Virus record (IMG/VR): IMGVR_UViG_3300050587_000146
Coordinates: 390-64,389 of that record
DNA from: a virus
Lineage: Duplodnaviria; Caudoviricetes
DNA: 64,000 nt
Direction: 5' to 3' (one strand)
This document shows positions 1 to 64,000 of this stretch, piece by piece (position 1 is the stretch's first letter; every line of letters begins with the position of its first letter). The translations under genes and the position numbers were made by a program. The notes below the pieces were generated by a model, which saw nothing but the letters and a program-made list of their open reading frames with translations, did not search any database and was not told the origin of the DNA.

Positions 1-1
1 A

Positions 2-919
2 TACACTGCAATCCCGTCAGAGGGTTCTCTGGTGGATAATCCTTGCATGTACGGGGCGACATTCAAACTTGTTAAGGGTGAGGGTGTCGAGGAACTCGTC
101 AAATTTACTGGTGAAGGAGTGACAAACTTGACTGATGAACAAAAAGCAAGACTGGAAGAGCTTCGCAAATCCGCTGACTTGACGGACGAAGCAAAGGCCG
201 AACTCACTCAACTTGAGGACTTGGAGAAGAAAGTTAAGGTCAAAGATGAGAAAGCGGCTGATAACGATGGAGGTAAGAAAGATGAAGCAAAGAGCGATGA
301 ATCTGACTCTACTTCTAATGATGGTGGCAAGTCTGGCGATGAGTCTGGCAATGGTGGCGACGGCGATGGCGACAAGGTAGGAAAAGCCGCTGACGCTGAA
401 AAGTGTGACAAATGTGGCAAAATGAAAAAGGGCGAGGGCGACAATGTTTGTAAATGTTCCGCTGGTACTGACACCAACAAAGCCGCTGATTCCGAAGAAC
501 TCAAGAAAGTTAATGACAAAGCTGACGATTTAGCCAAACAGGTCACTGGCTTTAGTGAATCACTCGCCAAGATGAACGAAGGGTTCGAGACTTTAAAGAA
601 ATCTCATGAGGAACTTTCCAAATCCTATACGGAATTGCAAAAATCCTATGATGGGATTAAAGCCGAGAACGAAAAGCTCGTAAAGCGAGTTGAAATCCTG
701 GAGGCTCAACCTGCTGACGGTGGAGTTGTCGTAACTGCCATTGAAAAAGTCCTTAACGGTGCTGGAATCATTGGTAAAGCCGCTCCGTCAAATGAAAAGG
801 ACTTGCTCAAGAAAATGATTGCTGATTCCAATGACCTGATGGAAAAGCAAGTGTTGAGCCAAAAGCTCGCAATGCTTGAAATCAAAGAGGCTCAAAAAAG
901 TCCCGTAAAGCTCACCTAA
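2..919 (+). CDS. Prohead protease/scaffold protein, C-terminal part (5'-truncated by the window)
   Basis: Frame is open from position 2 (YTAIPSEGSLVDNPCMYGATF, resembling the C-terminal motif of phage prohead proteases). A low-complexity acidic linker and a coiled coil follow. Lies directly upstream of the capsid gene. Confidence 0.7.
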   Translation, partial: YTAIPSEGSLVDNPCMYGATFKLVKGEGVEELVKFTGEGVTNLTDEQKARLEELRKSADLTDEAKAELTQLEDLEKKVKVKDEKAADNDGGKKDEAKSDESDSTSNDGGKSGDESGNGGDGDGDKVGKAADAEKCDKCGKMKKGEGDNVCKCSAGTDTNKAADSEELKKVNDKADDLAKQVTGFSESLAKMNEGFETLKKSHEELSKSYTELQKSYDGIKAENEKLVKRVEILEAQPADGGVVVTAIEKVLNGAGIIGKAAPSNEKDLLKKMIADSNDLMEKQVLSQKLAMLEIKEAQKSPVKLT

Positions 920-933
920 GTGGGCTTTTTTTA
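908..933 (+). terminator. Intrinsic terminator after the scaffold gene
   Basis: AAGCTCAC-CTAA-GTGGGCTT hairpin followed by a T run. Confidence 0.7.
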
Positions 934-944
934 ATGTCTGTTTT

Positions 945-999
945 TGTGGGACAAATGTGGGACATGTGTGGGACAAACGTGAGACAAGTGTCTCACAAA
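945..999. repeat. 11-bp-period repeat array, parC-like (copy A)
   Basis: TGTGGGACAAA, TGTGGGACATG, TGTGGGACAAA, CGTGAGACAAG, then inverted TGTCTCACAAA. The same unit occurs at 47193-47225. Confidence 0.85.
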
Positions 1000-1028
1000 A
1001 ATTCAAATTCAAATATGGAGGATGAAAA

Positions 1029-2423
1029 ATGGATGAATTGGCAAAAGTCTCTCAAGAGACGTTGGATTTAGTAAAATCCAACTTGGGAAAAGCTGTAACA
1101 ACTGCGACTGGCTTAATGGGCTATAGCCTGGAGGCTCCGTCCAAACATCTTTTCCCGTTCTTCTCGCCGTTACGGAACCGGATTCCCCGGAAAACCGCTC
1201 AAACCGGCACTTCCACTCACTGGAAGAAAATTCTCGACATTCGCGCTACCGGGAAATTAACCACTTCCGAAGGTAATCGCGGAAATACCGTCGAGTACGT
1301 CACTGGCGACGGGATGGTCGCATTCAAGAGCTATGCGTTGCAAGACGCTGTAACCTTGGAAGCAATCGCCGCTGGTCGTAACTTCGAAGATGCGAAAGCA
1401 CTTGCGACGACCAACTTGTTACTCAAAACCATGAACGAAGAGGAAAAACTTATTCTTGCCGGACAAGTTGATTCTCTTGGCACTGTAACCGGTTTGAGCT
1501 TAACTCCCGCCACTGGTGGAGAGTTCGCCGCCGCTGTTACCGGATTATCCGTAAAAGTTGCCGCTCTGACTCTCGTTGCATGTAATAGTGCAGTGATGAA
1601 TCAACAGTTAGACAACCTTTACCTCAACGTGGCTGATGGTGTAACTTTAGCCTCTGCCGCCTCTACCTGTGACGTTGCCAAAGACGGCAAAGTTACTGTG
1701 AGCGTAACTCCGGTTAAAGGTGCTTTCGGTTATGCAATTTTTGCTGGTACTGCTGGCAATGAATCTTTACAGTTAGTGTCTGGAACTTCCGTTGCAGTGT
1801 TGACCAAATTGGTCACTGGTGGAACAAAAGCCTCTGACATTACTGCTGATACTTCGGGCGACCCGTTGGCTTTCCCTGGTATCATCACTCAAGCAATCAC
1901 TGACGGCGGTTACTTCCTTGACATGAAAGGCCAAAAATTGGCAAAGAGTGTCGGTGGCGTTCAGCAATTGGATGACATCAACTCTTATATGTTCAACCGT
2001 TACAAAGTCGGTATTACCCGCTGGTATGTTTCCGAACAAATCAGCAAAGACATTACCGATGCTGTTCTCGGTGGACAAGGCCGTCCTTACATGGTCATCA
2101 ATGATTCCGACCGCAACAACCTGACCGCAAACTACGTTGTGACTGAATACGTCAACAAATCGTATGCTGGTCAACGGCAAATCATCGAGGTTCATCCTTG
2201 GTTGCCGCAAGGTTGCTTCTTCGGTATTGTTGAATCCATTCCTTACCCGAACGCAAACATTCCTGCCGTTCTGGAGATGGAAATGGGCTTTGACTATATG
2301 CAAATCGAATACGCTCAAACCAAACCGCAATATGAGTTTGAAGTTCGTGCCTTTGGTGCGCTCAAACATTATTTCCCGGTTGGTACTGCGTTCATTTGCA
2401 ACGTTGCTCCTGGGGTTCAATAA
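1029..2423 (+). CDS. Major capsid protein
   Basis: 464 aa, follows the scaffold gene, GGAG RBS, strong downstream terminator; N-terminal GLMGYSLEAPSKHLFP...SPLRNRIPR resembles phage capsid proteins. Confidence 0.8.
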   Translation: MDELAKVSQETLDLVKSNLGKAVTTATGLMGYSLEAPSKHLFPFFSPLRNRIPRKTAQTGTSTHWKKILDIRATGKLTTSEGNRGNTVEYVTGDGMVAFKSYALQDAVTLEAIAAGRNFEDAKALATTNLLLKTMNEEEKLILAGQVDSLGTVTGLSLTPATGGEFAAAVTGLSVKVAALTLVACNSAVMNQQLDNLYLNVADGVTLASAASTCDVAKDGKVTVSVTPVKGAFGYAIFAGTAGNESLQLVSGTSVAVLTKLVTGGTKASDITADTSGDPLAFPGIITQAITDGGYFLDMKGQKLAKSVGGVQQLDDINSYMFNRYKVGITRWYVSEQISKDITDAVLGGQGRPYMVINDSDRNNLTANYVVTEYVNKSYAGQRQIIEVHPWLPQGCFFGIVESIPYPNANIPAVLEMEMGFDYMQIEYAQTKPQYEFEVRAFGALKHYFPVGTAFICNVAPGVQ

Positions 2424-2440
2424 TCTCAAAAGTAGGGGAA

Positions 2441-2473
2441 AGGCGGCTCTTCGGAGTCGCCTCTCTCATTTTT
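2441..2473 (+). terminator. Intrinsic terminator after the capsid gene
   Basis: AGGCGGCTC-TTCG-GAGTCGCCT hairpin plus T-rich tail. Confidence 0.8.
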
Positions 2474-2489
2474 ATATAACTATATCCTT

Positions 2490-2574
2490 AGTATTACTTA
2501 TTAATATTAAAGGGTTAGTTATATATTAATATTTATTATTCGGACGAAGTACAGTTCGTCCAAACGGTTGTTCG
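2490..2574. promoter_or_regulatory. AATATTA-N5-TAATATT-like operator (2490-2508) plus two degenerate LexA-type boxes (2545-2558, 2561-2574)
   Basis: AGTATTA-CTTAT-TAATATT; CGAAG-TACA-GTTCG; CAAAC-GGTT-GTTCG. Each is one mismatch from its consensus. Confidence 0.55.
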
Positions 2575-2593
2575 AAAAAAGGAGGGTCAGTAT

Positions 2594-2917
2594 ATGGCTA
2601 CTAAAAAGGCAAAAGTCGAGGCCACTCCAGTCGGGACTCCGGCTGAAGAAGTTCAACAATTGAAAGAGGCTGTCGATGTTGCAGATAAAGAAGTCAAAGA
2701 GGCTGTCGATGCTGTCGAAACTGTCGTACAAGAGGCTGGCGACGTGGTCGAAAGCGTTGTTGACACAGTAAAGGCCGAGTTGGTGGAGTTCGAGCATTTT
2801 GTGGAGAACGGGACAATGACCATTCTTGATAAAGTTTATGAAATTAAGGATTTCATTGTCAAAGTTATTCCCGAACACGTCAAATTCGCGGAGTATCATG
2901 GGTTAAAACGTAAATAA
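2594..2917 (+). CDS. Hypothetical head-associated protein
   Basis: 107 aa, GGAGGG RBS, acidic Val/Glu repeats, lies between capsid and adaptor genes. Confidence 0.5.
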   Translation: MATKKAKVEATPVGTPAEEVQQLKEAVDVADKEVKEAVDAVETVVQEAGDVVESVVDTVKAELVEFEHFVENGTMTILDKVYEIKDFIVKVIPEHVKFAEYHGLKRK

Positions 2918-2932
2918 GGGGCGTGAGGTCAG

Positions 2933-3511
2933 ATGCCTTACATCACAAGTGATGACTTGGCAAGCCTCGGACACAACTTGTCTGCGATTGACCCGTCCGT
3001 GATTGATGGTATCTGTACCCGAGCGAGCGGCATGGTGGACGGTTACATTCAACAAACGTTGGGTGTGACAGAAACGGTTGAGGAACAAACCGCGTTCATA
3101 ACAGGTCGGGTGTTAAGCGTATTTCCTGACTGTTTGCCGATTGTGAGCGTCGAATACATTCGATTTACACGGGTTGATGGTGCAGAGTTCGAGGTAAGGG
3201 ACGGAATCCGCGTCGAGAACAGTCGTGGTTGCTTTTCAATCCGTGGCGGGTTGATGGAAGTAATCGACGAATCCGTTCCAGTTGAGTTCAAATATAAGCA
3301 TGGTTATGTAACGATTCCCGAAAGCGCAAAACAAGCGGTTATTTTGACGGCGAAAGTTCTACTCGACGAGGCGGTTGCAACGAAAATGACGGGGTTTGGC
3401 GGCTCGGGCGCGGTGAGCGATAACGGGCGGTCAGTATCCAGACAGCCAACAGTTCAAGAGGTTCCCGAGGCGGCAAAAGGCTTACTTGAGCCGTTTAAGA
3501 GGGTGCGATAA
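2933..3511 (+). CDS. Head-tail adaptor (gp6/gp15-like)
   Basis: 192 aa; MPYITSDDL start and YKHGY..IPESAKQAVIL motif typical of connector proteins; synteny. Confidence 0.7.
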   Translation: MPYITSDDLASLGHNLSAIDPSVIDGICTRASGMVDGYIQQTLGVTETVEEQTAFITGRVLSVFPDCLPIVSVEYIRFTRVDGAEFEVRDGIRVENSRGCFSIRGGLMEVIDESVPVEFKYKHGYVTIPESAKQAVILTAKVLLDEAVATKMTGFGGSGAVSDNGRSVSRQPTVQEVPEAAKGLLEPFKRVR

Positions 3512-3843
3512 TGTGGTACAAAAGCAAATTTAAAGTTGAACGCAACTCGGCTGTTGGCAAATCAGCAAGCGGTCAAACAATACACGAACTCGTCGTCATA
3601 ATTCCAGAACTGAACGGTGACATCGTTCCAAAATCTCAAGAGGCGTATCATCCTGAAATCGGCGAGACTGTTATTACTTATGACGTTTTGGTTTGTCCAG
3701 TCGTTGATATAAAGGCAAAAGACATCATCATGAATCTCGAAACTGGCGAAAAGTACAAAGCGACACAAGTCAGAACTTTTTCACTGTTACCTCGTACAGA
3801 GGTCACTCTGGAGGGGGGAATTGTGGATGGGCGGTCAAGCTGA
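3511..3843 (+). CDS. Head closure protein (SPP1 gp16-like)
   Basis: 110 aa, beta-rich, translationally coupled, synteny. Confidence 0.55.
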   Translation: MWYKSKFKVERNSAVGKSASGQTIHELVVIIPELNGDIVPKSQEAYHPEIGETVITYDVLVCPVVDIKAKDIIMNLETGEKYKATQVRTFSLLPRTEVTLEGGIVDGRSS

Positions 3844-4315
3844 AGTTCGAGGGCTTGCGACAGTAATCTCTAACATGGAGGCGATTCCTGACAGGGTTCG
3901 CAGTCATTTAGCAGAATCAGCCGCGTTCGCGGGCGAGACTCTGGAGAAAGCTGTCAAAGATAAAGCAAGTCTTGAGTGTCATGACCTCTCTGATTTAGCG
4001 GAATTAGGTCATCCATATTCAACAAGGTTCCCAACTGACTCGTTTGAACATCCAGACGAGTTTGTTCATATTCAGTCAGGTCAACTGATTGCAAATATCG
4101 AAAAAATCGTTGCAATTCAAGGCGATAAAGTGACAATCGCTTGCGGAGTTTCCGAGGCCAAGGTTCCTTATATCGGTTACTTAATTGACGGCACTTGGAA
4201 AATGAGGTCGAGAGACTTCCTCGGATGGGCTTTCCAAGAGACGGTTGAAACTATCGTTCGTATTGTCAAATACGGAATTGTGAAAGGGCTTGGTTCGAGA
4301 GGAGGGCGGCAATAA
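3827..4315 (+). CDS. Neck/tail completion protein (HK97 gp10-like)
   Basis: Synteny; VRGLATVISNM start and YIGYLIDGTWKMRSRDFL motif of gp10-like proteins. Confidence 0.65.
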   Translation: MGGQAEVRGLATVISNMEAIPDRVRSHLAESAAFAGETLEKAVKDKASLECHDLSDLAELGHPYSTRFPTDSFEHPDEFVHIQSGQLIANIEKIVAIQGDKVTIACGVSEAKVPYIGYLIDGTWKMRSRDFLGWAFQETVETIVRIVKYGIVKGLGSRGGRQ

Positions 4316-4710
4316 TGCTAACATACGATGAAAGCAAAGCAGTAATTCGTGAGGCTTTTCTTGCTTCTCCCGAGCTGGTTGCTCTGGTCGGTGATAGGAT
4401 TTATCCGTCTCGTGACGAGATGGGTGAAAATCCGCAAGGTGACTCGATTACTTTGGGGCGAGAAGGTGGCGGCTATTCAGCCAATAACGTCAGCGATGAC
4501 GCGCAAGTGAAAGTTGATATATGGTCAAGAAGGGGCAATGACGGGCTGTGGGAGATATACAACATAGTCCGGCAAATAATGCATTCACTACCGTCGCAGA
4601 ACGCGGCGGTTTTTTATTGCCGTGAAACGTATGTCAATGACAACTTGTACGAAGAAAAGTTGAAGTTGAGCCACTTAGCGAGTAGGTACAAATTCATTAA
4701 GAGGAGGTAA
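4315..4710 (+). CDS. Tail terminator protein (gp17/gpU-like)
   Basis: 131 aa; LVALVGDRIYP and QVKVDIWS motifs; precedes the tail tube gene. Confidence 0.7.
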   Translation: MLTYDESKAVIREAFLASPELVALVGDRIYPSRDEMGENPQGDSITLGREGGGYSANNVSDDAQVKVDIWSRRGNDGLWEIYNIVRQIMHSLPSQNAAVFYCRETYVNDNLYEEKLKLSHLASRYKFIKRR

Positions 4711-4716
4711 TCTCAA

Positions 4717-5442
4717 ATGCTGAATTTTGGTGTCGGTAAACTGTGGGGGATTCCCGCTGACGGTTCGACTCCGATTGAATTCGGAATTTTGCAAGACGTG
4801 AGTGTTGGGTTCTCCTGGGACAAGAAAGAACTGTATGGTTCTTCCCAGTTCCCGGTAATGGTGGTACGAAGCAAAGGCAAAATCGATTGTAAAGCCTCGT
4901 TCGCTGAAATTAACGGTTTAGCTTTTAACTTCTTACTCAATGGCACTGCCTCTGTTGGTCAGTCAAAAGTGACTCCTGTGGTTGGTGCGATTCTGAGCGC
5001 AGAAACTTATGAGTTTACTGGCAAGGCCGGGGCTGAAAATCTCGGGGTATATGACATCAGTAATTCGTTGGTTGCAGTTCCGATGAAACTCGTGACAAGC
5101 AATCCGACTACTGGTCAATATACTTACGACAAGACCTCTGGTAAGTATACTTTTGCCGCCGCTGACGCTGGCAAAGCTATCAAATACGCTTACAAAGAGG
5201 ACGACACGACCACTGGCACGACCATTACTTTGAATAACCCGTTAATGGGTCAATCGCCTATTTTCAAGGCGGTTCTTAATGGTCAATTAGCCGGAAAACA
5301 GATTACTCTTGAATTAAATGCCTGTATGACTTCCAAATTCGACTTGGCATTCAAACAAGAGGACTTCTTGATTCCAAATTTCGACTTTTCGGCCTTTGCC
5401 GATGCAAGCGGTTCGCCCGGAAAACTCACTTTGGGCGAGTAA
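4717..5442 (+). CDS. Major tail tube protein
   Basis: 241 aa, beta-rich, followed by a terminator and the chaperone genes. Confidence 0.75.
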   Translation: MLNFGVGKLWGIPADGSTPIEFGILQDVSVGFSWDKKELYGSSQFPVMVVRSKGKIDCKASFAEINGLAFNFLLNGTASVGQSKVTPVVGAILSAETYEFTGKAGAENLGVYDISNSLVAVPMKLVTSNPTTGQYTYDKTSGKYTFAAADAGKAIKYAYKEDDTTTGTTITLNNPLMGQSPIFKAVLNGQLAGKQITLELNACMTSKFDLAFKQEDFLIPNFDFSAFADASGSPGKLTLGE

Positions 5443-5448
5443 CAAGTC

Positions 5449-5481
5449 GGGGAAGGTTCAAACCTTCCCCATTTTTCTTTT
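5449..5481 (+). terminator. Intrinsic terminator after the tail tube gene
   Basis: GGGGAAGG...CCTTCCCC hairpin plus T-rich tail. Confidence 0.75.
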
Positions 5482-5514
5482 ATTAACACTAAATTTAGAG
5501 AGGGGCTTTTAAAT

Positions 5515-5880
5515 ATGATGACTGGCATGGAAAAAGTGAAATATGACGGGGCAGAGGTTCAATTACAAAATATGACTTTAATCCTTCCTCCGCTGAATTT
5601 TAAGGCTTTTCGGCAGGGTGCTTTGAAAAAACTGCAATTGGTTATTGACGGTATGAAAAAGCTGGAGGGCGGCGACGAGGTGGATATTCCCGAGGAAGTT
5701 ATTGAGGCGGCAATTGATATTACCTATTTATCAGCAGTTCGTAATTATCCCGAGATAACCAAGGAACAGATCGAGGATGGCCTGGACTTCGACAGCTTAA
5801 TGAAGGTCATTCCGGTGCTGATTACTCGTAACAATCTGGCGACTGTTAAAGAGTTTTCCGACCAAATAAAAAACGAGTAA
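5515..5880 (+). CDS. Tail assembly chaperone (gpG-like)
   Basis: 121 aa between tail tube and tape measure; ends in slippery A-AAA-AAC (5868-5874) just before the stop. Confidence 0.75.
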   Translation: MMTGMEKVKYDGAEVQLQNMTLILPPLNFKAFRQGALKKLQLVIDGMKKLEGGDEVDIPEEVIEAAIDITYLSAVRNYPEITKEQIEDGLDFDSLMKVIPVLITRNNLATVKEFSDQIKNE

Positions 5881-6215
5881 ACCCGTCCGCTGGTTCATCG
5901 CCTGAAGATATTGACTTTGAATACATGTATGCGATGTTGGAGGCCGAGTTTGGTCTTTCTCCTGACTGGATTGATGAAAACATGGACTTGCCCCGATTCG
6001 ACGGACATCTGCGTTATCGCAGTTTTAACCCGCCAATCGGGGCTTTATTTAAGGCTTTTATGGACTCTTTCGGCGGTGATGGAAACAAGACAGAGATAGT
6101 GTACGGCGGCGGGTATCAAAGGCCAAAGGAAAATACCGAGGAGGACTTTCTTGAGGCATTCGGTGCTTTGGGCGGGGTGATTGTGAACAAGACAGGGGGT
6201 GAGAAAAATGGCTGA
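5871..6215 (+). CDS. Tail assembly chaperone -1 frameshift extension (gpT-like)
   Basis: The -1 frame is open from the slippery site (AAA CGA GTA AAC CCG...) into the 5925-6215 ORF. Confidence 0.7.
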   Translation, partial: KRVNPSAGSSPEDIDFEYMYAMLEAEFGLSPDWIDENMDLPRFDGHLRYRSFNPPIGALFKAFMDSFGGDGNKTEIVYGGGYQRPKENTEEDFLEAFGALGGVIVNKTGGEKNG

Positions 6216-9200
6216 AAATTTAGGGTCGTTGGGTAAGTTTTATGTCGGGGTTGGTGTTGATTTATCCGAGTTAAGGGCGGGCATGACTGCGGCGGTGGGT
6301 CAGGTCAAAAACGCGTCGGATGTAATCAGAAAGTCAACTGAAAATATCTCCGGTGGGTTTAAGAATGCGACTCAAACGGCAATTGGATTCGCTGCGGGCA
6401 TGGCTGGATTACAGGGGTTGCAATCAATATTTGAAAAGACTGTGGGAGCAGGATGGAATTTTAATTCCATGATGCAACAGTCGATGATTTCGTTCAAAAC
6501 GATGCTCGGTGGCAGTGAAGAGGCGGCAAATAAACTACTTAATGACTTGTATCAAATGGCGGCAACAACTTCATTCGAGTTCCCAGAATTAACAAAATCG
6601 GCAAAACAAATGATGGCAATGGGATTCGAGGCTGAAAAGTTAATTCCTACTTTAACTGCAATTGGTGACGCTGCGTCCGGTCTTGGACTTGGTAGTGAGG
6701 GTATTGAGCGGATTGTTCGAGCTTTAGGTCAAATGCAGATGAAGGGAAAAGTATCTGGCGAAGAAATGCGTCAGCTCGCCGAGGCGGGTATTCCCGCATG
6801 GGACATTCTGGCGAAAGCGATGGGTAAATCAACTGGCGAAGTAATGAAACTCTCGGAAAAAGGGTTGATTCCCGCAAAACAGGCGGTTGATGCTCTTGTC
6901 GATGGCATGGAACAACGCTTTCCGGGAATGATGGAGGCGCAAAGTAAGACATTTTCAGGTTTAATGTCAACTTTACGCGACGGGTTGAATCAGATTTTCG
7001 GGCAGATTATGAAACCTTTATTTGAGGACTTCTCGACCAATGTACTACCAAAACTGGTTGATAAGGTGTCAGAGTTCTCGGACGTATTGACAAAAAAAGG
7101 TTTACAGGAGGCTTTAAAAACAATCTTTCCTCCTGGGCTTGTGGACGCGGCAGTCGCGGGATTTAACGCACTTGGGGTAATAATTCAGTTTGTTCGGGAA
7201 CATGCGGTTCTATTTCAGGCTGTTCTTACCGCGATAGTTGCCGGGTTTATAGCGTATAATGCGGCAATTGTTGTCTCAAATGTTCTGACAACGGCTTCGG
7301 CGGTTGCTTATGCGGCTCAAACTGGCTCGGTTGGGTTAGCAACAACTGGGTTGTTGGGCTTACGGCTTGCAAATATTGCTGCGACTATTTCGACCGTCGC
7401 TCAAACTTTTGCAACTCAAGGGCTTACGGCGGCATTTAGGGCTTTGGCATTAGCAATGAGTATTAACCCGATTGTATTGGCCGTTACGCTTGCGCTCGGT
7501 GCGCTCACTTTAGGAATTACTTATTTTACGGCACAGGCAAAAAAAGCTCGTGAAGAGGAAGAAAAGCTCGTTAAGACCACTAAAGAAAATGCTCAAACTT
7601 CCAGCAGTCTTATCGCGGAGTATAAAGAGCTGTCGAACAAAACTCAACAGACTGCGGCTGATAAAGCTCGACTGGTACAGATTTCTGATAAATTGGCTAA
7701 AATTCTTCCTGATTGTGTTGACGGGTATACCAAAGAAGGTCATGCACTTATTAACTTCAATGCTGCGTTACAAGAGGCTGTTAAGCTCAAGCAAAAAGAG
7801 CTTGAGTTGGAAGCACAAGCGGCGCAGAAACGGATTGAAAAGCTAAAAGACCAAAAAACTGAAATTGAGAATCAAATTTCGTTGCTTCAGTATTCCATTA
7901 AAACGGTTGGTGCATATCTTCAAGGTAAAGAACTTCAAGACCATTTAAAGAAGGACAATGTTGAACTTCAAAAGCAAGAGGCATTGTTGAATAATATCAA
8001 TAAACGGCTGGATGAACAACGAAAGCTCAAAAATCAGTTACTCAAGGATGCCAAAAATGTCACTCCTGAATCCATTTTAGCTGAAGAGCAAGCCAAGATA
8101 GATAAGTCGAAGAATCAGGGTTCGGGGTCAAAGACGACAACCACAACTAAAAACTGGGATTTAGGGGCAGGGGTGACTAATAAATCCGCTTTTGACCTGG
8201 CTAAAGATAAGTACGACATGTTATTGGCGCAGGAAAAACGGAATGCCGCTGAACGGCTGGCTTTATATAAAGAGGTTCTTGGTAAGGTCAAAAAGGACGC
8301 TGCGGAAGAGTTAGAGTACAAAAAGGGTTTATATCAAGCCGAGCGTGAGGCGGCGATTGAACAGCTTGACCTGAAAAAAGCCGCACTCGATAAGGAGTTA
8401 CTTGACGACAAGTTGACTGCTGAACAGAAGTATGAAAAGCGGAAACAACTCCTACAGTTAGACTTGCAAGAGGCCGAAGGTGACGCGGTTCGGAAAGCTC
8501 AAATTGAAAATCAATTAGCGCAACTTGAGATTGAACGAACAAACGAAGTTCGTGACGCGAAACTGGCGGCGGCGGCAAGAGAGCGCGACTTGGCTAAACA
8601 ACAACTCGATTTCATGAATGGTGACATCGAGTATCAGCGGAGTTTGGGACTTATTTCTGCCACTAAAGAACTTCAACTGAAACGGCAGACGATGGAAGAA
8701 AAGTATGCTCTTGACCGAGCTGACCTGGAGGGTCAACGCTCAAAATACGCCGAGGGTACGGAAGAGTATAAGAATTATACAAATCAACTGTTACTCCTCG
8801 ACAATCAGTATCAACGCGATATTCTGGAGAACGAGCGGGCAACATTTCGTGAAAAGAACAAAATGTGGTTCGATATGGTTCAGAATGTTGGTGATTCAGT
8901 CAAACAGTGTACTGTCGAACTCATTAACGGAACAATGTCCTGGAAACAGGCTTTCGCGTCAGTCGGTAATGCAGTCAAAGATACTATTATAAACGCTTTC
9001 GCTGACATGGTTGCCGACTGGATTAAAAAACTCGGTATTATGCTGATTCAGTATATTGCTCATAAAATGGGCATAAAGGCATTTCAGAAAACCTCTGATA
9101 CGGTTGATAAATCAACTGCGGTCGCAGCGGCAACGGCTGAAACTGCGGCAGTATCAGGAGTTAAAGCAGCGGCGGCGGCAAAGGACATTCTCCAAGCAAA

Positions 9201-9717
9201 ACTTGCCGCGAAAATGGTGGCAGCGACAGGAGCAGCAGAGGCATACGCGGTTGTTGGAGCAACGGCGGCGGCAATTACTGCTTGCTTGACGATGTTGACC
9301 GGAATGGCCTCGGCTATCGCGGCTATCTTCCCAGTCGGGACTGCGATGGCTCCGGCAATGTTTGCAGGTATCGGGGCGGCTACTGCGGCTCTTGCTGGTG
9401 CAAGCGCGGCGGCTACTGCCGGAATTACTGCGGCGTATGCTCCGGTTTTGGCCTTTGACCAAGGAACTTGGTCAGTTCCGAGCGACATGCTCGCGCAGAT
9501 TCATAAGGGCGAGGTCATTGTTCCCGAGAAGTTTTCGGACAAGGCGCGTCAAGTGTTGTCGGGCGAGGGTACAGGTCAATCTCAACCAGTTAATGTCAAT
9601 TATAATGTCAATGCGATTGATGCCAAAGGTGTCAAGGCGATGTTGCATGAACATGGTCGCGTGATTGTGGATGTAATCAAAGAGCAAAACCGTAATTTCG
9701 CGTTCTCTAACAAATAA
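6208..9717 (+). CDS. Tail tape measure protein
   Basis: About 1170 aa; tape-measure N-terminal domain (KTMLGGSEEAANKLL..AATTSFEFPEL), long coiled coil, Ala-rich C-terminus, HKGEVIVP motif. Confidence 0.9.
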   Translation: MAENLGSLGKFYVGVGVDLSELRAGMTAAVGQVKNASDVIRKSTENISGGFKNATQTAIGFAAGMAGLQGLQSIFEKTVGAGWNFNSMMQQSMISFKTMLGGSEEAANKLLNDLYQMAATTSFEFPELTKSAKQMMAMGFEAEKLIPTLTAIGDAASGLGLGSEGIERIVRALGQMQMKGKVSGEEMRQLAEAGIPAWDILAKAMGKSTGEVMKLSEKGLIPAKQAVDALVDGMEQRFPGMMEAQSKTFSGLMSTLRDGLNQIFGQIMKPLFEDFSTNVLPKLVDKVSEFSDVLTKKGLQEALKTIFPPGLVDAAVAGFNALGVIIQFVREHAVLFQAVLTAIVAGFIAYNAAIVVSNVLTTASAVAYAAQTGSVGLATTGLLGLRLANIAATISTVAQTFATQGLTAAFRALALAMSINPIVLAVTLALGALTLGITYFTAQAKKAREEEEKLVKTTKENAQTSSSLIAEYKELSNKTQQTAADKARLVQISDKLAKILPDCVDGYTKEGHALINFNAALQEAVKLKQKELELEAQAAQKRIEKLKDQKTEIENQISLLQYSIKTVGAYLQGKELQDHLKKDNVELQKQEALLNNINKRLDEQRKLKNQLLKDAKNVTPESILAEEQAKIDKSKNQGSGSKTTTTTKNWDLGAGVTNKSAFDLAKDKYDMLLAQEKRNAAERLALYKEVLGKVKKDAAEELEYKKGLYQAEREAAIEQLDLKKAALDKELLDDKLTAEQKYEKRKQLLQLDLQEAEGDAVRKAQIENQLAQLEIERTNEVRDAKLAAAARERDLAKQQLDFMNGDIEYQRSLGLISATKELQLKRQTMEEKYALDRADLEGQRSKYAEGTEEYKNYTNQLLLLDNQYQRDILENERATFREKNKMWFDMVQNVGDSVKQCTVELINGTMSWKQAFASVGNAVKDTIINAFADMVADWIKKLGIMLIQYIAHKMGIKAFQKTSDTVDKSTAVAAATAETAAVSGVKAAAAAKDILQAKLAAKMVAATGAAEAYAVVGATAAAITACLTMLTGMASAIAAIFPVGTAMAPAMFAGIGAATAALAGASAAATAGITAAYAPVLAFDQGTWSVPSDMLAQIHKGEVIVPEKFSDKARQVLSGEGTGQSQPVNVNYNVNAIDAKGVKAMLHEHGRVIVDVIKEQNRNFAFSNK

Positions 9718-9731
9718 AGGGGGTGTAAACC

Positions 9732-10325
9732 TTGTCTAATGCGGTATTTCCAAATCTGACTTCTCTCGCATGGAACAGGGCGAAAACTCCGACGTGGAGT
9801 ACGGTCGTAAGGACTTCTGCCTCCGGTAAGGAGTTCAGGAGTTCCTTATGGTCGTATCCGACCTGGAATTTTACCCTGTCTTATGATGTCCTCTCAAATC
9901 GTGAGGGGCTGACATCAGATTTTCAGAATATCATTGCATTTTTTAATCATCGGCGTGGTTCGTTCGATGATTTTTTGTATGAAGATGTGACGGACAATCA
10001 TGTTGAAAAAGGCTCAATCGGAGTCGGCGACGGGGTAATGAGAGACTTTCAGCTTATCCGTAAGTTGGGCGACTGGGCAGAACCAGTGAAGAATGTTAAG
10101 GGGTCAGTGACTCTATTTTTTGATGGTGAGCAAATTACAGACGGTTACGATGTGAATGAATACGGCTTAGTGACTTTTAATCCCGCTCCTCCTGTTGGAG
10201 TTAGTATCGAGGCTACTTTTGACTTTTATTATCGAGTTAGGTTCAAACAGGATTCGGTGGAGTTTAATCAGTTCCTTTATAACCTTTATGAGCTGAAGAA
10301 ACTTGAACTGAAGGGGGTTAAGTGA
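9732..10325 (+). CDS. Distal tail protein, DUF2460 family
   Basis: PTWSTVVRTSASGKEFRSSLWSYP, FFNHRRGSFDDFLYED and FDFYYRVRF motifs; follows the tape measure gene. Confidence 0.8.
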   Translation: MSNAVFPNLTSLAWNRAKTPTWSTVVRTSASGKEFRSSLWSYPTWNFTLSYDVLSNREGLTSDFQNIIAFFNHRRGSFDDFLYEDVTDNHVEKGSIGVGDGVMRDFQLIRKLGDWAEPVKNVKGSVTLFFDGEQITDGYDVNEYGLVTFNPAPPVGVSIEATFDFYYRVRFKQDSVEFNQFLYNLYELKKLELKGVK

Positions 10326-11179
10326 TGATTAACGCTCGGAAAGAGTTACTTGATTTATTAAATAGTGGTCAGCCGTTTGTAATGGCTGACCTTTATTCTT
10401 TCGGATTATCAAACGGGGTTGTATTGAGATATACAACGGCTGATATTGATTTATATTACGACGGCAATACTTATAAGTCGTCGGGGTTGGCGATTAAACG
10501 AAATTCTTTAAAAGTAAGTATCGGAATTGAGGTTGATACGCTCGACCTGGAGGTAATACCTGATGATAGTATCGTCTGTAATGGGATGACATTCGGACAA
10601 TTAACCACAAAAGGATTACTTGACCGAGCTTTGGTGAAACTGGAGCGGGCGTTCATGACAGACTGGGGAATGCCAGTCGTTGGTACGGTGACTCAATATC
10701 TCGGATGGGTCGGTGATATTGACGGCGGTCGTACAAAGTTTTCGGTAAAAGTAAAGTCAATCCTGGAACTATTAAATATTAAAATGCCGAGGAATATTGT
10801 TCAAGCCAGTTGTTCGAATACCTTATTTGATACATGTTGCGGGCTTGATAGAGAGGCTTATGCAATCAGCGGGGTTACTGGTGTGAGCAGTAATTCAAGT
10901 TTAATTCAAATATCTGTTTCAAGGCCGACTGGTTATTTTGACCTTGGGGTCATTGAGTATACGAGTGGTTTAAATGCGGGCATTAAAAGGACAATTAGAA
11001 CTCACGCGGGCAGTCAGGTATTGGTTATTCTTCCCTTCCCGAACACTCCCGCTGTTGGAGATACGTTCAAACTGTATCCCGGCTGTGACAAGACAAAAGC
11101 GACTTGTCAAAATAAGTTCAATAATCTGGGCGGGTTCAGAGGTTGTCCATATGTGCCAGTTCCAGAGGTGATGTATTAA
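10325..11179 (+). CDS. Tail hub protein, DUF2163/BR0599 family (gpL-like)
   Basis: LRYTTADIDL; C-terminal cysteines CSNTLFDTCC and PGCDKTKATCQNKFNN...FRGCPYVP. Confidence 0.85.
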   Translation: MINARKELLDLLNSGQPFVMADLYSFGLSNGVVLRYTTADIDLYYDGNTYKSSGLAIKRNSLKVSIGIEVDTLDLEVIPDDSIVCNGMTFGQLTTKGLLDRALVKLERAFMTDWGMPVVGTVTQYLGWVGDIDGGRTKFSVKVKSILELLNIKMPRNIVQASCSNTLFDTCCGLDREAYAISGVTGVSSNSSLIQISVSRPTGYFDLGVIEYTSGLNAGIKRTIRTHAGSQVLVILPFPNTPAVGDTFKLYPGCDKTKATCQNKFNNLGGFRGCPYVPVPEVMY

Positions 11180-11619
11180 TGGACAGTTTAGAAGAAAAAC
11201 AGCGCAAAGCGGTTGTTGATGAGGCACTTTCATGGCTCGGTACACCGTATCATCATCAGGGGTTTATTAAAGGCGCAGGAGTTGACTGCGGTTTTTTACT
11301 TATTAAGGCATTTCATGAATGTGGGCTTATTCCGTGGATAGACCCACGACCGTATCCCAAAGACTGGCATTTACACCGTTCTGCTGAAAAATACCTCGGA
11401 TGGGTGGAGCAATATACAAAGCGACTGCCAGACGGGACGATTCCAAAGCCTGGGGATATTATTCTGTACCGCTGGGGGCGTTGCGTCAGTCATGGTGCTT
11501 TAGTTGTTGATTATCCAAAAGTAATTCATGCGTATTTGGGGCAAGGGGTTCTATTGGCTGACGCTACTCAAGAGCCGCTTACAAGTAGAGTTGTTGGAGT
11601 TTATTCGTATTGGGGGTGA
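11179..11619 (+). CDS. NlpC/P60 tail tip peptidase (gpK-like)
   Basis: WLGTPYHHQG...GVDCG catalytic Cys, SHGAL His, VIHA. Confidence 0.9.
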   Translation: MDSLEEKQRKAVVDEALSWLGTPYHHQGFIKGAGVDCGFLLIKAFHECGLIPWIDPRPYPKDWHLHRSAEKYLGWVEQYTKRLPDGTIPKPGDIILYRWGRCVSHGALVVDYPKVIHAYLGQGVLLADATQEPLTSRVVGVYSYWG

Positions 11620-11624
11620 GGTGA

Positions 11625-14600
11625 ATGGGTGGCGGTACTCAAACAATCAAAACGGCTGACCAAAAGTTTGAAAATCTGCGTATCAATACGTCATCTTATG
11701 GTCAGCCGATTCCTTTGGCGTGGGGAAAACCGAGGCTTTCGGCTCAATTGATTGATTACACCGATTTTACCGCAGTTCCGCATGTTACTGAAACAGAGTC
11801 AAGCGGAGGCAAGGGCGGCGGCGGTGTAAAGCAAGAAAATACGTCTTATACTTACACTGTGGCGGTTGATATGCTTCTTTGTGAGGGAGCAATTACAGGT
11901 GTTCCTAAAGTTTGGGTTGGTAAGAATCCTCCAACTTCTCTCGGTCATTACGACTTGGGTCTATTTACCGGTACTCGTCCGCAGACAACGTGGAGTTACA
12001 TGGATTCAAATCATCCTGAAAGAGCTTTGCATTATCCTGGGATGGCTCATATTGTTGGAGTTTATGACCTTGGAAGTGACTCAAGTATACCGAATTTCTC
12101 GTTTGAGGTGGATACAGGAAAGCGTGTTACTGGTCATGATGATGCGAGTCCAAAGGTCGTTCTCATGGATTTTCTTTCAAATCCTATGTACGGGGTTGGA
12201 TTCCCGTCTCAATATGTTGATGCATGGCAAAAGTTTGATGACTTTTGTTATGCTTACGGGATTTTTCTCTCTCCGGCATTAGTGGAACAGAAAGAGGCGT
12301 ATGAGTTTATCAAGGAGATTGCAGAGGCGACAAACTCCCAACCGTTATGGTCAGAGGGTTTGCTCAAAATGATACCATATTGTGACGAGCCAGCAACAGG
12401 AAACGGTAGGGCGTTTATACCTGATAACTCTCCACTATATGATTTAACCGATGATGACTTTTTGGATGATGGGGATGACCCAGTAAAATTAAAACGAAGT
12501 AGTGCGGCAGATGCTTTTAACTCGGTTCAAATTGAGTATTATAACAGGCATAATAGTTATAATGCAGAAATTATCGAGGCTCGTGACCAAGCAGATGTTG
12601 AGGACAAGGGTTTGCGGCAGTGTGACCCGATTACAATGCATTCTATTTGCGAGCCTGAAGTCGCTCAGGTTGTTGCTCAAGCTATTTTGCAACGAATGTT
12701 ATATATTCGGAATCAATTTGAGTTCCGGTTGCCGTGGCGGTTCTGCTTACTTGAACCGATGGACTTGGTGCGGATTACTGACGAAAAGCTCGGCCTGGAC
12801 AAAGCAGTTGTTCGCATTATTGAGAAAGAGGAGGATGAGTATGGCACTTTAACCTTTACGGTCGAGGAGTGTCCTGTTGGAATTTATGGTCTGACGAAAT
12901 ACCCAACGGCTCAAGCTGACAGGGCATACATTGATTATAATGCGAGTCCTGGTGATGTTATTCCTCCCGTAATCTTTGAGCCTCCTGCGGAACTGGTTGC
13001 AAATGGCCTTGAGTTGTGGGTTGCTTTGTCTGGTGTAAGTCCTATGTGGGGTGGTGCAGTTGTTTATGTTTCCTATGATGATGAGACATATCAACAAATA
13101 GGGACAATCAAGAATCGGGCGCGATATGGCAAATTAACATCAAAACTTCTCGCAGGAACAAGGCTCGATACGATGGATGTTTTATCAGTTGACCTTTCGG
13201 CGTGTAAGGGTCAATTGGAGGGATGTTCTCAAGGAGAGTTTGAAAGCAACTATTCATTGTGTTATGTTGACGGCGAGTATATTTCGTATCGGGATGCGGA
13301 ATTAACTGGTGAAAATCGGTACAATGTGACCTATATGAATAGAGGGCTGTATAATACTCCCGTGAAAGAGCATGGAATGGGTTCCGACTTTGTGCGGGTA
13401 GATAGTACGATTTTTAAATATCCGTACAAAAAGGAGGATATTGGCAAGACCATTTATTTGAAATTTGCCAGTTTTAACGTTTTTAATGGAACAATGCAAT
13501 CTCTCGCTGATGTTCGGCCTTATTTGTATACGATTCAAGGCACTCGCGGAATTGGAGCGTCTGTTCCTTTTACAGTGACGCAGAGCGGGACAAGTCTTAT
13601 TTGTGAAATTACAAAAAATGTGACAGACCCGAATGGTCAAAGTTTTTATACTTATGAGTTACGAATGGGTTCTACTTGGGACAGTTCGGTGCTGATGGGT
13701 TCGTTCTCCGGCAATAAATACACGTTTGACGCTCACGATGAAGGTACAATGACGTTCTGGCTTAAAACAATCGACAGTTTCGGGAATTATTCCAACACTG
13801 CGACACAGTGCGTCATGAATGTCGTTGGATTGCCGAAACGAAATGTTATCTACGAGCAAACCAGTGACCCGGCGACGTGGACGGGTGATGGGGTATATCT
13901 CGCAGACGATGGCTGGCATTTAAAATCTGCAAGGGCTATCGGCGATTATGTGAGATTCGCTGATATGTTTGGTAAGACCTTAGTACGGCGAAGTAATGCG
14001 TCAATTTTACTTCCAACAATTGACCTCGGGCAAAACATTCTTGATTCCGAGGCTTTTTATTTTGATAAGTATGGGAACGCGAAGTTGCGTACTGTTGAGG
14101 TTCTTGGCGATTTTGTAACGTTCGGTGAAATATTTACGATTCCAGTTCATTACGTGGTTCCGGAATACGCGGTTGAGACAATTATGGGAATTGAGGTTGT
14201 TTATAACGCGATTGATGGGGCGCGGGTTGAATGTGAGTATCGGACGAGCCTGGACGGAACTCAATGGTCAGGCTGGGTGAGTTCCAGCGTAAAGCAATTT
14301 TACGGTCGGTTTATTCAGATTAGACTCACGCCGATTTCGATGGACGGAACGACTCCGGTAATAATCGATGGTGTGAAAATCAAGATTGACGTTCCTGATG
14401 TGGAGGACACAATTGTTAATGTCAATCTTCCAGCGGCAAAAACGACTGTCAAGTTCAACAAGATGTTCACGAATGTCCCGAATGTTGGGGTATTTACACA
14501 AGACCTCACCGGACAGGCAGCAACGTGGCGTATCACTAATATCACGACCAAATCGTTCGACATTGAGTTACTTGATAAGAACGGAAACTTGATTCCCGGT

Positions 14601-14633
14601 AAACTGATTCAGGCAATTATAAGGGGGTATTAA
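11625..14633 (+). CDS. Central tail tip / host specificity protein (gpJ-like, Phage-tail_3)
   Basis: 1002 aa; SSYGQPIPLAWGKPRL start, YPGMAH..G, LEPMDLV motif; completes the DUF2460-DUF2163-NlpC module. Confidence 0.85.
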   Translation: MGGGTQTIKTADQKFENLRINTSSYGQPIPLAWGKPRLSAQLIDYTDFTAVPHVTETESSGGKGGGGVKQENTSYTYTVAVDMLLCEGAITGVPKVWVGKNPPTSLGHYDLGLFTGTRPQTTWSYMDSNHPERALHYPGMAHIVGVYDLGSDSSIPNFSFEVDTGKRVTGHDDASPKVVLMDFLSNPMYGVGFPSQYVDAWQKFDDFCYAYGIFLSPALVEQKEAYEFIKEIAEATNSQPLWSEGLLKMIPYCDEPATGNGRAFIPDNSPLYDLTDDDFLDDGDDPVKLKRSSAADAFNSVQIEYYNRHNSYNAEIIEARDQADVEDKGLRQCDPITMHSICEPEVAQVVAQAILQRMLYIRNQFEFRLPWRFCLLEPMDLVRITDEKLGLDKAVVRIIEKEEDEYGTLTFTVEECPVGIYGLTKYPTAQADRAYIDYNASPGDVIPPVIFEPPAELVANGLELWVALSGVSPMWGGAVVYVSYDDETYQQIGTIKNRARYGKLTSKLLAGTRLDTMDVLSVDLSACKGQLEGCSQGEFESNYSLCYVDGEYISYRDAELTGENRYNVTYMNRGLYNTPVKEHGMGSDFVRVDSTIFKYPYKKEDIGKTIYLKFASFNVFNGTMQSLADVRPYLYTIQGTRGIGASVPFTVTQSGTSLICEITKNVTDPNGQSFYTYELRMGSTWDSSVLMGSFSGNKYTFDAHDEGTMTFWLKTIDSFGNYSNTATQCVMNVVGLPKRNVIYEQTSDPATWTGDGVYLADDGWHLKSARAIGDYVRFADMFGKTLVRRSNASILLPTIDLGQNILDSEAFYFDKYGNAKLRTVEVLGDFVTFGEIFTIPVHYVVPEYAVETIMGIEVVYNAIDGARVECEYRTSLDGTQWSGWVSSSVKQFYGRFIQIRLTPISMDGTTPVIIDGVKIKIDVPDVEDTIVNVNLPAAKTTVKFNKMFTNVPNVGVFTQDLTGQAATWRITNITTKSFDIELLDKNGNLIPGKLIQAIIRGY

Positions 14634-14635
14634 CG

Positions 14636-16927
14636 ATGACGACCGCAATTGATATTCTGCAAGACCCCGAACAGGCGATTGCAGAGATAAATAATCACGA
14701 CCATACTGGAGGTTGCGGTAATCATATTCCTTCCGATGGTTTGCAAGACGGGGCGGTTACTACAACTAAAATCCAAAATGGCGCGGTGAGTGGGGCAAAG
14801 ATAGCCCCACTTACTGTTACTAATGATAATATCGCTGATGGGACAATCGAAGCGGTAAAATTAACTGCGGAAGCAATAACCTCTTTGAGTGGAGGCGCGG
14901 GCTTACTTGGAGTAACAAAATATATTGGCTCCGGTCTGAAATTACAGGCTCCGCTTAATAGTTTAAGTGTTAATGTTCAAGCTGGAGATGCCAGTATCGG
15001 CATGAAAAAGCATGAGGTCACTGTTCCGGTTCCGGTAACATTAAACGCCAATAAAGCGGCACTTATTTACGCTCAATACTCACAATATACCGAAACGCCG
15101 ACAATCGACAAATATGAGGCTCAATATCCTGCGTTAGAGGCCGACCATGTTGTTCGGTATATCTTCAACAATAAAGTTAATGATACGACGATTTTGGATA
15201 CGACTGCAAATCATAATGATTTGACCTGTTTTGGAGGCTGTACTCTGGTTGATGGCTGGGCTGATAAATCGATAAAAGTTGATGGGACTACCGGATACAT
15301 GATGTCGGCGAGTAACGCGAACTTTCCGGTGGGAGCGACGGTTCGGACTGCTACTATAATCTTTACTCTTAACGCGTTACCGTCAGGTAATGATGGTTAT
15401 TTACTGACTTACGGTACAAATGCGGCTGGTCAAATGTTTGAGATGTATGTAAGTACAACGGGTCAAATTGGAGTTAATGTATATGGTTCTGCGAGTCCGC
15501 TCAATTTTATTTTGACAGTTGGTCAAACCTATATGTTCACTGTTGGGTATGATGGTACGAAATTCCTGCTGTATATAAACGGTTATTTTGTTGGTTCGGT
15601 AACGCTCGCATGTAACACGGTCTTACATGCGACTTACAGATTGAGTGTTGGACGGATAAATTACAGCGCGTCTTATTGGACGTTTGCAACGTTTCATTAC
15701 GTGGACATACGGAATACTTTGATGCCTCAATCTAAAATCGCGCAGTTAGCGAACAAAGCGTTATTTCCTTGCAATTATAAATTATCAGCGGCGCAATATC
15801 CGACAATTGGCAGGACAGAATACCATGAATATCGTTTCGACGATGTATCAGGGACAACGGTTACTGATACAGGAGTGACGTCTACTCAAATGAACGGGGT
15901 TGCAGGGGCGTTAAACACTATCGTTCCAAGTACAATCGGACTCGGTAATGCTCGTAACTTTGTTGGTGCGGCAACAACAGGTATTACATTCAGCTATCCG
16001 ATGCAAGTGACGGCAAACGGGTTCACTATTGTTTCAGTTTTCAAACCTGTTGATGATGGTAAATATAAACCGATTTTTAGTAATCGAGATGGAGACTCTG
16101 CTGGTTCCGGCAAGGGGGCGAGTTTGCAAATTGAAAATACGGCGGGAACAGGTCGTCTGATGTTTGTTGATAACGGAAATTCAACGCTTAACTATTCAGT
16201 CGGTAAGGTTCAGTATGGGCAGTTAAATTTTGCGGCGGTTACAATTGATGGTTCAAATCTTACTTTTTATCTCAACTCGCCTCAACCAGATTCGACTATA
16301 AAATTTACTATGACTGCAAATGGCGGTTCTGTAATGCCGAATTATGCAATTGGGAAATTAAGTCCGCTCGATGCATGCTGGTTTAATGGTGTGATTGAAT
16401 ATGTTCTGGTTATTCCGAATGTGGCTCTTACTCAAGAGGAAATTGAGCAGATTTATAACTCGTTGATGGGCGGCAGAATAGTTTCTTTTGTGGATGATAC
16501 GATTCCCGCCGATGCAATTTCACTCGGGTTTGTACGGACTAATAGTTTACGGGTCATCGAAGTCGATGATAGTTCTTACAGATATGGTCGAAATGAAACT
16601 CCTTTCCCGAGAGGCGGCAATAAGAGGGTGTTTTTGGGGTGGTTTTGGGCTGATGCGGGGGTTGTATATAACATTCCGCACCCATTAGGTACAGCATGGG
16701 TGAAGGTTGACTTCGTAAATCGAAAATTGATGACCGAGGAGTTCTGGCTGGATGTAAATAATGATGTTATTAACAGTTCCGGCTCTTATGGAATGTGGGT
16801 CAATGGGGTAAATCCGCTTTATTTGCGGATTAGGGGCGGTACAAACGATGTAACGTATAGTTACAATTCTTATGATGATGCTATAACGGCGGCGGCATGG
16901 ATTGGTATCTTTGTTGAATTACAATAA
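14636..16927 (+). CDS. Receptor-binding/tail fiber protein 1 with two LamG (ConA-like) domains
   Basis: 763 aa; DGAVTTTKIQ repeats, two LamG-like beta-rich segments; paralog of the next gene. Confidence 0.75.
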   Translation: MTTAIDILQDPEQAIAEINNHDHTGGCGNHIPSDGLQDGAVTTTKIQNGAVSGAKIAPLTVTNDNIADGTIEAVKLTAEAITSLSGGAGLLGVTKYIGSGLKLQAPLNSLSVNVQAGDASIGMKKHEVTVPVPVTLNANKAALIYAQYSQYTETPTIDKYEAQYPALEADHVVRYIFNNKVNDTTILDTTANHNDLTCFGGCTLVDGWADKSIKVDGTTGYMMSASNANFPVGATVRTATIIFTLNALPSGNDGYLLTYGTNAAGQMFEMYVSTTGQIGVNVYGSASPLNFILTVGQTYMFTVGYDGTKFLLYINGYFVGSVTLACNTVLHATYRLSVGRINYSASYWTFATFHYVDIRNTLMPQSKIAQLANKALFPCNYKLSAAQYPTIGRTEYHEYRFDDVSGTTVTDTGVTSTQMNGVAGALNTIVPSTIGLGNARNFVGAATTGITFSYPMQVTANGFTIVSVFKPVDDGKYKPIFSNRDGDSAGSGKGASLQIENTAGTGRLMFVDNGNSTLNYSVGKVQYGQLNFAAVTIDGSNLTFYLNSPQPDSTIKFTMTANGGSVMPNYAIGKLSPLDACWFNGVIEYVLVIPNVALTQEEIEQIYNSLMGGRIVSFVDDTIPADAISLGFVRTNSLRVIEVDDSSYRYGRNETPFPRGGNKRVFLGWFWADAGVVYNIPHPLGTAWVKVDFVNRKLMTEEFWLDVNNDVINSSGSYGMWVNGVNPLYLRIRGGTNDVTYSYNSYDDAITAAAWIGIFVELQ

Positions 16928-16941
16928 AATAAGGGGTGAGA

Positions 16942-19203
16942 ATGATGGATGAACTTCAACAGGCACTTACATTGCAGGAAGGTGTTCAACCTGCAATTGA
17001 CGCGTTAAACGCTCATAATCACTCCGGCGAGCTGGGTAATAAAATACCCGAGGGCGGGCTTGAAGATGGGGCAGTATCAACCGCAAAAATACAACAAGGG
17101 GCAGTCACTACTGACTGCCTCGCTGATTCTGCGGTCAATGCGTCAAAAATTGCAAACGGGTCAATCACATTATCAAAATTATCAACAGATGTTCAGTTCT
17201 CCGGTGGTGGTGCTTTAGGATTAACAAATTATATTTCTGAAGGGTTCAAGATTACTCCTGCCGCTGGGTTAATGACGGTTATTTCTGCTGGTGGTGCAAG
17301 TATCGACAGTAAGATACAGCGGACATTGACTCCGACTATGTTGAATTTGTCTCCGAACATGGCCTCGTTGGTATATGCTCAAAAGAGTGAAACAGAGGAC
17401 GTTCCAATTATAGGACTTCAGGGGGTGCAACTGCCTCCGGTGGTTCCTGGAGAACATGTTGTTCGTTACATTTTCAATAATAAAGTAAATGATACGACAA
17501 TTCTTGACACTTCCGGCAATGGCTATGACTTGACAATTTTTGGCGGTTGTATTTTAGTTGACGGATGGTTTGATAAGTCCATAAAGGGCGACGGCTCGAC
17601 TGGATATATGAAAACCAGTTTAGGCGCGTTATTGCCGAGCGGTGGCAGTCAACGTCAAGCAACAATTGTGTTTTCTGTCGCAAAGACAGAAACGTCTCAA
17701 TGCCTGTTTCAGTATGGTTCTAATGATTCGAATGGGTTTGCGTTATGGATTGTTAACTCTCGGTTTTATATTGACGGTAACGGTGCTACTAATACTGGAT
17801 TTCCGGTCATTGAGGGAAAGACATATAATGCGACGCTTTGGAACGATGGGTATGAGACAAAACTGTTTATTAACGGTATATGCGTATACCGAGCTTCAAA
17901 AACGTTTAATACAACGCTTAATTCGAATAACCTTTGGTTGTTTGAATATATAGGCGGTGGTGCATATTATTCAACTTCTACAATTCATTATTTCGAAATA
18001 CGCAATCGAGCAATGACAGCGACAGAGATTGCAATTATGTCGAATCAACTATTATTCCCAGTACGACATCAGGCTCCGTTAGCTATAGAGCCGCCAATTC
18101 CTTCTGAAGCTAAAGCTCATACATGGGGTTTTAACGAATTAAGTGGTAATACTGCTATGGATGACCAAGGAACTTTTCCGATGACGGTCGTAGGGACTTG
18201 TCCGATATTAAACAGTGACTTGGGGCGTGGTAAAGCATGGCGGTTGGGGTTTGGGAATAATTATTTTACTTCGGGGGCGGCAACGTTCGGGCTTGACAGT
18301 GAGTTTACAATAATCGTTGTATTTAAGCCGAGTACGTGGGGAAGTTCATCGGACATTAGGCCGTTATTTGCTAATTACAACGCGGCTGGTGGGATGATTC
18401 TTGCGATGTCGTATCACGGCAATGGTAAAATTTCTGTTTGGAACGCGTCGCAGTCATGGCAAGCTATAGGAACAAAGATTGTTCCGCTGTACGTTCCGAA
18501 TTTTGTGGCTATTACCTTTAAGAACGGTCGTATGACCTTATATCATAATAGCTTGACTCCTGATTCTATTACGAATTTTACATTGAATCAAAATGCATAC
18601 CCGCTAATGTTTGGTTATTACGGGACATCAGGAAATACGGCTGACAGTTTATTTGAATATGTTGCATATATTCCCCGTGAGTTACCGACTGCTGAACTCG
18701 CTCAATATTACAATGCTTTCATGACTTCTCAAAAACGAAGCATTGTAACGGATGCTTTACCTGCTAATTCGATTAGTTTGGGTTTTGTTCATACCAATTC
18801 GAATGCTGTCACTGAAGTTCATGATGGTATCTATTACTATGGGCGAAGGGAAGGAACAACGGGGATTGCGAGAATCTTCACGGGATGGACTCGTGTGTCA
18901 GTCAATATGGGTACAGTTTCAATTGACAATCCATTGGGAGCAACAAATACGAGAGTCGCGCAAGGCTGTTTTAAACAGGACTTGTTCGACGAAAAGTTTA
19001 CTCCATTGATGGGGGCGTTTTATTTCGGGTCTTATTCAACAAGTATGACTTACTATCAGCGCGGTGTTGATATAAGTGAGGTTAGTGCGTTTCGTATCTC
19101 ATTTGTACACGATAACGCAAACGGTTATGTAAATTGGCATAATTATGGTGCTTCAAATCCCACTGACGGTTATGTGGGATTATGGCTGGAGGTTGATGAA
19201 TAA
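16942..19203 (+). CDS. Receptor-binding/tail fiber protein 2 with two LamG domains
   Basis: About 753 aa; shares HVVRYIFNNKVNDTTILDT with fiber 1 and has the same architecture. Confidence 0.75.
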   Translation: MMDELQQALTLQEGVQPAIDALNAHNHSGELGNKIPEGGLEDGAVSTAKIQQGAVTTDCLADSAVNASKIANGSITLSKLSTDVQFSGGGALGLTNYISEGFKITPAAGLMTVISAGGASIDSKIQRTLTPTMLNLSPNMASLVYAQKSETEDVPIIGLQGVQLPPVVPGEHVVRYIFNNKVNDTTILDTSGNGYDLTIFGGCILVDGWFDKSIKGDGSTGYMKTSLGALLPSGGSQRQATIVFSVAKTETSQCLFQYGSNDSNGFALWIVNSRFYIDGNGATNTGFPVIEGKTYNATLWNDGYETKLFINGICVYRASKTFNTTLNSNNLWLFEYIGGGAYYSTSTIHYFEIRNRAMTATEIAIMSNQLLFPVRHQAPLAIEPPIPSEAKAHTWGFNELSGNTAMDDQGTFPMTVVGTCPILNSDLGRGKAWRLGFGNNYFTSGAATFGLDSEFTIIVVFKPSTWGSSSDIRPLFANYNAAGGMILAMSYHGNGKISVWNASQSWQAIGTKIVPLYVPNFVAITFKNGRMTLYHNSLTPDSITNFTLNQNAYPLMFGYYGTSGNTADSLFEYVAYIPRELPTAELAQYYNAFMTSQKRSIVTDALPANSISLGFVHTNSNAVTEVHDGIYYYGRREGTTGIARIFTGWTRVSVNMGTVSIDNPLGATNTRVAQGCFKQDLFDEKFTPLMGAFYFGSYSTSMTYYQRGVDISEVSAFRISFVHDNANGYVNWHNYGASNPTDGYVGLWLEVDE

Positions 19204-19535
19204 TGTGGTATAACGAAAAAGCAAGAATACTTCAGACCGTTCCTCCGTGGGGGAACGGATTTTTATTGCCCGAGATTGCGGCAGAGCGGTATCCGAGCTG
19301 GCAAGAGGTTCCTGATGATTTTGTTCTTCCGGCTCCGGTTCCGACAAAAGCACAACGAATCGCGGCACTTAATGCCGAGTATACGGCGTATGACGCGGAA
19401 TTGTTGAAATACTGGACAGCGGCGGCAGCGGAGGGAGATACTGAAACGCAAGCTGACATTCAAGCAGAGCGCGAGGCAGTAAGAGCTGATTATATGGCGC
19501 AAGTTGACGCAATAAGAGCGGAGGGAGGTGAATAA
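19203..19535 (+). CDS. Tail fiber assembly/chaperone-like protein
   Basis: 110 aa coupled to fiber 2; helical C-terminus. Confidence 0.5.
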   Translation: MWYNEKARILQTVPPWGNGFLLPEIAAERYPSWQEVPDDFVLPAPVPTKAQRIAALNAEYTAYDAELLKYWTAAAAEGDTETQADIQAEREAVRADYMAQVDAIRAEGGE

Positions 19536-19537
19536 CG

Positions 19538-19684
19538 ATGATTCAGCCGCAAGTTATTACTCCAATTAAAAGATGTCCGTTTGATGGTGTAAGATTGGTC
19601 AAAGAAACAATCGATGATGTTGAATACTGGGTTTGTCCTCGGTGCGGTTATATGGAGCCAGTGAATCCAGTTGCCGCTCAATAA
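19538..19684 (+). CDS. Small zinc-ribbon-like protein (48 aa, not in ORF track)
   Basis: GGAGGTG RBS; MIQPQVITPIKRCPFDG...WVCPRCGYMEP. Confidence 0.55.
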   Translation: MIQPQVITPIKRCPFDGVRLVKETIDDVEYWVCPRCGYMEPVNPVAAQ

Positions 19685-19708
19685 TGGAATTATGAATCAA
19701 GGAGGTGA

Positions 19709-20038
19709 ATGTTGATGGAACAACTTATTCAAGCAATTCCAGCGATTGAACAATTATCGAAAATTGGAATTGGCGTTGTCAGTACGCTGATTCTTATTTT
19801 AGGGGCTGTGTGGTATCTCTATCAGCTTAAACCATTAATTGAAAATAACACAAAGGCGATTGAGCTGATGAGTCAATCACTTACTTTGCTCGGAGAGGTC
19901 GTCAATAAAACCTCCGATAAAATTATACAGCATGATGAGCGGTCGGTTCATATGCAGAGCGACATTCTCGACCTTTGTGAGCAGGTAAACTGCTTACAGA
20001 GGGATGTTTCCGAGATTAAGGGGCAATTACGCAAGTAA
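19709..20038 (+). CDS. Holin-like membrane protein (one TM helix plus coiled coil)
   Basis: GGAGGTG RBS; IGIGVVSTLILILGAVWYLY helix; first gene of the lysis cassette. Confidence 0.55.
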   Translation: MLMEQLIQAIPAIEQLSKIGIGVVSTLILILGAVWYLYQLKPLIENNTKAIELMSQSLTLLGEVVNKTSDKIIQHDERSVHMQSDILDLCEQVNCLQRDVSEIKGQLRK

Positions 20039-20050
20039 GGAGGGGTAACG

Positions 20051-20323
20051 ATGGATAAGGTTATCCGATGGTTATATAAAAACGGGTTGCTCCTCTGCGG
20101 TGTCGGTGTCCTTCTCATGATTATTCTTTGGATTATTGGGTATTTCCTTAATGGCCTATGCGGTAAGAATTTCAACATTGATTCAGTCTGGACAGGTGTT
20201 GGAGTTCTTACCGGGGGCGGTATTACTGGATTCGGGACTCAATTATGGAAATATTGGATTGATTCTAAACATAATTCAAAGTCTGGAGAGATACCGGGGC
20301 AGGGGGTGAATGGTGATGTATAA
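20051..20323 (+). CDS. Holin (two hydrophobic segments)
   Basis: 90 aa, two TM-like segments, overlaps the endolysin start. Confidence 0.65.
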   Translation: MDKVIRWLYKNGLLLCGVGVLLMIILWIIGYFLNGLCGKNFNIDSVWTGVGVLTGGGITGFGTQLWKYWIDSKHNSKSGEIPGQGVNGDV

Positions 20324-20681
20324 GCCTAAGTATTTTGTACCGAGCGAGTTCGAATGTCATGGTGAACATTGTTGCAATCATGCCAATCCTCCGATGAATG
20401 AACGGTTGCTGATGGTTCTCGACAGGATTCGAGAAAAGGTCGGGAGGCCAGTCAATGTTGATTGTGCGTATCGGTGTCCGGTTCATAACGCGGAGGTTGG
20501 AGGTGTTCCAAACAGCTTTCATATCCAATGTATGGCGGCTGACATTTGGGTCGCTGGGATGAGTGTGGACGAGCTTGCCAAAGTTGCCGAGGAATGCGGC
20601 GCGGATGGAATCGGAAGATATTTCGATAAGAATTTTGTCCACGTCGATGTCAGGGGGTATCGGGCGCGATGGCAAGAGTAA
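20310..20681 (+). CDS. Endolysin, peptidase M15 family
   Basis: EFECH, CAYRCPVHNAEVGG..NSFH...AADI, FVHVDVRG (Zn ligands H/D/H); no cell-wall binding domain. Confidence 0.88.
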   Translation: MVMYKPKYFVPSEFECHGEHCCNHANPPMNERLLMVLDRIREKVGRPVNVDCAYRCPVHNAEVGGVPNSFHIQCMAADIWVAGMSVDELAKVAEECGADGIGRYFDKNFVHVDVRGYRARWQE

Positions 20682-21166
20682 AAGATTTTATTATCATAAT
20701 TTTAATGGTCATTGTCGCCATTCTTGGCGGCATTCTTTATTTTCAGCATAATAAAAAAGTGGTTCCTGTCAAGATGACTCAAACTGATATAAAGAATCCC
20801 GCCAAAGTCGCTGAAAATCTGAAGGTGACTTCCCAAGTCGCAGATCGGATTGTTAAAGAAATTCAAACCGTCAAAAAGCCAGTAATCGTCTATAAAGACG
20901 TTCCGGTCGGTGATGTTCCGAATAAAATTGATGATACGATTAAACAGGAAAAGCCGGATTCGGTGATAGTCACAGAAGAGCCTTTGAAGGATGTTAATGT
21001 TTACTCAATACATACCGAGCCAACATGGAGATTTGGCGGGGTGCTGTCAAATCAGGACTTCGGGTTGGCGGTAAAATACAATAATTCGGTGTATAGCGTA
21101 ACAAAGAACTTCAACGATAATACATATCGGTTCTCGGTTACGCTTTTTTTCGCCTCGCTTAAATAG
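20669..21166 (+). CDS. Membrane-anchored lysis accessory protein, spanin candidate
   Basis: N-terminal TM helix, last gene of the lysis cassette, C-terminal amphipathic beta-strands. Confidence 0.45.
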   Translation: MARVKDFIIIILMVIVAILGGILYFQHNKKVVPVKMTQTDIKNPAKVAENLKVTSQVADRIVKEIQTVKKPVIVYKDVPVGDVPNKIDDTIKQEKPDSVIVTEEPLKDVNVYSIHTEPTWRFGGVLSNQDFGLAVKYNNSVYSVTKNFNDNTYRFSVTLFFASLK

Positions 21167-21186
21167 CGGGGCTTTTTTTTTATTTT
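21151..21186 (+). terminator. Intrinsic terminator ending the late operon
   Basis: GCCTCGCT-TAAAT-AGCGGGGC hairpin plus long T run. Confidence 0.8.
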
Positions 21187-21259
21187 CAGCTCAAGAATTT
21201 TCAAATCTTATTATATAATATTAAGCACCAAAATTTTACAAAAACTTTTTGTAAAGCAC

Positions 21260-21289
21260 TTGTACTTATGAATATTATATAGTAATATA
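21260..21289 (+). promoter_or_regulatory. SigmaA-like promoter with AATATTA-N5-TAATAT operator
   Basis: TTGTAC-17 bp-TAATAT; near-identical to 48634-48663. Confidence 0.65.
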
Positions 21290-21340
21290 TAAGTGTAAGG
21301 GAGATAACAAACGACAAGAAATTCGACGGGGGCGACAGAA

Positions 21341-22153
21341 ATGAAACGGAATTTAAAGTTCGGAGTTGAAATCGAGTTCTTCGGAATTGATAGGAATCGT
21401 GTGGCAGATGCTCTTAATCGAGCTGGAATCCGAGCTTTCGTGGAAGGTTACAATCACGCAACGCGTGGTTACTGGAAACTGACTACTGACGGGTCAGTGA
21501 ATAGTCAAGGAACTGGAAACGGTCACGGTGGTAATGAGTTGGTATCGCCTCCGCTTGAAGGTGAAGATGGTTTACGGGAATTGGAACTGGCCTTGAAAAT
21601 CCTAAACGAATGCGGCGGGAAAGTGGACAAGAGTTGCGGAATACATATTCATCACGAAATCAAAGATTTAGATTTAACTAAGATTCAAAATATCTATCGC
21701 TTATATTTCAAATTTACAGCAAGTATTGATTACTTAATGCCTCCGAGCCGTCGTTCAACAAACAATCCTTACTATTGCAAACCGATTTCTCTGGACTTAC
21801 TCGAAAGAGTTGAAAATTGTGGTTCAATTGAGGCTTTACAGAGTATGTTCCTCAACAACAGATATTGGGCAGTGAACTTCGATGCTTACAACAGATACAA
21901 GACGATAGAGTTTAGACAGCATAGTGGTTCGATAGACTTCGAGAAAGTTGGCAGTTGGGTCAGAATTACTCACAAGATAATCGAAAAGGCTTGTGCTGGC
22001 TGGAGGGTGGAAGTTGCAAAAGATAATAGTTGGAGGGTGTGCGATTCAAACTGGTGGTTTAGACAATTAGTGGGTAAGGAATTAGAGACTTACGTGGTGA
22101 ACCGGATGAACTACTGGAAGGAAAGAGAACGGACGGCAACAACGGCAGCGTAA
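21341..22153 (+). CDS. Amidoligase (Amidoligase_2, COOH-NH2 ligase type 2)
   Basis: FGVEIEF, DGS, ELVSPPL, SCGIHIH, TIEFRQHSGS motifs. Confidence 0.88.
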   Translation: MKRNLKFGVEIEFFGIDRNRVADALNRAGIRAFVEGYNHATRGYWKLTTDGSVNSQGTGNGHGGNELVSPPLEGEDGLRELELALKILNECGGKVDKSCGIHIHHEIKDLDLTKIQNIYRLYFKFTASIDYLMPPSRRSTNNPYYCKPISLDLLERVENCGSIEALQSMFLNNRYWAVNFDAYNRYKTIEFRQHSGSIDFEKVGSWVRITHKIIEKACAGWRVEVAKDNSWRVCDSNWWFRQLVGKELETYVVNRMNYWKERERTATTAA

Positions 22154-22192
22154 AAACTGCCGTTTTGAATCAGTAAATGTTGTTGAGGCACA

Positions 22193-22224
22193 TTGCTTTT
22201 TTCCAAATATTATAATATAATATT
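22193..22224 (+). promoter_or_regulatory. SigmaA-like promoter with perfect AATATTA-N5-TAATATT operator
   Basis: TTGCTT-17 bp-TATAAT; operator at 22206-22224. Confidence 0.75.
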
Positions 22225-22238
22225 ATTAACGACAGGAG

Positions 22239-22625
22239 ATGGGAGAAATGTTCATGACAAAACGAGAATTAAAACCTCTGGAAAAAGAAGGGGTAACATA
22301 TTACAGTATTGGACAAGTTGCAGAAATGACTGATAAAAGTGTTCAGACAGTTCGTCTTTGGTGTGAATGGTCGGACGCTCAAGAAGAAGAAGGAAAGCCT
22401 CGATTTGTACCTAAACCACGAACTGACTTGGATGAACGGGGAACAAGATATTTTCACGAAAAGGACATACCAGCGATTATCAAGTTCAGTAAAAATGTTC
22501 CTTATGGGTTAATGAGTCCGTACAATCGAAAACGATGGGGCGAACGCGGGAAACATGTCACTATCGATAAGAGCATGGAGCGAATGGTCAAAGAAGGGCG
22601 AAAAGAAGAGCCTGACCTTAAATGA
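22239..22625 (+). CDS. MerR-like HTH DNA-binding regulator
   Basis: YYSIGQVAEMTDKSVQTVRLW helix-turn-helix and wing DERGTRYF. Confidence 0.7.
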   Translation: MGEMFMTKRELKPLEKEGVTYYSIGQVAEMTDKSVQTVRLWCEWSDAQEEEGKPRFVPKPRTDLDERGTRYFHEKDIPAIIKFSKNVPYGLMSPYNRKRWGERGKHVTIDKSMERMVKEGRKEEPDLK

Positions 22626-22649
22626 GTGCCTAAAAAGTACATAGTACGT

Positions 22650-22690
22650 AAAGCGGTTTACTCCTGGCGGGGTAAGCCGCTTTTTTTTGT
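22650..22690 (+). terminator. Intrinsic terminator
   Basis: AAAGCGG-TTTAC...GTAAG-CCGCTTT hairpin plus T run. Confidence 0.7.
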
Positions 22691-22698
22691 CTTTTTTA

Positions 22699-22731
22699 AC
22701 TCAAGAATCGATGGGGGTCTGCTATATAATG
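22699..22731 (+). promoter_or_regulatory. Phage-specific promoter ACTCAAG-N17-TATATAATG
   Basis: Recurs with a 17-bp spacer at 23471, 27024, 29069, 30074, 32612, 39384, 42533, 50407, 50806, 52525 and 53902. Confidence 0.8.
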
Positions 22732-22760
22732 CTTTGAATTTCATCAAAGGAGGCCAAAGC

Positions 22761-23189
22761 ATGGCAGAACAACCAGTTTACGACTTTGAACAACTTGTCA
22801 GGGATGAAGAATCAGCCGCTCGGACAACGTCACAAAAGATTGCATTTTATTATCGGTTCAATAAGGTTAAATGCGTCATCGAAAACCTGTTAAAACCGAT
22901 AAATGCTGATTTAAAAGCGAAAATGATTGCGGCAAAATGCGACAAAAAAGTCGCGGGGGATTATGAACTCATTCTTGGGACGCAGGACAAATCCAAAGTT
23001 GACAATGACAAACTCGTGGCATTACTGAAGGAGAAGAAATTGACAAAAGCGATTAAAAAGATTGAAATGCCGGACGAGGCAATGGTCGAAAAGCTCGTCA
23101 ACGAAGGGAAAATAACTCCCGAGGAGTTCAAAGAATGCGTCGTTGAAAATGTTGTGACGACTCTCAAGATTCAGGAGGTAAAGAAGTAA
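22761..23189 (+). CDS. Hypothetical protein
   Basis: AAGGAGG RBS before ATG 22761; the longer track start runs through a terminator. Confidence 0.6.
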   Translation: MAEQPVYDFEQLVRDEESAARTTSQKIAFYYRFNKVKCVIENLLKPINADLKAKMIAAKCDKKVAGDYELILGTQDKSKVDNDKLVALLKEKKLTKAIKKIEMPDEAMVEKLVNEGKITPEEFKECVVENVVTTLKIQEVKK

Positions 23190-23428
23190 TGGCGCGTATG
23201 AAAGAAATTGAGGTCGGTATCGGTTTGAGTGTTGAGGTCAACGGCGCATGGTACAGGCCGAATTGTACCGTAAAAATTGAGATGGATGAGACTGATACTC
23301 CCGCCAAAAGAGAGGCAATATTCAAAAGAGCATGGGAAACTGTCACAGAACAGATTGACAAAACTATCAGTCAGATTGAAACGGCAACGGCTGGGAATGT
23401 ACCAAAAGCCAGCTCGAAAAGGACTTGA
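23189..23428 (+). CDS. Hypothetical protein
   Basis: 79 aa, translationally coupled, followed by a terminator. Confidence 0.55.
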   Translation: MARMKEIEVGIGLSVEVNGAWYRPNCTVKIEMDETDTPAKREAIFKRAWETVTEQIDKTISQIETATAGNVPKASSKRT

Positions 23429-23470
23429 TGGACAAGCCTCCGTGAAAACGGGGGCTTTTTTTATTTCCAA

Positions 23471-23503
23471 ACTCAAGAAAACTGCACTTAAAAATATATA
23501 ATG
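23471..23503 (+). promoter_or_regulatory. Phage-specific promoter for the replication operon
   Basis: ACTCAAG-17 bp-TATATAATG. Confidence 0.75.
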
Positions 23504-23530
23504 CTCTGAAACATGAAGGGAGGGAATTTC

Positions 23531-24379
23531 ATGGACGTTAATCTGGTCGAAAGCATGGGCGGCGGGTTCACAATAATGCCGCGAAACGTGCGAATTTGTA
23601 AACAATTGAGCGATTCCGCGAAACTGGTGTACTTCGCTGTTTCTGACTATGCTTACAACGGGTTATATAGTTATCCGTCACAAGAGACAATCGCTCAAGA
23701 GACGGGGATGTCGGTGCGATGGGTTCAGAAGTGTTTGCAGGAGTTGAGGGAGTTCGGGTTGATACGGGTTTTTGCTCGTTCCAATGAAGTTAATATTTAT
23801 CTCATTGTTCCCTTAAACATGGTAAGCAACTTGAAAAATGCCGAGGTCGTACCAGTGCCAAAAGAAAAGCAGTTCATTAAAAACGAGGCTGAATTTAATA
23901 AAATTGTTGCCGCGAATGAACGGTTCTATCAGTTGTGTGGAATACTTCGGGACGGTGTGAGAACGACTCCAAAGGCCGAGAAAAGTTCCTGGGAGGGTAG
24001 AGTATCCAACTACTTAAAAAAGCTCACAGAGGGCAAATATGACTCTTTAACAGCGAACGATTACTGTATAGCATTCGCGTTGAAGTATCAAACAGTTTAC
24101 GGGAAAGATTACGCGTTCTCATGGAAGAACGACACGACAGCAGTCAAGCAACTGATGAATAACACAGGCTTGACTGGTCAGGAATTAATTCACGTCATGG
24201 AGACGTTTGTTGAAGAATATGACCGTATGTTTAAAAGTCAGGAATATCCTCTTCCGCGTCTTGTTTATCTAAAGTATGAATGGATTTACCGAAAGTTGTT
24301 ACAACATATTGTCGATGTTGCCGAGTGGGAAAGGCGGCAGCATGGTGAGACAGAGGGCGGGGAGGTTTGGCGCATATGA
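23531..24379 (+). CDS. Replication initiator (N-terminal winged HTH)
   Basis: GFTIMPR..LSDSAKLVY...YPSQETIAQETGMSVRWVQKCLQELREFGLI; upstream of the DnaC-like loader. Confidence 0.8.
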   Translation: MDVNLVESMGGGFTIMPRNVRICKQLSDSAKLVYFAVSDYAYNGLYSYPSQETIAQETGMSVRWVQKCLQELREFGLIRVFARSNEVNIYLIVPLNMVSNLKNAEVVPVPKEKQFIKNEAEFNKIVAANERFYQLCGILRDGVRTTPKAEKSSWEGRVSNYLKKLTEGKYDSLTANDYCIAFALKYQTVYGKDYAFSWKNDTTAVKQLMNNTGLTGQELIHVMETFVEEYDRMFKSQEYPLPRLVYLKYEWIYRKLLQHIVDVAEWERRQHGETEGGEVWRI

Positions 24380-25062
24380 GGTGTTGGGCGGCTGATTATT
24401 GTAAAAAGAAAAGTCCCGATAATTGTCACGAATTTTGCCTCGCATACGTTCTCATGGAGGCACTTTATACACAAAGCGGAATGCCTAAACGTTATCAATT
24501 CCCACAAAGCCTTACCGTTCCTCCTATTGATACGGAATCATTCGGCAAAGTTAAAACATTCATCGGCGATGTAGTAAATAACATCGAGGACGGTCGAGGG
24601 CTTTATCTTTACGGGAGCAGAACTGGAACAGGTAAAACATCGCTAGCTTGCGCTATAATGAATGCTTATTTTCGCAAGGTCGTATTCGTGTCAAACCTGG
24701 AATGCATGGGACTGTATATTCATGTGCCGTCGTTTTTGGAGGAGTATCGAGAAGCATTCGATGACAGTGAAAAGCAGAGGGTGCTTGACGAGAAAATTCG
24801 AAATCTGTATGTTGCAAAGCTCGTTATCTGGGATGACATCGGGGCAGAAAAACCTTCGGAATGGGTTAGGGAAAGAGTTCTGACGATTCTCGATTCACGG
24901 GTCGGAAACATGCTTTCAAACATTTTTACGTCAAATCTTTCTGTAGCGCAATTGAGTGAGTCAACAGTTCTCGGGGTGCGGGTAGCAAGCAGAATCGCAG
25001 GGTGTACAGAACAACTGGAGTTCAAAGGCGCGGATAAGAGGGGGTTGTCAGACAATGGTTGA
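24367..25062 (+). CDS. DnaC/IstB-like helicase loader ATPase
   Basis: Walker A GSRTGTGKT, Walker B LVIWDDIGAE, FTSNL. Confidence 0.88.
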   Translation: MAHMRCWAADYCKKKSPDNCHEFCLAYVLMEALYTQSGMPKRYQFPQSLTVPPIDTESFGKVKTFIGDVVNNIEDGRGLYLYGSRTGTGKTSLACAIMNAYFRKVVFVSNLECMGLYIHVPSFLEEYREAFDDSEKQRVLDEKIRNLYVAKLVIWDDIGAEKPSEWVRERVLTILDSRVGNMLSNIFTSNLSVAQLSESTVLGVRVASRIAGCTEQLEFKGADKRGLSDNG

Positions 25063-26341
25063 GTTACAGATTATCAATAAAATACTTCAAAGTGGTTCGA
25101 TTGACATCCTCGTTAAGAATAGGATTCCTGCCGAAAGTTTCCTGGTGGAAAAGGAAAAGGTTGATTTTATCCTCAATCATTTGCGGCAATACCGCAGGGT
25201 TCCCGACATGGTGACATTCCTGGCTCAATTTCCTGATTTTGAAATCTTCGAGGTTACGGAAGATGACGCGTATCTGGTCAGAAAGCTGAAAGAGGCTCAA
25301 TTGTTTGCAAAACTGGTTCCGGTTATACGTGAGGGTGGCAACAAGGTTCGGGAGGACGCGTTCGAGGGAATAGATTATTTGATGGGTGAATTGAGAGTAA
25401 TCGCTCGGGAATTATCAGGTGAAAATGGGACAGGCTTTGATATTGTTGCAAATGCTGGAGATAGGCTCACGGAATACCGCAGACGGGCTGAACTTCATGG
25501 CTTATTGGGTATTACAACCGGGATTCAATTGCTCGATTCTCTGACTCATGGATGGCTCAAAGAGGACTTGGTTCTGATATATGCCAGAACGAACGAGGGA
25601 AAGTCATGGTTGTTACTGTTCTTTCTGGTGGCGGCATGGATGGCAGGGAAAAAGGTTCTCCTATATTCCGGTGAGATGTCAGAGACGCTGGTCGGGTTCC
25701 GGTTCGATACGATTTATCAGCATTTTTCGAATACCGGCTTGATGGGCGGCTCCGCTGAACTGGGTGACGCGGTGAACGAGGATGTCGGCGCAAAGTCAGT
25801 TGTTGATTATGAGGAGTATGTTCGGGATTTATCACAGGCACATCCTTTCATCGTTGTTACTCAAAAGCATTTCGGCGGGAAAAAGCCGACAGTTGACGAT
25901 TTAAAGAATTTAATGGAGACGACTGGGGCTGACATTCTTGGAGTTGACCAAATCTCTCTGATGTCTGACCAACGAAAAGCTCGCGAAAAGCGGGAACGAT
26001 ATACCAATATTTCAGAGGATTTATACCTTCTATCAGAGGACATCGAAAAACCAGTGTTGGCAGTTGGTCAAGCAAACCGGGAGGCCGCGAAAAGCAAGAA
26101 AAAAGAGGACGAAACTCCCGAATTGCATGAGGTCGCCGAGTCCGATGGTTTAGTTCAAAACTCGACTCGATGCTTATCGATGAAAGTGGTCAACAAGGTA
26201 TTGCGTATCAGTATCAAAAAGAATCGTTACGGGGTCAATAACAAAGACATTCTCCTACTCTGGGAAACAAATTTCGGGCTTTTCAAGCCAATGTTGGAGG
26301 ATACGACTCCGCAACAAGCGGCTCAAGACTTTGGACTCTAA
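25055..26341 (+). CDS. dnaB: Replicative DNA helicase (DnaB-like)
   Basis: ITTGIQLLD, ARTNEGKS, VDQISLM, QANR, KNRYG motifs. Confidence 0.88.
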   Translation: MVELQIINKILQSGSIDILVKNRIPAESFLVEKEKVDFILNHLRQYRRVPDMVTFLAQFPDFEIFEVTEDDAYLVRKLKEAQLFAKLVPVIREGGNKVREDAFEGIDYLMGELRVIARELSGENGTGFDIVANAGDRLTEYRRRAELHGLLGITTGIQLLDSLTHGWLKEDLVLIYARTNEGKSWLLLFFLVAAWMAGKKVLLYSGEMSETLVGFRFDTIYQHFSNTGLMGGSAELGDAVNEDVGAKSVVDYEEYVRDLSQAHPFIVVTQKHFGGKKPTVDDLKNLMETTGADILGVDQISLMSDQRKAREKRERYTNISEDLYLLSEDIEKPVLAVGQANREAAKSKKKEDETPELHEVAESDGLVQNSTRCLSMKVVNKVLRISIKKNRYGVNNKDILLLWETNFGLFKPMLEDTTPQQAAQDFGL

Positions 26342-26360
26342 ATTTAAGGAGGATTTGAAT

Positions 26361-27008
26361 ATGAAATTGATTAGGCCGTCATTTGAAATTTTAGACCAAG
26401 TTAATGGTCAGGAAATCCTAAAAAGGATTGAACGTGCTGGTAGAACTTGCTATAAAAGTGAGTACGCTATTACTGATGAGTCTGCTGTAAAGTTTGTCAA
26501 AATGATTGTACAACGAGGGCATGAATCAGTGCTGGAACATGAAAAAATATCTGTTTTGGTAATATGTGACCGAGGGGTAAGTCATGAAATAGTAAGACAC
26601 CGTATAGCAAGTTATAGCCAAGAGTCAACTCGTTATTGTGACTATGCTGGTGGACATGTAACGTTTATAATTCCACCTTGGGTAGATGAAGAGGTTAAAC
26701 CGGGTACATATAGTGAGTATGAGTCTACTCCTGATGATGCAACAAACGATTGGCTTAACGCGATGTGGAATATCGAGAATATTTACAAACTTCTCCGGGA
26801 AAAAGGATGGAAACCTGAACAGGCTCGCTCTGTTCTTCCTAATTCACTAAAAACTGAAATCATAGTTTCAATGAATCTTCGTGAATGGAGGCATTTCTTT
26901 AAGCTACGAACTGCACCCGCTGCACATCCTCAAATGAGGGAAATCGCAGTTCCTATGCTAAATAGATTTAAGGAATTAATTCTTGTTGTATTTGATGATA
27001 TAGGTTAA
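26361..27008 (+). CDS. thyX: FAD-dependent thymidylate synthase
   Basis: GHESVLEH, SHEIVRHRIASYSQESTRY, ARSVLPNS, NLREWRHF...HPQMR. Confidence 0.95.
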   Translation: MKLIRPSFEILDQVNGQEILKRIERAGRTCYKSEYAITDESAVKFVKMIVQRGHESVLEHEKISVLVICDRGVSHEIVRHRIASYSQESTRYCDYAGGHVTFIIPPWVDEEVKPGTYSEYESTPDDATNDWLNAMWNIENIYKLLREKGWKPEQARSVLPNSLKTEIIVSMNLREWRHFFKLRTAPAAHPQMREIAVPMLNRFKELILVVFDDIG

Positions 27009-27097
27009 AAAATTTAATTTTCAACTCAAGAATGGGCAGTCGGCTGCTATATAGTGGTCGATTGCCTATTTTTTTTATTTACGGAGGCGAAAACAGG

Positions 27098-28141
27098 ATG
27101 ATTGTGGTCTGGGGCAAGACCGTCATGGCAGAAGTTGACCAAATCGTTGACGCGGTTCGGAATGAGCTGTTACATACCGGACTTATGCGCCGTATTCATG
27201 ATACAGGCAATAACATCATGGTCACTTGTACTGAACATAAAGGCGGGCAGGAGAGTAAGCCGTCGATGGGTATCAGCAAAGTAGAACGATACGACACAAT
27301 ACAACGGCGCGAGATACCTGCGGGAACGGTTCATTGTTTCACCTGCGGCTACACTGCGGACTTGCCAACTTGGATTGCTCACGTCCTGGGAATGGAATCT
27401 CCGGTTAAGGGCATGGACTGGCTAATGCGGCGGTATGCTTACGGGATTGATGGCGAGAGGGCTGACCTTCGGCTCAACTTGGAACGGACTTCTAAAGTCG
27501 AGGCCGAGTTCGTTCCTGACCAAGTCGTTAATGACTTATGGTTCGCTTTTAATCAAAGTGCTGACGCGATTGATTACATGGTCAATACACGCGGTATTCC
27601 TCGCGAGATATGCAACAAAGCAAAAGTTGGATACGACCGAGAGGAACATGCCGTTGCGTTCCCAGTCACAGACATCAAAGGCAGGACACTATTTATTAAA
27701 TTGAGGGGCATTGAGGGCAGACGGTTCCATAATGACGAGAACAGTCGCAAATCAATGACCTTTTTTGGCATTACGGTTCTGATTCGTGAACTCAATCGGC
27801 TCAAGGCCGGGGGGCAGGACATAAGTAGAGTCAAGGTCTGGGTTTGTGAGGGCGAAATTGACTGCTTGACTTTATGGCGGCGCGGGATATTGGCAGTTTC
27901 TTTGATGGGTTCAGACATGTCAGAGCAACAGGCCAAAATTCTCAAACGGTTCGGAGTTGGTCAGGTTGTCGCGGCGTTGGACAATCCTGCGATTGATGTG
28001 GCTGGGCGTAAGGGAGTCAGGAAGATGAAAGACCTGCTGATACCTATGGGTATTAAAGTTTTCAATGTACGTTACAATTCAAACAAAAAAGACTGGAATG
28101 AAATGACAGATGAAGAATTTGCAATGGTTGAACTGTTTTAG
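27098..28141 (+). CDS. DNA primase
   Basis: Zn finger CTEH...HCFTCG; TOPRIM CEGEIDCL and LDNP..D..G. Confidence 0.88.
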   Translation: MIVVWGKTVMAEVDQIVDAVRNELLHTGLMRRIHDTGNNIMVTCTEHKGGQESKPSMGISKVERYDTIQRREIPAGTVHCFTCGYTADLPTWIAHVLGMESPVKGMDWLMRRYAYGIDGERADLRLNLERTSKVEAEFVPDQVVNDLWFAFNQSADAIDYMVNTRGIPREICNKAKVGYDREEHAVAFPVTDIKGRTLFIKLRGIEGRRFHNDENSRKSMTFFGITVLIRELNRLKAGGQDISRVKVWVCEGEIDCLTLWRRGILAVSLMGSDMSEQQAKILKRFGVGQVVAALDNPAIDVAGRKGVRKMKDLLIPMGIKVFNVRYNSNKKDWNEMTDEEFAMVELF

Positions 28142-28166
28142 TAAAAAATATGGGACTTCTTTCATA

Positions 28167-28223
28167 TTGATATTCGAACACATGTTCGGTAAAATATAAT
28201 TCCTCTCCTCGAACAAATGTTTG
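28167..28223 (+). promoter_or_regulatory. SOS-type promoter with two Firmicutes LexA boxes
   Basis: TTGATA-17 bp-TAAAAT with perfect CGAAC-ACAT-GTTCG (28175-28188) in the spacer; second box CGAAC-AAAT-GTTTG at 28210-28223. Confidence 0.75.
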
Positions 28224-28369
28224 AATAAAGTAATTATTACATAATTAGGTAACGTATTTCCAGCATTATGTAACTTTTTAAATATAGGAAAAATGTGAAA
28301 ATCCGAGATAATCCGAGATGACTATGTAAAAATCAGCAAAAAAGACCAAAAATCAAATTTTCCAAACTG

Positions 28370-28489
28370 AATATTATATGGTAATATCGTTCTTATGATA
28401 TGAATATTACTATATAACATTCGGTTATTAAAAGGGGTGATAGCCGTGGCGGTATAGTTTTGTCTTTTTGAATATTACCATATAATGTT
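28370..28489. promoter_or_regulatory. Three AATATTA-N5-TAATATT-like operators upstream of the sigma gene
   Basis: Copies at 28370-28388, 28403-28421 and 28471-28489. Confidence 0.75.
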
Positions 28490-28520
28490 CAATTTAAAAA
28501 TTCAAGCGGAGGCAGAAACT

Positions 28521-29099
28521 ATGGAAAATTTCGTAAAAACCACAGAGGAACTCGTGAAAGAGTATCAACATGGAAACGGTGTTGCATTCGACGGAATCGT
28601 GAAAAATATGGACAGGATGGTAAAACAGCTCGCGAATAAAGGTGTAAATGGTATGTCGTTTAAGGAAGTGTACTCCGAACTGCTCGAAACTCTTTGGAAA
28701 TGTTGCAAGGATTATAATGGTTCAGGTAAGTTGACGACAATGTTTTTCACTTACGGAAACAACAAGTTGCGGGAATTGCGGGAAATGATGATGCATGATG
28801 TAAGAAAGGCAAATACATACGCGTCGTCTTTCGAGCAAATGCAGGATGACACAGGTTTTGATATTTCCCATTCTGATGATGGATTCGATAACATAGAAGT
28901 TGCAACTTTAATTGAATCGCTCGGACTGACTGATAATGAACGGATGTGCCTTGAAATCCTTATGAATGGTCAGTATGAATCGAAAAAGGACGTTGCAAAT
29001 CGGATGGGCGTTGACCCGAGCGCAGTCAATTATTTTCAAAAGAGCATTGCAAGAAAGTTGACCGCTGAACTCAAGAATCCGAGGGTATGCATTATATAA
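28521..29099 (+). CDS. Phage sigma70-family RNA polymerase sigma factor
   Basis: Region 2-like (ELVKEYQHG...LLETLWKCCKDYN..SGKLTTMFFTY) and region 4 HTH (LTDNERMCLEIL..SKKDVANRMGVDPSAVNY). Confidence 0.75.
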   Translation: MENFVKTTEELVKEYQHGNGVAFDGIVKNMDRMVKQLANKGVNGMSFKEVYSELLETLWKCCKDYNGSGKLTTMFFTYGNNKLRELREMMMHDVRKANTYASSFEQMQDDTGFDISHSDDGFDNIEVATLIESLGLTDNERMCLEILMNGQYESKKDVANRMGVDPSAVNYFQKSIARKLTAELKNPRVCII

Positions 29100-29141
29100 T
29101 GCTTTGAACGCGGACAGGCCAACATGAAAGGGGTGATTCGG

Positions 29142-29291
29142 ATGGGCAGATTGAGCAAGATGATTAATATCTTTCGGGGAATCTTATCCGGCTTGGCTGT
29201 CGTCATCGTGAAACATAACGAGCAGAACGCGAAAGTTTATTGCGGTAAAAATGTAAGCAAGGATTTTGTGGTTCGGTCATTCGGTCAATGA
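29142..29291 (+). CDS. Small hypothetical protein (49 aa, not in ORF track)
   Basis: GGGGTG RBS, directly after the phage promoter at 29069. Confidence 0.4.
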   Translation: MGRLSKMINIFRGILSGLAVVIVKHNEQNAKVYCGKNVSKDFVVRSFGQ

Positions 29292-29354
29292 GTTACACAC
29301 TCAAACAAATGTTAGCAAATTAAAAGCCCACGGGCAAATTAGGAGGAAACAACA

Positions 29355-29963
29355 ATGGTGGAAGCAATCAAAGGTATCGACAATATCAAAAAGGCGTTGG
29401 AAAAGTACAAAGGCAGTGGTAAACGGAAGTTCTTTTCGTTATCCGATGACGGAGATACCGCAAATGTACGGTTCCTGAATGGCGATGAAAACGACCTCAA
29501 TATCTATGTGGTTCACAAGGTTAAGATTGGCGACAATGAGCGTTATGTGAAATGCACCGAGGAAGAGGATTGTCCGCTGTGTCAGGCCGGGAACTATCCG
29601 CAATTAAAGATGTTCCTGTTCCTTATCGATAGACGGGACAACGAGGTCAAGATGTGGGAACGCGGAAAGACCTTCATTCCCGAGATTCTTGGATTCATTC
29701 AACGTTACGGTTCACTCAATAGCCGGGATTATGAAATCGTTCGTCATGGTAAGGCCAAGAGTCAAGATACTAAGTATCAATTATTCCCGCTTGATAAAAA
29801 GGCCGAGAAGAATCTCTCGCAGATGCCGGAAATCTGCGGTGACAATAAATTCATTTTGGTTAAAACTATCAGCGAGATGCGGGAAATTGCAAACGGAACA
29901 TACGTCTTACCCGCAGCGGGGAAAGGCAAAGATGCTGACAAAGACCCCGAGGACGTATTTTAA
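29355..29963 (+). CDS. Single-stranded DNA-binding protein (phage type)
   Basis: FFSLSDDG..VRFL, Zn-like H..C..CPLC, acidic C-terminal tail ending EDVF; precedes the polymerase. Confidence 0.65.
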   Translation: MVEAIKGIDNIKKALEKYKGSGKRKFFSLSDDGDTANVRFLNGDENDLNIYVVHKVKIGDNERYVKCTEEEDCPLCQAGNYPQLKMFLFLIDRRDNEVKMWERGKTFIPEILGFIQRYGSLNSRDYEIVRHGKAKSQDTKYQLFPLDKKAEKNLSQMPEICGDNKFILVKTISEMREIANGTYVLPAAGKGKDADKDPEDVF

Positions 29964-30133
29964 ATAAAATCCCTTTGTTCCATGCAATGAACAAATATCA
30001 CGCGCTTGAAAATACAAAGTGAATCACTCGCCGATGACGGCAAAGTATTATTGTATGAAAAATAAAGCACCTCACTCAAAAAGTGGGGTGTTTTTGTTAT
30101 ATAATGGGCGACTCATTTTCGGGGGTGGTGAAC

Positions 30134-30457
30134 GTGTACGAACAAGAAATGAAGGAAAGCAGGTCAGTCATGGTTGTTGACGTGACCGACGATGACTTAC
30201 GAATGACGGCTCAATGGTTTAGACGGAGAAATCTCAACGAGGACTTGATGACCCAGTTCTTTCGGCTAAAGGGCGGCAAGTTTGTGATGATTATCAATTC
30301 AATTTTAAGCGTTCAGCGATGGGATGAGGTAATCAAGCCGGGACTGGTTCAATTGTTCGGGCAAGATCGTTGCCGATTCGAGTCGATGGTTCCGGCAAGG
30401 CTCTTCGAGGAACTGCTTGGAGAAGGGGGCGACAACGACGATGTCGAGGAAATCTGA
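30134..30457 (+). CDS. Hypothetical protein
   Basis: After the phage promoter at 30074; overlaps the polA start. Confidence 0.5.
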   Translation: MYEQEMKESRSVMVVDVTDDDLRMTAQWFRRRNLNEDLMTQFFRLKGGKFVMIINSILSVQRWDEVIKPGLVQLFGQDRCRFESMVPARLFEELLGEGGDNDDVEEI

Positions 30458-32612
30458 CGCACTCGCCGTCAATCTGGAGCGGGAAGAGGTTAATTCTCAA
30501 GAGGTTCTGGCAAGGCTCAAGGAAAAGAAAAAAGCGGCGCAGACAGTAAAGCGGCGTCAGAACAAGATTCAAATGGCTATTGATGCCGCTCGGAGACTGG
30601 TTCAATCTGGAACGCTGGTCAATGATGGTCATCAGGTTTGTGTCATGGATAAACGACAGCTCAAAGCATACGCCGAGTTGATAAAACAAAACGGTATTTA
30701 TTGCTTAGATTTAGAGACGACGGGGCTTGATGTGTTTCATGACAAAATAGTCGGGGTTTGTCTTTACACGCCAAACCCTGATAAAAAGCGACTTTACGTG
30801 CCAGTAAATCATACAGACATTGAAAATAACCGGATTCCGGGACAGTTGACCGAGGTTGACGTTCTTGAGGTTCTGGGCGACGTGTTCGACAGTTGCAGGT
30901 TTGTCAATCATACCAACAAGTTCGACGGCAAATTCGTCAAGTATCACTTGGGGAAAAATCTCAAGCATTACTGGGACGTATGGCTCGGGGCGAAGATGCT
31001 CAATGAAAACGAAGATACTCATGAACTAAAGCCTCTTTACGCCAAATATGTCGAGCGGCGTAAGGAATGGCGGGATGCTGACAGCTTTGCAGATTTATTC
31101 GGAAAAACTATTCCCTTTAATTACATGCCGATTGACGTTGCAACGATTTACGGCGCAGATGATGCTTATAAGGCTTACTCTGTGATGGAGTTTCAACGAC
31201 AATTCCTCGATGAAAACAGCAGTAAACCTGATTTACGTGCAATCGCAAAAATATTCCATAAGCTGGAGATGCCTTTAATACCGGTATTGATTGATATGGA
31301 ATTGACCGGGGTTAAGATTGACAAGGATTACGCGAAAATTCTGGAAGATGAAATGACTGCTGATTTGAATCGGGTTGAGGACGCACTTAATGAGTTCGTT
31401 CAACGGTTCGCAGCAGAAATCGAGAGTAACTCTGAACTTTCTCGGTTGGCGGGAGTTCGTAAGGGTGAGCCGATTAAGTTGGGATTCGGTTCCCCGAAAC
31501 AGTTGTCAATCTTCTTGTTTGACATCCTTAAATGTCCCGTAACTAAGTCCGGTAAGAAAAAGAAAAAGAAGGACGGCAGTATTGTTGAGGATGATGGTCG
31601 GGGAACTGGTGAGGACGTTATTCTAAAACTCATGGATTTTCGGGCTGATTACAGGCCGTTTTTTGAGAACTTATTGAAATACCGCGAGCTTGACAAGTTG
31701 CTCGGAACATACGTCATTAAACTCCCGAAAGAGGTTTGTGATATTACAAACCGACTTCATGGTTCATTCAATCAATACGGCGCGGACACTGGTCGGTTCT
31801 CCAGCTCTGACCCGAATCTCCAGAATATCCCGAGTCACGAAAAGCGGGTACGAAGAATCTTCAAGGCCGAGGATGGTAATGTTCTCATATCGGCTGACTA
31901 TTCACAGATTGAGCCGAGGGTTCTGGCCTATGTGTCGAATGACGTGGCGATGAAAGCGGCTTACGCGGCAGGGCGTGACCTCTATTCTGATATGGCAAGT
32001 AAGATATTCAACAAGCCTTATGAGGAATGCGGTGATGGCTCCGACGAGCGTAAACGGGTAAAGGCGATTTTGCTTGGTATCATGTATGAAAAATCTCCCG
32101 AGACAATTGCCAAGGAGTTCAAACAAAAGAGTTCATGGGGCATTAAGCTCGTCAATGACTTTTATGATAGTTATCCGCTTATTAAGTTATTCAAAACAAA
32201 GACCATTCATCAGGCCGAGACTCTTGGATATGTCCAGACAGTCGAGGGTCGTAAGCGTCGTTTACCTGAAATGATGGGTGATAAAGAATCAAAGTGGTAT
32301 AATATCGCGTTTCGAAAGGTTGTGAACGCAGTCATTCAAGGCACTTCAGCGGATATTACAAAGCGGGCAATGTTATATGTCGCGCATGATAAAAGGCTCC
32401 GTGAGCTGGGATACAAGATGTTGCTGACAGTGCATGATGAATTAATTGGTGAATGTCCGCGAGAGAACGCGAAAGAGGCGGCGTTGCGTAAGAAAGAATT
32501 GATGATTCAGGCGGCTCAAGAAGTATTGAGAGGTATGCCGATTAAGGTTGACTTTGAAATTACTGAACGATGGTACGGTGAGAAATTAAATGATGAAATT
32601 CTCGCTGCTTAA
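30441..32612 (+). CDS. polA: Family A DNA polymerase (3'-5' exonuclease plus polymerase)
   Basis: Exo I DLETTGLD; motif A ADYSQIEPR; motif B RKRVKAILLGIMY; motif C VHDEL. Confidence 0.95.
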   Translation: MSRKSDALAVNLEREEVNSQEVLARLKEKKKAAQTVKRRQNKIQMAIDAARRLVQSGTLVNDGHQVCVMDKRQLKAYAELIKQNGIYCLDLETTGLDVFHDKIVGVCLYTPNPDKKRLYVPVNHTDIENNRIPGQLTEVDVLEVLGDVFDSCRFVNHTNKFDGKFVKYHLGKNLKHYWDVWLGAKMLNENEDTHELKPLYAKYVERRKEWRDADSFADLFGKTIPFNYMPIDVATIYGADDAYKAYSVMEFQRQFLDENSSKPDLRAIAKIFHKLEMPLIPVLIDMELTGVKIDKDYAKILEDEMTADLNRVEDALNEFVQRFAAEIESNSELSRLAGVRKGEPIKLGFGSPKQLSIFLFDILKCPVTKSGKKKKKKDGSIVEDDGRGTGEDVILKLMDFRADYRPFFENLLKYRELDKLLGTYVIKLPKEVCDITNRLHGSFNQYGADTGRFSSSDPNLQNIPSHEKRVRRIFKAEDGNVLISADYSQIEPRVLAYVSNDVAMKAAYAAGRDLYSDMASKIFNKPYEECGDGSDERKRVKAILLGIMYEKSPETIAKEFKQKSSWGIKLVNDFYDSYPLIKLFKTKTIHQAETLGYVQTVEGRKRRLPEMMGDKESKWYNIAFRKVVNAVIQGTSADITKRAMLYVAHDKRLRELGYKMLLTVHDELIGECPRENAKEAALRKKELMIQAAQEVLRGMPIKVDFEITERWYGEKLNDEILAA

Positions 32613-32673
32613 CTCAAGAATCGAATAACTGGTGCTATATAATGCAACGATTCTCAAAAAAGGAGGTTCTTTG

Positions 32674-33027
32674 ATGAACAAAAACCAGTTAAAAAGCGTA
32701 AAACCGAAAAACGACGTTGAAGCGATGATGGTCAACTTAATGAAAAGCAACTATATCAACATGCTTGAGCAACAACTCGATGAGTCTAAGGCCGACTGTC
32801 ATCGAATCATGTCAGTCCTGTTCAAAGCTATTAAATACGGCTATATCCGGCGTGGCGATGACGGGTTCGGGATTGCAGTCCCATTGGAGGACTTCAATCG
32901 AGTTGAAACATTACCAGACTTATCTCAAAGGGTTGACGGCGATTTTGTAATACTGTCGGTCAAACCCGAAGAAGTCAAGGAAAATCTACCGGAAGAAACG
33001 GAAAAGACAGAGGAGGGCGGGGAGTGA
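32674..33027 (+). CDS. Hypothetical protein
   Basis: AGGAGG RBS; after the phage promoter at 32612. Confidence 0.55.
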   Translation: MNKNQLKSVKPKNDVEAMMVNLMKSNYINMLEQQLDESKADCHRIMSVLFKAIKYGYIRRGDDGFGIAVPLEDFNRVETLPDLSQRVDGDFVILSVKPEEVKENLPEETEKTEEGGE

Positions 33028-33061
33028 GAAATCACTCCTCTCTTTCAGTGGGGGTGTAACG

Positions 33062-33886
33062 ATGGCTTTATCAAACCTTATCAAAACAGTAAATAAGGTT
33101 ACAAAAGAGGGTAGTAATGAGATGCCTCATGATGTTCTGTTTTTAAAAGACTTCAATGAGGCACTTATCAAGGTTGAGCAGGAACGGCAACAACCACCGC
33201 CTCCCGATGGTTATTTTCGACCGTCGTCAATGTATGGTTGTGAGAGAATGCTTTATTACATGAGGACGGGCGAGCCGATGGACGAGGAATCTCCTGACCC
33301 CGTTCTTATTGGTATTTGTGAAAGCGGTACTGATAGACATCTTCGGATTCAGCAAGTTATCGCCTATATGGACAAGTTCGGCTTACCTTGTAAGATGCTC
33401 GATGTCGAGCAAGAGGTCGAAAAGGCTCGGGCGCGGGGAATAAATTCCCAGTTCATGGGCTGGAACTCTGACCATACAGAGGCTCGGTGTAAAAATGACG
33501 ATTACCGGATTTATTTTCAACCTGATGGTATCATCCTGTATCGCAATCGAAAGTATATCCTCGAAATCAAGACCGAAAGCACTTTCGCTTTTTCAAAGCG
33601 TCATTCACCGAAGGACGACCATGAGATTCAGGCAACGTGCTATTCGGCAGGTATAGGTATTAATAATGTACTGTTCTTTTACGAGGATAGAAATTTTACG
33701 ACGAAAAAGCCTTTTATCGTATCGGTTACAGACGAAATGCGGGCGCGGGTAATGTCAAAGATTCAACGGGTTGAGAAGTACGTCGCCGCAAAAATCATCC
33801 CGCCAATGAACGAGGAAAAATGTACTTACTGCCGTTACAAAACAGCTTGCAAGCGGGATGGGGAAACGGAGGAAGTATTCTCATGA
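33062..33886 (+). CDS. Cas4-like PD-(D/E)XK exonuclease
   Basis: RPSSMYGCER, QPDG..LEIKT, QATCY, C-terminal CTYCRYKTAC. Confidence 0.8.
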   Translation: MALSNLIKTVNKVTKEGSNEMPHDVLFLKDFNEALIKVEQERQQPPPPDGYFRPSSMYGCERMLYYMRTGEPMDEESPDPVLIGICESGTDRHLRIQQVIAYMDKFGLPCKMLDVEQEVEKARARGINSQFMGWNSDHTEARCKNDDYRIYFQPDGIILYRNRKYILEIKTESTFAFSKRHSPKDDHEIQATCYSAGIGINNVLFFYEDRNFTTKKPFIVSVTDEMRARVMSKIQRVEKYVAAKIIPPMNEEKCTYCRYKTACKRDGETEEVFS

Positions 33887-34431
33887 AAAACATGGGCAAG
33901 GTTTTTGAGGACAGCTTTCGTGATAGTATTCCTTCCGAGGTATTTTTTAAGCGATTTAAGGATGACATGAGTAAATACCGGAATGTTTTTAATACTTGTG
34001 ACTTTCTCCTGTTTAATAAGCGGTCATTATTCCTGTTCGAGTTAAAAAGCGTTCAGGAGGACATGATTCCGTTCGTTAAATTGGGCGAACAGCATACTGA
34101 CGGGGTAACATACAAGCGGCTTGAAAAACTCTTTACAGAGGGTCAATGCCGGGACGTATACGCGGGGTTTTTAATTGAGTTCCGCAAATCTGGCATAGTG
34201 GTATACTTGACGGCTGACCAAGTGATTGATGTGGTCTTGGGTGGATGGTTCGAGCGGAAAAGTATCCCGCTGGCCTGGGCTGAACGAAACGGGCTAAGAA
34301 TCCCGCGTGAATTAATGCGAACTCGGTACAAGTATCCAGTTAAAAATATTTTGGATTGGGTGGTGGAGTATCATGCCAGACTCGGCAGGTGGGGCGCGGA
34401 GGCGTTCGAGGACAGTTCAACCGGGAACTGA
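33883..34431 (+). CDS. RecU-like Holliday junction resolvase
   Basis: GKVFED, CDFLL...FELKS PD-(D/E)XK pattern, GFLIEF. Confidence 0.7.
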   Translation: MKNMGKVFEDSFRDSIPSEVFFKRFKDDMSKYRNVFNTCDFLLFNKRSLFLFELKSVQEDMIPFVKLGEQHTDGVTYKRLEKLFTEGQCRDVYAGFLIEFRKSGIVVYLTADQVIDVVLGGWFERKSIPLAWAERNGLRIPRELMRTRYKYPVKNILDWVVEYHARLGRWGAEAFEDSSTGN

Positions 34432-35089
34432 TGTTCCTTTAAGTGAGGAACAGGGAGGAGTTGTCCAGCAGGAAGTTATCGAGCCGGGGGTGACTGACGC
34501 TCCGGTTCCACAAGTAAGAGTTCAAGTCGAGAGTGTCAGGTCGGCACTTTCGGGAGTTGAGGAACAGAGTGTTCTGATTAAACAAATCACTGACGAGGTT
34601 GTCGGACGTTACAGTCGCGAACTTGATGAGTTCGTTACGAATATCAAGGGTTTGTTGGACAGAATCCGGCAGGGAACTGTCGTCAATATCTCCGACAGAC
34701 AATTGGAACTCAACACAATCAAGTTACCTGTTCTTATGTATTTCGCGGGTAATGGGTTGGAACAGCTCGGTTGTGAGGGCGACGTTGCTAAGGCTCGAAG
34801 GTTGGAGGAATTCAATAATATTCTGATGCGGGTTGATGGTACGATTCCTCACAGACAGGCCGTCGCAGAAAACTCAATATTCTATCAGGCAATGGCAGAG
34901 ACGATTTACATTCGGGCATATAAACAGCTTAAAAGCAAGATGGACATGGCTGACAGGCTGTTTTCGGCTCTGAAAAAGGTATTGAGTAAGAGAATGCTCG
35001 AACTCGAACTTTCTGGCCGGGAATTACCAAATAATCCTAATTCAGCGACCGAGGACGAAAATAACGCGATGGAGGGAGAGCGGGAATGA
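34373..35089 (+). CDS. Hypothetical coiled-coil protein
   Basis: 238 aa ORF within the recombination operon. Confidence 0.5.
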   Translation: MPDSAGGARRRSRTVQPGTDVPLSEEQGGVVQQEVIEPGVTDAPVPQVRVQVESVRSALSGVEEQSVLIKQITDEVVGRYSRELDEFVTNIKGLLDRIRQGTVVNISDRQLELNTIKLPVLMYFAGNGLEQLGCEGDVAKARRLEEFNNILMRVDGTIPHRQAVAENSIFYQAMAETIYIRAYKQLKSKMDMADRLFSALKKVLSKRMLELELSGRELPNNPNSATEDENNAMEGERE

Positions 35090-35337
35090 GTAAATCAAGC
35101 GAGGTTCAAGCCTTACAAAATACCGTGACAAGTTGTATTTCAATCATCGCGGTGTTGATTGACCAATTTGGTGAACAAACCGCTGAAGGTCACAAGGTAG
35201 TAAAAATTAATCCTCTTGATATGGCAATGCTCCGTGACAGGGAGGTTGTAACAAATCAAGTTGAGAGAGGTTTGTGGGAAATTGGGTTGGTGAAAAAGAA
35301 AAAGGAGGGCGGCGAAAGTGGCAAAGGTGTCGGTTGA
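35086..35337 (+). CDS. Hypothetical protein
   Basis: Coupled ORF with GGAG RBS. Confidence 0.5.
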   Translation: MSKSSEVQALQNTVTSCISIIAVLIDQFGEQTAEGHKVVKINPLDMAMLRDREVVTNQVERGLWEIGLVKKKKEGGESGKGVG

Positions 35338-35533
35338 GGATAAATGCAAGGTTTGCGGTAAGCCGCTCGGAGAGGGCAAAGCAGTAATGATTGCTACAGT
35401 AAACCTCACAAAAGAAGGTGTTTATGGGTATCGTGTTGCAGATGGTGGACTACGCGTTAAATTTCCTGGGAAGGGTTCTCGCGTCGGGGTTCATGTTGAA
35501 TGTTTCAAAGATTATTTTGGAGGAGAGGGTTGA
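35318..35533 (+). CDS. Hypothetical small Zn-binding protein
   Basis: CKVC...HVEC. Confidence 0.5.
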   Translation: MAKVSVEDKCKVCGKPLGEGKAVMIATVNLTKEGVYGYRVADGGLRVKFPGKGSRVGVHVECFKDYFGGEG

Positions 35534-35920
35534 ATGAACGGTATAATCACGATTGGTAATAGAATACCGAAAAGTTTGAACGAAAAAGAGGCGTTCCGCG
35601 TAAGTCAGGACGTTCTCCTACAGGCAAATGAGGACTTACGAATGAGAGTAACAGGACTGCAAAGAGTGGTCTGCGCTCTGGTGAACAAATTCGGGGAAGA
35701 AAGACCCGAGGGCGGCAAAATGGTGTCGTTGCATATGATTAACGACTTGGAACTGCCGCGAGAGACTGAATTGGTTACACTGGGCGATAAAATCTATTAC
35801 AACATTATTGTGACGGGGGCTGATGGTAATGGACGCGCAAGTTCTGGCGGCGATACAGGCAATCAACAAGAAGGCGAAAAAGGAGTTGATTGTTTTAGGG
35901 AATCAACTTCCTCCAATTGA
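35534..35920 (+). CDS. Hypothetical protein
   Basis: GGAGG RBS; 3' end overlaps recA. Confidence 0.45.
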   Translation: MNGIITIGNRIPKSLNEKEAFRVSQDVLLQANEDLRMRVTGLQRVVCALVNKFGEERPEGGKMVSLHMINDLELPRETELVTLGDKIYYNIIVTGADGNGRASSGGDTGNQQEGEKGVDCFRESTSSN

Positions 35921-36866
35921 GCGGATTCCTTTCAGTTCTCCTAAAATGAACTATCTGACGCGGGGCGGTATGCCTCGCGGTCGGATGGTTGAGTTCGTGG
36001 GGATGGAGTCCTCCGGTAAGACAACAACGACTCTCGACCTGATTGCTCAATGTCAGGAGGCCGGGGGTAGGGCATTTTTTGTTGATGCGGAGAATACTCT
36101 TGACGAGGACTGGGCAAAAAAACTCGGGGTTGATGTGGACAATCTGGTGTTGATTAAACCGACGCATGGCGAGTCAGCGGAGGAAATCCTTCAGGCCGTC
36201 ATTGACTTGGTTTCAACAGGGTTGTTCTCGATGGGCGCGGTTGATAGTATACCGTTTCTGGTTCCGAAAGCGGTTATTGAAGGGACGATGGATGACAAAT
36301 CATACTGCGGAAACTCGGGAACGCTTACCCAGTTTGTTAATAAAATTAATGGGCTGTTAGCAAAGACAGGCACTTTGCTGGTTATGATTAATCAACTCCG
36401 CGATAAAATTGGAGCAACATACGTTGCGTATAACACTCCAGGTGGGCGGGCTTTAAAACATGCCTATTCATTCCGTTTGTTCTTTACTAAAGGCCGATTC
36501 ATTAACGAAGATTGCAAAGAGCTTACAAACCAATGCGAGACGGCTCAAGGCAATATTGTCGAGGTTAAGGTCGAAAAGAATAAGGTCTGTAAACCAGATC
36601 GGCGGCTCGGTCAGTATACGCTCAAATACGATACGGGAATTGACGTTTACAATGATACGATTGAAATGGGCATTCAGCTTAAAACCGGAATCTATCTCGG
36701 TGGGTCATGGTATTACATAATTAATGCTGACGGCGAGCCGATGAAGGACGGCGAAAATGAACTGAAGTTCCAAGGTAAGGCAAAATTGCTGGAGCGGCTC
36801 GGGGCTGATGATATTCTGTTTCGTGATGTTTATGACAGGGTATGCGCGGCAGCGGCAGTAGATTGA
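35823..36866 (+). CDS. recA: RecA recombinase
   Basis: Walker A GMESSGKTT, VDAENTLD, VDSI, INQLRDKIG, TPGGRALK, KVEKNKV. Confidence 0.95.
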   Translation: MVMDAQVLAAIQAINKKAKKELIVLGNQLPPIERIPFSSPKMNYLTRGGMPRGRMVEFVGMESSGKTTTTLDLIAQCQEAGGRAFFVDAENTLDEDWAKKLGVDVDNLVLIKPTHGESAEEILQAVIDLVSTGLFSMGAVDSIPFLVPKAVIEGTMDDKSYCGNSGTLTQFVNKINGLLAKTGTLLVMINQLRDKIGATYVAYNTPGGRALKHAYSFRLFFTKGRFINEDCKELTNQCETAQGNIVEVKVEKNKVCKPDRRLGQYTLKYDTGIDVYNDTIEMGIQLKTGIYLGGSWYYIINADGEPMKDGENELKFQGKAKLLERLGADDILFRDVYDRVCAAAAVD

Positions 36867-36903
36867 GGGGTGCTTTGGCACTCCTTTGTTTCCATAATTC
36901 GCC

Positions 36904-36933
36904 TTGACAATATGAATATTATATGGTAATATT
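36904..36933 (+). promoter_or_regulatory. SigmaA-like promoter with perfect operator
   Basis: TTGACA-17 bp-TAATAT; AATATTA-TATGG-TAATATT at 36915-36933. Confidence 0.8.
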
Positions 36934-36952
36934 TAATTGTGGGGTGAGTGAA

Positions 36953-37144
36953 ATGCAATCAAAGCGATTGATTAAAACAGGGGAAACGGCTCCGACGTAT
37001 CAAGAGTTCATCAATAACATTGCCAAAGATTTTGAGAAAAAGCTCAATTTTACTCCCGAAAAGGCTCGGGAACAAGCAGAAGCAGTTGCAAGCATGTATA
37101 AACATACTTTTGCCGAATATAGAGAGGAGGAAGTTCAATGTTAA
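36953..37144 (+). CDS. Hypothetical protein
   Basis: GGGGTG RBS after the promoter. Confidence 0.5.
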   Translation: MQSKRLIKTGETAPTYQEFINNIAKDFEKKLNFTPEKAREQAEAVASMYKHTFAEYREEEVQC

Positions 37145-37578
37145 ATTACTCAAAGGTTTACAAGCATATCAAGGCTGATGTGGTTGAGGCTTTCAAACTA
37201 TTAATGCCGGACATATGGCATACTGACCCCGAAACTCAAGAACGGATGATGAAAGAATGGTTGGATAAAGCCTCCGAGATTTATGGGGTTGAGAGTCCTA
37301 AGTTCGAATTTCGGAATGATGATGAAGATGGTTACGTGGCGACGGGTGGCGGGTGTTACAATCCAGACGAGAACAAAATTACTATCTTTAAAAAAGCCAG
37401 TGTCGTCTCTTTGGCGCATGAGTTCAGGCATATGTTACAGTATAAGAAAGAGGACTTGAAACTGTTTAAGGAGGACAAAGAACATGATACAAGGGCGTGG
37501 TCAGTATCTCTCTTTAGGAAAGCAAACCCAGCCGCCTACAGGCGAGCAGTTAATCGCGGAATACTTCACTTCGACTAA
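37138..37578 (+). CDS. Zincin-like (HExxH) metallopeptidase-domain protein
   Basis: GGCYNP...LAHEFRH. Confidence 0.6.
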   Translation: MLNYSKVYKHIKADVVEAFKLLMPDIWHTDPETQERMMKEWLDKASEIYGVESPKFEFRNDDEDGYVATGGGCYNPDENKITIFKKASVVSLAHEFRHMLQYKKEDLKLFKEDKEHDTRAWSVSLFRKANPAAYRRAVNRGILHFD

Positions 37579-37597
37579 GAGAAAAGAGGCGAAAGAA

Positions 37598-38482
37598 ATG
37601 GAACGCAAATTTTTATATTTCGCTTATGGTTCAAATCTCAATACTGCTCGGATGTTCGACAGATGTGAGAATGCTCAATTGAAATCAAAGGCGATTTTGG
37701 AGAATTACAGATTGGTGTTTCTAAAGAATGACAAAGAACGGGCAGTTGCAAACATATTACCGGCAGAGGGAAAGGTTGTTCATGGAGCGTTGTACAAAGT
37801 TAGTGCGTTGGACGTTGCCGAGTTGGACAAGTTCGAGGGTCATCCAAGGTTATACTGCCGGGAATGGGTTGAGGTAAAACTTAAAAGCGGCGCGACGGTC
37901 AAGGCTTTTACTTACATGATGGTTGATAGTGACAAGCGACAGTTCGGGACTCCTTCAAGAGATTATTTCAATCATTTATTTAAGGGTTATACTCAATGGG
38001 GTTTACCAAAGGCAAGTTTAATGAACGCATTGGAAAGGGTGGTCAAAGTGGAAGAAAATCCGAATTTACACAGTGTTTTCGTTTACGGCTCATTGCTTAA
38101 AGGGTTCTGGAATCATGAGCGGTGTTTGAGTGAGGTTCCATGTAAAGGCGAGGCGATTCTTAAAGGGAATTATGACCTGTATCATCTTCCAGTTGGTTAT
38201 CCGGCTCTGGTGGAGGGCAACAAGGAAAACTGTATTATTGGTGAGGTTTACAGCGTGAACAGTGATGAACTGGCGCGGCTGGACATGCTCGAAGGGTATC
38301 ACAAAGACCGTCCTGGTTACTCGATGTATCGGCGGGAAACGGTTCAAGTCGAATTGGAAAACGGAAAGGTTGTCAACTCGTTCGTATATATCTATCAACT
38401 TAAATTAGCAACAGGGGCAGAATTAGTAAAAAACGGTGATTGGAGAGAGTTCATGAGAGAGAGAGAAATACCCGCCACTTGA
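37598..38482 (+). CDS. Tandem gamma-glutamylcyclotransferase (GGCT/AIG2-like) protein
   Basis: Two domains: YFAYGSNL...LDKFEG and VFVYGSLL...LDMLEG. Confidence 0.85.
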   Translation: MERKFLYFAYGSNLNTARMFDRCENAQLKSKAILENYRLVFLKNDKERAVANILPAEGKVVHGALYKVSALDVAELDKFEGHPRLYCREWVEVKLKSGATVKAFTYMMVDSDKRQFGTPSRDYFNHLFKGYTQWGLPKASLMNALERVVKVEENPNLHSVFVYGSLLKGFWNHERCLSEVPCKGEAILKGNYDLYHLPVGYPALVEGNKENCIIGEVYSVNSDELARLDMLEGYHKDRPGYSMYRRETVQVELENGKVVNSFVYIYQLKLATGAELVKNGDWREFMREREIPAT

Positions 38483-38541
38483 GCCGGAAGAGAAAGAGGA
38501 TGTAAGTTCATTCTAAGAGGCGAAAAGCCTCTTTTTTTACA

Positions 38542-38571
38542 TTGACTTATCGAATATTATATGGTAATATT
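38542..38571 (+). promoter_or_regulatory. SigmaA-like promoter with perfect operator
   Basis: TTGACT-17 bp-TAATAT; operator at 38553-38571; preceded by terminator AAGAGGC-GAAA-AGCCTCTT. Confidence 0.8.
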
Positions 38572-38581
38572 AAATTGAGGG

Positions 38582-39352
38582 GTGAGAAAAATGACACTGA
38601 AAATGATATTAAGCGGAAATACATACGATGTCAAAGAGGCTTTGAAAGTCCCGCCTCACAAGTTTGATTATAATCCTCAATTTAAAAACTGGAGTCGAAC
38701 GGTTGAATCTATTGATGACGGTGTTTCCCTTCTGGCTCCGATTGAAGAGAAATTGACCGAGGCCGGGGTTCGAGTGGCGGCATTTAAGAGCGTTAACGGG
38801 CTTGACCGCTTGGTATGGTGGAAAGACTTCGGGCGTGTTCGTGAGAATCGCGGTAATGAGGACGAAGGAGTTCCAGTTCCGTCTGTTCCGACAGTTCCGA
38901 ATGATTTATCAATCGGTCAGGTAATAACGGGGGCGCAAACCGGGAGAATTAGTTCTGGAAGTGTCAGCAGTCAACCAGCGAGCCGGGAAAGGGTCATTAG
39001 GATTCCTCAATGGTTAGCTCGGGAACTCGGCGTTGCGACTGCGATACGCGGAGAGATTACCGAAGAGGCTCGGCGGGATGTTTCATTAAGGGGTAATAAT
39101 TATAATGCTCAATACATTCACGTTTTAGGTCATAACGAGGTCGGGAATACTGACAGATGTCATAGATGTCATAGACCGTTAACGCATCCAGTTTCGCGGG
39201 TTGTTGGATACGGGCCAGAATGTTGTGAGGCTTTGGGAATCAGCAGACGAGTTGACATGAACGACCTGAACAACGTGGAACTGTTGGACAGGCTGATTCG
39301 GGAACAACGGGTTGACGTTTGGATTCCGAGAAGGTACTGCGCGGTAAGGTAA
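38582..39352 (+). CDS. Hypothetical protein with C-terminal DUF6011-like Zn motif
   Basis: CHRCHRPLTHPVSRVVGYGPEC. Confidence 0.6.
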   Translation: MRKMTLKMILSGNTYDVKEALKVPPHKFDYNPQFKNWSRTVESIDDGVSLLAPIEEKLTEAGVRVAAFKSVNGLDRLVWWKDFGRVRENRGNEDEGVPVPSVPTVPNDLSIGQVITGAQTGRISSGSVSSQPASRERVIRIPQWLARELGVATAIRGEITEEARRDVSLRGNNYNAQYIHVLGHNEVGNTDRCHRCHRPLTHPVSRVVGYGPECCEALGISRRVDMNDLNNVELLDRLIREQRVDVWIPRRYCAVR

Positions 39353-39436
39353 AATAACGAATTAAAATAATTTAGCTGGCAGAACTCAATTCTGTCAGCT
39401 TTTTTATTATATAATGCTCCGACTGGGGGTGAACTT

Positions 39437-39868
39437 ATGGCAAAAGTAGGGACGACAAGACATGCGTCAAACCAGCAGGAGAAAAGGATTCAAAAAACAA
39501 TAGGCGGTCGAAAAACAAAGAACTCCGGCGCGGGGCGTGAAAAGGGCGATATTCTCCTTGAAGATTTTCTCTTGGATGGTAAAACCTCAATGACTTCCGT
39601 TAAGTCGAAGAGTGTTAAAAAGGAAGAATTAGACAAGGCTCGGGAACAGGCTTTTTTTATGCGTAAAAGGTTCTTTGCGGTGGTTTTGTCGCTCGGGGAT
39701 GGTGTTGACTATGGGGTGTTACCTTTGGACGATTTAGCGACAATTTATGAAGGATTTAAGGTTTATGAAAAGTTGGTTGCGCGGGTTGGTTTGGATAGTT
39801 CGATACTGGATGAGCATACTGGGATGACCTTTGAAGAGCTTAAAAAATACCTGCGTGGTAACTTGTAA
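39437..39868 (+). CDS. PD-(D/E)XK nuclease, Hjc-like resolvase candidate
   Basis: QQEKRI..GGRKTKNSGAG.EKGDILL..LLDGK. Confidence 0.55.
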   Translation: MAKVGTTRHASNQQEKRIQKTIGGRKTKNSGAGREKGDILLEDFLLDGKTSMTSVKSKSVKKEELDKAREQAFFMRKRFFAVVLSLGDGVDYGVLPLDDLATIYEGFKVYEKLVARVGLDSSILDEHTGMTFEELKKYLRGNL

Positions 39869-39901
39869 AGGGCGGGAAAATGTAACTTCTATAATACGGG
39901 G

Positions 39902-40366
39902 GTGAACGGCTTGAATTTTTGGCTGGCTCGGGTGGAGCGTGGTGACGTGGTGAACTGTCCGAAAGGACTCGGGTTCACAATATGGTTCCAGGGTTGCTCG
40001 ATACGTTGCAAGGGGTGTCACAACCAGGAACTCTGGGACTTTTCAGACGGTATATGGACGAATTGTGATGGAATCCTCGCAGACATCAAAGAAAATAGGC
40101 ATTGGATTGGCATGGTTGTATTTCTCGGAGGTGAGCCAACAGACCAAAAAGACGCACTCATGTACATGAACTGGGAAATCAGGCGAGAGGGCATTCCGAC
40201 AATGTTATACACAGGCCGAGAATTAGGCGAGTTAAATGTAGCAGGTTTTCGAATCAGTGATTTTGACATCGTCAAGATAGGCAGGTTTAGAGAGGATTTA
40301 CAAGTTAAAGGTTTACCCCTTGCAAGTTGTAATCAATTCATCATTCGAAACGGGGGAAATGAATAA
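39902..40366 (+). CDS. nrdG: Anaerobic RNR activating enzyme (radical SAM)
   Basis: IWFQGCSIRCKGCHNQELWD, FLGGEP. Confidence 0.9.
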   Translation: MNGLNFWLARVERGDVVNCPKGLGFTIWFQGCSIRCKGCHNQELWDFSDGIWTNCDGILADIKENRHWIGMVVFLGGEPTDQKDALMYMNWEIRREGIPTMLYTGRELGELNVAGFRISDFDIVKIGRFREDLQVKGLPLASCNQFIIRNGGNE

Positions 40367-42294
40367 TGAGGGCAGGACTTACCTTTGAGGAAGAATTTGA
40401 CGAACTGTACGACCTTTTTGCGCTTGAAATGGGCGGTGAACAGTTGTTACGGCTTAATGGGATTCATCCAGAACAGATTGATGTTGGGTATATGAGTCAC
40501 AAATATCACACTGACAAGGTTCAGGACATCAGCGTTGACGCGAATGCAAACGCGAATGGGCGTAAAAGTATCAATAATTATCAATCAGAGATTACCAAAG
40601 GTGTTCTCAAATTAGAAGGTTACTACCTTCTTTGGCGATATACGAAAAAGCGGCTCGGACGCGAGCGGGCGAATGAGTTGCTTTGGAAAATCTGGTCAGG
40701 TGAGTTGTATTTCCATGACGCGAGCGGGGCAAATATTCAGATTCCTTATTGTTGGGCATTCTCAACAACTCCGATTATGATTGAGGGCAGACCATACGGG
40801 CAATTACACAGCACTCGGCCTAAAAGGGCAGACAGTTTCATGGCTCAAGTGATTGAAGCAACGATGGACATGAGCCAGGACTTTGCTGGAGCGGTTGCTC
40901 CGTCTGATTTAATCGTCAATTATTGTTATTATGCCAAAAAGGAACAGTTGCAAGATTATCAAGTTCTGAACGATTTACAGAAGTTTGTTCACGTCATGAA
41001 TAACGGTTTCAGAGTCGGAGGGCAATCTCCCTTTGTCAATTTATCACTATTCGACAGGCCGAATCTTGAAAAAGTATTCGGTGAGCTGATTTATCCTGAT
41101 GGTAGTTCACCGGATTTTGATTATATCACGCATGTTCAGCAGTTGTTCGGTGAATGGTTCGCCAAGGGCGACCCGTCAAATGGATTACCATACCGGTTCC
41201 CAGTGGTCACTTTGAATATTCACAAGGACGAGAATGGTGACATTATTGACAGGGGTTTTTTGAAATGGGCAGCGCGGGTGAATAAAAACCTCGGCTGTTT
41301 TAACATTTATATCAACGATGGTTACAAAGTCGCGACTTGTTGCAGACTGGTCAATGATAGGTCAAAACTTCGACCTGACACTTTCGGCAACGGAGGGTTG
41401 AATCTCGGGGCGCATCGAGTTGTCGCAGTTAACCTCCCGAATGTGGCTTATATTGCAAAAGCCAGGGCGGGAATTATGAGATTTAATCAGGCTCCGCTTA
41501 GTTTAATTATGCCAGCATTACTTGAAGAGCTGGAGGACAGGCTTGTGGCGGCAAAAGACCTGTTGATGGTTCACCGGGAAGAAATTCTGCGGCGGCGTAT
41601 TCGTGATGGTATCTGTAAGTTCTTTAATCCGCTGGAGTGGTTTGACTCTGACGACCTGTTCAGCGTGGTCGGGATAGTCGGAATTTACGAAATGGTTGAC
41701 GCACTTGGGTATAGTATTTTAGACGAGCAGGGGCAGCGGATAGTTGAAGAGGTTCTGCAATACATAGAGAAACGGTTGCAGGATTTTACGGACGAAACTG
41801 GATACCCGTTCTCCTGTGAAGAGATTCCAGGTGAGCAAGCGGCGGTTAAGTTGGCTGAAATGGATAACGCGGCAGGGTTTATCGACGCTGAAAAGTATCA
41901 AATGTATTCGAACCAATACGTTCCTTTAATCGTCGAGGCCGATATGATGACTCGTATCGAAATCGCTGGTAGATTCCAAAGCATGGTAAGCGGCGGCGGT
42001 ATTCTTCACATTAATGTCGATTCGCAGATTGTTACTGAAGAACAAATGGAATCGATAATTATCGCGGCAGTCAAGGCCGGGGTTCAGCACTTTGCAATAA
42101 ATTATGGGTTCGGAGTCTGTGAGCATGGTCACGTCGTTATTGTGGGAAACGGCATTATTTGTCCTGAATGCGGGGGTAAAATCAGGGATTATCTGACTCG
42201 GGTAATCGGGTATTTTACACTGGTTAGCGCATGGAACAAAGTCCGGCGTGAATTTGAGTTTCACGAACGAAAATTTGTAGGAGGTCAGTTGTAA
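40366..42294 (+). CDS. nrdD: Class III anaerobic ribonucleoside-triphosphate reductase
   Basis: YFHD..IPYC, TCCRL, Zn site CEHGH..CPECG, glycyl radical loop YLTRVIGY; no ATP cone. Confidence 0.92.
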   Translation: MRAGLTFEEEFDELYDLFALEMGGEQLLRLNGIHPEQIDVGYMSHKYHTDKVQDISVDANANANGRKSINNYQSEITKGVLKLEGYYLLWRYTKKRLGRERANELLWKIWSGELYFHDASGANIQIPYCWAFSTTPIMIEGRPYGQLHSTRPKRADSFMAQVIEATMDMSQDFAGAVAPSDLIVNYCYYAKKEQLQDYQVLNDLQKFVHVMNNGFRVGGQSPFVNLSLFDRPNLEKVFGELIYPDGSSPDFDYITHVQQLFGEWFAKGDPSNGLPYRFPVVTLNIHKDENGDIIDRGFLKWAARVNKNLGCFNIYINDGYKVATCCRLVNDRSKLRPDTFGNGGLNLGAHRVVAVNLPNVAYIAKARAGIMRFNQAPLSLIMPALLEELEDRLVAAKDLLMVHREEILRRRIRDGICKFFNPLEWFDSDDLFSVVGIVGIYEMVDALGYSILDEQGQRIVEEVLQYIEKRLQDFTDETGYPFSCEEIPGEQAAVKLAEMDNAAGFIDAEKYQMYSNQYVPLIVEADMMTRIEIAGRFQSMVSGGGILHINVDSQIVTEEQMESIIIAAVKAGVQHFAINYGFGVCEHGHVVIVGNGIICPECGGKIRDYLTRVIGYFTLVSAWNKVRREFEFHERKFVGGQL

Positions 42295-42506
42295 TGATTG
42301 CAATTATTACGGCTCCAGGCTGTGGTCGGTGCATGACAGTCAAAAAAATCCTTGAGGATAAGGGAATTGCATTCAAGGAATATAGTATTAAAACAGAAGC
42401 AGGGCAGTTCCTCGCAGAAAAAGCAGGAGTTGCGGCGGCGGGAACATTAGTTGATTTGGAAACATACAGAAAGGTTGAGGTTCAGGATGTAATCTCGGGG
42501 GCTTAA
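42294..42506 (+). CDS. Glutaredoxin/NrdH-like redoxin
   Basis: TAPGCGRCMTVK CxxC; coupled to nrdD. Confidence 0.75.
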   Translation: MIAIITAPGCGRCMTVKKILEDKGIAFKEYSIKTEAGQFLAEKAGVAAAGTLVDLETYRKVEVQDVISGA

Positions 42507-42562
42507 AGCCTCCGATTTTTTTTTATTTTTTAACTCAAGAATGACGGCCTGTCTACTATATA

Positions 42563-42931
42563 ATGATTCGATTCGCTGTTAGGAGGCAAAATCAAGTGAA
42601 AACAATTGATAAGGAAGAATTTTTGGAGTTTCTAAAAACTCATGCTCGGGGTCGGGAGCGTTGTTACAAAAGTGTTGTTCTACGGGATTTATTTGGAGGC
42701 AGTGGAGCTGACTTGCGGCGGGTTGTAAATGAACTGCGGCAAGACGGTGAGCCGGTCGGTTCGAACAGAAACGGCTATTTTTACTGTATCAGATACTCGG
42801 AGATTAATGACACTGTGCAACATCTTCATCATCGAGCGGATGGGATTCTAAAAGCGGCAGAGGGATTATTACGAGCAGGGCGTTCTATTGAATCGACTCC
42901 GGTTTCGGTTTCAGTTCCGACTCAAAACTAA
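42563..42931 (+). CDS. Winged-helix DNA-binding protein
   Basis: LRDLFGGSGADLRRVVNELRQDGEPVGS..NGYF; start may be GTG 42596. Confidence 0.6.
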   Translation: MIRFAVRRQNQVKTIDKEEFLEFLKTHARGRERCYKSVVLRDLFGGSGADLRRVVNELRQDGEPVGSNRNGYFYCIRYSEINDTVQHLHHRADGILKAAEGLLRAGRSIESTPVSVSVPTQN

Positions 42932-43412
42932 ACGGTACATACTCAAAAACTGGGTAAGATTCGGCTGTTTGGTCGTTTTCGTAGTGACCTCAATTACGGT
43001 TTTCGGAATAGCAAAGGTAACTGAAGAATCGACCATACACACCGTTGGCATCATCTCGCGTGAAACGGATTTTAGAAATATTGTCTCTCCTGATGGTAAT
43101 GATTTCGGTTATATGCAGATTAATCGACAGAATCATGCAAGGTTATTGAAAATAGTCCGAGGCATTGATGTTATGGATGGAAAGACAAACGTGATGATGG
43201 GAACTCAAATGTTGTACGAGATAAGGGATTATTGGCGTAGAAGGGGGCTGATTGGGATTGAATTAGAACGGACAATGATTAGTTCATATCATAAAGGAAT
43301 TACGGGGCATATACGAACGGGCGAGGCTCGGGCCTATGTGGACGAAGTGACAAAATTTAAGGAGGAATTATCAAGTGGACATCAAGGTCAAGTATTTCAA
43401 TCCAAAATGTAA
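42888..43412 (+). CDS. Lytic transglycosylase (SLT-like) with N-terminal membrane anchor
   Basis: ISRETDF (catalytic Glu), DFGYMQIN, NVMMG..L, SYHKG; start uncertain. Confidence 0.65.
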   Translation: MNRLRFRFQFRLKTKRYILKNWVRFGCLVVFVVTSITVFGIAKVTEESTIHTVGIISRETDFRNIVSPDGNDFGYMQINRQNHARLLKIVRGIDVMDGKTNVMMGTQMLYEIRDYWRRRGLIGIELERTMISSYHKGITGHIRTGEARAYVDEVTKFKEELSSGHQGQVFQSKM

Positions 43413-43800
43413 GCTGGAGATTAATCCAAAAGGCGACTGGATTGACTTACGAAGTGCGGCTCATTTCAAGTATGAGCAGGGAGAAGTATTTAAAATTCCC
43501 TTGGGAGTTGCAATTCAATTACCGTCTGGTTACGAGGCTCATATTGTGCCGAGGAGTAGCACTTTTGATAAGTTCGGCCTGATTCAATTGAACCATATGG
43601 GCGTTGTTGATGAATCTTACTGCGGCGATAACGACCAATGGAGGATGTCGGTTCTCGCTATGAAAGACGGGGAAATTCATGAGGGCGACCGAATTTGTCA
43701 GTTTCGAATTATCGAAAAAATGCCTCCTCTAACAATTCAAGAAGTTGAGCGTTTAGGAAATCCTGACAGGGGCGGGTTCGGGTCAACGGGGGTGAAGTAA
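43375..43800 (+). CDS. dut: Trimeric dUTPase
   Basis: WIDL, PRSST, GVVDESYCG, GDRICQFRI, RGGFGSTG. Confidence 0.93.
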   Translation: MDIKVKYFNPKCKLEINPKGDWIDLRSAAHFKYEQGEVFKIPLGVAIQLPSGYEAHIVPRSSTFDKFGLIQLNHMGVVDESYCGDNDQWRMSVLAMKDGEIHEGDRICQFRIIEKMPPLTIQEVERLGNPDRGGFGSTGVK

Positions 43801-44252
43801 TGGAGCATAAAGTTATATTGAAAAATTGCAAGGTAACATTGGAGAACGCTGACGGAAAGGTTGAGTTCGAATCTCCCGAGGTCACATACAGGATGAATCA
43901 AGAAGAGCGGCAATTATACAGCGGTTTTGCAATGCCAGTTAAGCCGATTCTTGACCCGAGGAAAGAGATTGACGTTACCTGTATGACATTATCCATGTTA
44001 AATACATTTTCAAGGATAAGGAGAACAAAGGCATGGCGAAAAAGCTTACTCTCAAGAAGGGTAATCGTGTTATTGCAATTAAAGACAGTCCCGAAGGTTT
44101 GTACAAAGCCGGGGATACTGGATATATCGCCGATAATGACGAGTTTCCGGGCGCTGTTGCAGTTCATTTCGAGAATAGTAAATGGCCTAAAATTTATACC
44201 CGCAGCGATAAAGCAGCGGACTATCTGCAAGACTTCCCCACTAACGACGTGA
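43800..44252 (+). CDS. Hypothetical protein (3' part overlaps the next gene)
   Basis: Coupled to dut; 220-bp overlap makes the C-terminus doubtful. Confidence 0.35.
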   Translation: MEHKVILKNCKVTLENADGKVEFESPEVTYRMNQEERQLYSGFAMPVKPILDPRKEIDVTCMTLSMLNTFSRIRRTKAWRKSLLSRRVIVLLQLKTVPKVCTKPGILDISPIMTSFRALLQFISRIVNGLKFIPAAIKQRTICKTSPLTT

Positions 44253-44521
44253 TTCGAAAAGAAATCATTGGCTTGGTGGACAAGCAATTTGCAAAAGGTG
44301 TTGCAAAATATGGAGCGGCCTTGTCAGAAAATCCTAAGAATTTGAGCGTTATTGACATGCTTGACTACTTGGCAGAGGAACTGGTTGACGCACTTCACTA
44401 CAACCGGAAGCTCAAAGAAATGTTAATAACCACTAAAAATAACGGTATTGAGTTTTCACTGGAAGAGAAAGACTTTATCACTCGACTCGCAAAGAAGGTG
44501 GAGGCCAATGGGTCACGTTAA
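44033..44521 (+). CDS. Protein with C-terminal all-alpha NTP-pyrophosphohydrolase-like motif
   Basis: AGGAG RBS; KGVAKYG...LDYLAEELVDALHY. Confidence 0.5.
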   Translation: MAKKLTLKKGNRVIAIKDSPEGLYKAGDTGYIADNDEFPGAVAVHFENSKWPKIYTRSDKAADYLQDFPTNDVIRKEIIGLVDKQFAKGVAKYGAALSENPKNLSVIDMLDYLAEELVDALHYNRKLKEMLITTKNNGIEFSLEEKDFITRLAKKVEANGSR

Positions 44522-45059
44522 GCGACAAACATACAACAATGAGCTGATGACAGCCGTTGATTACAGCACTGTTACAGGTATAAAAAATGTAATCCGGCGA
44601 CTGTTGTCTTTTGAGGGATTAGCAGAGCGCGGCGATACTGTCGCCGCCTCTGTTCTTGTCGATATAAAAAAAGCTATTGGTACTTATGGAGGTAGTCTAC
44701 TGGAGATACTCACGCCAAAACAGCGGTATGTAATCGTCGAGGTTCTGGTCAACGATAAAGCTCAAGCTGACGTTGCAAATGACCTCGATATATCGCAGCA
44801 AGGCGTGAGTTATTTGTTGGGTGATGGTATCAAACGAATCATGAAATATCTAAATACCGGAAAAATCCCTTGGCGGCGGGTTACAGACGAGGAGAAGGCG
44901 TTCATCCTCGAAAACTATGGAAAAATGCCATTGTACAAAATCGCTCGACAGTTGCAACGCTCGGAACAAAACTGCCGGGAAATCTTCAAGAATCTACAAA
45001 AGGAGGGAGATGGGGATGGGGAAGAAAGGTCAGGAAAGGATTTTAGAGGAGGCGGCTGA
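44508..45059 (+). CDS. Sigma70 region-4-like HTH regulator
   Basis: LTPKQRYVI...AQADVANDLDISQQGVSYLL, plus a second Myb-like helix (WRRVTDEEKAFILENY...IARQLQRS). Confidence 0.65.
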   Translation: MGHVKRQTYNNELMTAVDYSTVTGIKNVIRRLLSFEGLAERGDTVAASVLVDIKKAIGTYGGSLLEILTPKQRYVIVEVLVNDKAQADVANDLDISQQGVSYLLGDGIKRIMKYLNTGKIPWRRVTDEEKAFILENYGKMPLYKIARQLQRSEQNCREIFKNLQKEGDGDGEERSGKDFRGGG

Positions 45060-45270
45060 TGAGTTTCTTACGACCCATGACCCATTTTACCGAGATAAAC
45101 GTCGGAATAAGGGGAGGCGAGTGTCTTACCCATACTTAACAAAACAACAACTTGATGAGGTCAGGAATCGGGAAATACCCTTCAGCAGTCTGGGGGATAA
45201 TCAGGCGGCTCAATGCGCGTCACATAACTGTGATGTAAGTAATTATCGGGAGGCAAAAAACAATGAATGA
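45010..45270 (+). CDS. Hypothetical protein
   Basis: GGAGGGAG RBS. Confidence 0.45.
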   Translation: MGMGKKGQERILEEAADEFLTTHDPFYRDKRRNKGRRVSYPYLTKQQLDEVRNREIPFSSLGDNQAAQCASHNCDVSNYREAKNNE

Positions 45271-45475
45271 TGTTGAAAACGTATTAGTGGCAATTTTTTC
45301 AATTTTGGTCGTGGTAGTAGTTTGGGCTTTCGCGGTTGGTGTAATCGGTTTGGGAATATGGGCAATTTTCAATTATATACTTCCGATGTTTGGCCTAAAA
45401 TTACTCTTAACTATTTGGCAGTGTATTGGAATCGGTTTAGCAATCATGTTTGTGAAACGGTTAATATTCAAATAA
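45263..45475 (+). CDS. Small membrane protein
   Basis: Two hydrophobic segments. Confidence 0.55.
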   Translation: MNDVENVLVAIFSILVVVVVWAFAVGVIGLGIWAIFNYILPMFGLKLLLTIWQCIGIGLAIMFVKRLIFK

Positions 45476-45487
45476 CGTAAAGGACTG

Positions 45488-46339
45488 TTGCTGATGGATA
45501 TTGCCAATGTACTGTTGAATGACGATGAAACGGCAAAGTTCATGCAAGACAAGGACGGATATGTCAGCGAATTGGTCAAAAACAATGTGAGTCTGTTTCC
45601 GGTCGAAAATCGACATATCGTCCTTAATTACATCGGCACTCCCATCGACATGTACCACAAGAAGGCTCTGGGCATGTATACAATACGGGGAGAAAAGCCA
45701 CAGCGGGTATCAGGTGCAAAGATATGGGGTGTAAGCACTCACGGAAACGCTGGACAGTCGTTTGTAATCGATGACATCATCAATCCAGCAAGCAAGGTTC
45801 AATTGTTAGCCGTCACAGGTCACGCTGGAACTGGTAAAACGTTCATTTCAATGCTTGGGGCTTTAAACAGACCCGATACTCAACAGATAATATTCACTCG
45901 TGAGGTTCAGGAATGTGGTAAATCGCTGGGATTCCTACGGGGAGATATGGACGCAAAATTTAATCCATATATGCGTCCGCTCTGGGACAACCTCGAAGAG
46001 CTGGAATATTATTCTCATAAAAGGCTGGCAGAGCGGTTCCAGACAGTTCCAATGCAGTTTTTACGCGGAAGTACAGTGAGAAATACGGTCATCATTGTGG
46101 ACGAAGCGCAAAACTGCATGGTTGAACAGTTAAAGATGGTAATCAGCAGGTGCGGTTCCGGTTCAATGGTAATCCTGCTCGGGTCATTCAATCAGATTGA
46201 TACTCGGGGGAATACGAAGGAAAACAATGGACTTGCTAAAGTAATTAAGGCGTTCGCGGGTCAGGAATTATTCAGTCACATTCATCTTATAAATGATGAG
46301 CGGTCGGAACTGGCAAGGCTGGCAGATGAACTTCTATAA
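45488..46339 (+). CDS. phoH: PhoH-family ATPase
   Basis: TGHAGTGKT, FLRGSTV, IVDEAQN, LGSFNQID, RSELA. Confidence 0.9.
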   Translation: MLMDIANVLLNDDETAKFMQDKDGYVSELVKNNVSLFPVENRHIVLNYIGTPIDMYHKKALGMYTIRGEKPQRVSGAKIWGVSTHGNAGQSFVIDDIINPASKVQLLAVTGHAGTGKTFISMLGALNRPDTQQIIFTREVQECGKSLGFLRGDMDAKFNPYMRPLWDNLEELEYYSHKRLAERFQTVPMQFLRGSTVRNTVIIVDEAQNCMVEQLKMVISRCGSGSMVILLGSFNQIDTRGNTKENNGLAKVIKAFAGQELFSHIHLINDERSELARLADELL

Positions 46340-46383
46340 ATAAAAACGGGGCGGGGGAAACCCGCTCCAAGTAAAATAAAGAG

Positions 46384-46584
46384 GTGACAAAGATGGAGGT
46401 TTTGCCTAAACAATTAAAAATAACGGTTTCTGATGGTGAAGTGTGGTTGCATTTTAAGCCATTAAAAACAAAAATGTCTGCTGGAATTTGTTTAAATAAC
46501 TTAGCCAATGAAAAAGGAAATATTGTTGGAAACGCTATGAAAGCCGCTATTTCTGAAATCATTGAAGAAAATAAACAGAAATAA
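46384..46584 (+). CDS. Hypothetical protein
   Basis: 66 aa with GAGGTG RBS. Confidence 0.45.
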   Translation: MTKMEVLPKQLKITVSDGEVWLHFKPLKTKMSAGICLNNLANEKGNIVGNAMKAAISEIIEENKQK

Positions 46585-46596
46585 AGGAGAATATCA

Positions 46597-47133
46597 ATGA
46601 AAAAAGAGCTGGTTCCATTGTTCCCACATTTGATTCCCGTCGAAGAGCGAACAGTTGATACTATTATCAGGGCTTTCGGTGAAAGGGTTGAGGATGTTAA
46701 CGAGAGCATCCAGGAACGTATAGAGCAGTATATGAGGTATCTACAACAGGCTCGGCCTGATGACTGGTTCGAATGGGGATTACGCGGAGTTTCTCAAGTT
46801 GCGACTAAGGTTACGAAAGAACAGCGGTCAATTGCCTATCTTATCGGGATTTATAAGACATGGTTAACCTATGGATTCGGTACTTATCATTCTGCCGAGT
46901 TCGCAAAAGTGAAAGAGCTTTTTAAACAGAGATTTGGACTTGAGCCATCTGTTGAAGCAGCGGCAAAATTAAATCAACTTATAGGAGATTGGGGAATGGT
47001 TTTCACAGTAGCGGCTTTGATGAATATCCAGCCTCCTCCGATTCAGGACGTATCTCTTATAATTACAAACTCTTGCGAGCAGTACATGGAGAGTAATTAC
47101 AAACCTATTGAGATTAGGGGGCAGGGAGTATAA
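46597..47133 (+). CDS. Hypothetical protein
   Basis: 178 aa, AAGGAG RBS, followed by a terminator. Confidence 0.55.
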   Translation: MKKELVPLFPHLIPVEERTVDTIIRAFGERVEDVNESIQERIEQYMRYLQQARPDDWFEWGLRGVSQVATKVTKEQRSIAYLIGIYKTWLTYGFGTYHSAEFAKVKELFKQRFGLEPSVEAAAKLNQLIGDWGMVFTVAALMNIQPPPIQDVSLIITNSCEQYMESNYKPIEIRGQGV

Positions 47134-47160
47134 AAACTCCCTGTTCTTTTCCAAAAAGTA

Positions 47161-47192
47161 TTGCATTCTGGGGAATATTACTATATAATGAT
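47161..47192 (+). promoter_or_regulatory. parMR promoter with operator variant
   Basis: TTGCAT-17 bp-TATAAT; AATATTA-CTATA-TAATGAT. Confidence 0.7.
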
Positions 47193-47225
47193 TGTGAGAC
47201 AACTGTGAGACAATTGTCCCACAAC
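47193..47225. repeat. 11-bp-period repeat array, parC-like (copy B)
   Basis: TGTGAGACAAC, TGTGAGACAAT, inverted TGTCCCACAAC, between the promoter and the parM RBS. Confidence 0.85.
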
Positions 47226-47242
47226 TAACAAAGGAGTGGTTA

Positions 47243-48259
47243 TTGATGGGCTTTGTAACTAATGCGGCGGTCGATGTTGGTTACGGGAGAACTAAGGGTA
47301 GACGGAAGGGCAGGGAGTGCGACCTCCGATCTGTTATCGGCGACTATAAACAGGTTCGGTTTTCGCTTGGAGAATCAACAGAACAACGGATTGCCTTGCA
47401 GTATAACGACAAAAAATACACTGTTGATGAGGCGGCAATTGCTCAATCAACTCCTCAAGCCACAATCGACGAAAAGCGGGCTTTTTCAGAGGAGGGGCTG
47501 GTTCTATTACTGGCGGCTCTGGTCAAGCTCACTGATGGCAATCCTGCCGAGAATGTCAACCTTGTGGTCGGTTTACCTGTCCTATATTACGATACATACA
47601 AAAACGATTACCTCAAGGCAATCAAAAAGATTCACGCGGTCGATATTTTGAAAATGGACAGTGACCTGTCAGTCCGCAAGTATTTCAGCGTTGAGAACGC
47701 GAAAGTATTGCCTCAACCTGTCGGCATTATCTTTGACTTGATTACTGACGATGATGGCAAGATGACTGACGAGCAGAAAAAGCTGGCTCAAGGGAATTTG
47801 GGGGCAATCTCAATCGGGTTCAATACTGTTGAGCTGGCTCGGGTGGACAACCTCGATTATAAAAATCGTCGCTCAACCTCTTTCCTTGAAATGGGTATGT
47901 TTACTGTGTTTCAAGAGCTGTCCGACGAAATCTTTAAGTATCACAAAGTTCGCGTTCAAGTCGAAAAGATGGAGCCAGTTTATCGGTCGGGGTATATCAA
48001 AAAAGAAGGAGAAATGATTGACATCTCGAAACTAAAGATGATAGCACTTGAAACAGTCGCGTCAAAGGTTTTGAGTTCCGTCAAGAGTTTCTGGCAGGAT
48101 AGATGGGAACTTGACAAAATTGCAATAGCTGGCGGCGGTGCGATTGACTTGGCAGCATTCATTGCCCGTGACTTAGGGAAACAGGCTGTAATCGTTGAAA
48201 GACCGTTATTCTCGACGGTTGACGGGTTCTTTAAATATGCACAAAGGACTTGGAAATAA
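47243..48259 (+). CDS. parM: Actin-like partition protein (ParM/StbA family)
   Basis: AVDVGYGRTKG, VVGLP, VLPQP, ISIGFNT, IAGGGA. Confidence 0.85.
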   Translation: MMGFVTNAAVDVGYGRTKGRRKGRECDLRSVIGDYKQVRFSLGESTEQRIALQYNDKKYTVDEAAIAQSTPQATIDEKRAFSEEGLVLLLAALVKLTDGNPAENVNLVVGLPVLYYDTYKNDYLKAIKKIHAVDILKMDSDLSVRKYFSVENAKVLPQPVGIIFDLITDDDGKMTDEQKKLAQGNLGAISIGFNTVELARVDNLDYKNRRSTSFLEMGMFTVFQELSDEIFKYHKVRVQVEKMEPVYRSGYIKKEGEMIDISKLKMIALETVASKVLSSVKSFWQDRWELDKIAIAGGGAIDLAAFIARDLGKQAVIVERPLFSTVDGFFKYAQRTWK

Positions 48260-48594
48260 TGGCATCATCAAAGCGTTACGGATTCAGGTTGAGATTCTCA
48301 CGCGACAAGGACTTGATTGAATGGCTCGATACTTTGACTAAAGAGGACGAGTGTAGCGAATGGGTTCGGGACGCAATAAGAGAAAAATACGACAGAGAGC
48401 ATGGACTGGCTCCGCAAGAGCCGACTCCAGTGTCAAGGCCGACTCGTCCTGTGAGTGTTCCGGTAACGCAAGAAGTCCAGCCTGTACCTATCATTCAAGA
48501 GGAAATTCATGAAAGACCAACAGTCCGGGAAGAGACTGCGGCGGCTGATGATGATATAGAGTCAAGGCTCGACAGGTTCGGAGATAATTTTTAA
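48259..48594 (+). CDS. ParR-like adaptor (ribbon-helix-helix plus C-terminal helix)
   Basis: Coupled to parM; RYGFRLRF..DKDLIEWL..SEWVRDAIR; Pro-rich linker; C-terminal DIESRLDRF. Confidence 0.65.
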   Translation: MASSKRYGFRLRFSRDKDLIEWLDTLTKEDECSEWVRDAIREKYDREHGLAPQEPTPVSRPTRPVSVPVTQEVQPVPIIQEEIHERPTVREETAAADDDIESRLDRFGDNF

Positions 48595-48633
48595 GGGAGG
48601 CGAAAAGCCTCTCTTTTTTTTGTTCAAAAGCAC

Positions 48634-48663
48634 TTGTAATCACGAATATTATATGGTAATATT
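48634..48663 (+). promoter_or_regulatory. SigmaA-like promoter with perfect operator
   Basis: TTGTAA-17 bp-TAATAT; operator at 48645-48663. Confidence 0.75.
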
Positions 48664-48687
48664 AAGATGTAAGGGAGATGATAAACG

Positions 48688-49005
48688 ATGAAAATATTGA
48701 CGAAACGGATTGATGAACGAGAGATTCTGCATAAATCTCTATTATCCGAACTGCATGACCCCGCAAAGGTTGACATTCTGCTGAACGATGTATTCGTCAC
48801 AGAGCCGAAAGCAGTTGATATTACAATCACGCTCGACAACGGCAATTTATTTGTAAAATTCATCGACTGCAAGACCGGAGAGAAGTACAGACAAGCAACG
48901 GATTTACCAGTTCTTATCCGTCAGGAATACTGGAAATTGATTAATAAATACTTGTGGGACAGGAGTGAGAACGATGAGAACGATATACTTGAGCAAGAGC
49001 TTTAA
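48688..49005 (+). CDS. Hypothetical protein
   Basis: 105 aa after the promoter. Confidence 0.5.
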   Translation: MKILTKRIDEREILHKSLLSELHDPAKVDILLNDVFVTEPKAVDITITLDNGNLFVKFIDCKTGEKYRQATDLPVLIRQEYWKLINKYLWDRSENDENDILEQEL

Positions 49006-49189
49006 GGGTTCGATTCTCGAAAAGACGATATTATCATTGAACAGCAAGGAACAGTTACAACGAGGTTTACAGTATCAAGAAATGGCAGTTCAGCATTGGA
49101 AAAAAGAGAATGATATTGAACAAACAAACTTCTTCCAGGACGCTGTAAACCTAACGAATAAAAGGCTCGCCAAATTTAAAGAGGGGTAA
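48965..49189 (+). CDS. Hypothetical protein
   Basis: Coupled ORF. Confidence 0.45.
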   Translation: MRTMRTIYLSKSFKGSILEKTILSLNSKEQLQRGLQYQEMAVQHWKKENDIEQTNFFQDAVNLTNKRLAKFKEG

Positions 49190-49392
49190 TGGTAATGAAT
49201 ACTTACACTAAAGCAATTATGAGAGTTTGTTTCAAAAGATTAAAACGAGGGGCATCAAAGGAAAGTATTCTCGGGTATCTCCGGCATTTACGAATTGAAA
49301 TATGGAAGAATTGTCCCGGCATCGTCACCTTTATTGAGACTTTAGAAGATAAATTCAATAAACTAAGTTTTATAAAGGCGCGGGAAAATTGA
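49189..49392 (+). CDS. Hypothetical protein
   Basis: Coupled ORF. Confidence 0.45.
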   Translation: MVMNTYTKAIMRVCFKRLKRGASKESILGYLRHLRIEIWKNCPGIVTFIETLEDKFNKLSFIKAREN

Positions 49393-49762
49393 AAAAGAAA
49401 GGGTGTTGATAAATGCGAGAAATTGATTGAAAAAAAGAATTAAACCAATTCTCAAGAAAACTGACTAATTCATTGTTCAAGTAAAACTGGGGGATTCCGA
49501 ATATAAGTTATCAATTTATCGCTGTATTGATGGGTTGTATTCAGTAGAATTTGGTGGGAGACTCGGAGATATTGATTCAGTTGCAAAATTACTTAGTAAT
49601 ATCGAAGTTTTAGACATAGAAGATTAAACAGGCGCGATAAAATTTAGAAAAGAGGAGAACTCAAGGTTCCTCCTCTTACTTATCGTATAAATAACAAAAC
49701 ACCAAAGGGATTTTGGCATGTAAATAGAATAATTAATTTATTAAATTTACGGAGGGAAAGAC

Positions 49763-50362
49763 ATGAAAAAAATAATTTTACTTACAACCTGTTTATTATT
49801 TTTAATATGTTCGTCTACCTTTGCGATGAAGGAATTAACTACCGATGAGGACATCCAAGCAGTAATTGACGAGGGGTTGAAATTATCTCAACCAAATGAA
49901 GGTTATAAAATGACTGTAGATATTGGGAAATATAAAGTTCGCTCATACTTATTAACACCGAGCATTCTTATTAAAAATAAGGCTTTAGACCAAAAGGTGA
50001 AAATGTATAATTACACTGTTCAAGACGCAAAGCAGGATTTTATCGATGGGAAAACGTTAAGGATTGATTTTGATATTGCAGCGCATTTTACAGGGTTTGG
50101 AAAAAGTCCAAATATCAACTTTGCTGAAATCTGTTCCTTTATGATTTTACAAGGAGATAAAGTAATTCGACCGAGTTCAATTGAGTCAAAATCAAATATA
50201 CCAAGAATTGACTCAAGTATGTTCGGAGGTACTTGGTTAGTAGGAAGCACTGCAACATACTGGGATATGACCTCAATTGATTTAACGGCTCCGATTACCT
50301 TGCGGTGTGTAATAGAAACAAAATCAGCGGATATTAAATATAATTTACCAGATTTACAATAA
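49763..50362 (+). CDS. Secreted or periplasmic protein (moron-like)
   Basis: Signal peptide MKKIILLTTCLLFLICSSTFA; visibly AT-rich. Confidence 0.65.
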   Translation: MKKIILLTTCLLFLICSSTFAMKELTTDEDIQAVIDEGLKLSQPNEGYKMTVDIGKYKVRSYLLTPSILIKNKALDQKVKMYNYTVQDAKQDFIDGKTLRIDFDIAAHFTGFGKSPNINFAEICSFMILQGDKVIRPSSIESKSNIPRIDSSMFGGTWLVGSTATYWDMTSIDLTAPITLRCVIETKSADIKYNLPDLQ

Positions 50363-50459
50363 TCAGTTTAATAAACAAGCCGGAAAATAGAGAAAGAGAG
50401 GAGTCAACTCAAGATTCCTCTCTTTTTTGTTATATAGTGCATTGACAGGAGGGCTATCA

Positions 50460-50789
50460 ATGATTGAACCATTACCAGACTTTACAGATTTAAGGACGAT
50501 TTCAGAAAAGTTCAATGAGATGATTCCAATAATGAATGCACTTTATGACGCTGATTTTGATTTTGTTGAAATGTCCGATAGTGTTGATGTCGGTATTGAT
50601 AAAATGAATCGGGCAATGATTTATTTCATTGCAGCGGGGGTTGAGAATGTTCAGTGTTTCAATCCAATGCAATCGATGGTTGAAATCATTCATATCATGA
50701 ATATCGTTATTGATAATGTAAATTTTGAGACTGCAATACAGTGGGGTTGGCTATATGAGCGAAATTTAAAAGGGCGCGGGAAAATTTAA
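50460..50789 (+). CDS. Hypothetical protein
   Basis: GGAGGG RBS after the phage promoter at 50407. Confidence 0.5.
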   Translation: MIEPLPDFTDLRTISEKFNEMIPIMNALYDADFDFVEMSDSVDVGIDKMNRAMIYFIAAGVENVQCFNPMQSMVEIIHIMNIVIDNVNFETAIQWGWLYERNLKGRGKI

Positions 50790-50840
50790 AAAAGAGGGAG
50801 GGTCTACTTAAGATTCTTCCTCTTTCTACTATATAGTGAA

Positions 50841-51230
50841 ATGCAATTCAACAAAATAATAAAGGAGATGTATCAAACAATGTTTGGATTTGGGAAATCG
50901 AAAGAGAAAGAATTAAAGGTATCAGGCAGAGTCAAAATCACTATCGAGGACAATAAAGGCGAACATAGTCGAGTAGTTGAGGCTGATGAATTCATTCTTG
51001 CTTTTAGCCGCAAAACTGATGAAAAGAAAAAAGGTTTATCAGTCCAGGTGTGTTCCTCTCCCATAATGACAATGATTGTTGCAGAAAATCTTAAAGAAAC
51101 AGCAATGAAACATATCCTCGAAAGTAAACAGGGACTTGATGGACTGTTAGCTAACATTCTCGGCGGGGAACATAATTGTGATGAATGTCCAGCTCGTGAA
51201 GAATGCCAAGCTGATAAAGCTGAAAGCTAA
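50841..51230 (+). CDS. Hypothetical protein with C-terminal Cys cluster
   Basis: CDECPAREEC; after the phage promoter at 50806. Confidence 0.5.
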   Translation: MQFNKIIKEMYQTMFGFGKSKEKELKVSGRVKITIEDNKGEHSRVVEADEFILAFSRKTDEKKKGLSVQVCSSPIMTMIVAENLKETAMKHILESKQGLDGLLANILGGEHNCDECPAREECQADKAES

Positions 51231-51521
51231 AAAATTTTAAAAGGCGCGGGGAATTTAAAGAAAAAAGGGGCTTTGGGTTTTTGCTCTGTTAGTGAATACA
51301 ACTATATAGTAAATAATCATTATAGAGAATAACACAATAGAGTATAAAACAGAGAGTAAAAAACTAACGAAATAAATAACCCGTTCCCAGTTCCAAATCA
51401 TGGACAGGCTGAAATATTGCCTGTCTTATTTCGTATTTCCTTAAAAAACTACTTGTATTTTACCAGTATATTTGACTTAACAAATAGGGGCATGAAACAA
51501 CATAAAGGAAAGGTAGGTGAG

Positions 51522-52088
51522 ATGGATATGGCTACCAAGAAAATCAAGAGGGAAACGGCTCGGATGGCAGAAGCGTTCGAGTATTATTACCTGTTAGGTG
51601 ATGACAGAAGCACCTTAAAAGTGTCACAACAGTTTCATGTAAACCACAGGACTGTCCAGTATTGGGCAGATTCATTTGGCTGGCCTGAACGAGTCGCTCA
51701 ACGTGACATCGAAATCGCTCAAGAATTGCAGCGCAAGACGCTCAAAGACATTGTCGATACGAAAGCGAACTATCGCAAGATTATCAAAATAGCTGTCAAA
51801 AACCTCGTGGACAACCTGACCGAGCAGGACGAAGAGGGCAATCCCAAAATCAAAGTGACCTCTATTGCAGACCTGGAAAAGCTCGTCAAGCTTGATATGC
51901 TGTTAATGGGCGAATACACGGAAGTTACAAAGACGAAAGCCGAGACTGTAAATCAAACTGCACTCTCACCTGCTGATAGAGCAGCACTCAAAGATGTTGT
52001 TGACGCAATCGTGAAAGATATTACTCTGTCAGTAAATTCTAAGGAGGACGACGAGAATGAGCAAGACGGGCAAGGAGTTCTTAACTGA
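51522..52088 (+). CDS. Terminase small subunit (putative)
   Basis: HTH LKVSQQFHVNHRTVQYWADSFGWPERV and helical oligomerisation region; upstream of TerL. Confidence 0.65.
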   Translation: MDMATKKIKRETARMAEAFEYYYLLGDDRSTLKVSQQFHVNHRTVQYWADSFGWPERVAQRDIEIAQELQRKTLKDIVDTKANYRKIIKIAVKNLVDNLTEQDEEGNPKIKVTSIADLEKLVKLDMLLMGEYTEVTKTKAETVNQTALSPADRAALKDVVDAIVKDITLSVNSKEDDENEQDGQGVLN

Positions 52089-52503
52089 AATCTCTGCGGC
52101 GGCTCAACGAGTGTGTGGGCGGTACGGATTGAGAGCATCAGTCTGTATCGCTCAAGCATTACTCGAAAGTGACTGGGGCGAACATGCTATTGCAACATAT
52201 AACGTATTCGGTCGTAAGTGGGTCAAAACTGGCAATTATATTGAGTTGCCGACTAAAGAGTTTATTAACGGGAAATGGATTACTGTATCAGCCAAATTCC
52301 GCAAATATGACTCATACGACGAGGCATTAACAAGTTACTGTGAATTAATCAGTCATGCTCCGTATCAAGCCGTAAAACCGAATTATGCCAATTTAGAGGC
52401 ATATGTGAGAGAGTTGGGCAAAATGTACGCGACCGACCCGAATTATGCAACGAAGATTTTGAACATTATAAAAATGAATAATCTTACACAATTTGATGTA
52501 TAG
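52057..52503 (+). CDS. Glucosaminidase (GH73/FlgJ-like) peptidoglycan hydrolase
   Basis: IAQALLESDWG, NVFG, TKE, YATDPNYATKI. Confidence 0.85.
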   Translation: MSKTGKEFLTEISAAAQRVCGRYGLRASVCIAQALLESDWGEHAIATYNVFGRKWVKTGNYIELPTKEFINGKWITVSAKFRKYDSYDEALTSYCELISHAPYQAVKPNYANLEAYVRELGKMYATDPNYATKILNIIKMNNLTQFDV

Positions 52504-52668
52504 TCATTCATTTTTTATGCATAAACTCAATTTTTTGCCTACTGGAAATATATAATGATATGTCGAGTTGATAAATCCGCAGGTAGATGACCTTTTGGGA
52601 AGAGTTGGGAGTTTACATAAGGTTCATTATACGACTCAATCTCTCTCCCTGCTGGAAATTCAGAACTG

Positions 52669-52866
52669 GTGCGGGTTAAAGGGCGAAAAATGGGGGTGAA
52701 TTTTAAGGTGAAATCGGGAGCTTATTACATTGTATTTTATCTCATTTTGGTTCTGGTTGCAAGTATTATTGCAATCGCGGCAAAGCATCTGTTTGGGCTA
52801 AATCCCGGACAAGCGTGGTTTATCTGGGTAATCGCCTTACTCTGGTTACATGCTCATGAGGGGTGA
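52669..52866 (+). CDS. Small membrane protein
   Basis: Two hydrophobic segments. Confidence 0.5.
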   Translation: MRVKGRKMGVNFKVKSGAYYIVFYLILVLVASIIAIAAKHLFGLNPGQAWFIWVIALLWLHAHEG

Positions 52867-52872
52867 GGTAAA

Positions 52873-53022
52873 ATGCTATACTGCGCTAAATGCCGAAAAA
52901 TGGTTGAGACAGCGACGTTATTCAAGGGTTCCATTACATACTGCAAGGAATGCGGTTCCTGGATTCAGCGACAGTACAACGCAGGGACGCTACTAAAAAA
53001 TAAGAAAGCAAGGCAAATGTGA
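52873..53022 (+). CDS. Small zinc-ribbon protein (49 aa, not in ORF track)
   Basis: GAGGT RBS; MLYCAKC...YCKECG. Confidence 0.5.
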   Translation: MLYCAKCRKMVETATLFKGSITYCKECGSWIQRQYNAGTLLKNKKARQM

Positions 53023-53513
53023 TGGGAGAAATTCTTGATACAATCAGAGAGCTACTTTTCAACAGTCAGAGACGGGGTCGTTCTGCTGATTTCATCCTGC
53101 TCGGGAGTGACGACTGGCGGGAAGCTTGCCGGGAGGCCGAAGTATTAGGGATGAGGTCAAGAGGTGAGCAACTTTACCTGGAGGAATTCTTCGGGGTTAA
53201 GATTATCGTCGTTGATGAGTTCGAGAATTTCATTCAACTCGGTCATTTTCCGAGGTCAGAGCGAATAATGCCAAGACCTGAATTTCTTCGGTATGACAGG
53301 GAAGAACCGGTATATGATTACAGGCGGGCAGAAAGGGCAGAACAGCGACGTAATAACGTCCAGGTTAATGTTAACGCCGTCGATAGTTCATCGTTTAATC
53401 AGTCATTACAACAAGCGACAGAACGAATGAGAGAAGTATTGAGGCAAGCAGAGGCAGCGGCCTTGACAGGCTCGCTACCTAAAGAATCAAAAGAAGAGGT
53501 GTCGAAAGAATGA
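53019..53513 (+). CDS. Hypothetical protein
   Basis: 164 aa coupled ORF. Confidence 0.5.
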   Translation: MMGEILDTIRELLFNSQRRGRSADFILLGSDDWREACREAEVLGMRSRGEQLYLEEFFGVKIIVVDEFENFIQLGHFPRSERIMPRPEFLRYDREEPVYDYRRAERAEQRRNNVQVNVNAVDSSSFNQSLQQATERMREVLRQAEAAALTGSLPKESKEEVSKE

Positions 53514-53773
53514 AATTTCATTTACATTGTTGGCATAATGTTGAAGGGTCAGAGCGTAAGGTTCCGGTTCCAGCTCGTTGTAAACTTAAAAATCCCGAGT
53601 TTATTCGGGAAGCAGCGGACGAGGGACGAACTCGAACAGGGGGCGGGAGCGTAAAGTATAAGTACGTTCTGGTCGAGGTAACTCAAAAGTGTTGCCTTTG
53701 TCCCAAAACTCGGGTTGTCAAATACCGGGAACTGGACGTTGAGAAAGCATTGGGGTTTACGGCAAAGGTATGA
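53510..53773 (+). CDS. Hypothetical protein
   Basis: GAGGTG RBS; HLHCW..CCLC. Confidence 0.5.
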   Translation: MKFHLHCWHNVEGSERKVPVPARCKLKNPEFIREAADEGRTRTGGGSVKYKYVLVEVTQKCCLCPKTRVVKYRELDVEKALGFTAKV

Positions 53774-53960
53774 CTCAGCCTGAAGATATTACCGACGAGT
53801 TGCTCCTGAATGTTCTGTTCGGGGGCTTATTTTAGGCAGGGACAGGCTCGACTCGAAAGGGTCGGGCTTTTCTATTACCTTGATAATTTCCTCCTGTTAT
53901 AACTCAAGTTTGAGGGCTTGCTTGCTATATAGTGAGCATCACCTGACAGGAGGAATTGCA

Positions 53961-54689
53961 ATGAAACTTGATAAGGACACATTAGATTTACTTGGGAGTT
54001 GCCGGGTCGAGGGAAATACTCTCTACTTACCGGACAGACAACTTGACCGGACGCTTTACACAAAGGTCAATAAATGCTTAGAGAGTATCGGCGGCAAGTG
54101 GGACAAGAAAGCAAAGGGGCATGTTTTTGACAGTGACCCGACTGAATTACTGAACGTTATTATCAATACTGGTGAAGTGGTGGACATAAAGAAGGAGTAT
54201 CAGTTCTTTCCCACTCCTGCCGAAATAGCTCAAAAGATGATTGAGTGGGCAGATATTAGGCCGGACGACATTGTGCTTGAACCGTCAGCCGGTCAAGGAG
54301 CGATTGCGGACTTAATTCCGTACAAGGACAAGTTATTCCTTTGCGAGCTTAACGCTCAAAACGCGGCAGTATTGCGTGGAAAGGGTTATCAGGTTCATGA
54401 GGGCGACTTTTTACGCACAGAATTCTTGGACGTAACTAAGGTTGTTATGAATCCACCGTTTAGTAAGCAGCAGGACATTGACCACGTGCTTCACGCTTGA
54501 GGGATGTTGAAGGACGGGGGAACGCTGGTTGCCGTTATGTCCGAGGGTACATTCTTTCGGGAGAACAAAAAGGCAGTTCAATTCCGAGAGTTGCTCGAAG
54601 AATACGGCTATTCAGTATCTCTCGACAGCGGCGCGTTTAAGGAAAGCGGCACAATGGTAAATACCAGGGTTGTCGTAATGCATAAGTAA
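53961..54689 (+). pseudogene. DNA adenine methyltransferase interrupted by an in-frame TGA
   Basis: FFPTP, VLEPSAGQG, VMNPPF; ...HVLHA-TGA(54498-54500)-GMLKDGGTLVAVM continues in the same frame. Confidence 0.75.
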
Positions 54690-54777
54690 TCTTGGCTCCG
54701 CTCTAACCGAACGGGGCTTTTATTTTAAGGGGGCGCGAATATGTGGGGCTTATTCAGTAAGCGGAAGGAGAAGGACA

Positions 54778-55049
54778 TGACTTTTAGTGAGGCTTTAGAG
54801 TTATTACGGCGGGGCATGAGAGTACGGCGGGCGGGTTGGAATGGTAAAGGCATGTGGTTAGTTGCAATCCCCGGCAGTACGATTAAGGTCGAAGCGGGCA
54901 GACCGTTGGCAGCGGCTTTCCCTGTAGGGACAGAGGTTAAATACTTATCTCATATCGACATGTACACGGCTCAAGGGGAAATAGTTCCCTGGCTTGCTTC
55001 CCAAACTGACATCCTGGCCTTTGACTGGGAGGTTGTCAAAGATGTGTGA
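54778..55049 (+). CDS. DUF2829 / Tad2-like anti-defense protein
   Basis: MTFSEALE..RRGMRVRRAGWNGKGMWL...VPWLASQTDILAFDW. Confidence 0.8.
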
Positions 55050-55203
55050 TTTAGTTAAGCAGGTTGCATTAATGCGGCTTTGCCGAAGGTGTTGCAGAGC
55101 GAGTTGCATACACTACTACATTCTAAACCAATTCCCGATTCGCTGGCCTAACGAGGACGAGCGGAAAATCTGTCAGGACTTTCTGGTTGGGAGGGAAGAT
55201 TAA
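55042..55203 (+). CDS. Small Cys-rich hypothetical protein
   Basis: Coupled to both neighbours. Confidence 0.35.
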   Translation: MCDLVKQVALMRLCRRCCRASCIHYYILNQFPIRWPNEDERKICQDFLVGRED

Positions 55204-55865
55204 TGCAGGTTATTGATATACCTTTGAATCAAATCAAGCCGTATCCTAACAATCCGCGTAAAAACGCAAAAGCGGTTGATGTAGTGGCTCATTCTATCAG
55301 TGCATACGGGTTCAACAGCCCGATAGTGGTTGACAGGGATATGGTTATTATCAACGGTCATACTCGGTACTTGGCGGCTCAAAAGCTCGGGCTTGAAACG
55401 GTTCCGGTCGTAGTTGCGGCTGGGCTTTCTCCCGATAGGGTCAAGGCTTACCGGATTATGGACAACAGGTCAGCCAGTATCGCAGAGTGGGACAATGACA
55501 AGCTACTTCAGGAAATCGTTGAACTGCTGGACGCTGATACGTTCGACCTCAATGTCGAGTTCACAGGGTTCTCTCCAGACGACTTGAGCAAGGAACTGGG
55601 CTTGAAACTCGGCGAAGAGCCGAAAAAGAAAACTAAAAAGGGCGCGGAGAATGAAGTGGATGGCGAGATTGAGTTCGCTAACGAGTTACTCGAAGAACAT
55701 CAGTACGTCGTCCTCTACTTTGATAATACACTGGACTGGCAAGTGGCAAAGGAAAAGCTCGGGTTGCATTCAGTAAGGCGTAACAATACGGACGCGGCTC
55801 GGGACAGGAAAGCGTTGGGCAGGGTAATTCCTGGTAAGGATGTAATCAATAGGCTCAAAGATTAA
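55203..55865 (+). CDS. ParB/Srx N-terminal-domain protein
   Basis: IKPYPNNPRKN, YGFNSPIVVD, INGHTRYLAAQKLG. Confidence 0.85.
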   Translation: MQVIDIPLNQIKPYPNNPRKNAKAVDVVAHSISAYGFNSPIVVDRDMVIINGHTRYLAAQKLGLETVPVVVAAGLSPDRVKAYRIMDNRSASIAEWDNDKLLQEIVELLDADTFDLNVEFTGFSPDDLSKELGLKLGEEPKKKTKKGAENEVDGEIEFANELLEEHQYVVLYFDNTLDWQVAKEKLGLHSVRRNNTDAARDRKALGRVIPGKDVINRLKD

Positions 55866-55880
55866 AGGAAACGCGTAAAC

Positions 55881-56018
55881 ATGGAGTTCTTTATTGCAGG
55901 GTTTTTTGTTCCTGGTGTTCTGTTCGGCTTTGACATTCGTAACGATGAGCGGGAAAAGACATTAAATATCTTTTTCGGTGTCATCGGACTTACTTTCGGG
56001 TGGGAAGTTGGTGAGTAA
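55881..56018 (+). CDS. Small membrane protein (45 aa, not in ORF track)
   Basis: AAAGGA RBS; hydrophobic. Confidence 0.35.
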   Translation: MEFFIAGFFVPGVLFGFDIRNDEREKTLNIFFGVIGLTFGWEVGE

Positions 56019-56166
56019 TTTGTCGGTTACTTGTCAAAACTGTAAATTTTGGAATGGTGGTTGTGATGACCCCGAGGAATATGTTCATCGGGATACTGGT
56101 GAGTCTTGTTGTCGGTATCATCCAGACGCAATTCCTGAATCCGAGTATGAGGATGGTGGCGAGTAA
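56011..56166 (+). CDS. Small Cys-rich protein
   Basis: CQNCKFW..GC...CC. Confidence 0.45.
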   Translation: MSNLSVTCQNCKFWNGGCDDPEEYVHRDTGESCCRYHPDAIPESEYEDGGE

Positions 56167-56885
56167 TGAAGGTCATTATTCCGTCATACAAACGACCTGA
56201 CAGAGTATACGCGGCGACATACTTACCCGAGGCGTATATCTGTATTGCCGAGGATGAGTTCGAAGCGTACAAGGCAAATTACGGCTCTAACAGATTAATC
56301 GTAATGCCTCCCGGCGTTCAAGGTAATATTGCTCGGGTAAGAAACTGGATTTTGAACAATGTGGACAACGACGAAATCGTGATGATGGACGACGACGTTC
56401 GCTATCTTTCCAGAACAAACGAGCGGGAGTGTCATCCACTTGAAGCAAATCAGGCGATGGATTTTTTCGAGAACGGGTTCCTGATGGCAGAGGACATGGG
56501 CGTGTATCTCTGGGGCATGAATGTCACTCCAGACCGTATCATGTATTGTGAGTATACTCCCTTTTCGACACAGGCTCCGATTCTCGCGACAACTTGTTGC
56601 ATTCGGCGCAATCCTCTCCGGTACGATGAGCGAATCCCGTTCAAAGAGGATTACGATTACTTTCTCCAGCATTTGAAGAAATACCGAAAGACGCTCCGGT
56701 TCAATATGTATCATTATCATCCAGACCATATTATCGGGTCGGGCGGGTGCATTACAAACCGGACGATGGACGCGGAGAAAGAACAGGCGATGATTCTGCA
56801 AAAGAAGTGGGGAAGTAATATCGTCAAGGTCGATTTCGGGCGGTCAATTAATCCGATTGTCAAAAGCCCACTCGCTGGAATCTGA
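56166..56885 (+). CDS. GT-A fold glycosyltransferase (TAGT/GREB1-like)
   Basis: IIPSYKRP, ARVRNWIL, MMDDD (DxD), KEDYDY, GGC. Confidence 0.75.
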   Translation: MKVIIPSYKRPDRVYAATYLPEAYICIAEDEFEAYKANYGSNRLIVMPPGVQGNIARVRNWILNNVDNDEIVMMDDDVRYLSRTNERECHPLEANQAMDFFENGFLMAEDMGVYLWGMNVTPDRIMYCEYTPFSTQAPILATTCCIRRNPLRYDERIPFKEDYDYFLQHLKKYRKTLRFNMYHYHPDHIIGSGGCITNRTMDAEKEQAMILQKKWGSNIVKVDFGRSINPIVKSPLAGI

Positions 56886-56988
56886 TTTCCAATTGCTGGA
56901 AAAAATTGCGTTCGGTCTGGAACTTAATGATTTTTTTGTAAATAAGGCGCGGCTAATACCCGCGTCTTTTAATTTTGCCTGAAAGGGG

Positions 56989-58488
56989 GTGACATCAATG
57001 GGTTACTGTACTGACATTAACGGGATACAAATGCATGATTCCTTTGTGAAAGAGCTTATTCTCGGCGATAACCTCGAAGTCGCGCATTATACGGTGAGTC
57101 GGTTCATTACAAAGCGTGACCTACAAGTGTTGCACAAGAAAATCATTCACAACGTATGTACGAACAAAAACTCAATGGACTTGGCTCCGCGTGGATTCGG
57201 TAAATCGACGGCTGGCGACGTTGACCACTGTATTACTTTGATTCTCCGTAATGCAAATATTCGTATCATGATTGGTTCCAAGACCCAGACACAGGCCGAG
57301 GCGTTCTTGAAAGAAATTCGCGCTCACTTTGAGATGAATGAGGACTTAATTCGTATCTTCGGCGACTTGAAAGGAACTCCCTGGAACGATACCGAGTTCA
57401 CGGTCGGGACGCGGACAATCATCAAAAAAGAGGCGACGGTCACGGCACTCGGCGCGTCAGGCGCGGTTGTATCAAAGCATTTTGATGTAATCATGGCTGA
57501 CGACTTGGTCGGGTTCGAAAATGCTCGTACCCAGTTGCAACGCGAGAAACTCAAAGAATGGTTCTTCAGCTCGCTGTATCCGACGCTTGAGCCGGACGGC
57601 GCAATTCACGTTCTCGGTACGCGGTATCATCCTCTGGACTTGTATCAGGGCATGATTGATTCTGGCACTTATGTGATTCAGATTCAAAAGGCTCTGAATA
57701 AGGCGGGCAAATCGCTCTGGGAAACCAAATTCACAACAAAGAAACTCATGCAAATCAAACGCGACACGCCTATTACAATCTGGAACATGCAATATCAGAA
57801 TGATGTCGAGTTGGCAAAAGGTACTATTTTCAAAGCGTCTTACTTCCGGTATTACCAAGGATACGAAATCAACGAGGTCGGCGATGTCCTGGTTCGGGTC
57901 AAGAACGAAGAGACTGGCATGGAATCAACGGTTCCGGTTCATGTGTTCTTTGGGGCTGACTTAGCAATCAAGGAGAAAGAGTTGAGCGACTATTTCGTAT
58001 TGATGGCAATCGGAGTCAGTCAGGACAACGACATATTTGTTCTGAAGTATATCAAAGAACGGTTATCATTCGATTCACAACAGGACGCAATCTGCAATAT
58101 GGCAACATTGTTCCCGTTTGTTGGTCGTATCGGGATTGAAACGGTCGGCTATCAGTACGCACTTTACCAAATGCTCGAAAAGAACTCGACGTTGCCAGTA
58201 TCCGAAATTAACACGTCAAAAGACAAGGTGGTTCGGGCGCAACGAAGGTCGGTTTTATTCGAGAACGGTAAGGTGCATTTCTTATCTGATATGCAAGACC
58301 TGGAGGAAAACCTCCTCCTGTTCCCTGATGACGAGCATGATGACCTATTTGATGGTTTGGATTTTGCAATAACGGCAAGTGAAGAGAGTCACGCAAATGT
58401 CCTCGATTACATGGCTCAAGAGTACGCAAAGGCTCAAGCTGATGAATTTCGGCAAGCAGAGGCGGCTCGGAAAGCTCACTTAAATTAA
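56989..58488 (+). CDS. Terminase large subunit
   Basis: APRGFGKST Walker A, IMADDLV Walker B, GTRYHPLDLY, nuclease GADLA...EHDDLFDG. Confidence 0.93.
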   Translation: MTSMGYCTDINGIQMHDSFVKELILGDNLEVAHYTVSRFITKRDLQVLHKKIIHNVCTNKNSMDLAPRGFGKSTAGDVDHCITLILRNANIRIMIGSKTQTQAEAFLKEIRAHFEMNEDLIRIFGDLKGTPWNDTEFTVGTRTIIKKEATVTALGASGAVVSKHFDVIMADDLVGFENARTQLQREKLKEWFFSSLYPTLEPDGAIHVLGTRYHPLDLYQGMIDSGTYVIQIQKALNKAGKSLWETKFTTKKLMQIKRDTPITIWNMQYQNDVELAKGTIFKASYFRYYQGYEINEVGDVLVRVKNEETGMESTVPVHVFFGADLAIKEKELSDYFVLMAIGVSQDNDIFVLKYIKERLSFDSQQDAICNMATLFPFVGRIGIETVGYQYALYQMLEKNSTLPVSEINTSKDKVVRAQRRSVLFENGKVHFLSDMQDLEENLLLFPDDEHDDLFDGLDFAITASEESHANVLDYMAQEYAKAQADEFRQAEAARKAHLN

Positions 58489-58503
58489 AAGGAGGCAAGT
58501 ACG

Positions 58504-60318
58504 ATGGCTGAAAAACGTACAAGTATCGCTAATTTAGCGGAAATGTTCACGAATTTTTATTTCAAACAAAAGGATTCTTATGACGCTCCGGCGAGTTCGA
58601 GCAGCGGGGTTCACAACGCTGGTCAACCACTCGTTCCGCGTGAGCAAGGCATTGATGTCTCTCCGTTTCAGTATCAGTTTCAAACTGGGGTCAACTTAAT
58701 CACTGCGCCGCGAGGCGAGCAGACTGAATTGACTCCTTTTCAAACACTCCGAAAGCTTGCCGACAACTGTGACTTGGTTCGGCTGGCGATTGAGATGAGG
58801 AAAGAACAATTGTCTGGTATGGAGTGGGATATTGTTTCCGCTGAAAAGGATGACAAAAACGACTATTCTACGGACATTGCAAAAGTAAAAGCATTCTTTA
58901 ATAAACCGGACGGTGTCAATAATTTTTACGACTGGCTCGGCATGATTCTGGAAGAGGTGCTGGTCACTGACTCGTTGTCACTTTATAAGCGTAAAAACCG
59001 AGGTGGTGGGTTCTTTGGGCTTGAGGTTATTGATGGTACAACTATCAAACCGTTACGGGATGCATGGGGTCGTACCCCGTTGCCTCCGTTAGCCGCGTAT
59101 CAACAAATCATTTATGGGTATCCGCAAAGCGAATACACGATTGAAGAGCTGTTATACAAACCTAAAAACAGGAGGGTATGGACTCCTTACGGGTTTTCTC
59201 CAGTGGAGTACATTATCATGACGATTAATATCGCGTTACGAAAGCAACAGTTTACTCTTGGGTTCTATACCGAGGGCAACTTGCCTGACGGCGGTATGTT
59301 CGGCGTTCCTGAACAATGGACTCCTGCTCAAATCAAACAGTTTCAGGAGTGGTGGGACGCAATGATGGCGGGGAATTTCAAAAACCGTCAGAGAATGCGG
59401 TTTGTTCCCGGTAAAGGCGGTTACATTCCGACCAAATCATTCGAATTTCAACAGGAATTTGAAGAATGGATGGCGCGGGTTGTTTGTACTGCGTTCCAAA
59501 TCAATTCACAACCGTTCTTAAAATTCACGAACAGGGCGACGGCTCAAGTTCAGGATGACCAACAGACTGACCTCGGGTTGAATCCCTTATGCATTTATCT
59601 CGGCAGTATTCTGACAGAGGTCGTACAGGCCAAAGATGGCTTGAATATGCCTCACTTGAAATTCAAGTGGATGACTGAAAAGAAAGCTGACGAGCAAGTT
59701 ATCATTGACAGAAACGTCAAGTACGTTCAGGCCGGTATTCTCGGTATCGATGAAGTACGGATAGAACTCGGTCGTGACCCACTTATCAGCGGCGGCGTTC
59801 CTCCGTATCTACTCGTTGGAGGTCAGCCTATGTTTTTGACTCCCGAAATAATTCAAAAAATGCTCGCCGAGGAGAACTTCCAGACTCCGACTGAAAAGCA
59901 AGAAACGGCGATGCAAATCGCTCAATCCGGCGTAATGGAGTCTAAAGGCGGCAAAGACAGCACTTTCAAGCCGAAGATGGGGGCGGTGGGCAATGACGCG
60001 ATTGATGAGGAGGAGGATACTCCTACAAAGGCCAAGGCTGGTAATCGTACTAAGAAAGCACCGACCGACGCTGAAAAAGCGGTTATCGCGGAACTCAAAC
60101 GCTGGGAAAAGTTCGCTGTAAATCGGCTTGGCAAGGTCGGGCGTGACTTCGAAACTGAATTGATTCCCGAGCTACTGGTTAAGAGAATCAAACAAGACCT
60201 CGCCGATGCTCGTACTGCGGACGAAGTAAGGATGGTTTTCAAGAGCGGGACGAACAAAATGCTCCGTGAAAACTGGCTCAAGGTTCAGGAGGACGCGGCT
60301 GAACTAAAAAAAGATTAG
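58504..60318 (+). CDS. Portal protein with C-terminal extension
   Basis: Follows TerL; GFSPVEYI, FYTEGNLP, VARVVCTAF-like and GILGIDEVRIELGRDP motifs. Confidence 0.88.
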   Translation: MAEKRTSIANLAEMFTNFYFKQKDSYDAPASSSSGVHNAGQPLVPREQGIDVSPFQYQFQTGVNLITAPRGEQTELTPFQTLRKLADNCDLVRLAIEMRKEQLSGMEWDIVSAEKDDKNDYSTDIAKVKAFFNKPDGVNNFYDWLGMILEEVLVTDSLSLYKRKNRGGGFFGLEVIDGTTIKPLRDAWGRTPLPPLAAYQQIIYGYPQSEYTIEELLYKPKNRRVWTPYGFSPVEYIIMTINIALRKQQFTLGFYTEGNLPDGGMFGVPEQWTPAQIKQFQEWWDAMMAGNFKNRQRMRFVPGKGGYIPTKSFEFQQEFEEWMARVVCTAFQINSQPFLKFTNRATAQVQDDQQTDLGLNPLCIYLGSILTEVVQAKDGLNMPHLKFKWMTEKKADEQVIIDRNVKYVQAGILGIDEVRIELGRDPLISGGVPPYLLVGGQPMFLTPEIIQKMLAEENFQTPTEKQETAMQIAQSGVMESKGGKDSTFKPKMGAVGNDAIDEEEDTPTKAKAGNRTKKAPTDAEKAVIAELKRWEKFAVNRLGKVGRDFETELIPELLVKRIKQDLADARTADEVRMVFKSGTNKMLRENWLKVQEDAAELKKD

Positions 60319-60355
60319 CCAAAGAGTTCGAGAAAGTGGGTCAGGACTTTTTGGC
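60306..60355 (+). other. Putative -1 programmed frameshift signal (portal to MuF)
   Basis: A-AAA-AAA (60306-60312), 5-nt spacer, 12-bp stem 60318-60329 / 60344-60355; the -1 frame is open into MuF. Confidence 0.6.
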
Positions 60356-60962
60356 ATGGTGGGAGAGGTTTGAGCAAGACCCACAAGCCGCACTCGACGA
60401 GCTTGATAAATATCACTTTGTCGGGGCGACATTCAACAATACGATGGCTCAATTCGTTGCAACTGTTTACGAGATGGGCTGGGAGGACGGATCAAAAACG
60501 CTGTCTTTTTTATTGAATGAGCAAGGACAGGTCGAAATTGAGTTCTCCAGTGTCAAGGCTTACCGCTGGGCGCAAGACTGGGCGGCAAAGATGGTGAAGC
60601 AGATTAATGAGTCCACTCGGGACATGCTCCGCGAGACTATCCAGTCCTCGGTTAATAACGAAGAGCCGTGGCAGGTTCTCAAGCAGAAGCTCATGGATGG
60701 TCATTACGCATTTTCAGAACGGCGCTGTGAGACAATCGCTCGGACAGAGAGCGGCATGGCCTATAATATCGGGGCGGTTGACTGTTGGAAAGAAAGCGAA
60801 CTGGTTGATTCTGTTCTCGTAATCGACGGTGATTATGACCCCGAATGCGAAGCCGTCAACGGTCAAACCTGGACGTTCGACGAGGCAATATTTAATCCGC
60901 TTGAACATCCAAACTGTGTGCGTGAGTTCTTCCCAAATCTGAAAGGAGTGGGTTCAAAATGA
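60336..60962 (+). CDS. Phage head morphogenesis protein (MuF / SPP1 gp7)
   Basis: RCETIARTESGMAYN, LEHPNCVR; lacks a clear RBS. Confidence 0.85.
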   Translation: MGQDFLAWWERFEQDPQAALDELDKYHFVGATFNNTMAQFVATVYEMGWEDGSKTLSFLLNEQGQVEIEFSSVKAYRWAQDWAAKMVKQINESTRDMLRETIQSSVNNEEPWQVLKQKLMDGHYAFSERRCETIARTESGMAYNIGAVDCWKESELVDSVLVIDGDYDPECEAVNGQTWTFDEAIFNPLEHPNCVREFFPNLKGVGSK

Positions 60963-61906
60963 AGAAAGTTGAAGTAATCAGGGAGGGTAAAGATATTCAG
61001 GACGCGGTTGAGCTTGTGAAAGTGGCAAAGCCTGAAAACCTCCTCGAAAAGTATAATCCGTATCACGACCAAAAAGGTCGGTTTTCACAAGGCGGCGGGG
61101 CACATACGGTCGTCCCGCAAGGCGGTGTCGGGAGGTTCTCTACTGCTCTGGCATTACAGGCTCATGGTCATGCAAATGCTGGATACCAAACTCCGTTTGA
61201 CACTCAAGAAGTGGTTCGGGAGCGGGTTGAATTACAGGGCATGTTAGCGACGCACCAGTCAACTCATGAAATCAATACTCCTCAACGAGACGCGTTACGG
61301 CAAAAAGCGGAGGATAAACTATACGAATTATCTGGTCAAGAAAAATATTCGGGCGGGCAAGTCCTCCAGAACAAGCAAGCGTTCATTGTAATTGGCCCTC
61401 CTGCGGCTGGCAAATCCTCGTCAATGGCAGAGCCGCTTTCTCGCCAGCATAACGCGAGATTGATTGATTCTGATGACGCGAAAAAATTACTCCCTGAATA
61501 TAAGGGCGGCAAGGGCGCGGGGGTAGTTCATGAAGAATCTTCAATAATTGCTCACAAAGTACGTGACCGAGCAATCAATAACGGCGACAACATCGTTCTC
61601 CCGATTGTTGGTAAAACAGAGGGAAGTATCACGGGGATTCGTGACAGCCTGAAGTCAAAGGGGTATGATGTTCACTTGGTTCTGGTCGATGTCAATAAAC
61701 AAGAGGCCACAAAACGAGCAATTGATAGATGGAAACATACTGGTCGATTCGTTGACCCGAATTATGTGTATAATGGAGTGGGTGACAGACCGTCAAAGAA
61801 CTATGACAAATTAAAATATCAATTTACGTCATACTCCAAGTATAACAACAACGTGCCAAAAGGCACAAACCCGATTCTGGTTGACTCCGGTACTGGAAAA
61901 TTGTAA
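60959..61906 (+). CDS. Zeta-toxin-family P-loop kinase with N-terminal NPYHDxxGRF motif
   Basis: GPPAAGKS, IDSDDAKKLLPEY, VHEESS, GYDVHLVLVDV, GRFVD. Confidence 0.75.
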   Translation: MKKVEVIREGKDIQDAVELVKVAKPENLLEKYNPYHDQKGRFSQGGGAHTVVPQGGVGRFSTALALQAHGHANAGYQTPFDTQEVVRERVELQGMLATHQSTHEINTPQRDALRQKAEDKLYELSGQEKYSGGQVLQNKQAFIVIGPPAAGKSSSMAEPLSRQHNARLIDSDDAKKLLPEYKGGKGAGVVHEESSIIAHKVRDRAINNGDNIVLPIVGKTEGSITGIRDSLKSKGYDVHLVLVDVNKQEATKRAIDRWKHTGRFVDPNYVYNGVGDRPSKNYDKLKYQFTSYSKYNNNVPKGTNPILVDSGTGKL

Positions 61907-61912
61907 CAAAAT

Positions 61913-61945
61913 TTGACTCCTTACTGAATATTATGATATAATATA
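61913..61945 (+). promoter_or_regulatory. SigmaA-like promoter with operator variant
   Basis: TTGACT-18 bp-TATAAT with TG extension; AATATTA-TGATA-TAATATA. Confidence 0.65.
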
Positions 61946-61996
61946 GGTGAGGAGAGCAACAAAATTGGTAAGGGAGTAAAATAAGGGGTGAGGAAA

Positions 61997-62173
61997 ATGT
62001 CATTCGATATTCTGGACGATTTAACTCCCGAAGAACGGGAGGAATTGGGGCATACTTTGGGTGTTGACCCAATTTTGTTACAATCCAAGATTCCGACTGG
62101 GCGTGAGCTTGACTGGTGGAATACATCGGATGCTCGGGACGAGGCTCGGCTCATTCTTAGCTTAAAAAAGTAA
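61997..62173 (+). CDS. Small acidic protein, candidate antitoxin/immunity protein
   Basis: 58 aa, GGGGTGAGG RBS, own promoter, directly downstream of the zeta-like gene. Confidence 0.55.
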   Translation: MSFDILDDLTPEEREELGHTLGVDPILLQSKIPTGRELDWWNTSDARDEARLILSLKK

Positions 62174-62187
62174 AAGACTTAAAATCA

Positions 62188-62222
62188 AATCCCGTCCATT
62201 ACTGGGCGGGGTTTCTTTTTTC
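62188..62222 (+). terminator. Intrinsic terminator
   Basis: AAATCCCGTCC-ATTACT-GGGCGGGGTTT hairpin plus T run. Confidence 0.75.
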
Positions 62223-62461
62223 TTCTGTATCCAATTTGAGCATTTTATCAAGAGCATATTTATTTAGAATTGATTGAGCCTCTTCTGACGGCTCATTTTG
62301 TAAGTTTACAATGTATCTTGTTTTATTCTTCATTGTTTTATTCCTTTCATGCAAGATAAACATTGTATAATGCACACAGCTCAATCCTTGAGTTCAATTT
62401 GAAAAAATTTATCGGTGATGTTATACTTATTTAATAACATGCCAACTTGGAGGGAAACGTT

Positions 62462-64000
62462 ATGGAACTCATGGTCAGAATCCGTCATGTCGCGATTTAT
62501 TTGAGGAAATCTCGGGATGATGGTGAGTACGAGGACGCACTTGCTAAACATCGGGAAACTCTTGTAAATTACGCCAATAAAAATAATTGGACGTATGAAA
62601 TTTATGAGGAGATTGCCTCGGGGGAAAAGATAGAATTTAGGCCGAAGATGCAGGAGTTACTGAAACATATCGCCAGCGGGTTATATGACGGGGTTCTGGT
62701 AGTTGATATTGACAGACTCGGGCGTGGTGATTTCGAGGAATGGGGCAGAATTATTAAAGTATTTTTACTCTCTGATACTCTTATCATTACTCCTCAAAGG
62801 GTTTATGACCCGTCAGAGGAATCTGATGAAATCTCCCTGGACTTACAGTCGTTCTTTGCCAAATTTGAGTATAAAAAGATTAAAAAACGTCTGTACGGCG
62901 GCAAGGTATCCGGGGCAAAAAAGGGCATGTGGACGAATGGAAAACCTCCGTTTCCCTATAAATATCTCCGAGATACAAAAGAGGTTATCGTCGATGAAAG
63001 TAAACGTCCGGTTTATATACTGATTAAAGAAATGTTTCTGGAAAAGGATATGGGACTTGTCCCGATTGCTCGCTGGCTTAACCAAAATCGAATTAAACTA
63101 CCGTCAGGTAAAACTCCCGTCGAAGATGGTCGTTCTTGCGGGTGGGAAAGTACAACAGTTCACAGATTATTAATTCATCCGTTCCATATGGGTTATGTAG
63201 TCTTGGGAAAAAGTAAAGGTAGCGGGCATAAAAAGAAAGGCGGTAAAGTAATTAAACAACCAAAAGAATCCTGGACGGTCGGAAAGGGTAATCATGAAAT
63301 ATTAAAAACAGAGGAAGAACATCAAAGGATACTGGCAAAATTAGCCGAAAATAATAAAATGCCGTCTCGTACTAAACAAGCTGTCAATCCTGTTTCCGGC
63401 TTACTTTATTGCAAAAAGTGCGGTTGTAAAATGCAGTTCCGGCAAAAAACTCTCAAAGATGGTAAGAGACATTTTTATACAGTTTGCGTTCATGAGTATC
63501 CTGACGGGACTCAATGTGAACAGGTTGGCACTAAGCTCGATGATGACTTTTTCGAGGCTTTATATGTCAAAATCATCAAGTTAAATACCAAAAAGATGTT
63601 ATCAGAGCGTGATAAAAGTGACGCTCAAAATAAACTTCGAGCGTTACTTGAGACTGCAAAGTACGACCTGGACAGGACAAATAAGGCTTTAAAAAATTTA
63701 TACGAAGCGTTTGAAATGGGGGATATTCCAAGGGTAGATTTTGTGGAAAGACGGGCAATTCGTGACAAGGAGAAAAATGAACTTGCCGCTAAAATTGCAG
63801 AGTTAGAGGTACAAATCGCCGTTACTTCAACGGGCATTACCGAAGAGCAACTTCTCCAATTAATTCAAAAATTCAAAGACAGTTGGTGGTCGCTTGAAAC
63901 GAATCAAGAGAAAAATCAACTTCTTCTTCAAATAGTTGATAAAATTATTTACAATAAATGGATAGACGGGACTGTTGCCTTAGATGTCATTTTTAAGTAA
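62462..64000 (+). CDS. Large serine recombinase (integrase)
   Basis: IYLRKS catalytic Ser, DIDRLGRG, recombinase domain, Zn ribbon LLYCKKCG, coiled coil; stop TAA at 63998-64000. Confidence 0.93.
   Translation: MELMVRIRHVAIYLRKSRDDGEYEDALAKHRETLVNYANKNNWTYEIYEEIASGEKIEFRPKMQELLKHIASGLYDGVLVVDIDRLGRGDFEEWGRIIKVFLLSDTLIITPQRVYDPSEESDEISLDLQSFFAKFEYKKIKKRLYGGKVSGAKKGMWTNGKPPFPYKYLRDTKEVIVDESKRPVYILIKEMFLEKDMGLVPIARWLNQNRIKLPSGKTPVEDGRSCGWESTTVHRLLIHPFHMGYVVLGKSKGSGHKKKGGKVIKQPKESWTVGKGNHEILKTEEEHQRILAKLAENNKMPSRTKQAVNPVSGLLYCKKCGCKMQFRQKTLKDGKRHFYTVCVHEYPDGTQCEQVGTKLDDDFFEALYVKIIKLNTKKMLSERDKSDAQNKLRALLETAKYDLDRTNKALKNLYEAFEMGDIPRVDFVERRAIRDKEKNELAAKIAELEVQIAVTSTGITEEQLLQLIQKFKDSWWSLETNQEKNQLLLQIVDKIIYNKWIDGTVALDVIFK

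Follow-up and report, generated by a model that had tools for sequence, protein, structure and literature searches.

How does a temperate tailed phage that appears to lack a lambda-type repressor sense that the DNA of its host has been damaged? To our knowledge, only a few models are known for DNA-damage sensing by temperate phages that do not encode a cleavable CI. The question is raised by a 379-bp gap between a primase gene and a gene for a sigma-like protein in a window of 64,000 nucleotides, which comprises bases 390-64389 of one 64,389-bp IMG/VR record classed as a provirus (coordinates below are those of the window). The original prediction for this gap described a switch with two keys, host LexA and a phage repressor, acting on a sigma-factor cascade. 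Our analysis leads to a reading, to which we assign a probability of about 0.5, in which LexA and an operator-binding phage repressor, the best candidate being a MerR-fold protein, jointly lock the sigma gene until the SOS response unlocks it.

With the exception of one tiny ORF, all genes of the record are carried on the plus strand. Capsid and tail genes (1-19.5 kb) are followed by lysis genes (19.7-21.2 kb) that include a 123-aa M15 endolysin, by an amidoligase gene and then by the MerR-like gene. A replication block comes next, with a DnaD-like initiator, a DnaC-like loader, a DnaB helicase, ThyX and a Toprim DNA primase (27098-28141, plus strand; Toprim_2, E 1.7e-15), which is the last gene before the gap. 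The gap and the sigma-like gene lie directly 3' of the primase gene and are followed by genes for SSB, a family A DNA polymerase, a Cas4-like nuclease and a RecA-like recombinase, and then by those for an anaerobic ribonucleotide reductase, a dUTPase and a second protein with a sigma region 4. Beyond these are PhoH, ParM, a ParR-like gene, small accessory genes, terS, a methyltransferase, a ParB-like gene and a glycosyltransferase, with TerL, portal, MuF, a zeta-like kinase and the integrase making up the final stretch. The integrase, which is the last gene of the record, is a large serine recombinase (62462-64000, plus strand; phrog_95, 7.8e-92) with Resolvase, Recombinase and Zn_ribbon_recom domains. 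The record opens with the ATG of a head gene and closes with the stop codon of the integrase, which places the prophage junction within the head module and marks the phage as temperate and integrating. The predicted tailed integrating phage is thus borne out by the serine integrase, the IMG/VR provirus status and the tailed-phage structural genes; the integrase and the provirus status also rule out a virulent phage.

Close relatives of this phage were not found among GenBank phages by megablast or tblastn, and searches with TerL, primase and SSB returned distant loci only. The nearest relatives of the primase are approximately 30% identical and come from phages of Bacillus, Clostridium and Streptococcus, while most of the 149 weaker primase matches are from Streptomyces phages. 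The nearest clusters of the integrase are mostly from Bacillota. One IMG/VR locus (L004) has the same order of primase, an intervening gene, SSB and polymerase, with an intervening gene that is not a sigma gene and with neither the gap nor the boxes described below. An exact-match scan of metagenome contigs for the end of the record gave no match.

The gap contains a host sigma-A-type promoter, P1 (TTGATA-17-TAAAAT; 28167-28195, plus strand), with a -35 element at 28167-28172, a -10 element at 28190-28195 and no phage operator in its core. Its score of 10/12 makes it the best plus-strand promoter in the region 27900-29400. The 17-bp spacer of P1 is filled by a predicted LexA box, CGAACACATGTTCG (box 1; 28175-28188), that matches CGAAC-N4-GTTCG perfectly. 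A second predicted box, CGAACAAATGTTTG (box 2; 28210-28223), with one mismatch in its right half-site, starts 35 bp downstream of the start of box 1 and would cover approximately +9 to +22 of the P1 transcript. Both the perfect box inside the TTGATA/TAAAAT promoter and its near-perfect partner 35 bp downstream had been claimed in the original prediction, and both are read in the sequence as described; LexA binding to them is predicted. The claim that this is the Firmicutes LexA consensus also stands, as the core is exact and box 1 agrees at 13 of 14 positions with the consensus for B. subtilis that follows from Table 1 of PMC8270828, the one difference being at a non-core position. Box 1 is in fact nearer to this consensus than SPbeta sites to which LexA binds at 4-12 nM (PMC8270828). 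As regards the criteria for Gram-positive Cheo boxes, a palindrome is present and the sites overlap the promoter core or start site, with box 1 in the spacer and box 2 just downstream of the start.

The perfect box occurs as a single copy in the 64 kb, and the four sites with at most one mismatch are all intergenic although intergenic DNA makes up about 10% of the window. It is conceivable but quite improbable that these boxes are not LexA sites in the actual host, which may use another LexA motif, and that they are instead palindromes of a phage protein or a by-product of an AT-rich, repeat-laden spacer, with P1 being constitutive or otherwise controlled. The 123-aa endolysin has no wall-binding domain, which suggests a diderm host, and at least one perfect box arises in 95 of 1000 dinucleotide shuffles (9.5%). 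However, a perfect box accompanied within 60 bp by a partner with at most one mismatch was obtained in 0 of 1000 dinucleotide-preserving shuffles, and both boxes occupy classic repressing positions. The affinities of the integrase with Bacillota clusters and of the primase with phages of Bacillus, Clostridium and Streptococcus also argue against a foreign motif, and no LexA-like DNA-binding domain able to use the site is encoded in the record.

Further evidence comes from a pattern scan for the geometry TTGnnA-nn-CGAAC-N4-GTTCG-n-TAnnnT, which was found in 39 IMG/VR contigs. In one contig each, this promoter is followed by a lexA gene, an ANT/Bro antirepressor gene and a gene for an ImmA-like protease, and in others by Cro-like HTH genes or small ORFs. 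Because identical geometry is shared by so many contigs and is even present before lexA itself, P1 conforms to the standard layout of LexA-controlled promoters in such phages, which also speaks against boxes of some other origin. In three of the contigs (L008, L015, L023) a promoter of the same geometry is followed by a zinc-ribbon ORF and then by a sigma-like gene approximately 630 bp downstream, and a fourth contig (L027) represents an independent case of a LexA-type promoter before a sigma-like gene. No S24 domain was found in any of these four records. The wiring of LexA to a sigma gene is therefore not unique to this phage and is present in at least two further IMG/VR lineages.

Does P1 actually serve the sigma gene? 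The P1 leader is 318 nt long, ORFs between P1 and the start of the sigma gene reach three codons at most, and no terminator-like site was detected in 27900-29400. With neither a longer ORF nor a terminator in between, P1 would transcribe the sigma gene, and an antirepressor gene behind P1 can be dismissed on the same three-codon limit. The leader contains a tandem 10-bp repeat, GAAAATCCGA / GATAATCCGA (28297-28316, plus strand), and three copies of a palindrome that we term the phage operator, each with one mismatch to AATATTA-N5-TAATATT. Operator 1, AATATTATATGGTAATATC (28370-28388), overlaps a weak promoter, TTTCCA-17-TAATAT with a TG extension; operator 2, AATATTACTATATAACATT, is located at 28403-28421; operator 3, AATATTACCATATAATGTT (28471-28489), contains a perfect TATAAT about 33 bp before the sigma start codon, with a poor -35. 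The predicted order of boxes, three phage operators and sigma gene (ORF 28521-29099) is accordingly what the sequence contains. All promoters of the sigma gene are of the host type.

It is very improbable that the main product of P1 is a regulatory leader RNA whose alternative folds control sigma translation or read-through. Over 29-30 nt, operator 1 could pair with the regions of operators 2 and 3 at 80-86% complementarity, and the leader folds better than shuffled sequences (z = -2.5). Palindromic operators give such complementarity automatically, however, and the operator is also found at nine other promoters that have no such leader. In addition, Rfam matches in the 379-bp gap are at the level of chance and the leader has no terminator.

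The operators are not confined to this locus. Genome-wide, 15 sites match AATATTA-N5-TAATATT with two or fewer mismatches, compared with 0.94 expected, and in each recognizable case the operator covers the spacer and the -10 element of a host-type promoter (for example TTGACA-17-TAATAT). Such promoters head the amidoligase gene, the MerR-like gene, where the site is perfect, the zincin/GGCT operon and gene 38591, and are also present before parM, gene 48688 and a small ORF at 61988. The three operator-linked promoters at the sigma gene have the poorest -35 elements of the set, and P1 is by far the best promoter at this gene. Eleven other host-type promoter sites, or about a dozen, carry the phage operator without a LexA box. 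Outside the structural genes, the only intergenic host-type promoters with no operator in the core are P1 and the integrase promoter (TTGAAA-17-TATACT with a TG extension; 62399-62427, plus strand), and the latter has no LexA box either.

Which protein would bind these operators? The switch had been described as "CI-less", with no XRE/S24 CI-like repressor, and this holds for lambda-type repressors. Searches with HTH_3, HTH_19, Peptidase_S24, LexA_DNA_bind and Peptidase_M78 gave no match at E <= 10 in any of the six frames of the whole 64,389-bp record, and a Pfam scan of 42 unannotated ORFs yielded no repressor or antirepressor family (ANT, Bro and related). The description does not hold in the wider sense, as a likely repressor is provided by a MerR-fold protein whose own promoter contains a perfect operator. 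This 125-aa DNA-binding protein (22248-22625, plus strand), the only small DNA-binding candidate, has weak matches to MerR_1 and HTH_17 below the Pfam cut-off, and its gene is preceded by the promoter TTGCTT-17-TATAAT with the perfect operator at 22206-22224. Its structural model (pLDDT 87.8) has a winged HTH followed by a helix at residues 98-115, and the best-ranked Foldseek matches are MerR-family regulators bound to promoter DNA (best E 4.5e-3), with MarR and unrelated chains lower in the list. The family comprises 126 representative clusters. MerR proteins are known to bind palindromes in promoter spacers. The location of the operators in promoter spacers, together with the perfect operator at its own gene, thus makes this protein the best candidate for the operator-binding repressor. 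That the phage has a repressor of its own is very probable, and the chance that it is this protein is slightly short of even.

A related claim, that there is no divergent gene pair, requires a similar qualification. A 44-codon minus-strand ORF (62199-62333), which is the only plausible gene on that strand, does diverge from the integrase promoter, but it does not form a pair of the CI/Cro type. One may also ask whether a conventional repressor/antirepressor module is located in the approximately 2.3 kb of trimmed flank or hidden in an ORF of unrecognized fold, which would make P1 an accessory SOS promoter. The parent contig is 66,730 bp as compared to 64,389 bp for the record, leaving this flank outside of it, CheckV estimates the completeness of the record at 62%, and many ORFs have no family match. 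Nevertheless we regard such a module as improbable, given that the record holds head, tail, lysis, replication, packaging and integrase modules and ends exactly at the integrase stop codon, beside the expected attachment site. The operator system is moreover genome-wide and needs no region of the OL/OR type, and the six-frame searches detected neither an XRE nor an S24 domain.

The product of the gene downstream of P1, which we call sigma-1 (28521-29099, plus strand), is predicted to be a diverged two-domain protein of the sigma-70 family with 192 aa, encoded behind a GGAGG ribosome-binding site. Residues 6-185 match the PHROG sigma factor family phrog_351 (1.2e-11), and residues 22-183 match TIGR02937 with an E of 3.5e-7, though at 30 bits this is below the cut-off of 42.9. 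A profile built from three sequences finds region 2 of SigF (3e-5), ECF region 2 and region 4 of other sigma factors in the PDB, and a GerE HTH match, at 24.5 bits, just clears its cut-off of 23.5. AlphaFold gives a poor model (pLDDT 57), and the Foldseek list obtained with it consists mainly of sigma factors, including the top rows, at E >= 0.07. We assign sigma-1 to the diverged members of the sigma-70 family with moderate confidence, on the basis of these profile matches. Megablast and tblastn found no match to sigma-1 among GenBank phages, searches of GTDB genomes, IMG/VR and JGI metagenomes with the protein and with the three-sequence alignment found nothing, and the TcdR-group family, to which UviA belongs, does not match; the only two homologues, at approximately 50% identity, are both on Logan contigs. 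The second sigma-region-4 protein (44508-45059, plus strand; Sigma70_r4_2, 6.6e-6) is possibly the next step of a cascade.

A candidate set of targets for sigma-1 is provided by a second promoter class, class B, which consists of ACTCAAG, a spacer of exactly 17 bp and then TATATAAT or TATATAGT. Twelve copies are present on the plus strand, 12-45 nt before start codons and often right after a T run. A thirteenth, class B-like copy at 21189 has a shorter spacer and an operator-like site beside it at 21204, and a minus-strand copy, ACTCAAG-17-TATACAAT (62361-62393), which is back to back with the integrase promoter, brings the class to 14. Genes of class B belong to replication, recombination, nucleotide, accessory and packaging-side functions, and the gene of the second sigma-region-4 protein is inside a class B operon. 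Apart from the operator-like site next to the copy at 21189, class B promoters carry neither an operator nor a LexA box. Between the structural genes, a search of the intergenic DNA brought out no obvious third class of promoters for late expression.

Class B promoters are probably read by sigma-1, which is the simplest reading. Since their -10 elements resemble TATAAT, host sigma-A together with a phage activator could read them instead. Two members flank the switch itself, as recognized by motif and spacing in the first case. One, ACTCAAG-17-TATATAGT (27024-27058, plus strand), is located before the primase gene, and the other (29069-29103, plus strand) is inside the last codons of the sigma-1 gene and drives a small ORF and the SSB gene. 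As there is no terminator before the sigma gene, the class B promoter of the primase gene could feed read-through transcripts into it and so form a positive loop.

These components can be assembled into a switch, for which the following order of events is our reconstruction. In the lysogen, host LexA would shut P1 by means of box 1 in the spacer and box 2 shortly downstream of the start site, while the phage repressor, probably the MerR-fold protein, would occupy operators over the other host-type early promoters. The three leader operators would silence the weak local promoters and would probably hinder read-through from P1 and from the primase promoter. No sigma-1 would be made, class B would be silent, and the integrase promoter, lacking operator and box, would stay on. 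Upon DNA damage, self-cleavage of LexA would allow P1 to fire and sigma-1 to accumulate; sigma-1 would then turn on the operator-free class B promoters, including the primase promoter at 27024, and the resulting transcripts into the sigma gene would provide positive feedback. Because class B is free of operators, the lytic program can start in this scheme without cleavage of the phage repressor. During infection of a naive cell, in which there is no repressor, the weak operator-linked promoters could start the loop despite bound LexA. Additionally, the minus-strand class B-like promoter next to the integrase would drive the 44-codon ORF, and it is speculation that this ORF encodes an excision factor made only when sigma-1 is active.

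Taken from the anatomy of the locus, DNA damage probably starts the lytic program by releasing a phage sigma factor. The more specific proposal, that release of LexA bypasses a still-intact MerR-type repressor through operator-free class B promoters, with sigma-1 feeding back through read-through of the primase operon and perhaps also governing excision, is tentative and in our view somewhat doubtful. The three operators downstream of P1 might fully block P1 transcripts, in which case release of LexA would be insufficient.

Of the predicted two-key switch on a sigma cascade, the anatomy is upheld and the layout of operators, LexA boxes and class B promoters fits; that LexA is a key of lysogeny is still inference, among other limits because SPbeta lysogeny does not depend on its LexA-bound boxes. 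Several promoters of this Bacillus subtilis phage are bound by LexA in vitro, yet lexA can be deleted without activation of the prophage (PMC8270828). An alternative is that LexA merely tunes the sigma gene, as an SOS boost or timing input of the kind that the SPbeta boxes may provide, while the operator-binding repressor alone holds lysogeny and is inactivated by another route. In keeping with this, about a dozen host-type promoters carry the phage operator while only one carries LexA boxes, and a protein with a zincin motif (HEFRH) at 37138-37578 might be a repressor protease. The zincin gene is, however, behind an operator-controlled promoter and thus cannot start induction by itself, and no S24 domain, ImmA (M78) domain or antirepressor family was found in the searches described above. 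Furthermore, the operator-free class appears to depend on a single gene, and the strongest promoter of that gene is the one with the LexA boxes. We consider a mere tuning role to be rather unlikely and favor joint control of the sigma gene by LexA and the phage repressor.

It is instructive to compare this joint control with known systems. In coliphage 186 (Tum), the Gifsy prophages and N15 (AntC), a LexA-controlled product reportedly binds and inactivates a non-cleavable phage repressor. The present phage would share with them a LexA-silenced gene that bypasses such a repressor. It differs in that a sigma factor would leave the repressor in place and circumvent the repressed promoters, and no antirepressor ORF follows P1. 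The virulent Bacillus phage SPO1 is said to use a sigma cascade of gp28 and then gp33/34. As in SPO1, a phage sigma made from host-type early promoters would redirect RNA polymerase to a phage promoter class, and a second sigma-like gene is located in the next class. Unlike the phage studied here, SPO1 is virulent, with no gate formed by LexA or a repressor, and the class B -10 is host-like.

Direct control of a phage by LexA, which the original prediction had taken as established from a tectivirus, is indeed documented for GIL01 of Bacillus thuringiensis, a 15-kb linear plasmid prophage in which LexA and the co-repressor gp7 control the early promoter P1 and the LexA homologue gp6 activates late genes (PMC4551915, PMC6182141). 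The two phages have in common a pair of LexA sites, here predicted, at an early phage promoter, the absence of a lambda-type CI and, by inference in the present case, SOS release of lytic transcription. Unlike GIL01, the present phage is a 64-kb integrated tailed phage with LexA boxes at the sigma promoter only and separate operators on other early promoters. A switch based on LexA as the sole regulator, as in GIL01, was rejected, as these promoters use a different, phage-specific operator and the phage integrates. Neither a gp7-like nor a gp6-like protein was recognized in the record; it contains no LexA_DNA_bind domain, and gp7 is without a family model.

SPbeta is similarly a tailed phage with a large serine recombinase at the prophage end and several LexA-bound SOS boxes, some of them in pairs approximately 30 bp apart, and its lysogeny control is not of the cleavable-CI type. 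The integrase promoter of the present phage looks constitutive as well, and its staying on would resemble sprA of SPbeta (PMC8270828), to which the 44-codon ORF would add a parallel to sprB. The SPbeta boxes are at yolC/yolD, yopS/T and yorB, unlike those at the sigma gene here, and SPbeta uses a single-subunit RNA polymerase as opposed to a sigma factor, with no sequence relationship between the two. A further comparison is the BCN5 locus of the Clostridium perfringens plasmid pIP404, which specifies a UviA-dependent, UV-inducible bacteriocin (PMC4459074, PMC4885068). There too, a putative LexA site and an alternative sigma encoded by the element make a lethal program inducible by DNA damage. 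It is, however, a plasmid bacteriocin locus, UviA belongs to the TcdR group, and the LexA-binding site is assigned to the regulatory region of the bcn gene (PMC4459074) and not to the promoter of the sigma gene itself.

The logic of the switch therefore combines known pieces, namely a LexA-controlled phage (GIL01), SOS boxes in a serine-integrase phage (SPbeta) and a putative LexA site with an element-encoded sigma (BCN5). In a limited literature search, we found no paper in which induction of a complete tailed temperate phage is switched by a LexA-gated sigma factor. The parts list, which consists of a LexA-boxed promoter, a 19-bp operator, a 14-member phage promoter class, two sigma-like genes and a MerR-fold candidate repressor, is testable in Bacillus subtilis. 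If the proposed switch is correct, then bypass of the repressor would constitute a fourth means of coupling phage induction to the SOS response, the other three being self-cleavage of the repressor, antirepressors under LexA control and the use of LexA itself as the repressor. A sigma factor as a LexA-gated master switch would provide a simple bistable design, in which two repressors act on one gene that has positive feedback, and would account for the induction of phages whose repressors cannot be cleaved. Bacillota phages and elements derived from phages may often be built in this way.

The leader between the LexA-boxed promoter and the sigma gene carries three copies of the phage operator (28358-28500), the first of which is oriented opposite to the second and third. 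The likeness of the first operator to the other two extends beyond the palindrome over 29-30 nt that are 80-86% complementary, so that the leader RNA (fold z = -2.5) is able to fold into alternative long hairpins close to the ribosome-binding site of sigma. A further sigma-like protein, in which only sigma-70 region 4 is recognised (44508-45059; Sigma70_r4_2, 6.6e-6), is encoded within an operon driven by the phage-type class B promoter and may constitute the next step of a cascade, an appropriator or an anti-sigma partner. The intergenic regions of the structural genes showed no separate class of late promoters.

The original prediction held that no divergent gene pair is visible in the window; this is not quite right, as one divergent promoter pair is present. 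The sole plausible minus-strand gene is a 44-codon ORF that together with its promoter occupies 62199-62393 and is closed by a bidirectional terminator. Its class B-like promoter, ACTCAAG-17-TATACAAT, points away from the adjacent integrase promoter, which has no operator. The ORF may encode an excision factor dependent on the phage sigma. In the region formed by 60336-64000 and the record start, the integrase and attachment site are flanked on one side by MuF/zeta-like head genes and on the other by scaffold and capsid genes. The head module is consequently divided when the phage integrates, and only excision brings its two parts together again.

A second LexA-like box pair, CGAAGTACAGTTCG and CAAACGGTTGTTCG, is located in the intergenic stretch that follows the gene for the major capsid protein (2545-2574), where it is adjoined by operator-like sites at 2490 and 2522. 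Each box has one mismatch in its GAAC core, and the first is included in a 7-bp hairpin (GGACGAA...TTCGTCC). The pair may be a weak SOS site or, alternatively, an RNA structure. The 123-aa M15 peptidase endolysin without a wall-binding domain and the membrane-anchored last lysis gene that follows it (20310-21166) fit a diderm host, perhaps of a diderm Bacillota lineage, and the type of host matters for the LexA motif to be expected.

An operator-controlled operon houses a tandem GGCT-like gene and the gene for a 146-aa protein with a zincin motif (HEFRH; 37138-37578), which has weak matches to putative metallopeptidase families and no ImmA/M78 match. Genes for an amidoligase, the tandem GGCT-like product, a ParB-like protein and a glycosyltransferase (21341-22153, 37484-38482 and 55203-56885) are dispersed over operator-controlled and class B units and jointly suggest DNA or cell-wall modification chemistry.

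Among the other IMG/VR contigs with the same promoter geometry, 16 (L007, L017, L020, L021, L024, L025, L028-L031, L033, L035, L037, L038, L041 and L043) have an identical LexA-boxed promoter, TTGAAAAT-CGAACAAACGTTCG-CTATACT, which in every case drives the same 59-aa ORF starting with MDNIDRF, a candidate small SOS-controlled phage regulator. Four others (L008, at 5665-6941 on the minus strand, and likewise L015, L023 and L027) have a LexA box between the -35 and -10 elements of a consensus promoter; downstream come a 56-aa zinc-ribbon ORF and then a sigma-like gene (Sigma70_r4_2), with an S24 peptidase in none of the four records. The wiring of SOS to a sigma factor recurs among unrelated phages.

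Follow-up and report, generated by a model that had tools for sequence, protein, structure and literature searches.

A candidate −1 ribosomal frameshift site at the end of a phage portal gene, predicted to join portal and MuF

Described frameshifts and portal-MuF fusions

In E. coli dnaX, a −1 frameshift on the heptamer A_AAA_AAG gives tau and gamma, two products that share their N-terminus and are made in a fixed ratio. The end of the portal gene in the DNA analyzed here (a 64,000-nt stretch of phage DNA, hereafter the window) carries the same three parts in the same order and with similar spacing. In both cases, a hairpin is located 5–6 nt downstream of a poly-A/Lys heptamer, and a Shine-Dalgarno (SD)-like element is located upstream of it, at 10 nt in dnaX and 13 nt in the window. 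However, the two genes are unrelated, and the dnaX shift truncates the protein, whereas the shift in the window would add a whole domain. The dnaX heptamer ends in G but that of the window ends in A. In E. coli, ribosomes shift less readily on A_AAA_AAA than on A_AAA_AAG, which counts against the proposed site.

In phage T7 (gene 10A/10B), a −1 frameshift adds a domain to the major capsid protein. The major capsid protein of MSTV1-like archaeal viruses also gains a domain by −1 frameshifting, and in one relative the two are directly fused (PMC11375127); fused and putatively frameshifted forms alternate in the same way in the family of the window. As would be the case at the proposed site, these capsid frameshifts act on an oligomeric head protein and give some of its subunits an extra domain. 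They concern a capsid subunit and an Ig-like decoration, whereas the window concerns a portal and an internal head protein. In lambda and most long-tailed phages, the tail assembly chaperones G and GT are produced by a −1 frameshift (Xu, Hendrix and Duda 2004, as cited in PMC6316719 and PMC3483164). This conserved frameshift likewise belongs to a phage morphogenesis operon and is often unannotated. Its main product is short, a minor one carries a C-terminal extension, and the ratio of the two is important for assembly. However, it concerns other genes and another part of the virion, and in contrast to the chaperones, which are absent from the virion, portal and MuF are virion components. The window site itself is not a G/GT site, as portal and MuF lie beside TerL, whereas the G/GT pair lies directly upstream of the tape measure.

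In-frame portal-MuF fusion genes exist in the Microbacterium phage clusters EA3, EA5, EA8 and EB (PMC7302621), and one is annotated in Arthrobacter phage Sonali. They contain the same two domains in the same order, and the shifted product of the window is colinear with them. These fusions are simple by annotation with no recoding described, whereas standard decoding in the window stops after the portal. In SPP1, few gp7 copies per head are brought into the procapsid through the portal (PMC6316719), which agrees with the premise of the original prediction that an SPP1 head holds only a few gp7. The SPP1 gp6-gp7 link is non-covalent and the two proteins are separately translated, whereas the link in the window would be covalent through recoding. 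MuF loci can also carry toxin cargo, as in the MuF polymorphic toxins (Jamet et al. 2017, as cited in PMC6316719). Similarly, a zeta-toxin-like gene follows MuF in the window, but it is a separate ORF that is not fused to MuF. Few phage proteins have been studied as much as portal proteins, yet a search of the open-access literature returned fusions and other phage frameshifts and no published description of recoding in a portal gene or at a portal/MuF junction. This is consistent with the original prediction, in which no described case at this junction was known.

The signal at the end of the portal gene

All the features described below are on the + strand. The portal gene (58504–60318) is the immediate downstream neighbor of TerL (56989–58488), and its codons begin at positions equal to 1 mod 3. 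Its ATG is preceded by a strong SD (anti-SD duplex −11.6 kcal/mol). The zero-frame product of 604 aa (C-terminus ...AAELKKD) matches Pfam Phage_portal PF04860 (E 1.4e-19, 70.9 bits, cut-off 39.1) and the phrog_2662 portal profile (E 4.7e-57). The final codons are GCT GAA CTA AAA AAA GAT TAG. The slippery heptamer A_AAA_AAA (60306–60312) is in phase with the portal codons CTA AAA AAA, and the zero-frame stop TAG (60316–60318) follows one codon past it. Read-through of the TAG was ruled out, as the zero frame past it resembles none of the relatives.

A TGA at 60300–60302, 4 nt before the heptamer, closes the −1 frame (sequence and ORF scan). From 60303 onward this frame has no stop until 60960–60962. 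Any shift is therefore confined to 60303–60318, and the heptamer is the only in-phase X_XXY_YYZ motif within this 16-nt frame overlap. The A7 run by itself is not rare, with nine such runs on the + strand of the window, so its significance rests on phase, position and context. The phage has 45% GC and its Lys codons favor AAA (34:24); an A-rich stretch at a conserved Lys-Lys is by itself not improbable in such a phage. The A7 was also present in a second assembly (depth ~26) among the contigs of an anaerobic digester metagenome, probably the source sample, and two further sequencing runs that were checked contained next to none of the words.

A predicted stem-loop (60318–60355) is separated from the heptamer by the 5-nt spacer GATTA (60313–60317) and is a candidate 3' stimulator. 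Its arms, GCCAAAGAGTTC (60318–60329) and GGACTTTTTGGC (60344–60355), form 12 bp, two of them G-U, and enclose a loop of 14 nt. Folding predicts this hairpin as the minimum-energy structure (−17.2 kcal/mol), with a z of −2.86 against dinucleotide shuffles (equaled in 1 of 200) and −4.06 against mononucleotide shuffles, and it was retained when a 141-nt context was folded. Rfam gave no match within 60100–60600. The original prediction had described the portal end CTA AAA AAA GAT TAG with the heptamer at 60306–60312, the −1 frame shut by the TGA at 60300 but free of stops from 60303 to the end of MuF, and the 5-nt spacer followed by a 12-bp stem with two G-U pairs. Re-reading the sequence and folding the RNA gave the same picture.

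The originally predicted signal did not contain an upstream element. Here, a perfect SD-like AGGAGG (60287–60292) was found 13 nt 5' of the heptamer, which may act as the 5' stimulator, as the corresponding element does in E. coli dnaX. AGGAGG occurs 35 times on the + strand of the 64 kb, and the chance of one at 10–14 nt spacing is about 0.3% by a post-hoc estimate. It was ruled out as the RBS of MuF, because no start codon in the MuF frame comes after it. With these two candidate stimulators, the heptamer, AGGAGG and hairpin would make up a complete dnaX-like three-part signal.

The MuF frame and the shifted product

The −1 frame encodes a putative MuF (SPP1 gp7-like) domain (60312–60962, 216 codons plus stop). 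This part matches phrog_2468 head morphogenesis (E 2e-15), also covers positions 486–684 of the phrog_2662 profile, and scored 23.3 bits against Pfam PF04233 (E 1.1e-4), under the gathering score of 29.6. PF04233 is carried by the relatives P0123–P0125 and by the fused P0005, P0006 and P0008; P0002, the nearest relative and a fused portal-MuF protein, lists PF04860 only. The invariant MuF columns ARTE...N...DGD...C...EHPNC.R.F are present in the window's MuF, which is 45–57% identical to P0123–P0125 and the C-terminal part of P0002, with 57% over 221 aa for the latter. The portal part is 61–63% identical to P0002, and judged by these identities MuF is conserved to the same degree as the portal.

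Portal and MuF might instead be two ordinary genes, with MuF made separately by termination-reinitiation (translational coupling). The A7 would then be merely two Lys codons, and the hairpin and AGGAGG would be incidental. The earliest in-frame MuF starts are GTG 60336 and TTG 60351, which are 17 nt and 32 nt past the portal stop, distances compatible with coupling. Start strength was measured as anti-SD duplex energy and compared with random positions and the gene median. The SD energies were −2.4 kcal/mol for GTG and −5.4 kcal/mol for TTG, against a gene median of −7.9 kcal/mol, and were matched by 62% and 22% of random positions, respectively. The SD of the TTG is marginal and leaves some room for separate initiation, but both SDs are far weaker than those of the neighboring genes, in line with the earlier claim that MuF has no clear RBS. 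No promoter-like site was found on the + strand between portal and MuF. These values suggest that MuF has no initiation of its own, although a weak start is possible.

The −1 slip on the heptamer would give a product of 603 + 216 = 819 aa, close to the originally predicted length of about 820 aa, with the fusion peptide ...AAELKKRLAKEFEK.... P0002 is also 819 aa, and the predicted slip product LKK-RLAKEFEKVGQDFLAWW aligns gap-free to VKK-DLAKEFERAGRDFLAWL of P0002. In the −1 frame, the codon TTA for a conserved Leu overlaps the portal TAG, as seen in the sequence and the alignment of relatives. Six residues, LAKEFE, are identical to in-frame residues of P0002 yet are encoded 5' of the first possible MuF start, in what would be the 17-nt spacer between two separate genes, at an overall identity of only 57%. 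The column of GTG 60336 is Ala in P0002, and the called starts of relatives have no conserved column. Stand-alone MuF genes are called in the relatives P0121–P0125, and truly separate genes are found at 8 of the 57 family junctions described below, both in favor of two ordinary genes. However, separate initiation leaves unexplained the frame change at the KK column in three lineages and the −1 offset at every A-run junction of the family. We consider two ordinary genes unlikely in the window.

P0003 (...ALKKA) and P0004 (...ILKKG), at 49–56% identity, end at the same KK+1 column judging from the protein sequences alone. The window's clade has four members, and three of them, the window included, stop at this column. 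The tree is (P0004,(window,(P0002 fused,P0003))), with support of 94/94 and 100/99 and with fused outgroups. Because fused P0002 is nested among split members, the split state has been kept over a path of up to 1.1 changes/site. A DNA search of cultured phages and a single-protein scan of IMG/VR gave no match.

The same tree bears on the possibility that a fused ancestor was broken in the window by loss of one nucleotide, whether through an inactivating mutation as the provirus decayed or through a homopolymer or assembly error. The relatives are mostly fused (39 of 57 junctions, cultured phages included), the record is classed as a provirus with an estimated completeness of 62%, and adding one base, which would turn A7 into A8 or GATTAG into GATTTAG, would bring back the P0002-like frame. 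On the other hand, the A7 came from two assemblers at ~26x depth and is short for a consensus error, and the MuF frame is intact for 216 codons and conserved like the portal. The shared stop column and the nested position of P0002 indicate that the break is old and retained. A random break is also not expected to coincide with a slippery heptamer that has candidate stimulators on both sides. We thus regard a broken gene or an artifact as very unlikely.

Portal/MuF junctions in the wider family and the proposed mechanism

The 57 distinct portal/MuF junctions collected from relatives comprise 39 fusions, 8 pairs of ordinary separate genes (ATG starts) and 10 splits on poly-A. Fused portal-MuF is also found in cultured phages. 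All of the 10 poly-A split junctions have an in-phase A7–A13 run with MuF in the −1 frame, and none has MuF in the +1 frame. Beyond the window's clade, nine distant loci show an in-phase A8–A13 run with −1 offset at the DNA level, at columns 25–40 residues upstream of that in the window, including A10 in L013, L038, L069 and L078, A9 in L077, L145 and L220, and A13 in L133. In eight GC-rich loci (58–67% GC), the junction run is the sole A7 or longer tract in 2.5–8 kb, and the Lys codons elsewhere are mostly AAG (e.g. AAA:AAG of 0:34, 1:34 and 5:38). The putative slip sites of the distant loci are 25–80 codons upstream of the window's column, and they show a habit of the family, not conservation of the exact window site.

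These long runs raise the question of RNA-polymerase slippage, in which an extra A on the A7 would give a minority of A8 transcripts encoding the fusion and the same two products would be made. Transcriptional slippage is documented at such run lengths, for example at the A9 of Thermus dnaX and in IS elements, and relatives with A9–A13 at the junction have no significant downstream structure. In contrast, the A7 of the window is below the usual length (a criterion of about 9 or more A or T). Downstream structure is significant in the window with its A7 but not in the relatives with A8–A13, which fits a ribosomal mechanism in the window. Only the window has a significant hairpin at frameshift spacing together with an upstream SD-like element, and since both elements act on ribosomes and not on RNA polymerase, they argue against transcriptional slippage here. 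For the window, we hold RNA-polymerase slippage to be highly improbable.

A programmed −1 ribosomal frameshift of the dnaX/IS911 type thus probably takes place at the end of the portal gene in the window. Comparison with relatives supports the view that −1 recoding at this site is functional: the gap-free colinearity with P0002, the KK+1 stops and the −1 A-runs of the family all favor the original reading that a −1 frameshift joins portal to MuF. In the proposed mechanism, most ribosomes would read CTA AAA AAA GAT and halt at TAG, giving the 604-aa portal. Some ribosomes would be paused by the hairpin 5 nt downstream, possibly pulled by AGGAGG 13 nt upstream, slip back one base on A_AAA_AAA and read AGA TTA GCC..., giving the 819-aa portal-MuF. 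The fusion would co-assemble with the plain portal, and only some of the 12 positions would bear MuF inside the procapsid. We infer that slippage actually occurs, at some rate, and that it is ribosomal rather than transcriptional. The fusion would then be a minority product and may set the MuF stoichiometry.

The slippery portal/MuF tract may also be a family-wide switch between two products in both gene layouts, which we put forward tentatively. In split phages, standard decoding would give the plain portal and a slip would give portal-MuF. In fused relatives with A9–A10, standard decoding would give the fusion, and a slip would give the plain portal because both alternative frames close within 0–24 nt. 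In the fused L002, L005 and L084, an A9 run is followed by a −1 stop 3 nt later, which is a closer mirror of dnaX than the window. Either layout would lead to a dodecamer of mixed composition, in which a fixed number of subunits bear MuF and anchor internal cargo, and in the window this cargo could be the neighboring zeta-like toxin, delivered with the DNA.

If the frameshift reading of the window is right, it would answer an old question by providing a genetic mechanism by which a 12-fold portal ring takes few MuF/gp7 and MuF-attached toxins, and would account for the occurrence of portal and MuF as a fusion in some phages and as separate proteins in others. Annotation would also be corrected, since the start-less MuF genes and 'truncated' portals of many metagenomic phages would together form a single recoded gene. 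With a length of about 70 nt, the cassette is suited to a direct reporter test.

The zeta-toxin-like kinase gene (60959–61906) matches Pfam Zeta_toxin PF06414 (E 5.9e-17) and lies outside the frameshift product. It is likewise at −1 offset to MuF. A second frameshift from MuF into this gene was ruled out, as there is no slippery heptamer, the SD is good and the gene starts in an ATGA overlap with the MuF stop. Its own SD, AAAGGAGTGGG before the ATG, has an anti-SD duplex energy of −8.3 kcal/mol.

A candidate frameshift signal at the end of the portal gene

The window represents nearly the whole of the 64,389-base IMG/VR provirus record. All of its genes lie on the + strand, and TerL (56989–58488) is followed by the portal (58504–60318, 604 aa), a MuF-like frame (open to 60962, 208–219 codons), a zeta-toxin-like gene and a serine recombinase. 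The portal ends in GCT GAA CTA AAA AAA GAT TAG, in which seven A's form a slippery heptamer, A_AAA_AAA (60306–60312, + strand), in phase with the portal. The −1 frame is closed by a TGA at 60300–60302 and open from there to 60962, so the joining of portal and MuF must occur within 16 nt, and 7 of these 16 nt are the heptamer. A hairpin located 5 nt 3' of the heptamer (GCCAAAGAGTTC paired with GGACTTTTTGGC; 12 bp including two G-U pairs, 14-nt loop) is the predicted minimum-energy structure (−17.2 kcal/mol, z −2.86; equalled by 1 of 200 dinucleotide shuffles), and it was retained when a longer context was folded. The heptamer, spacer, stem and −1-frame layout of the original prediction were all confirmed in the sequence. 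A −1 ribosomal slip on the heptamer would yield an 819-aa portal-MuF fusion.

A perfect AGGAGG, absent from the original prediction, was found at 60287–60292, 13 nt 5' of the heptamer. In dnaX, an upstream Shine-Dalgarno (SD)-like element at such spacing stimulates −1 shifting. With 35 copies of AGGAGG on the + strand in 64 kb, the chance of one at the dnaX-like spacing is about 0.3%, a post-hoc estimate. This AGGAGG was ruled out as the ribosome-binding site of MuF, as no MuF-frame start codon follows it on the 3' side.

The earliest MuF-frame start codons are GTG 60336 and TTG 60351, with anti-SD duplex energies of −2.4 and −5.4 kcal/mol, which are equalled at 62% and 22% of random window positions, respectively. 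The corresponding energies are −11.6 kcal/mol for the portal start, −8.3 for the zeta-toxin-like gene and −7.9 for the median gene, which bears out the earlier claim that MuF lacks a clear ribosome-binding site. When promoter-like sites were sought on the + strand between portal and MuF, none was found.

The predicted shifted product and the age of the split

In a search covering 5.8 billion proteins, the near relatives of the portal were almost all single proteins of 780–840 aa, many with both PF04860 (portal) and PF04233 (MuF). Consistently, the PHROG 'portal' profile phrog_2662 extends over both window ORFs. The nearest relative, P0002, has 61% identity and 819 aa, and the window product after a −1 slip would also be 819 aa (603 + 216). 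The two align without gaps through the junction (window ...AAELKK/RLAKEFEKVGQDFLAWW versus P0002 ...IDKVKKDLAKEFERAGRDFLAWL), both by BLASTP and in alignment A1. The MuF parts share 57% identity, about equal to the portal part, indicating that MuF is constrained like the portal and is not decaying. MuF might instead be initiated separately with no recoding, by reinitiation after the portal TAG, which sits 17 nt 5' of GTG 60336. However, six residues (LAKEFE) identical in the −1 product and P0002 are encoded in the 17-nt 'intergenic' spacer of such a two-gene model, 5' of GTG 60336, and the column of this GTG is Ala in P0002. Separate initiation is therefore unlikely.

Two further relatives, P0003 (586 aa, ending ...ALKKA-stop) and P0004 (583 aa, ending ...ILKKG-stop), terminate in A1 at the column of the window's ...ELKKD-stop, which is protein-level evidence for the stop position only. 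In the maximum-likelihood tree of the portal part, (P0004,(window,(P0002,P0003))), supports were 94/94, 100/99 and 99/97, the outgroups were fused, and the fused P0002 was nested among split clade members. The stop lies one codon past Lys-Lys in three of the four clade members, which are separated by path lengths of at most 1.1 changes per site. On these sequences, the split state is old in the window's clade. The common stop column can be explained by a conserved −1-frame Leu codon (YTR) plus a purine, which in the zero (portal) frame spells TAR or TGA; a stop derived in this way would require the frame change within the same three codons in all three lineages.

The region was found in a single sequencing run, an anaerobic digester metagenome that is probably the source sample. 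Its Logan contig (66,730 nt, depth about 26) is identical to the window over 59800–60900, A7 included; the contig is the output of a second assembler and not independent data, and contigs mask minority variants. As the A7 recurs in this contig and the split state is retained across the clade, an assembly error or a gene broken by a recent inactivating deletion is very unlikely.

Poly-A runs at portal/MuF junctions

A set of 240 loci with related portals was assembled from IMG/VR, JGI metagenomes and GTDB genomes. The portal was placed with tblastn, and an HMM derived from the fused proteins was used to place MuF; 57 distinct junctions with MuF adjoining the portal were counted. Portal and MuF were fused at 39 junctions and were ordinary separate genes with an ATG at 8 (three at −1 with an ATGA-type overlap or short gap, five at +1). 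At the other 10, window included, the split falls on an in-phase poly-A run, past which MuF continues in the −1 frame; none of the 57 had MuF in the +1 frame after such a run. The runs were A7 in the window, A8 in L007, A9 in L077, L145 and L220, A10 in L013, L038, L069 and L078, and A13 in L133. A conserved continuation (e.g. KKK-x3-PIDRDR) begins right after the run in the −1 frame, and in several loci the stretch that separates the run from the MuF domain contains no start codon. In the eight GC-rich loci (58–67% GC) the junction run was the sole A7+ tract in 2.5–8 kb and Lys elsewhere was mostly AAG (e.g. 0:34, 1:34, 5:38), indicating that the homopolymer is selected at the nucleotide level. 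The protein search gave further short portals ending in EKKK plus a few residues (P0028, P0067, P0085, P0090 and P0093).

Runs of A7–A10 also occur at the junction in 11 of the 39 fused loci. In L002 (5041–5049), L005 (5017–5025) and L084 (4933–4941), an A9 is followed by an identical gactaaacgag, which sets a −1-frame TAA 3 nt past the run; a slip there would give a portal-only short form, a dnaX-gamma-like arrangement that mirrors the window. In these three and in the fused L082 (2388–2396), the A9 lies at ...FA(V/I/L)N(Q/R)LKKKTKR... The relatives' run sites lie 25–80 codons 5' of the window's column; judged by position, their runs are a family habit and not conservation of the window's exact site.

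Structure 3' of the run was not significant in the A8–A13 relatives (z −0.6 to +1.8), but was significant in the window, which has only A7 (z −4.06 versus mononucleotide shuffles). Transcriptional slippage is a serious candidate in the long-run relatives. As the main route in the window it is very unlikely: A7 is short for slippage by RNA polymerase, and the predicted hairpin 5 nt downstream and the AGGAGG upstream are both ribosome-directed stimulators, which favours ribosomal −1 frameshifting. The colinearity with P0002, the clade stops and the −1 runs of the family together support the original prediction, and the 819-aa portal-MuF fusion is probably produced by programmed −1 ribosomal frameshifting.

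The cultured Thermoanaerobacterium phage THSA-485A (Bacillota; L243:3872–3880, NC_018264.1) encodes a fused 790-aa portal-MuF with an A9 at residue 534 (...ALMIKKKAQIEE...), where both alternative frames are closed within 7–20 nt. This run may be chance in a genome of 38% GC; the phage offers a cultured system for testing slippage at the portal/MuF junction. The stand-alone MuF relative P0124 (260 aa) also has, in its N-terminus, a segment homologous to the tail end of the window portal (...DDATSENDIKRIFAKV...), which places the boundary at least 45 residues further upstream in that lineage and indicates that the boundary moves within the family.

Known systems and neighbouring genes

Programmed −1 frameshifts are known in tail chaperones and capsid proteins. 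In MSTV1-like viruses a −1 shift adds an Ig domain to the capsid protein, with a direct fusion in one relative (PMC11375127). Portal and MuF fused in frame have been described for Microbacterium phages (PMC7302621), such a fusion is annotated in Arthrobacter phage Sonali, and cultured relatives have fused genes of 775–790 aa. No paper on recoding between portal and MuF was found among the open-access papers searched; the proposed mechanism is of a known kind, and its use at the portal/MuF pair is new. SPP1 gp7 enters the procapsid in few copies via portal binding, and MuF proteins carry toxins (PMC6316719).

The zeta-toxin-like gene (60959–61906; PF06414, E 5.9e-17; P-loop kinase) has an ATGA overlap with the MuF stop and its own SD. 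Its N-terminal ~130 residues matched no family. This kinase is a separate ORF not fused to MuF, but may represent a MuF-associated type of toxin cargo. A large serine recombinase (Resolvase, Recombinase and Zn ribbon; 62447–64000) directly follows TerL-portal-MuF-zeta at the right end of the record, whereas the left end of the window carries the tail genes and other structural genes, so the head module seems to be split by the integration site. Just 5' of TerL, a TET-associated glycosyltransferase gene (56166–56885; PF20691, E 1.3e-17; phrog_842, beta-glucosyl-HMC-alpha-glucosyltransferase) suggests that the phage DNA contains glycosylated hydroxymethyl bases.
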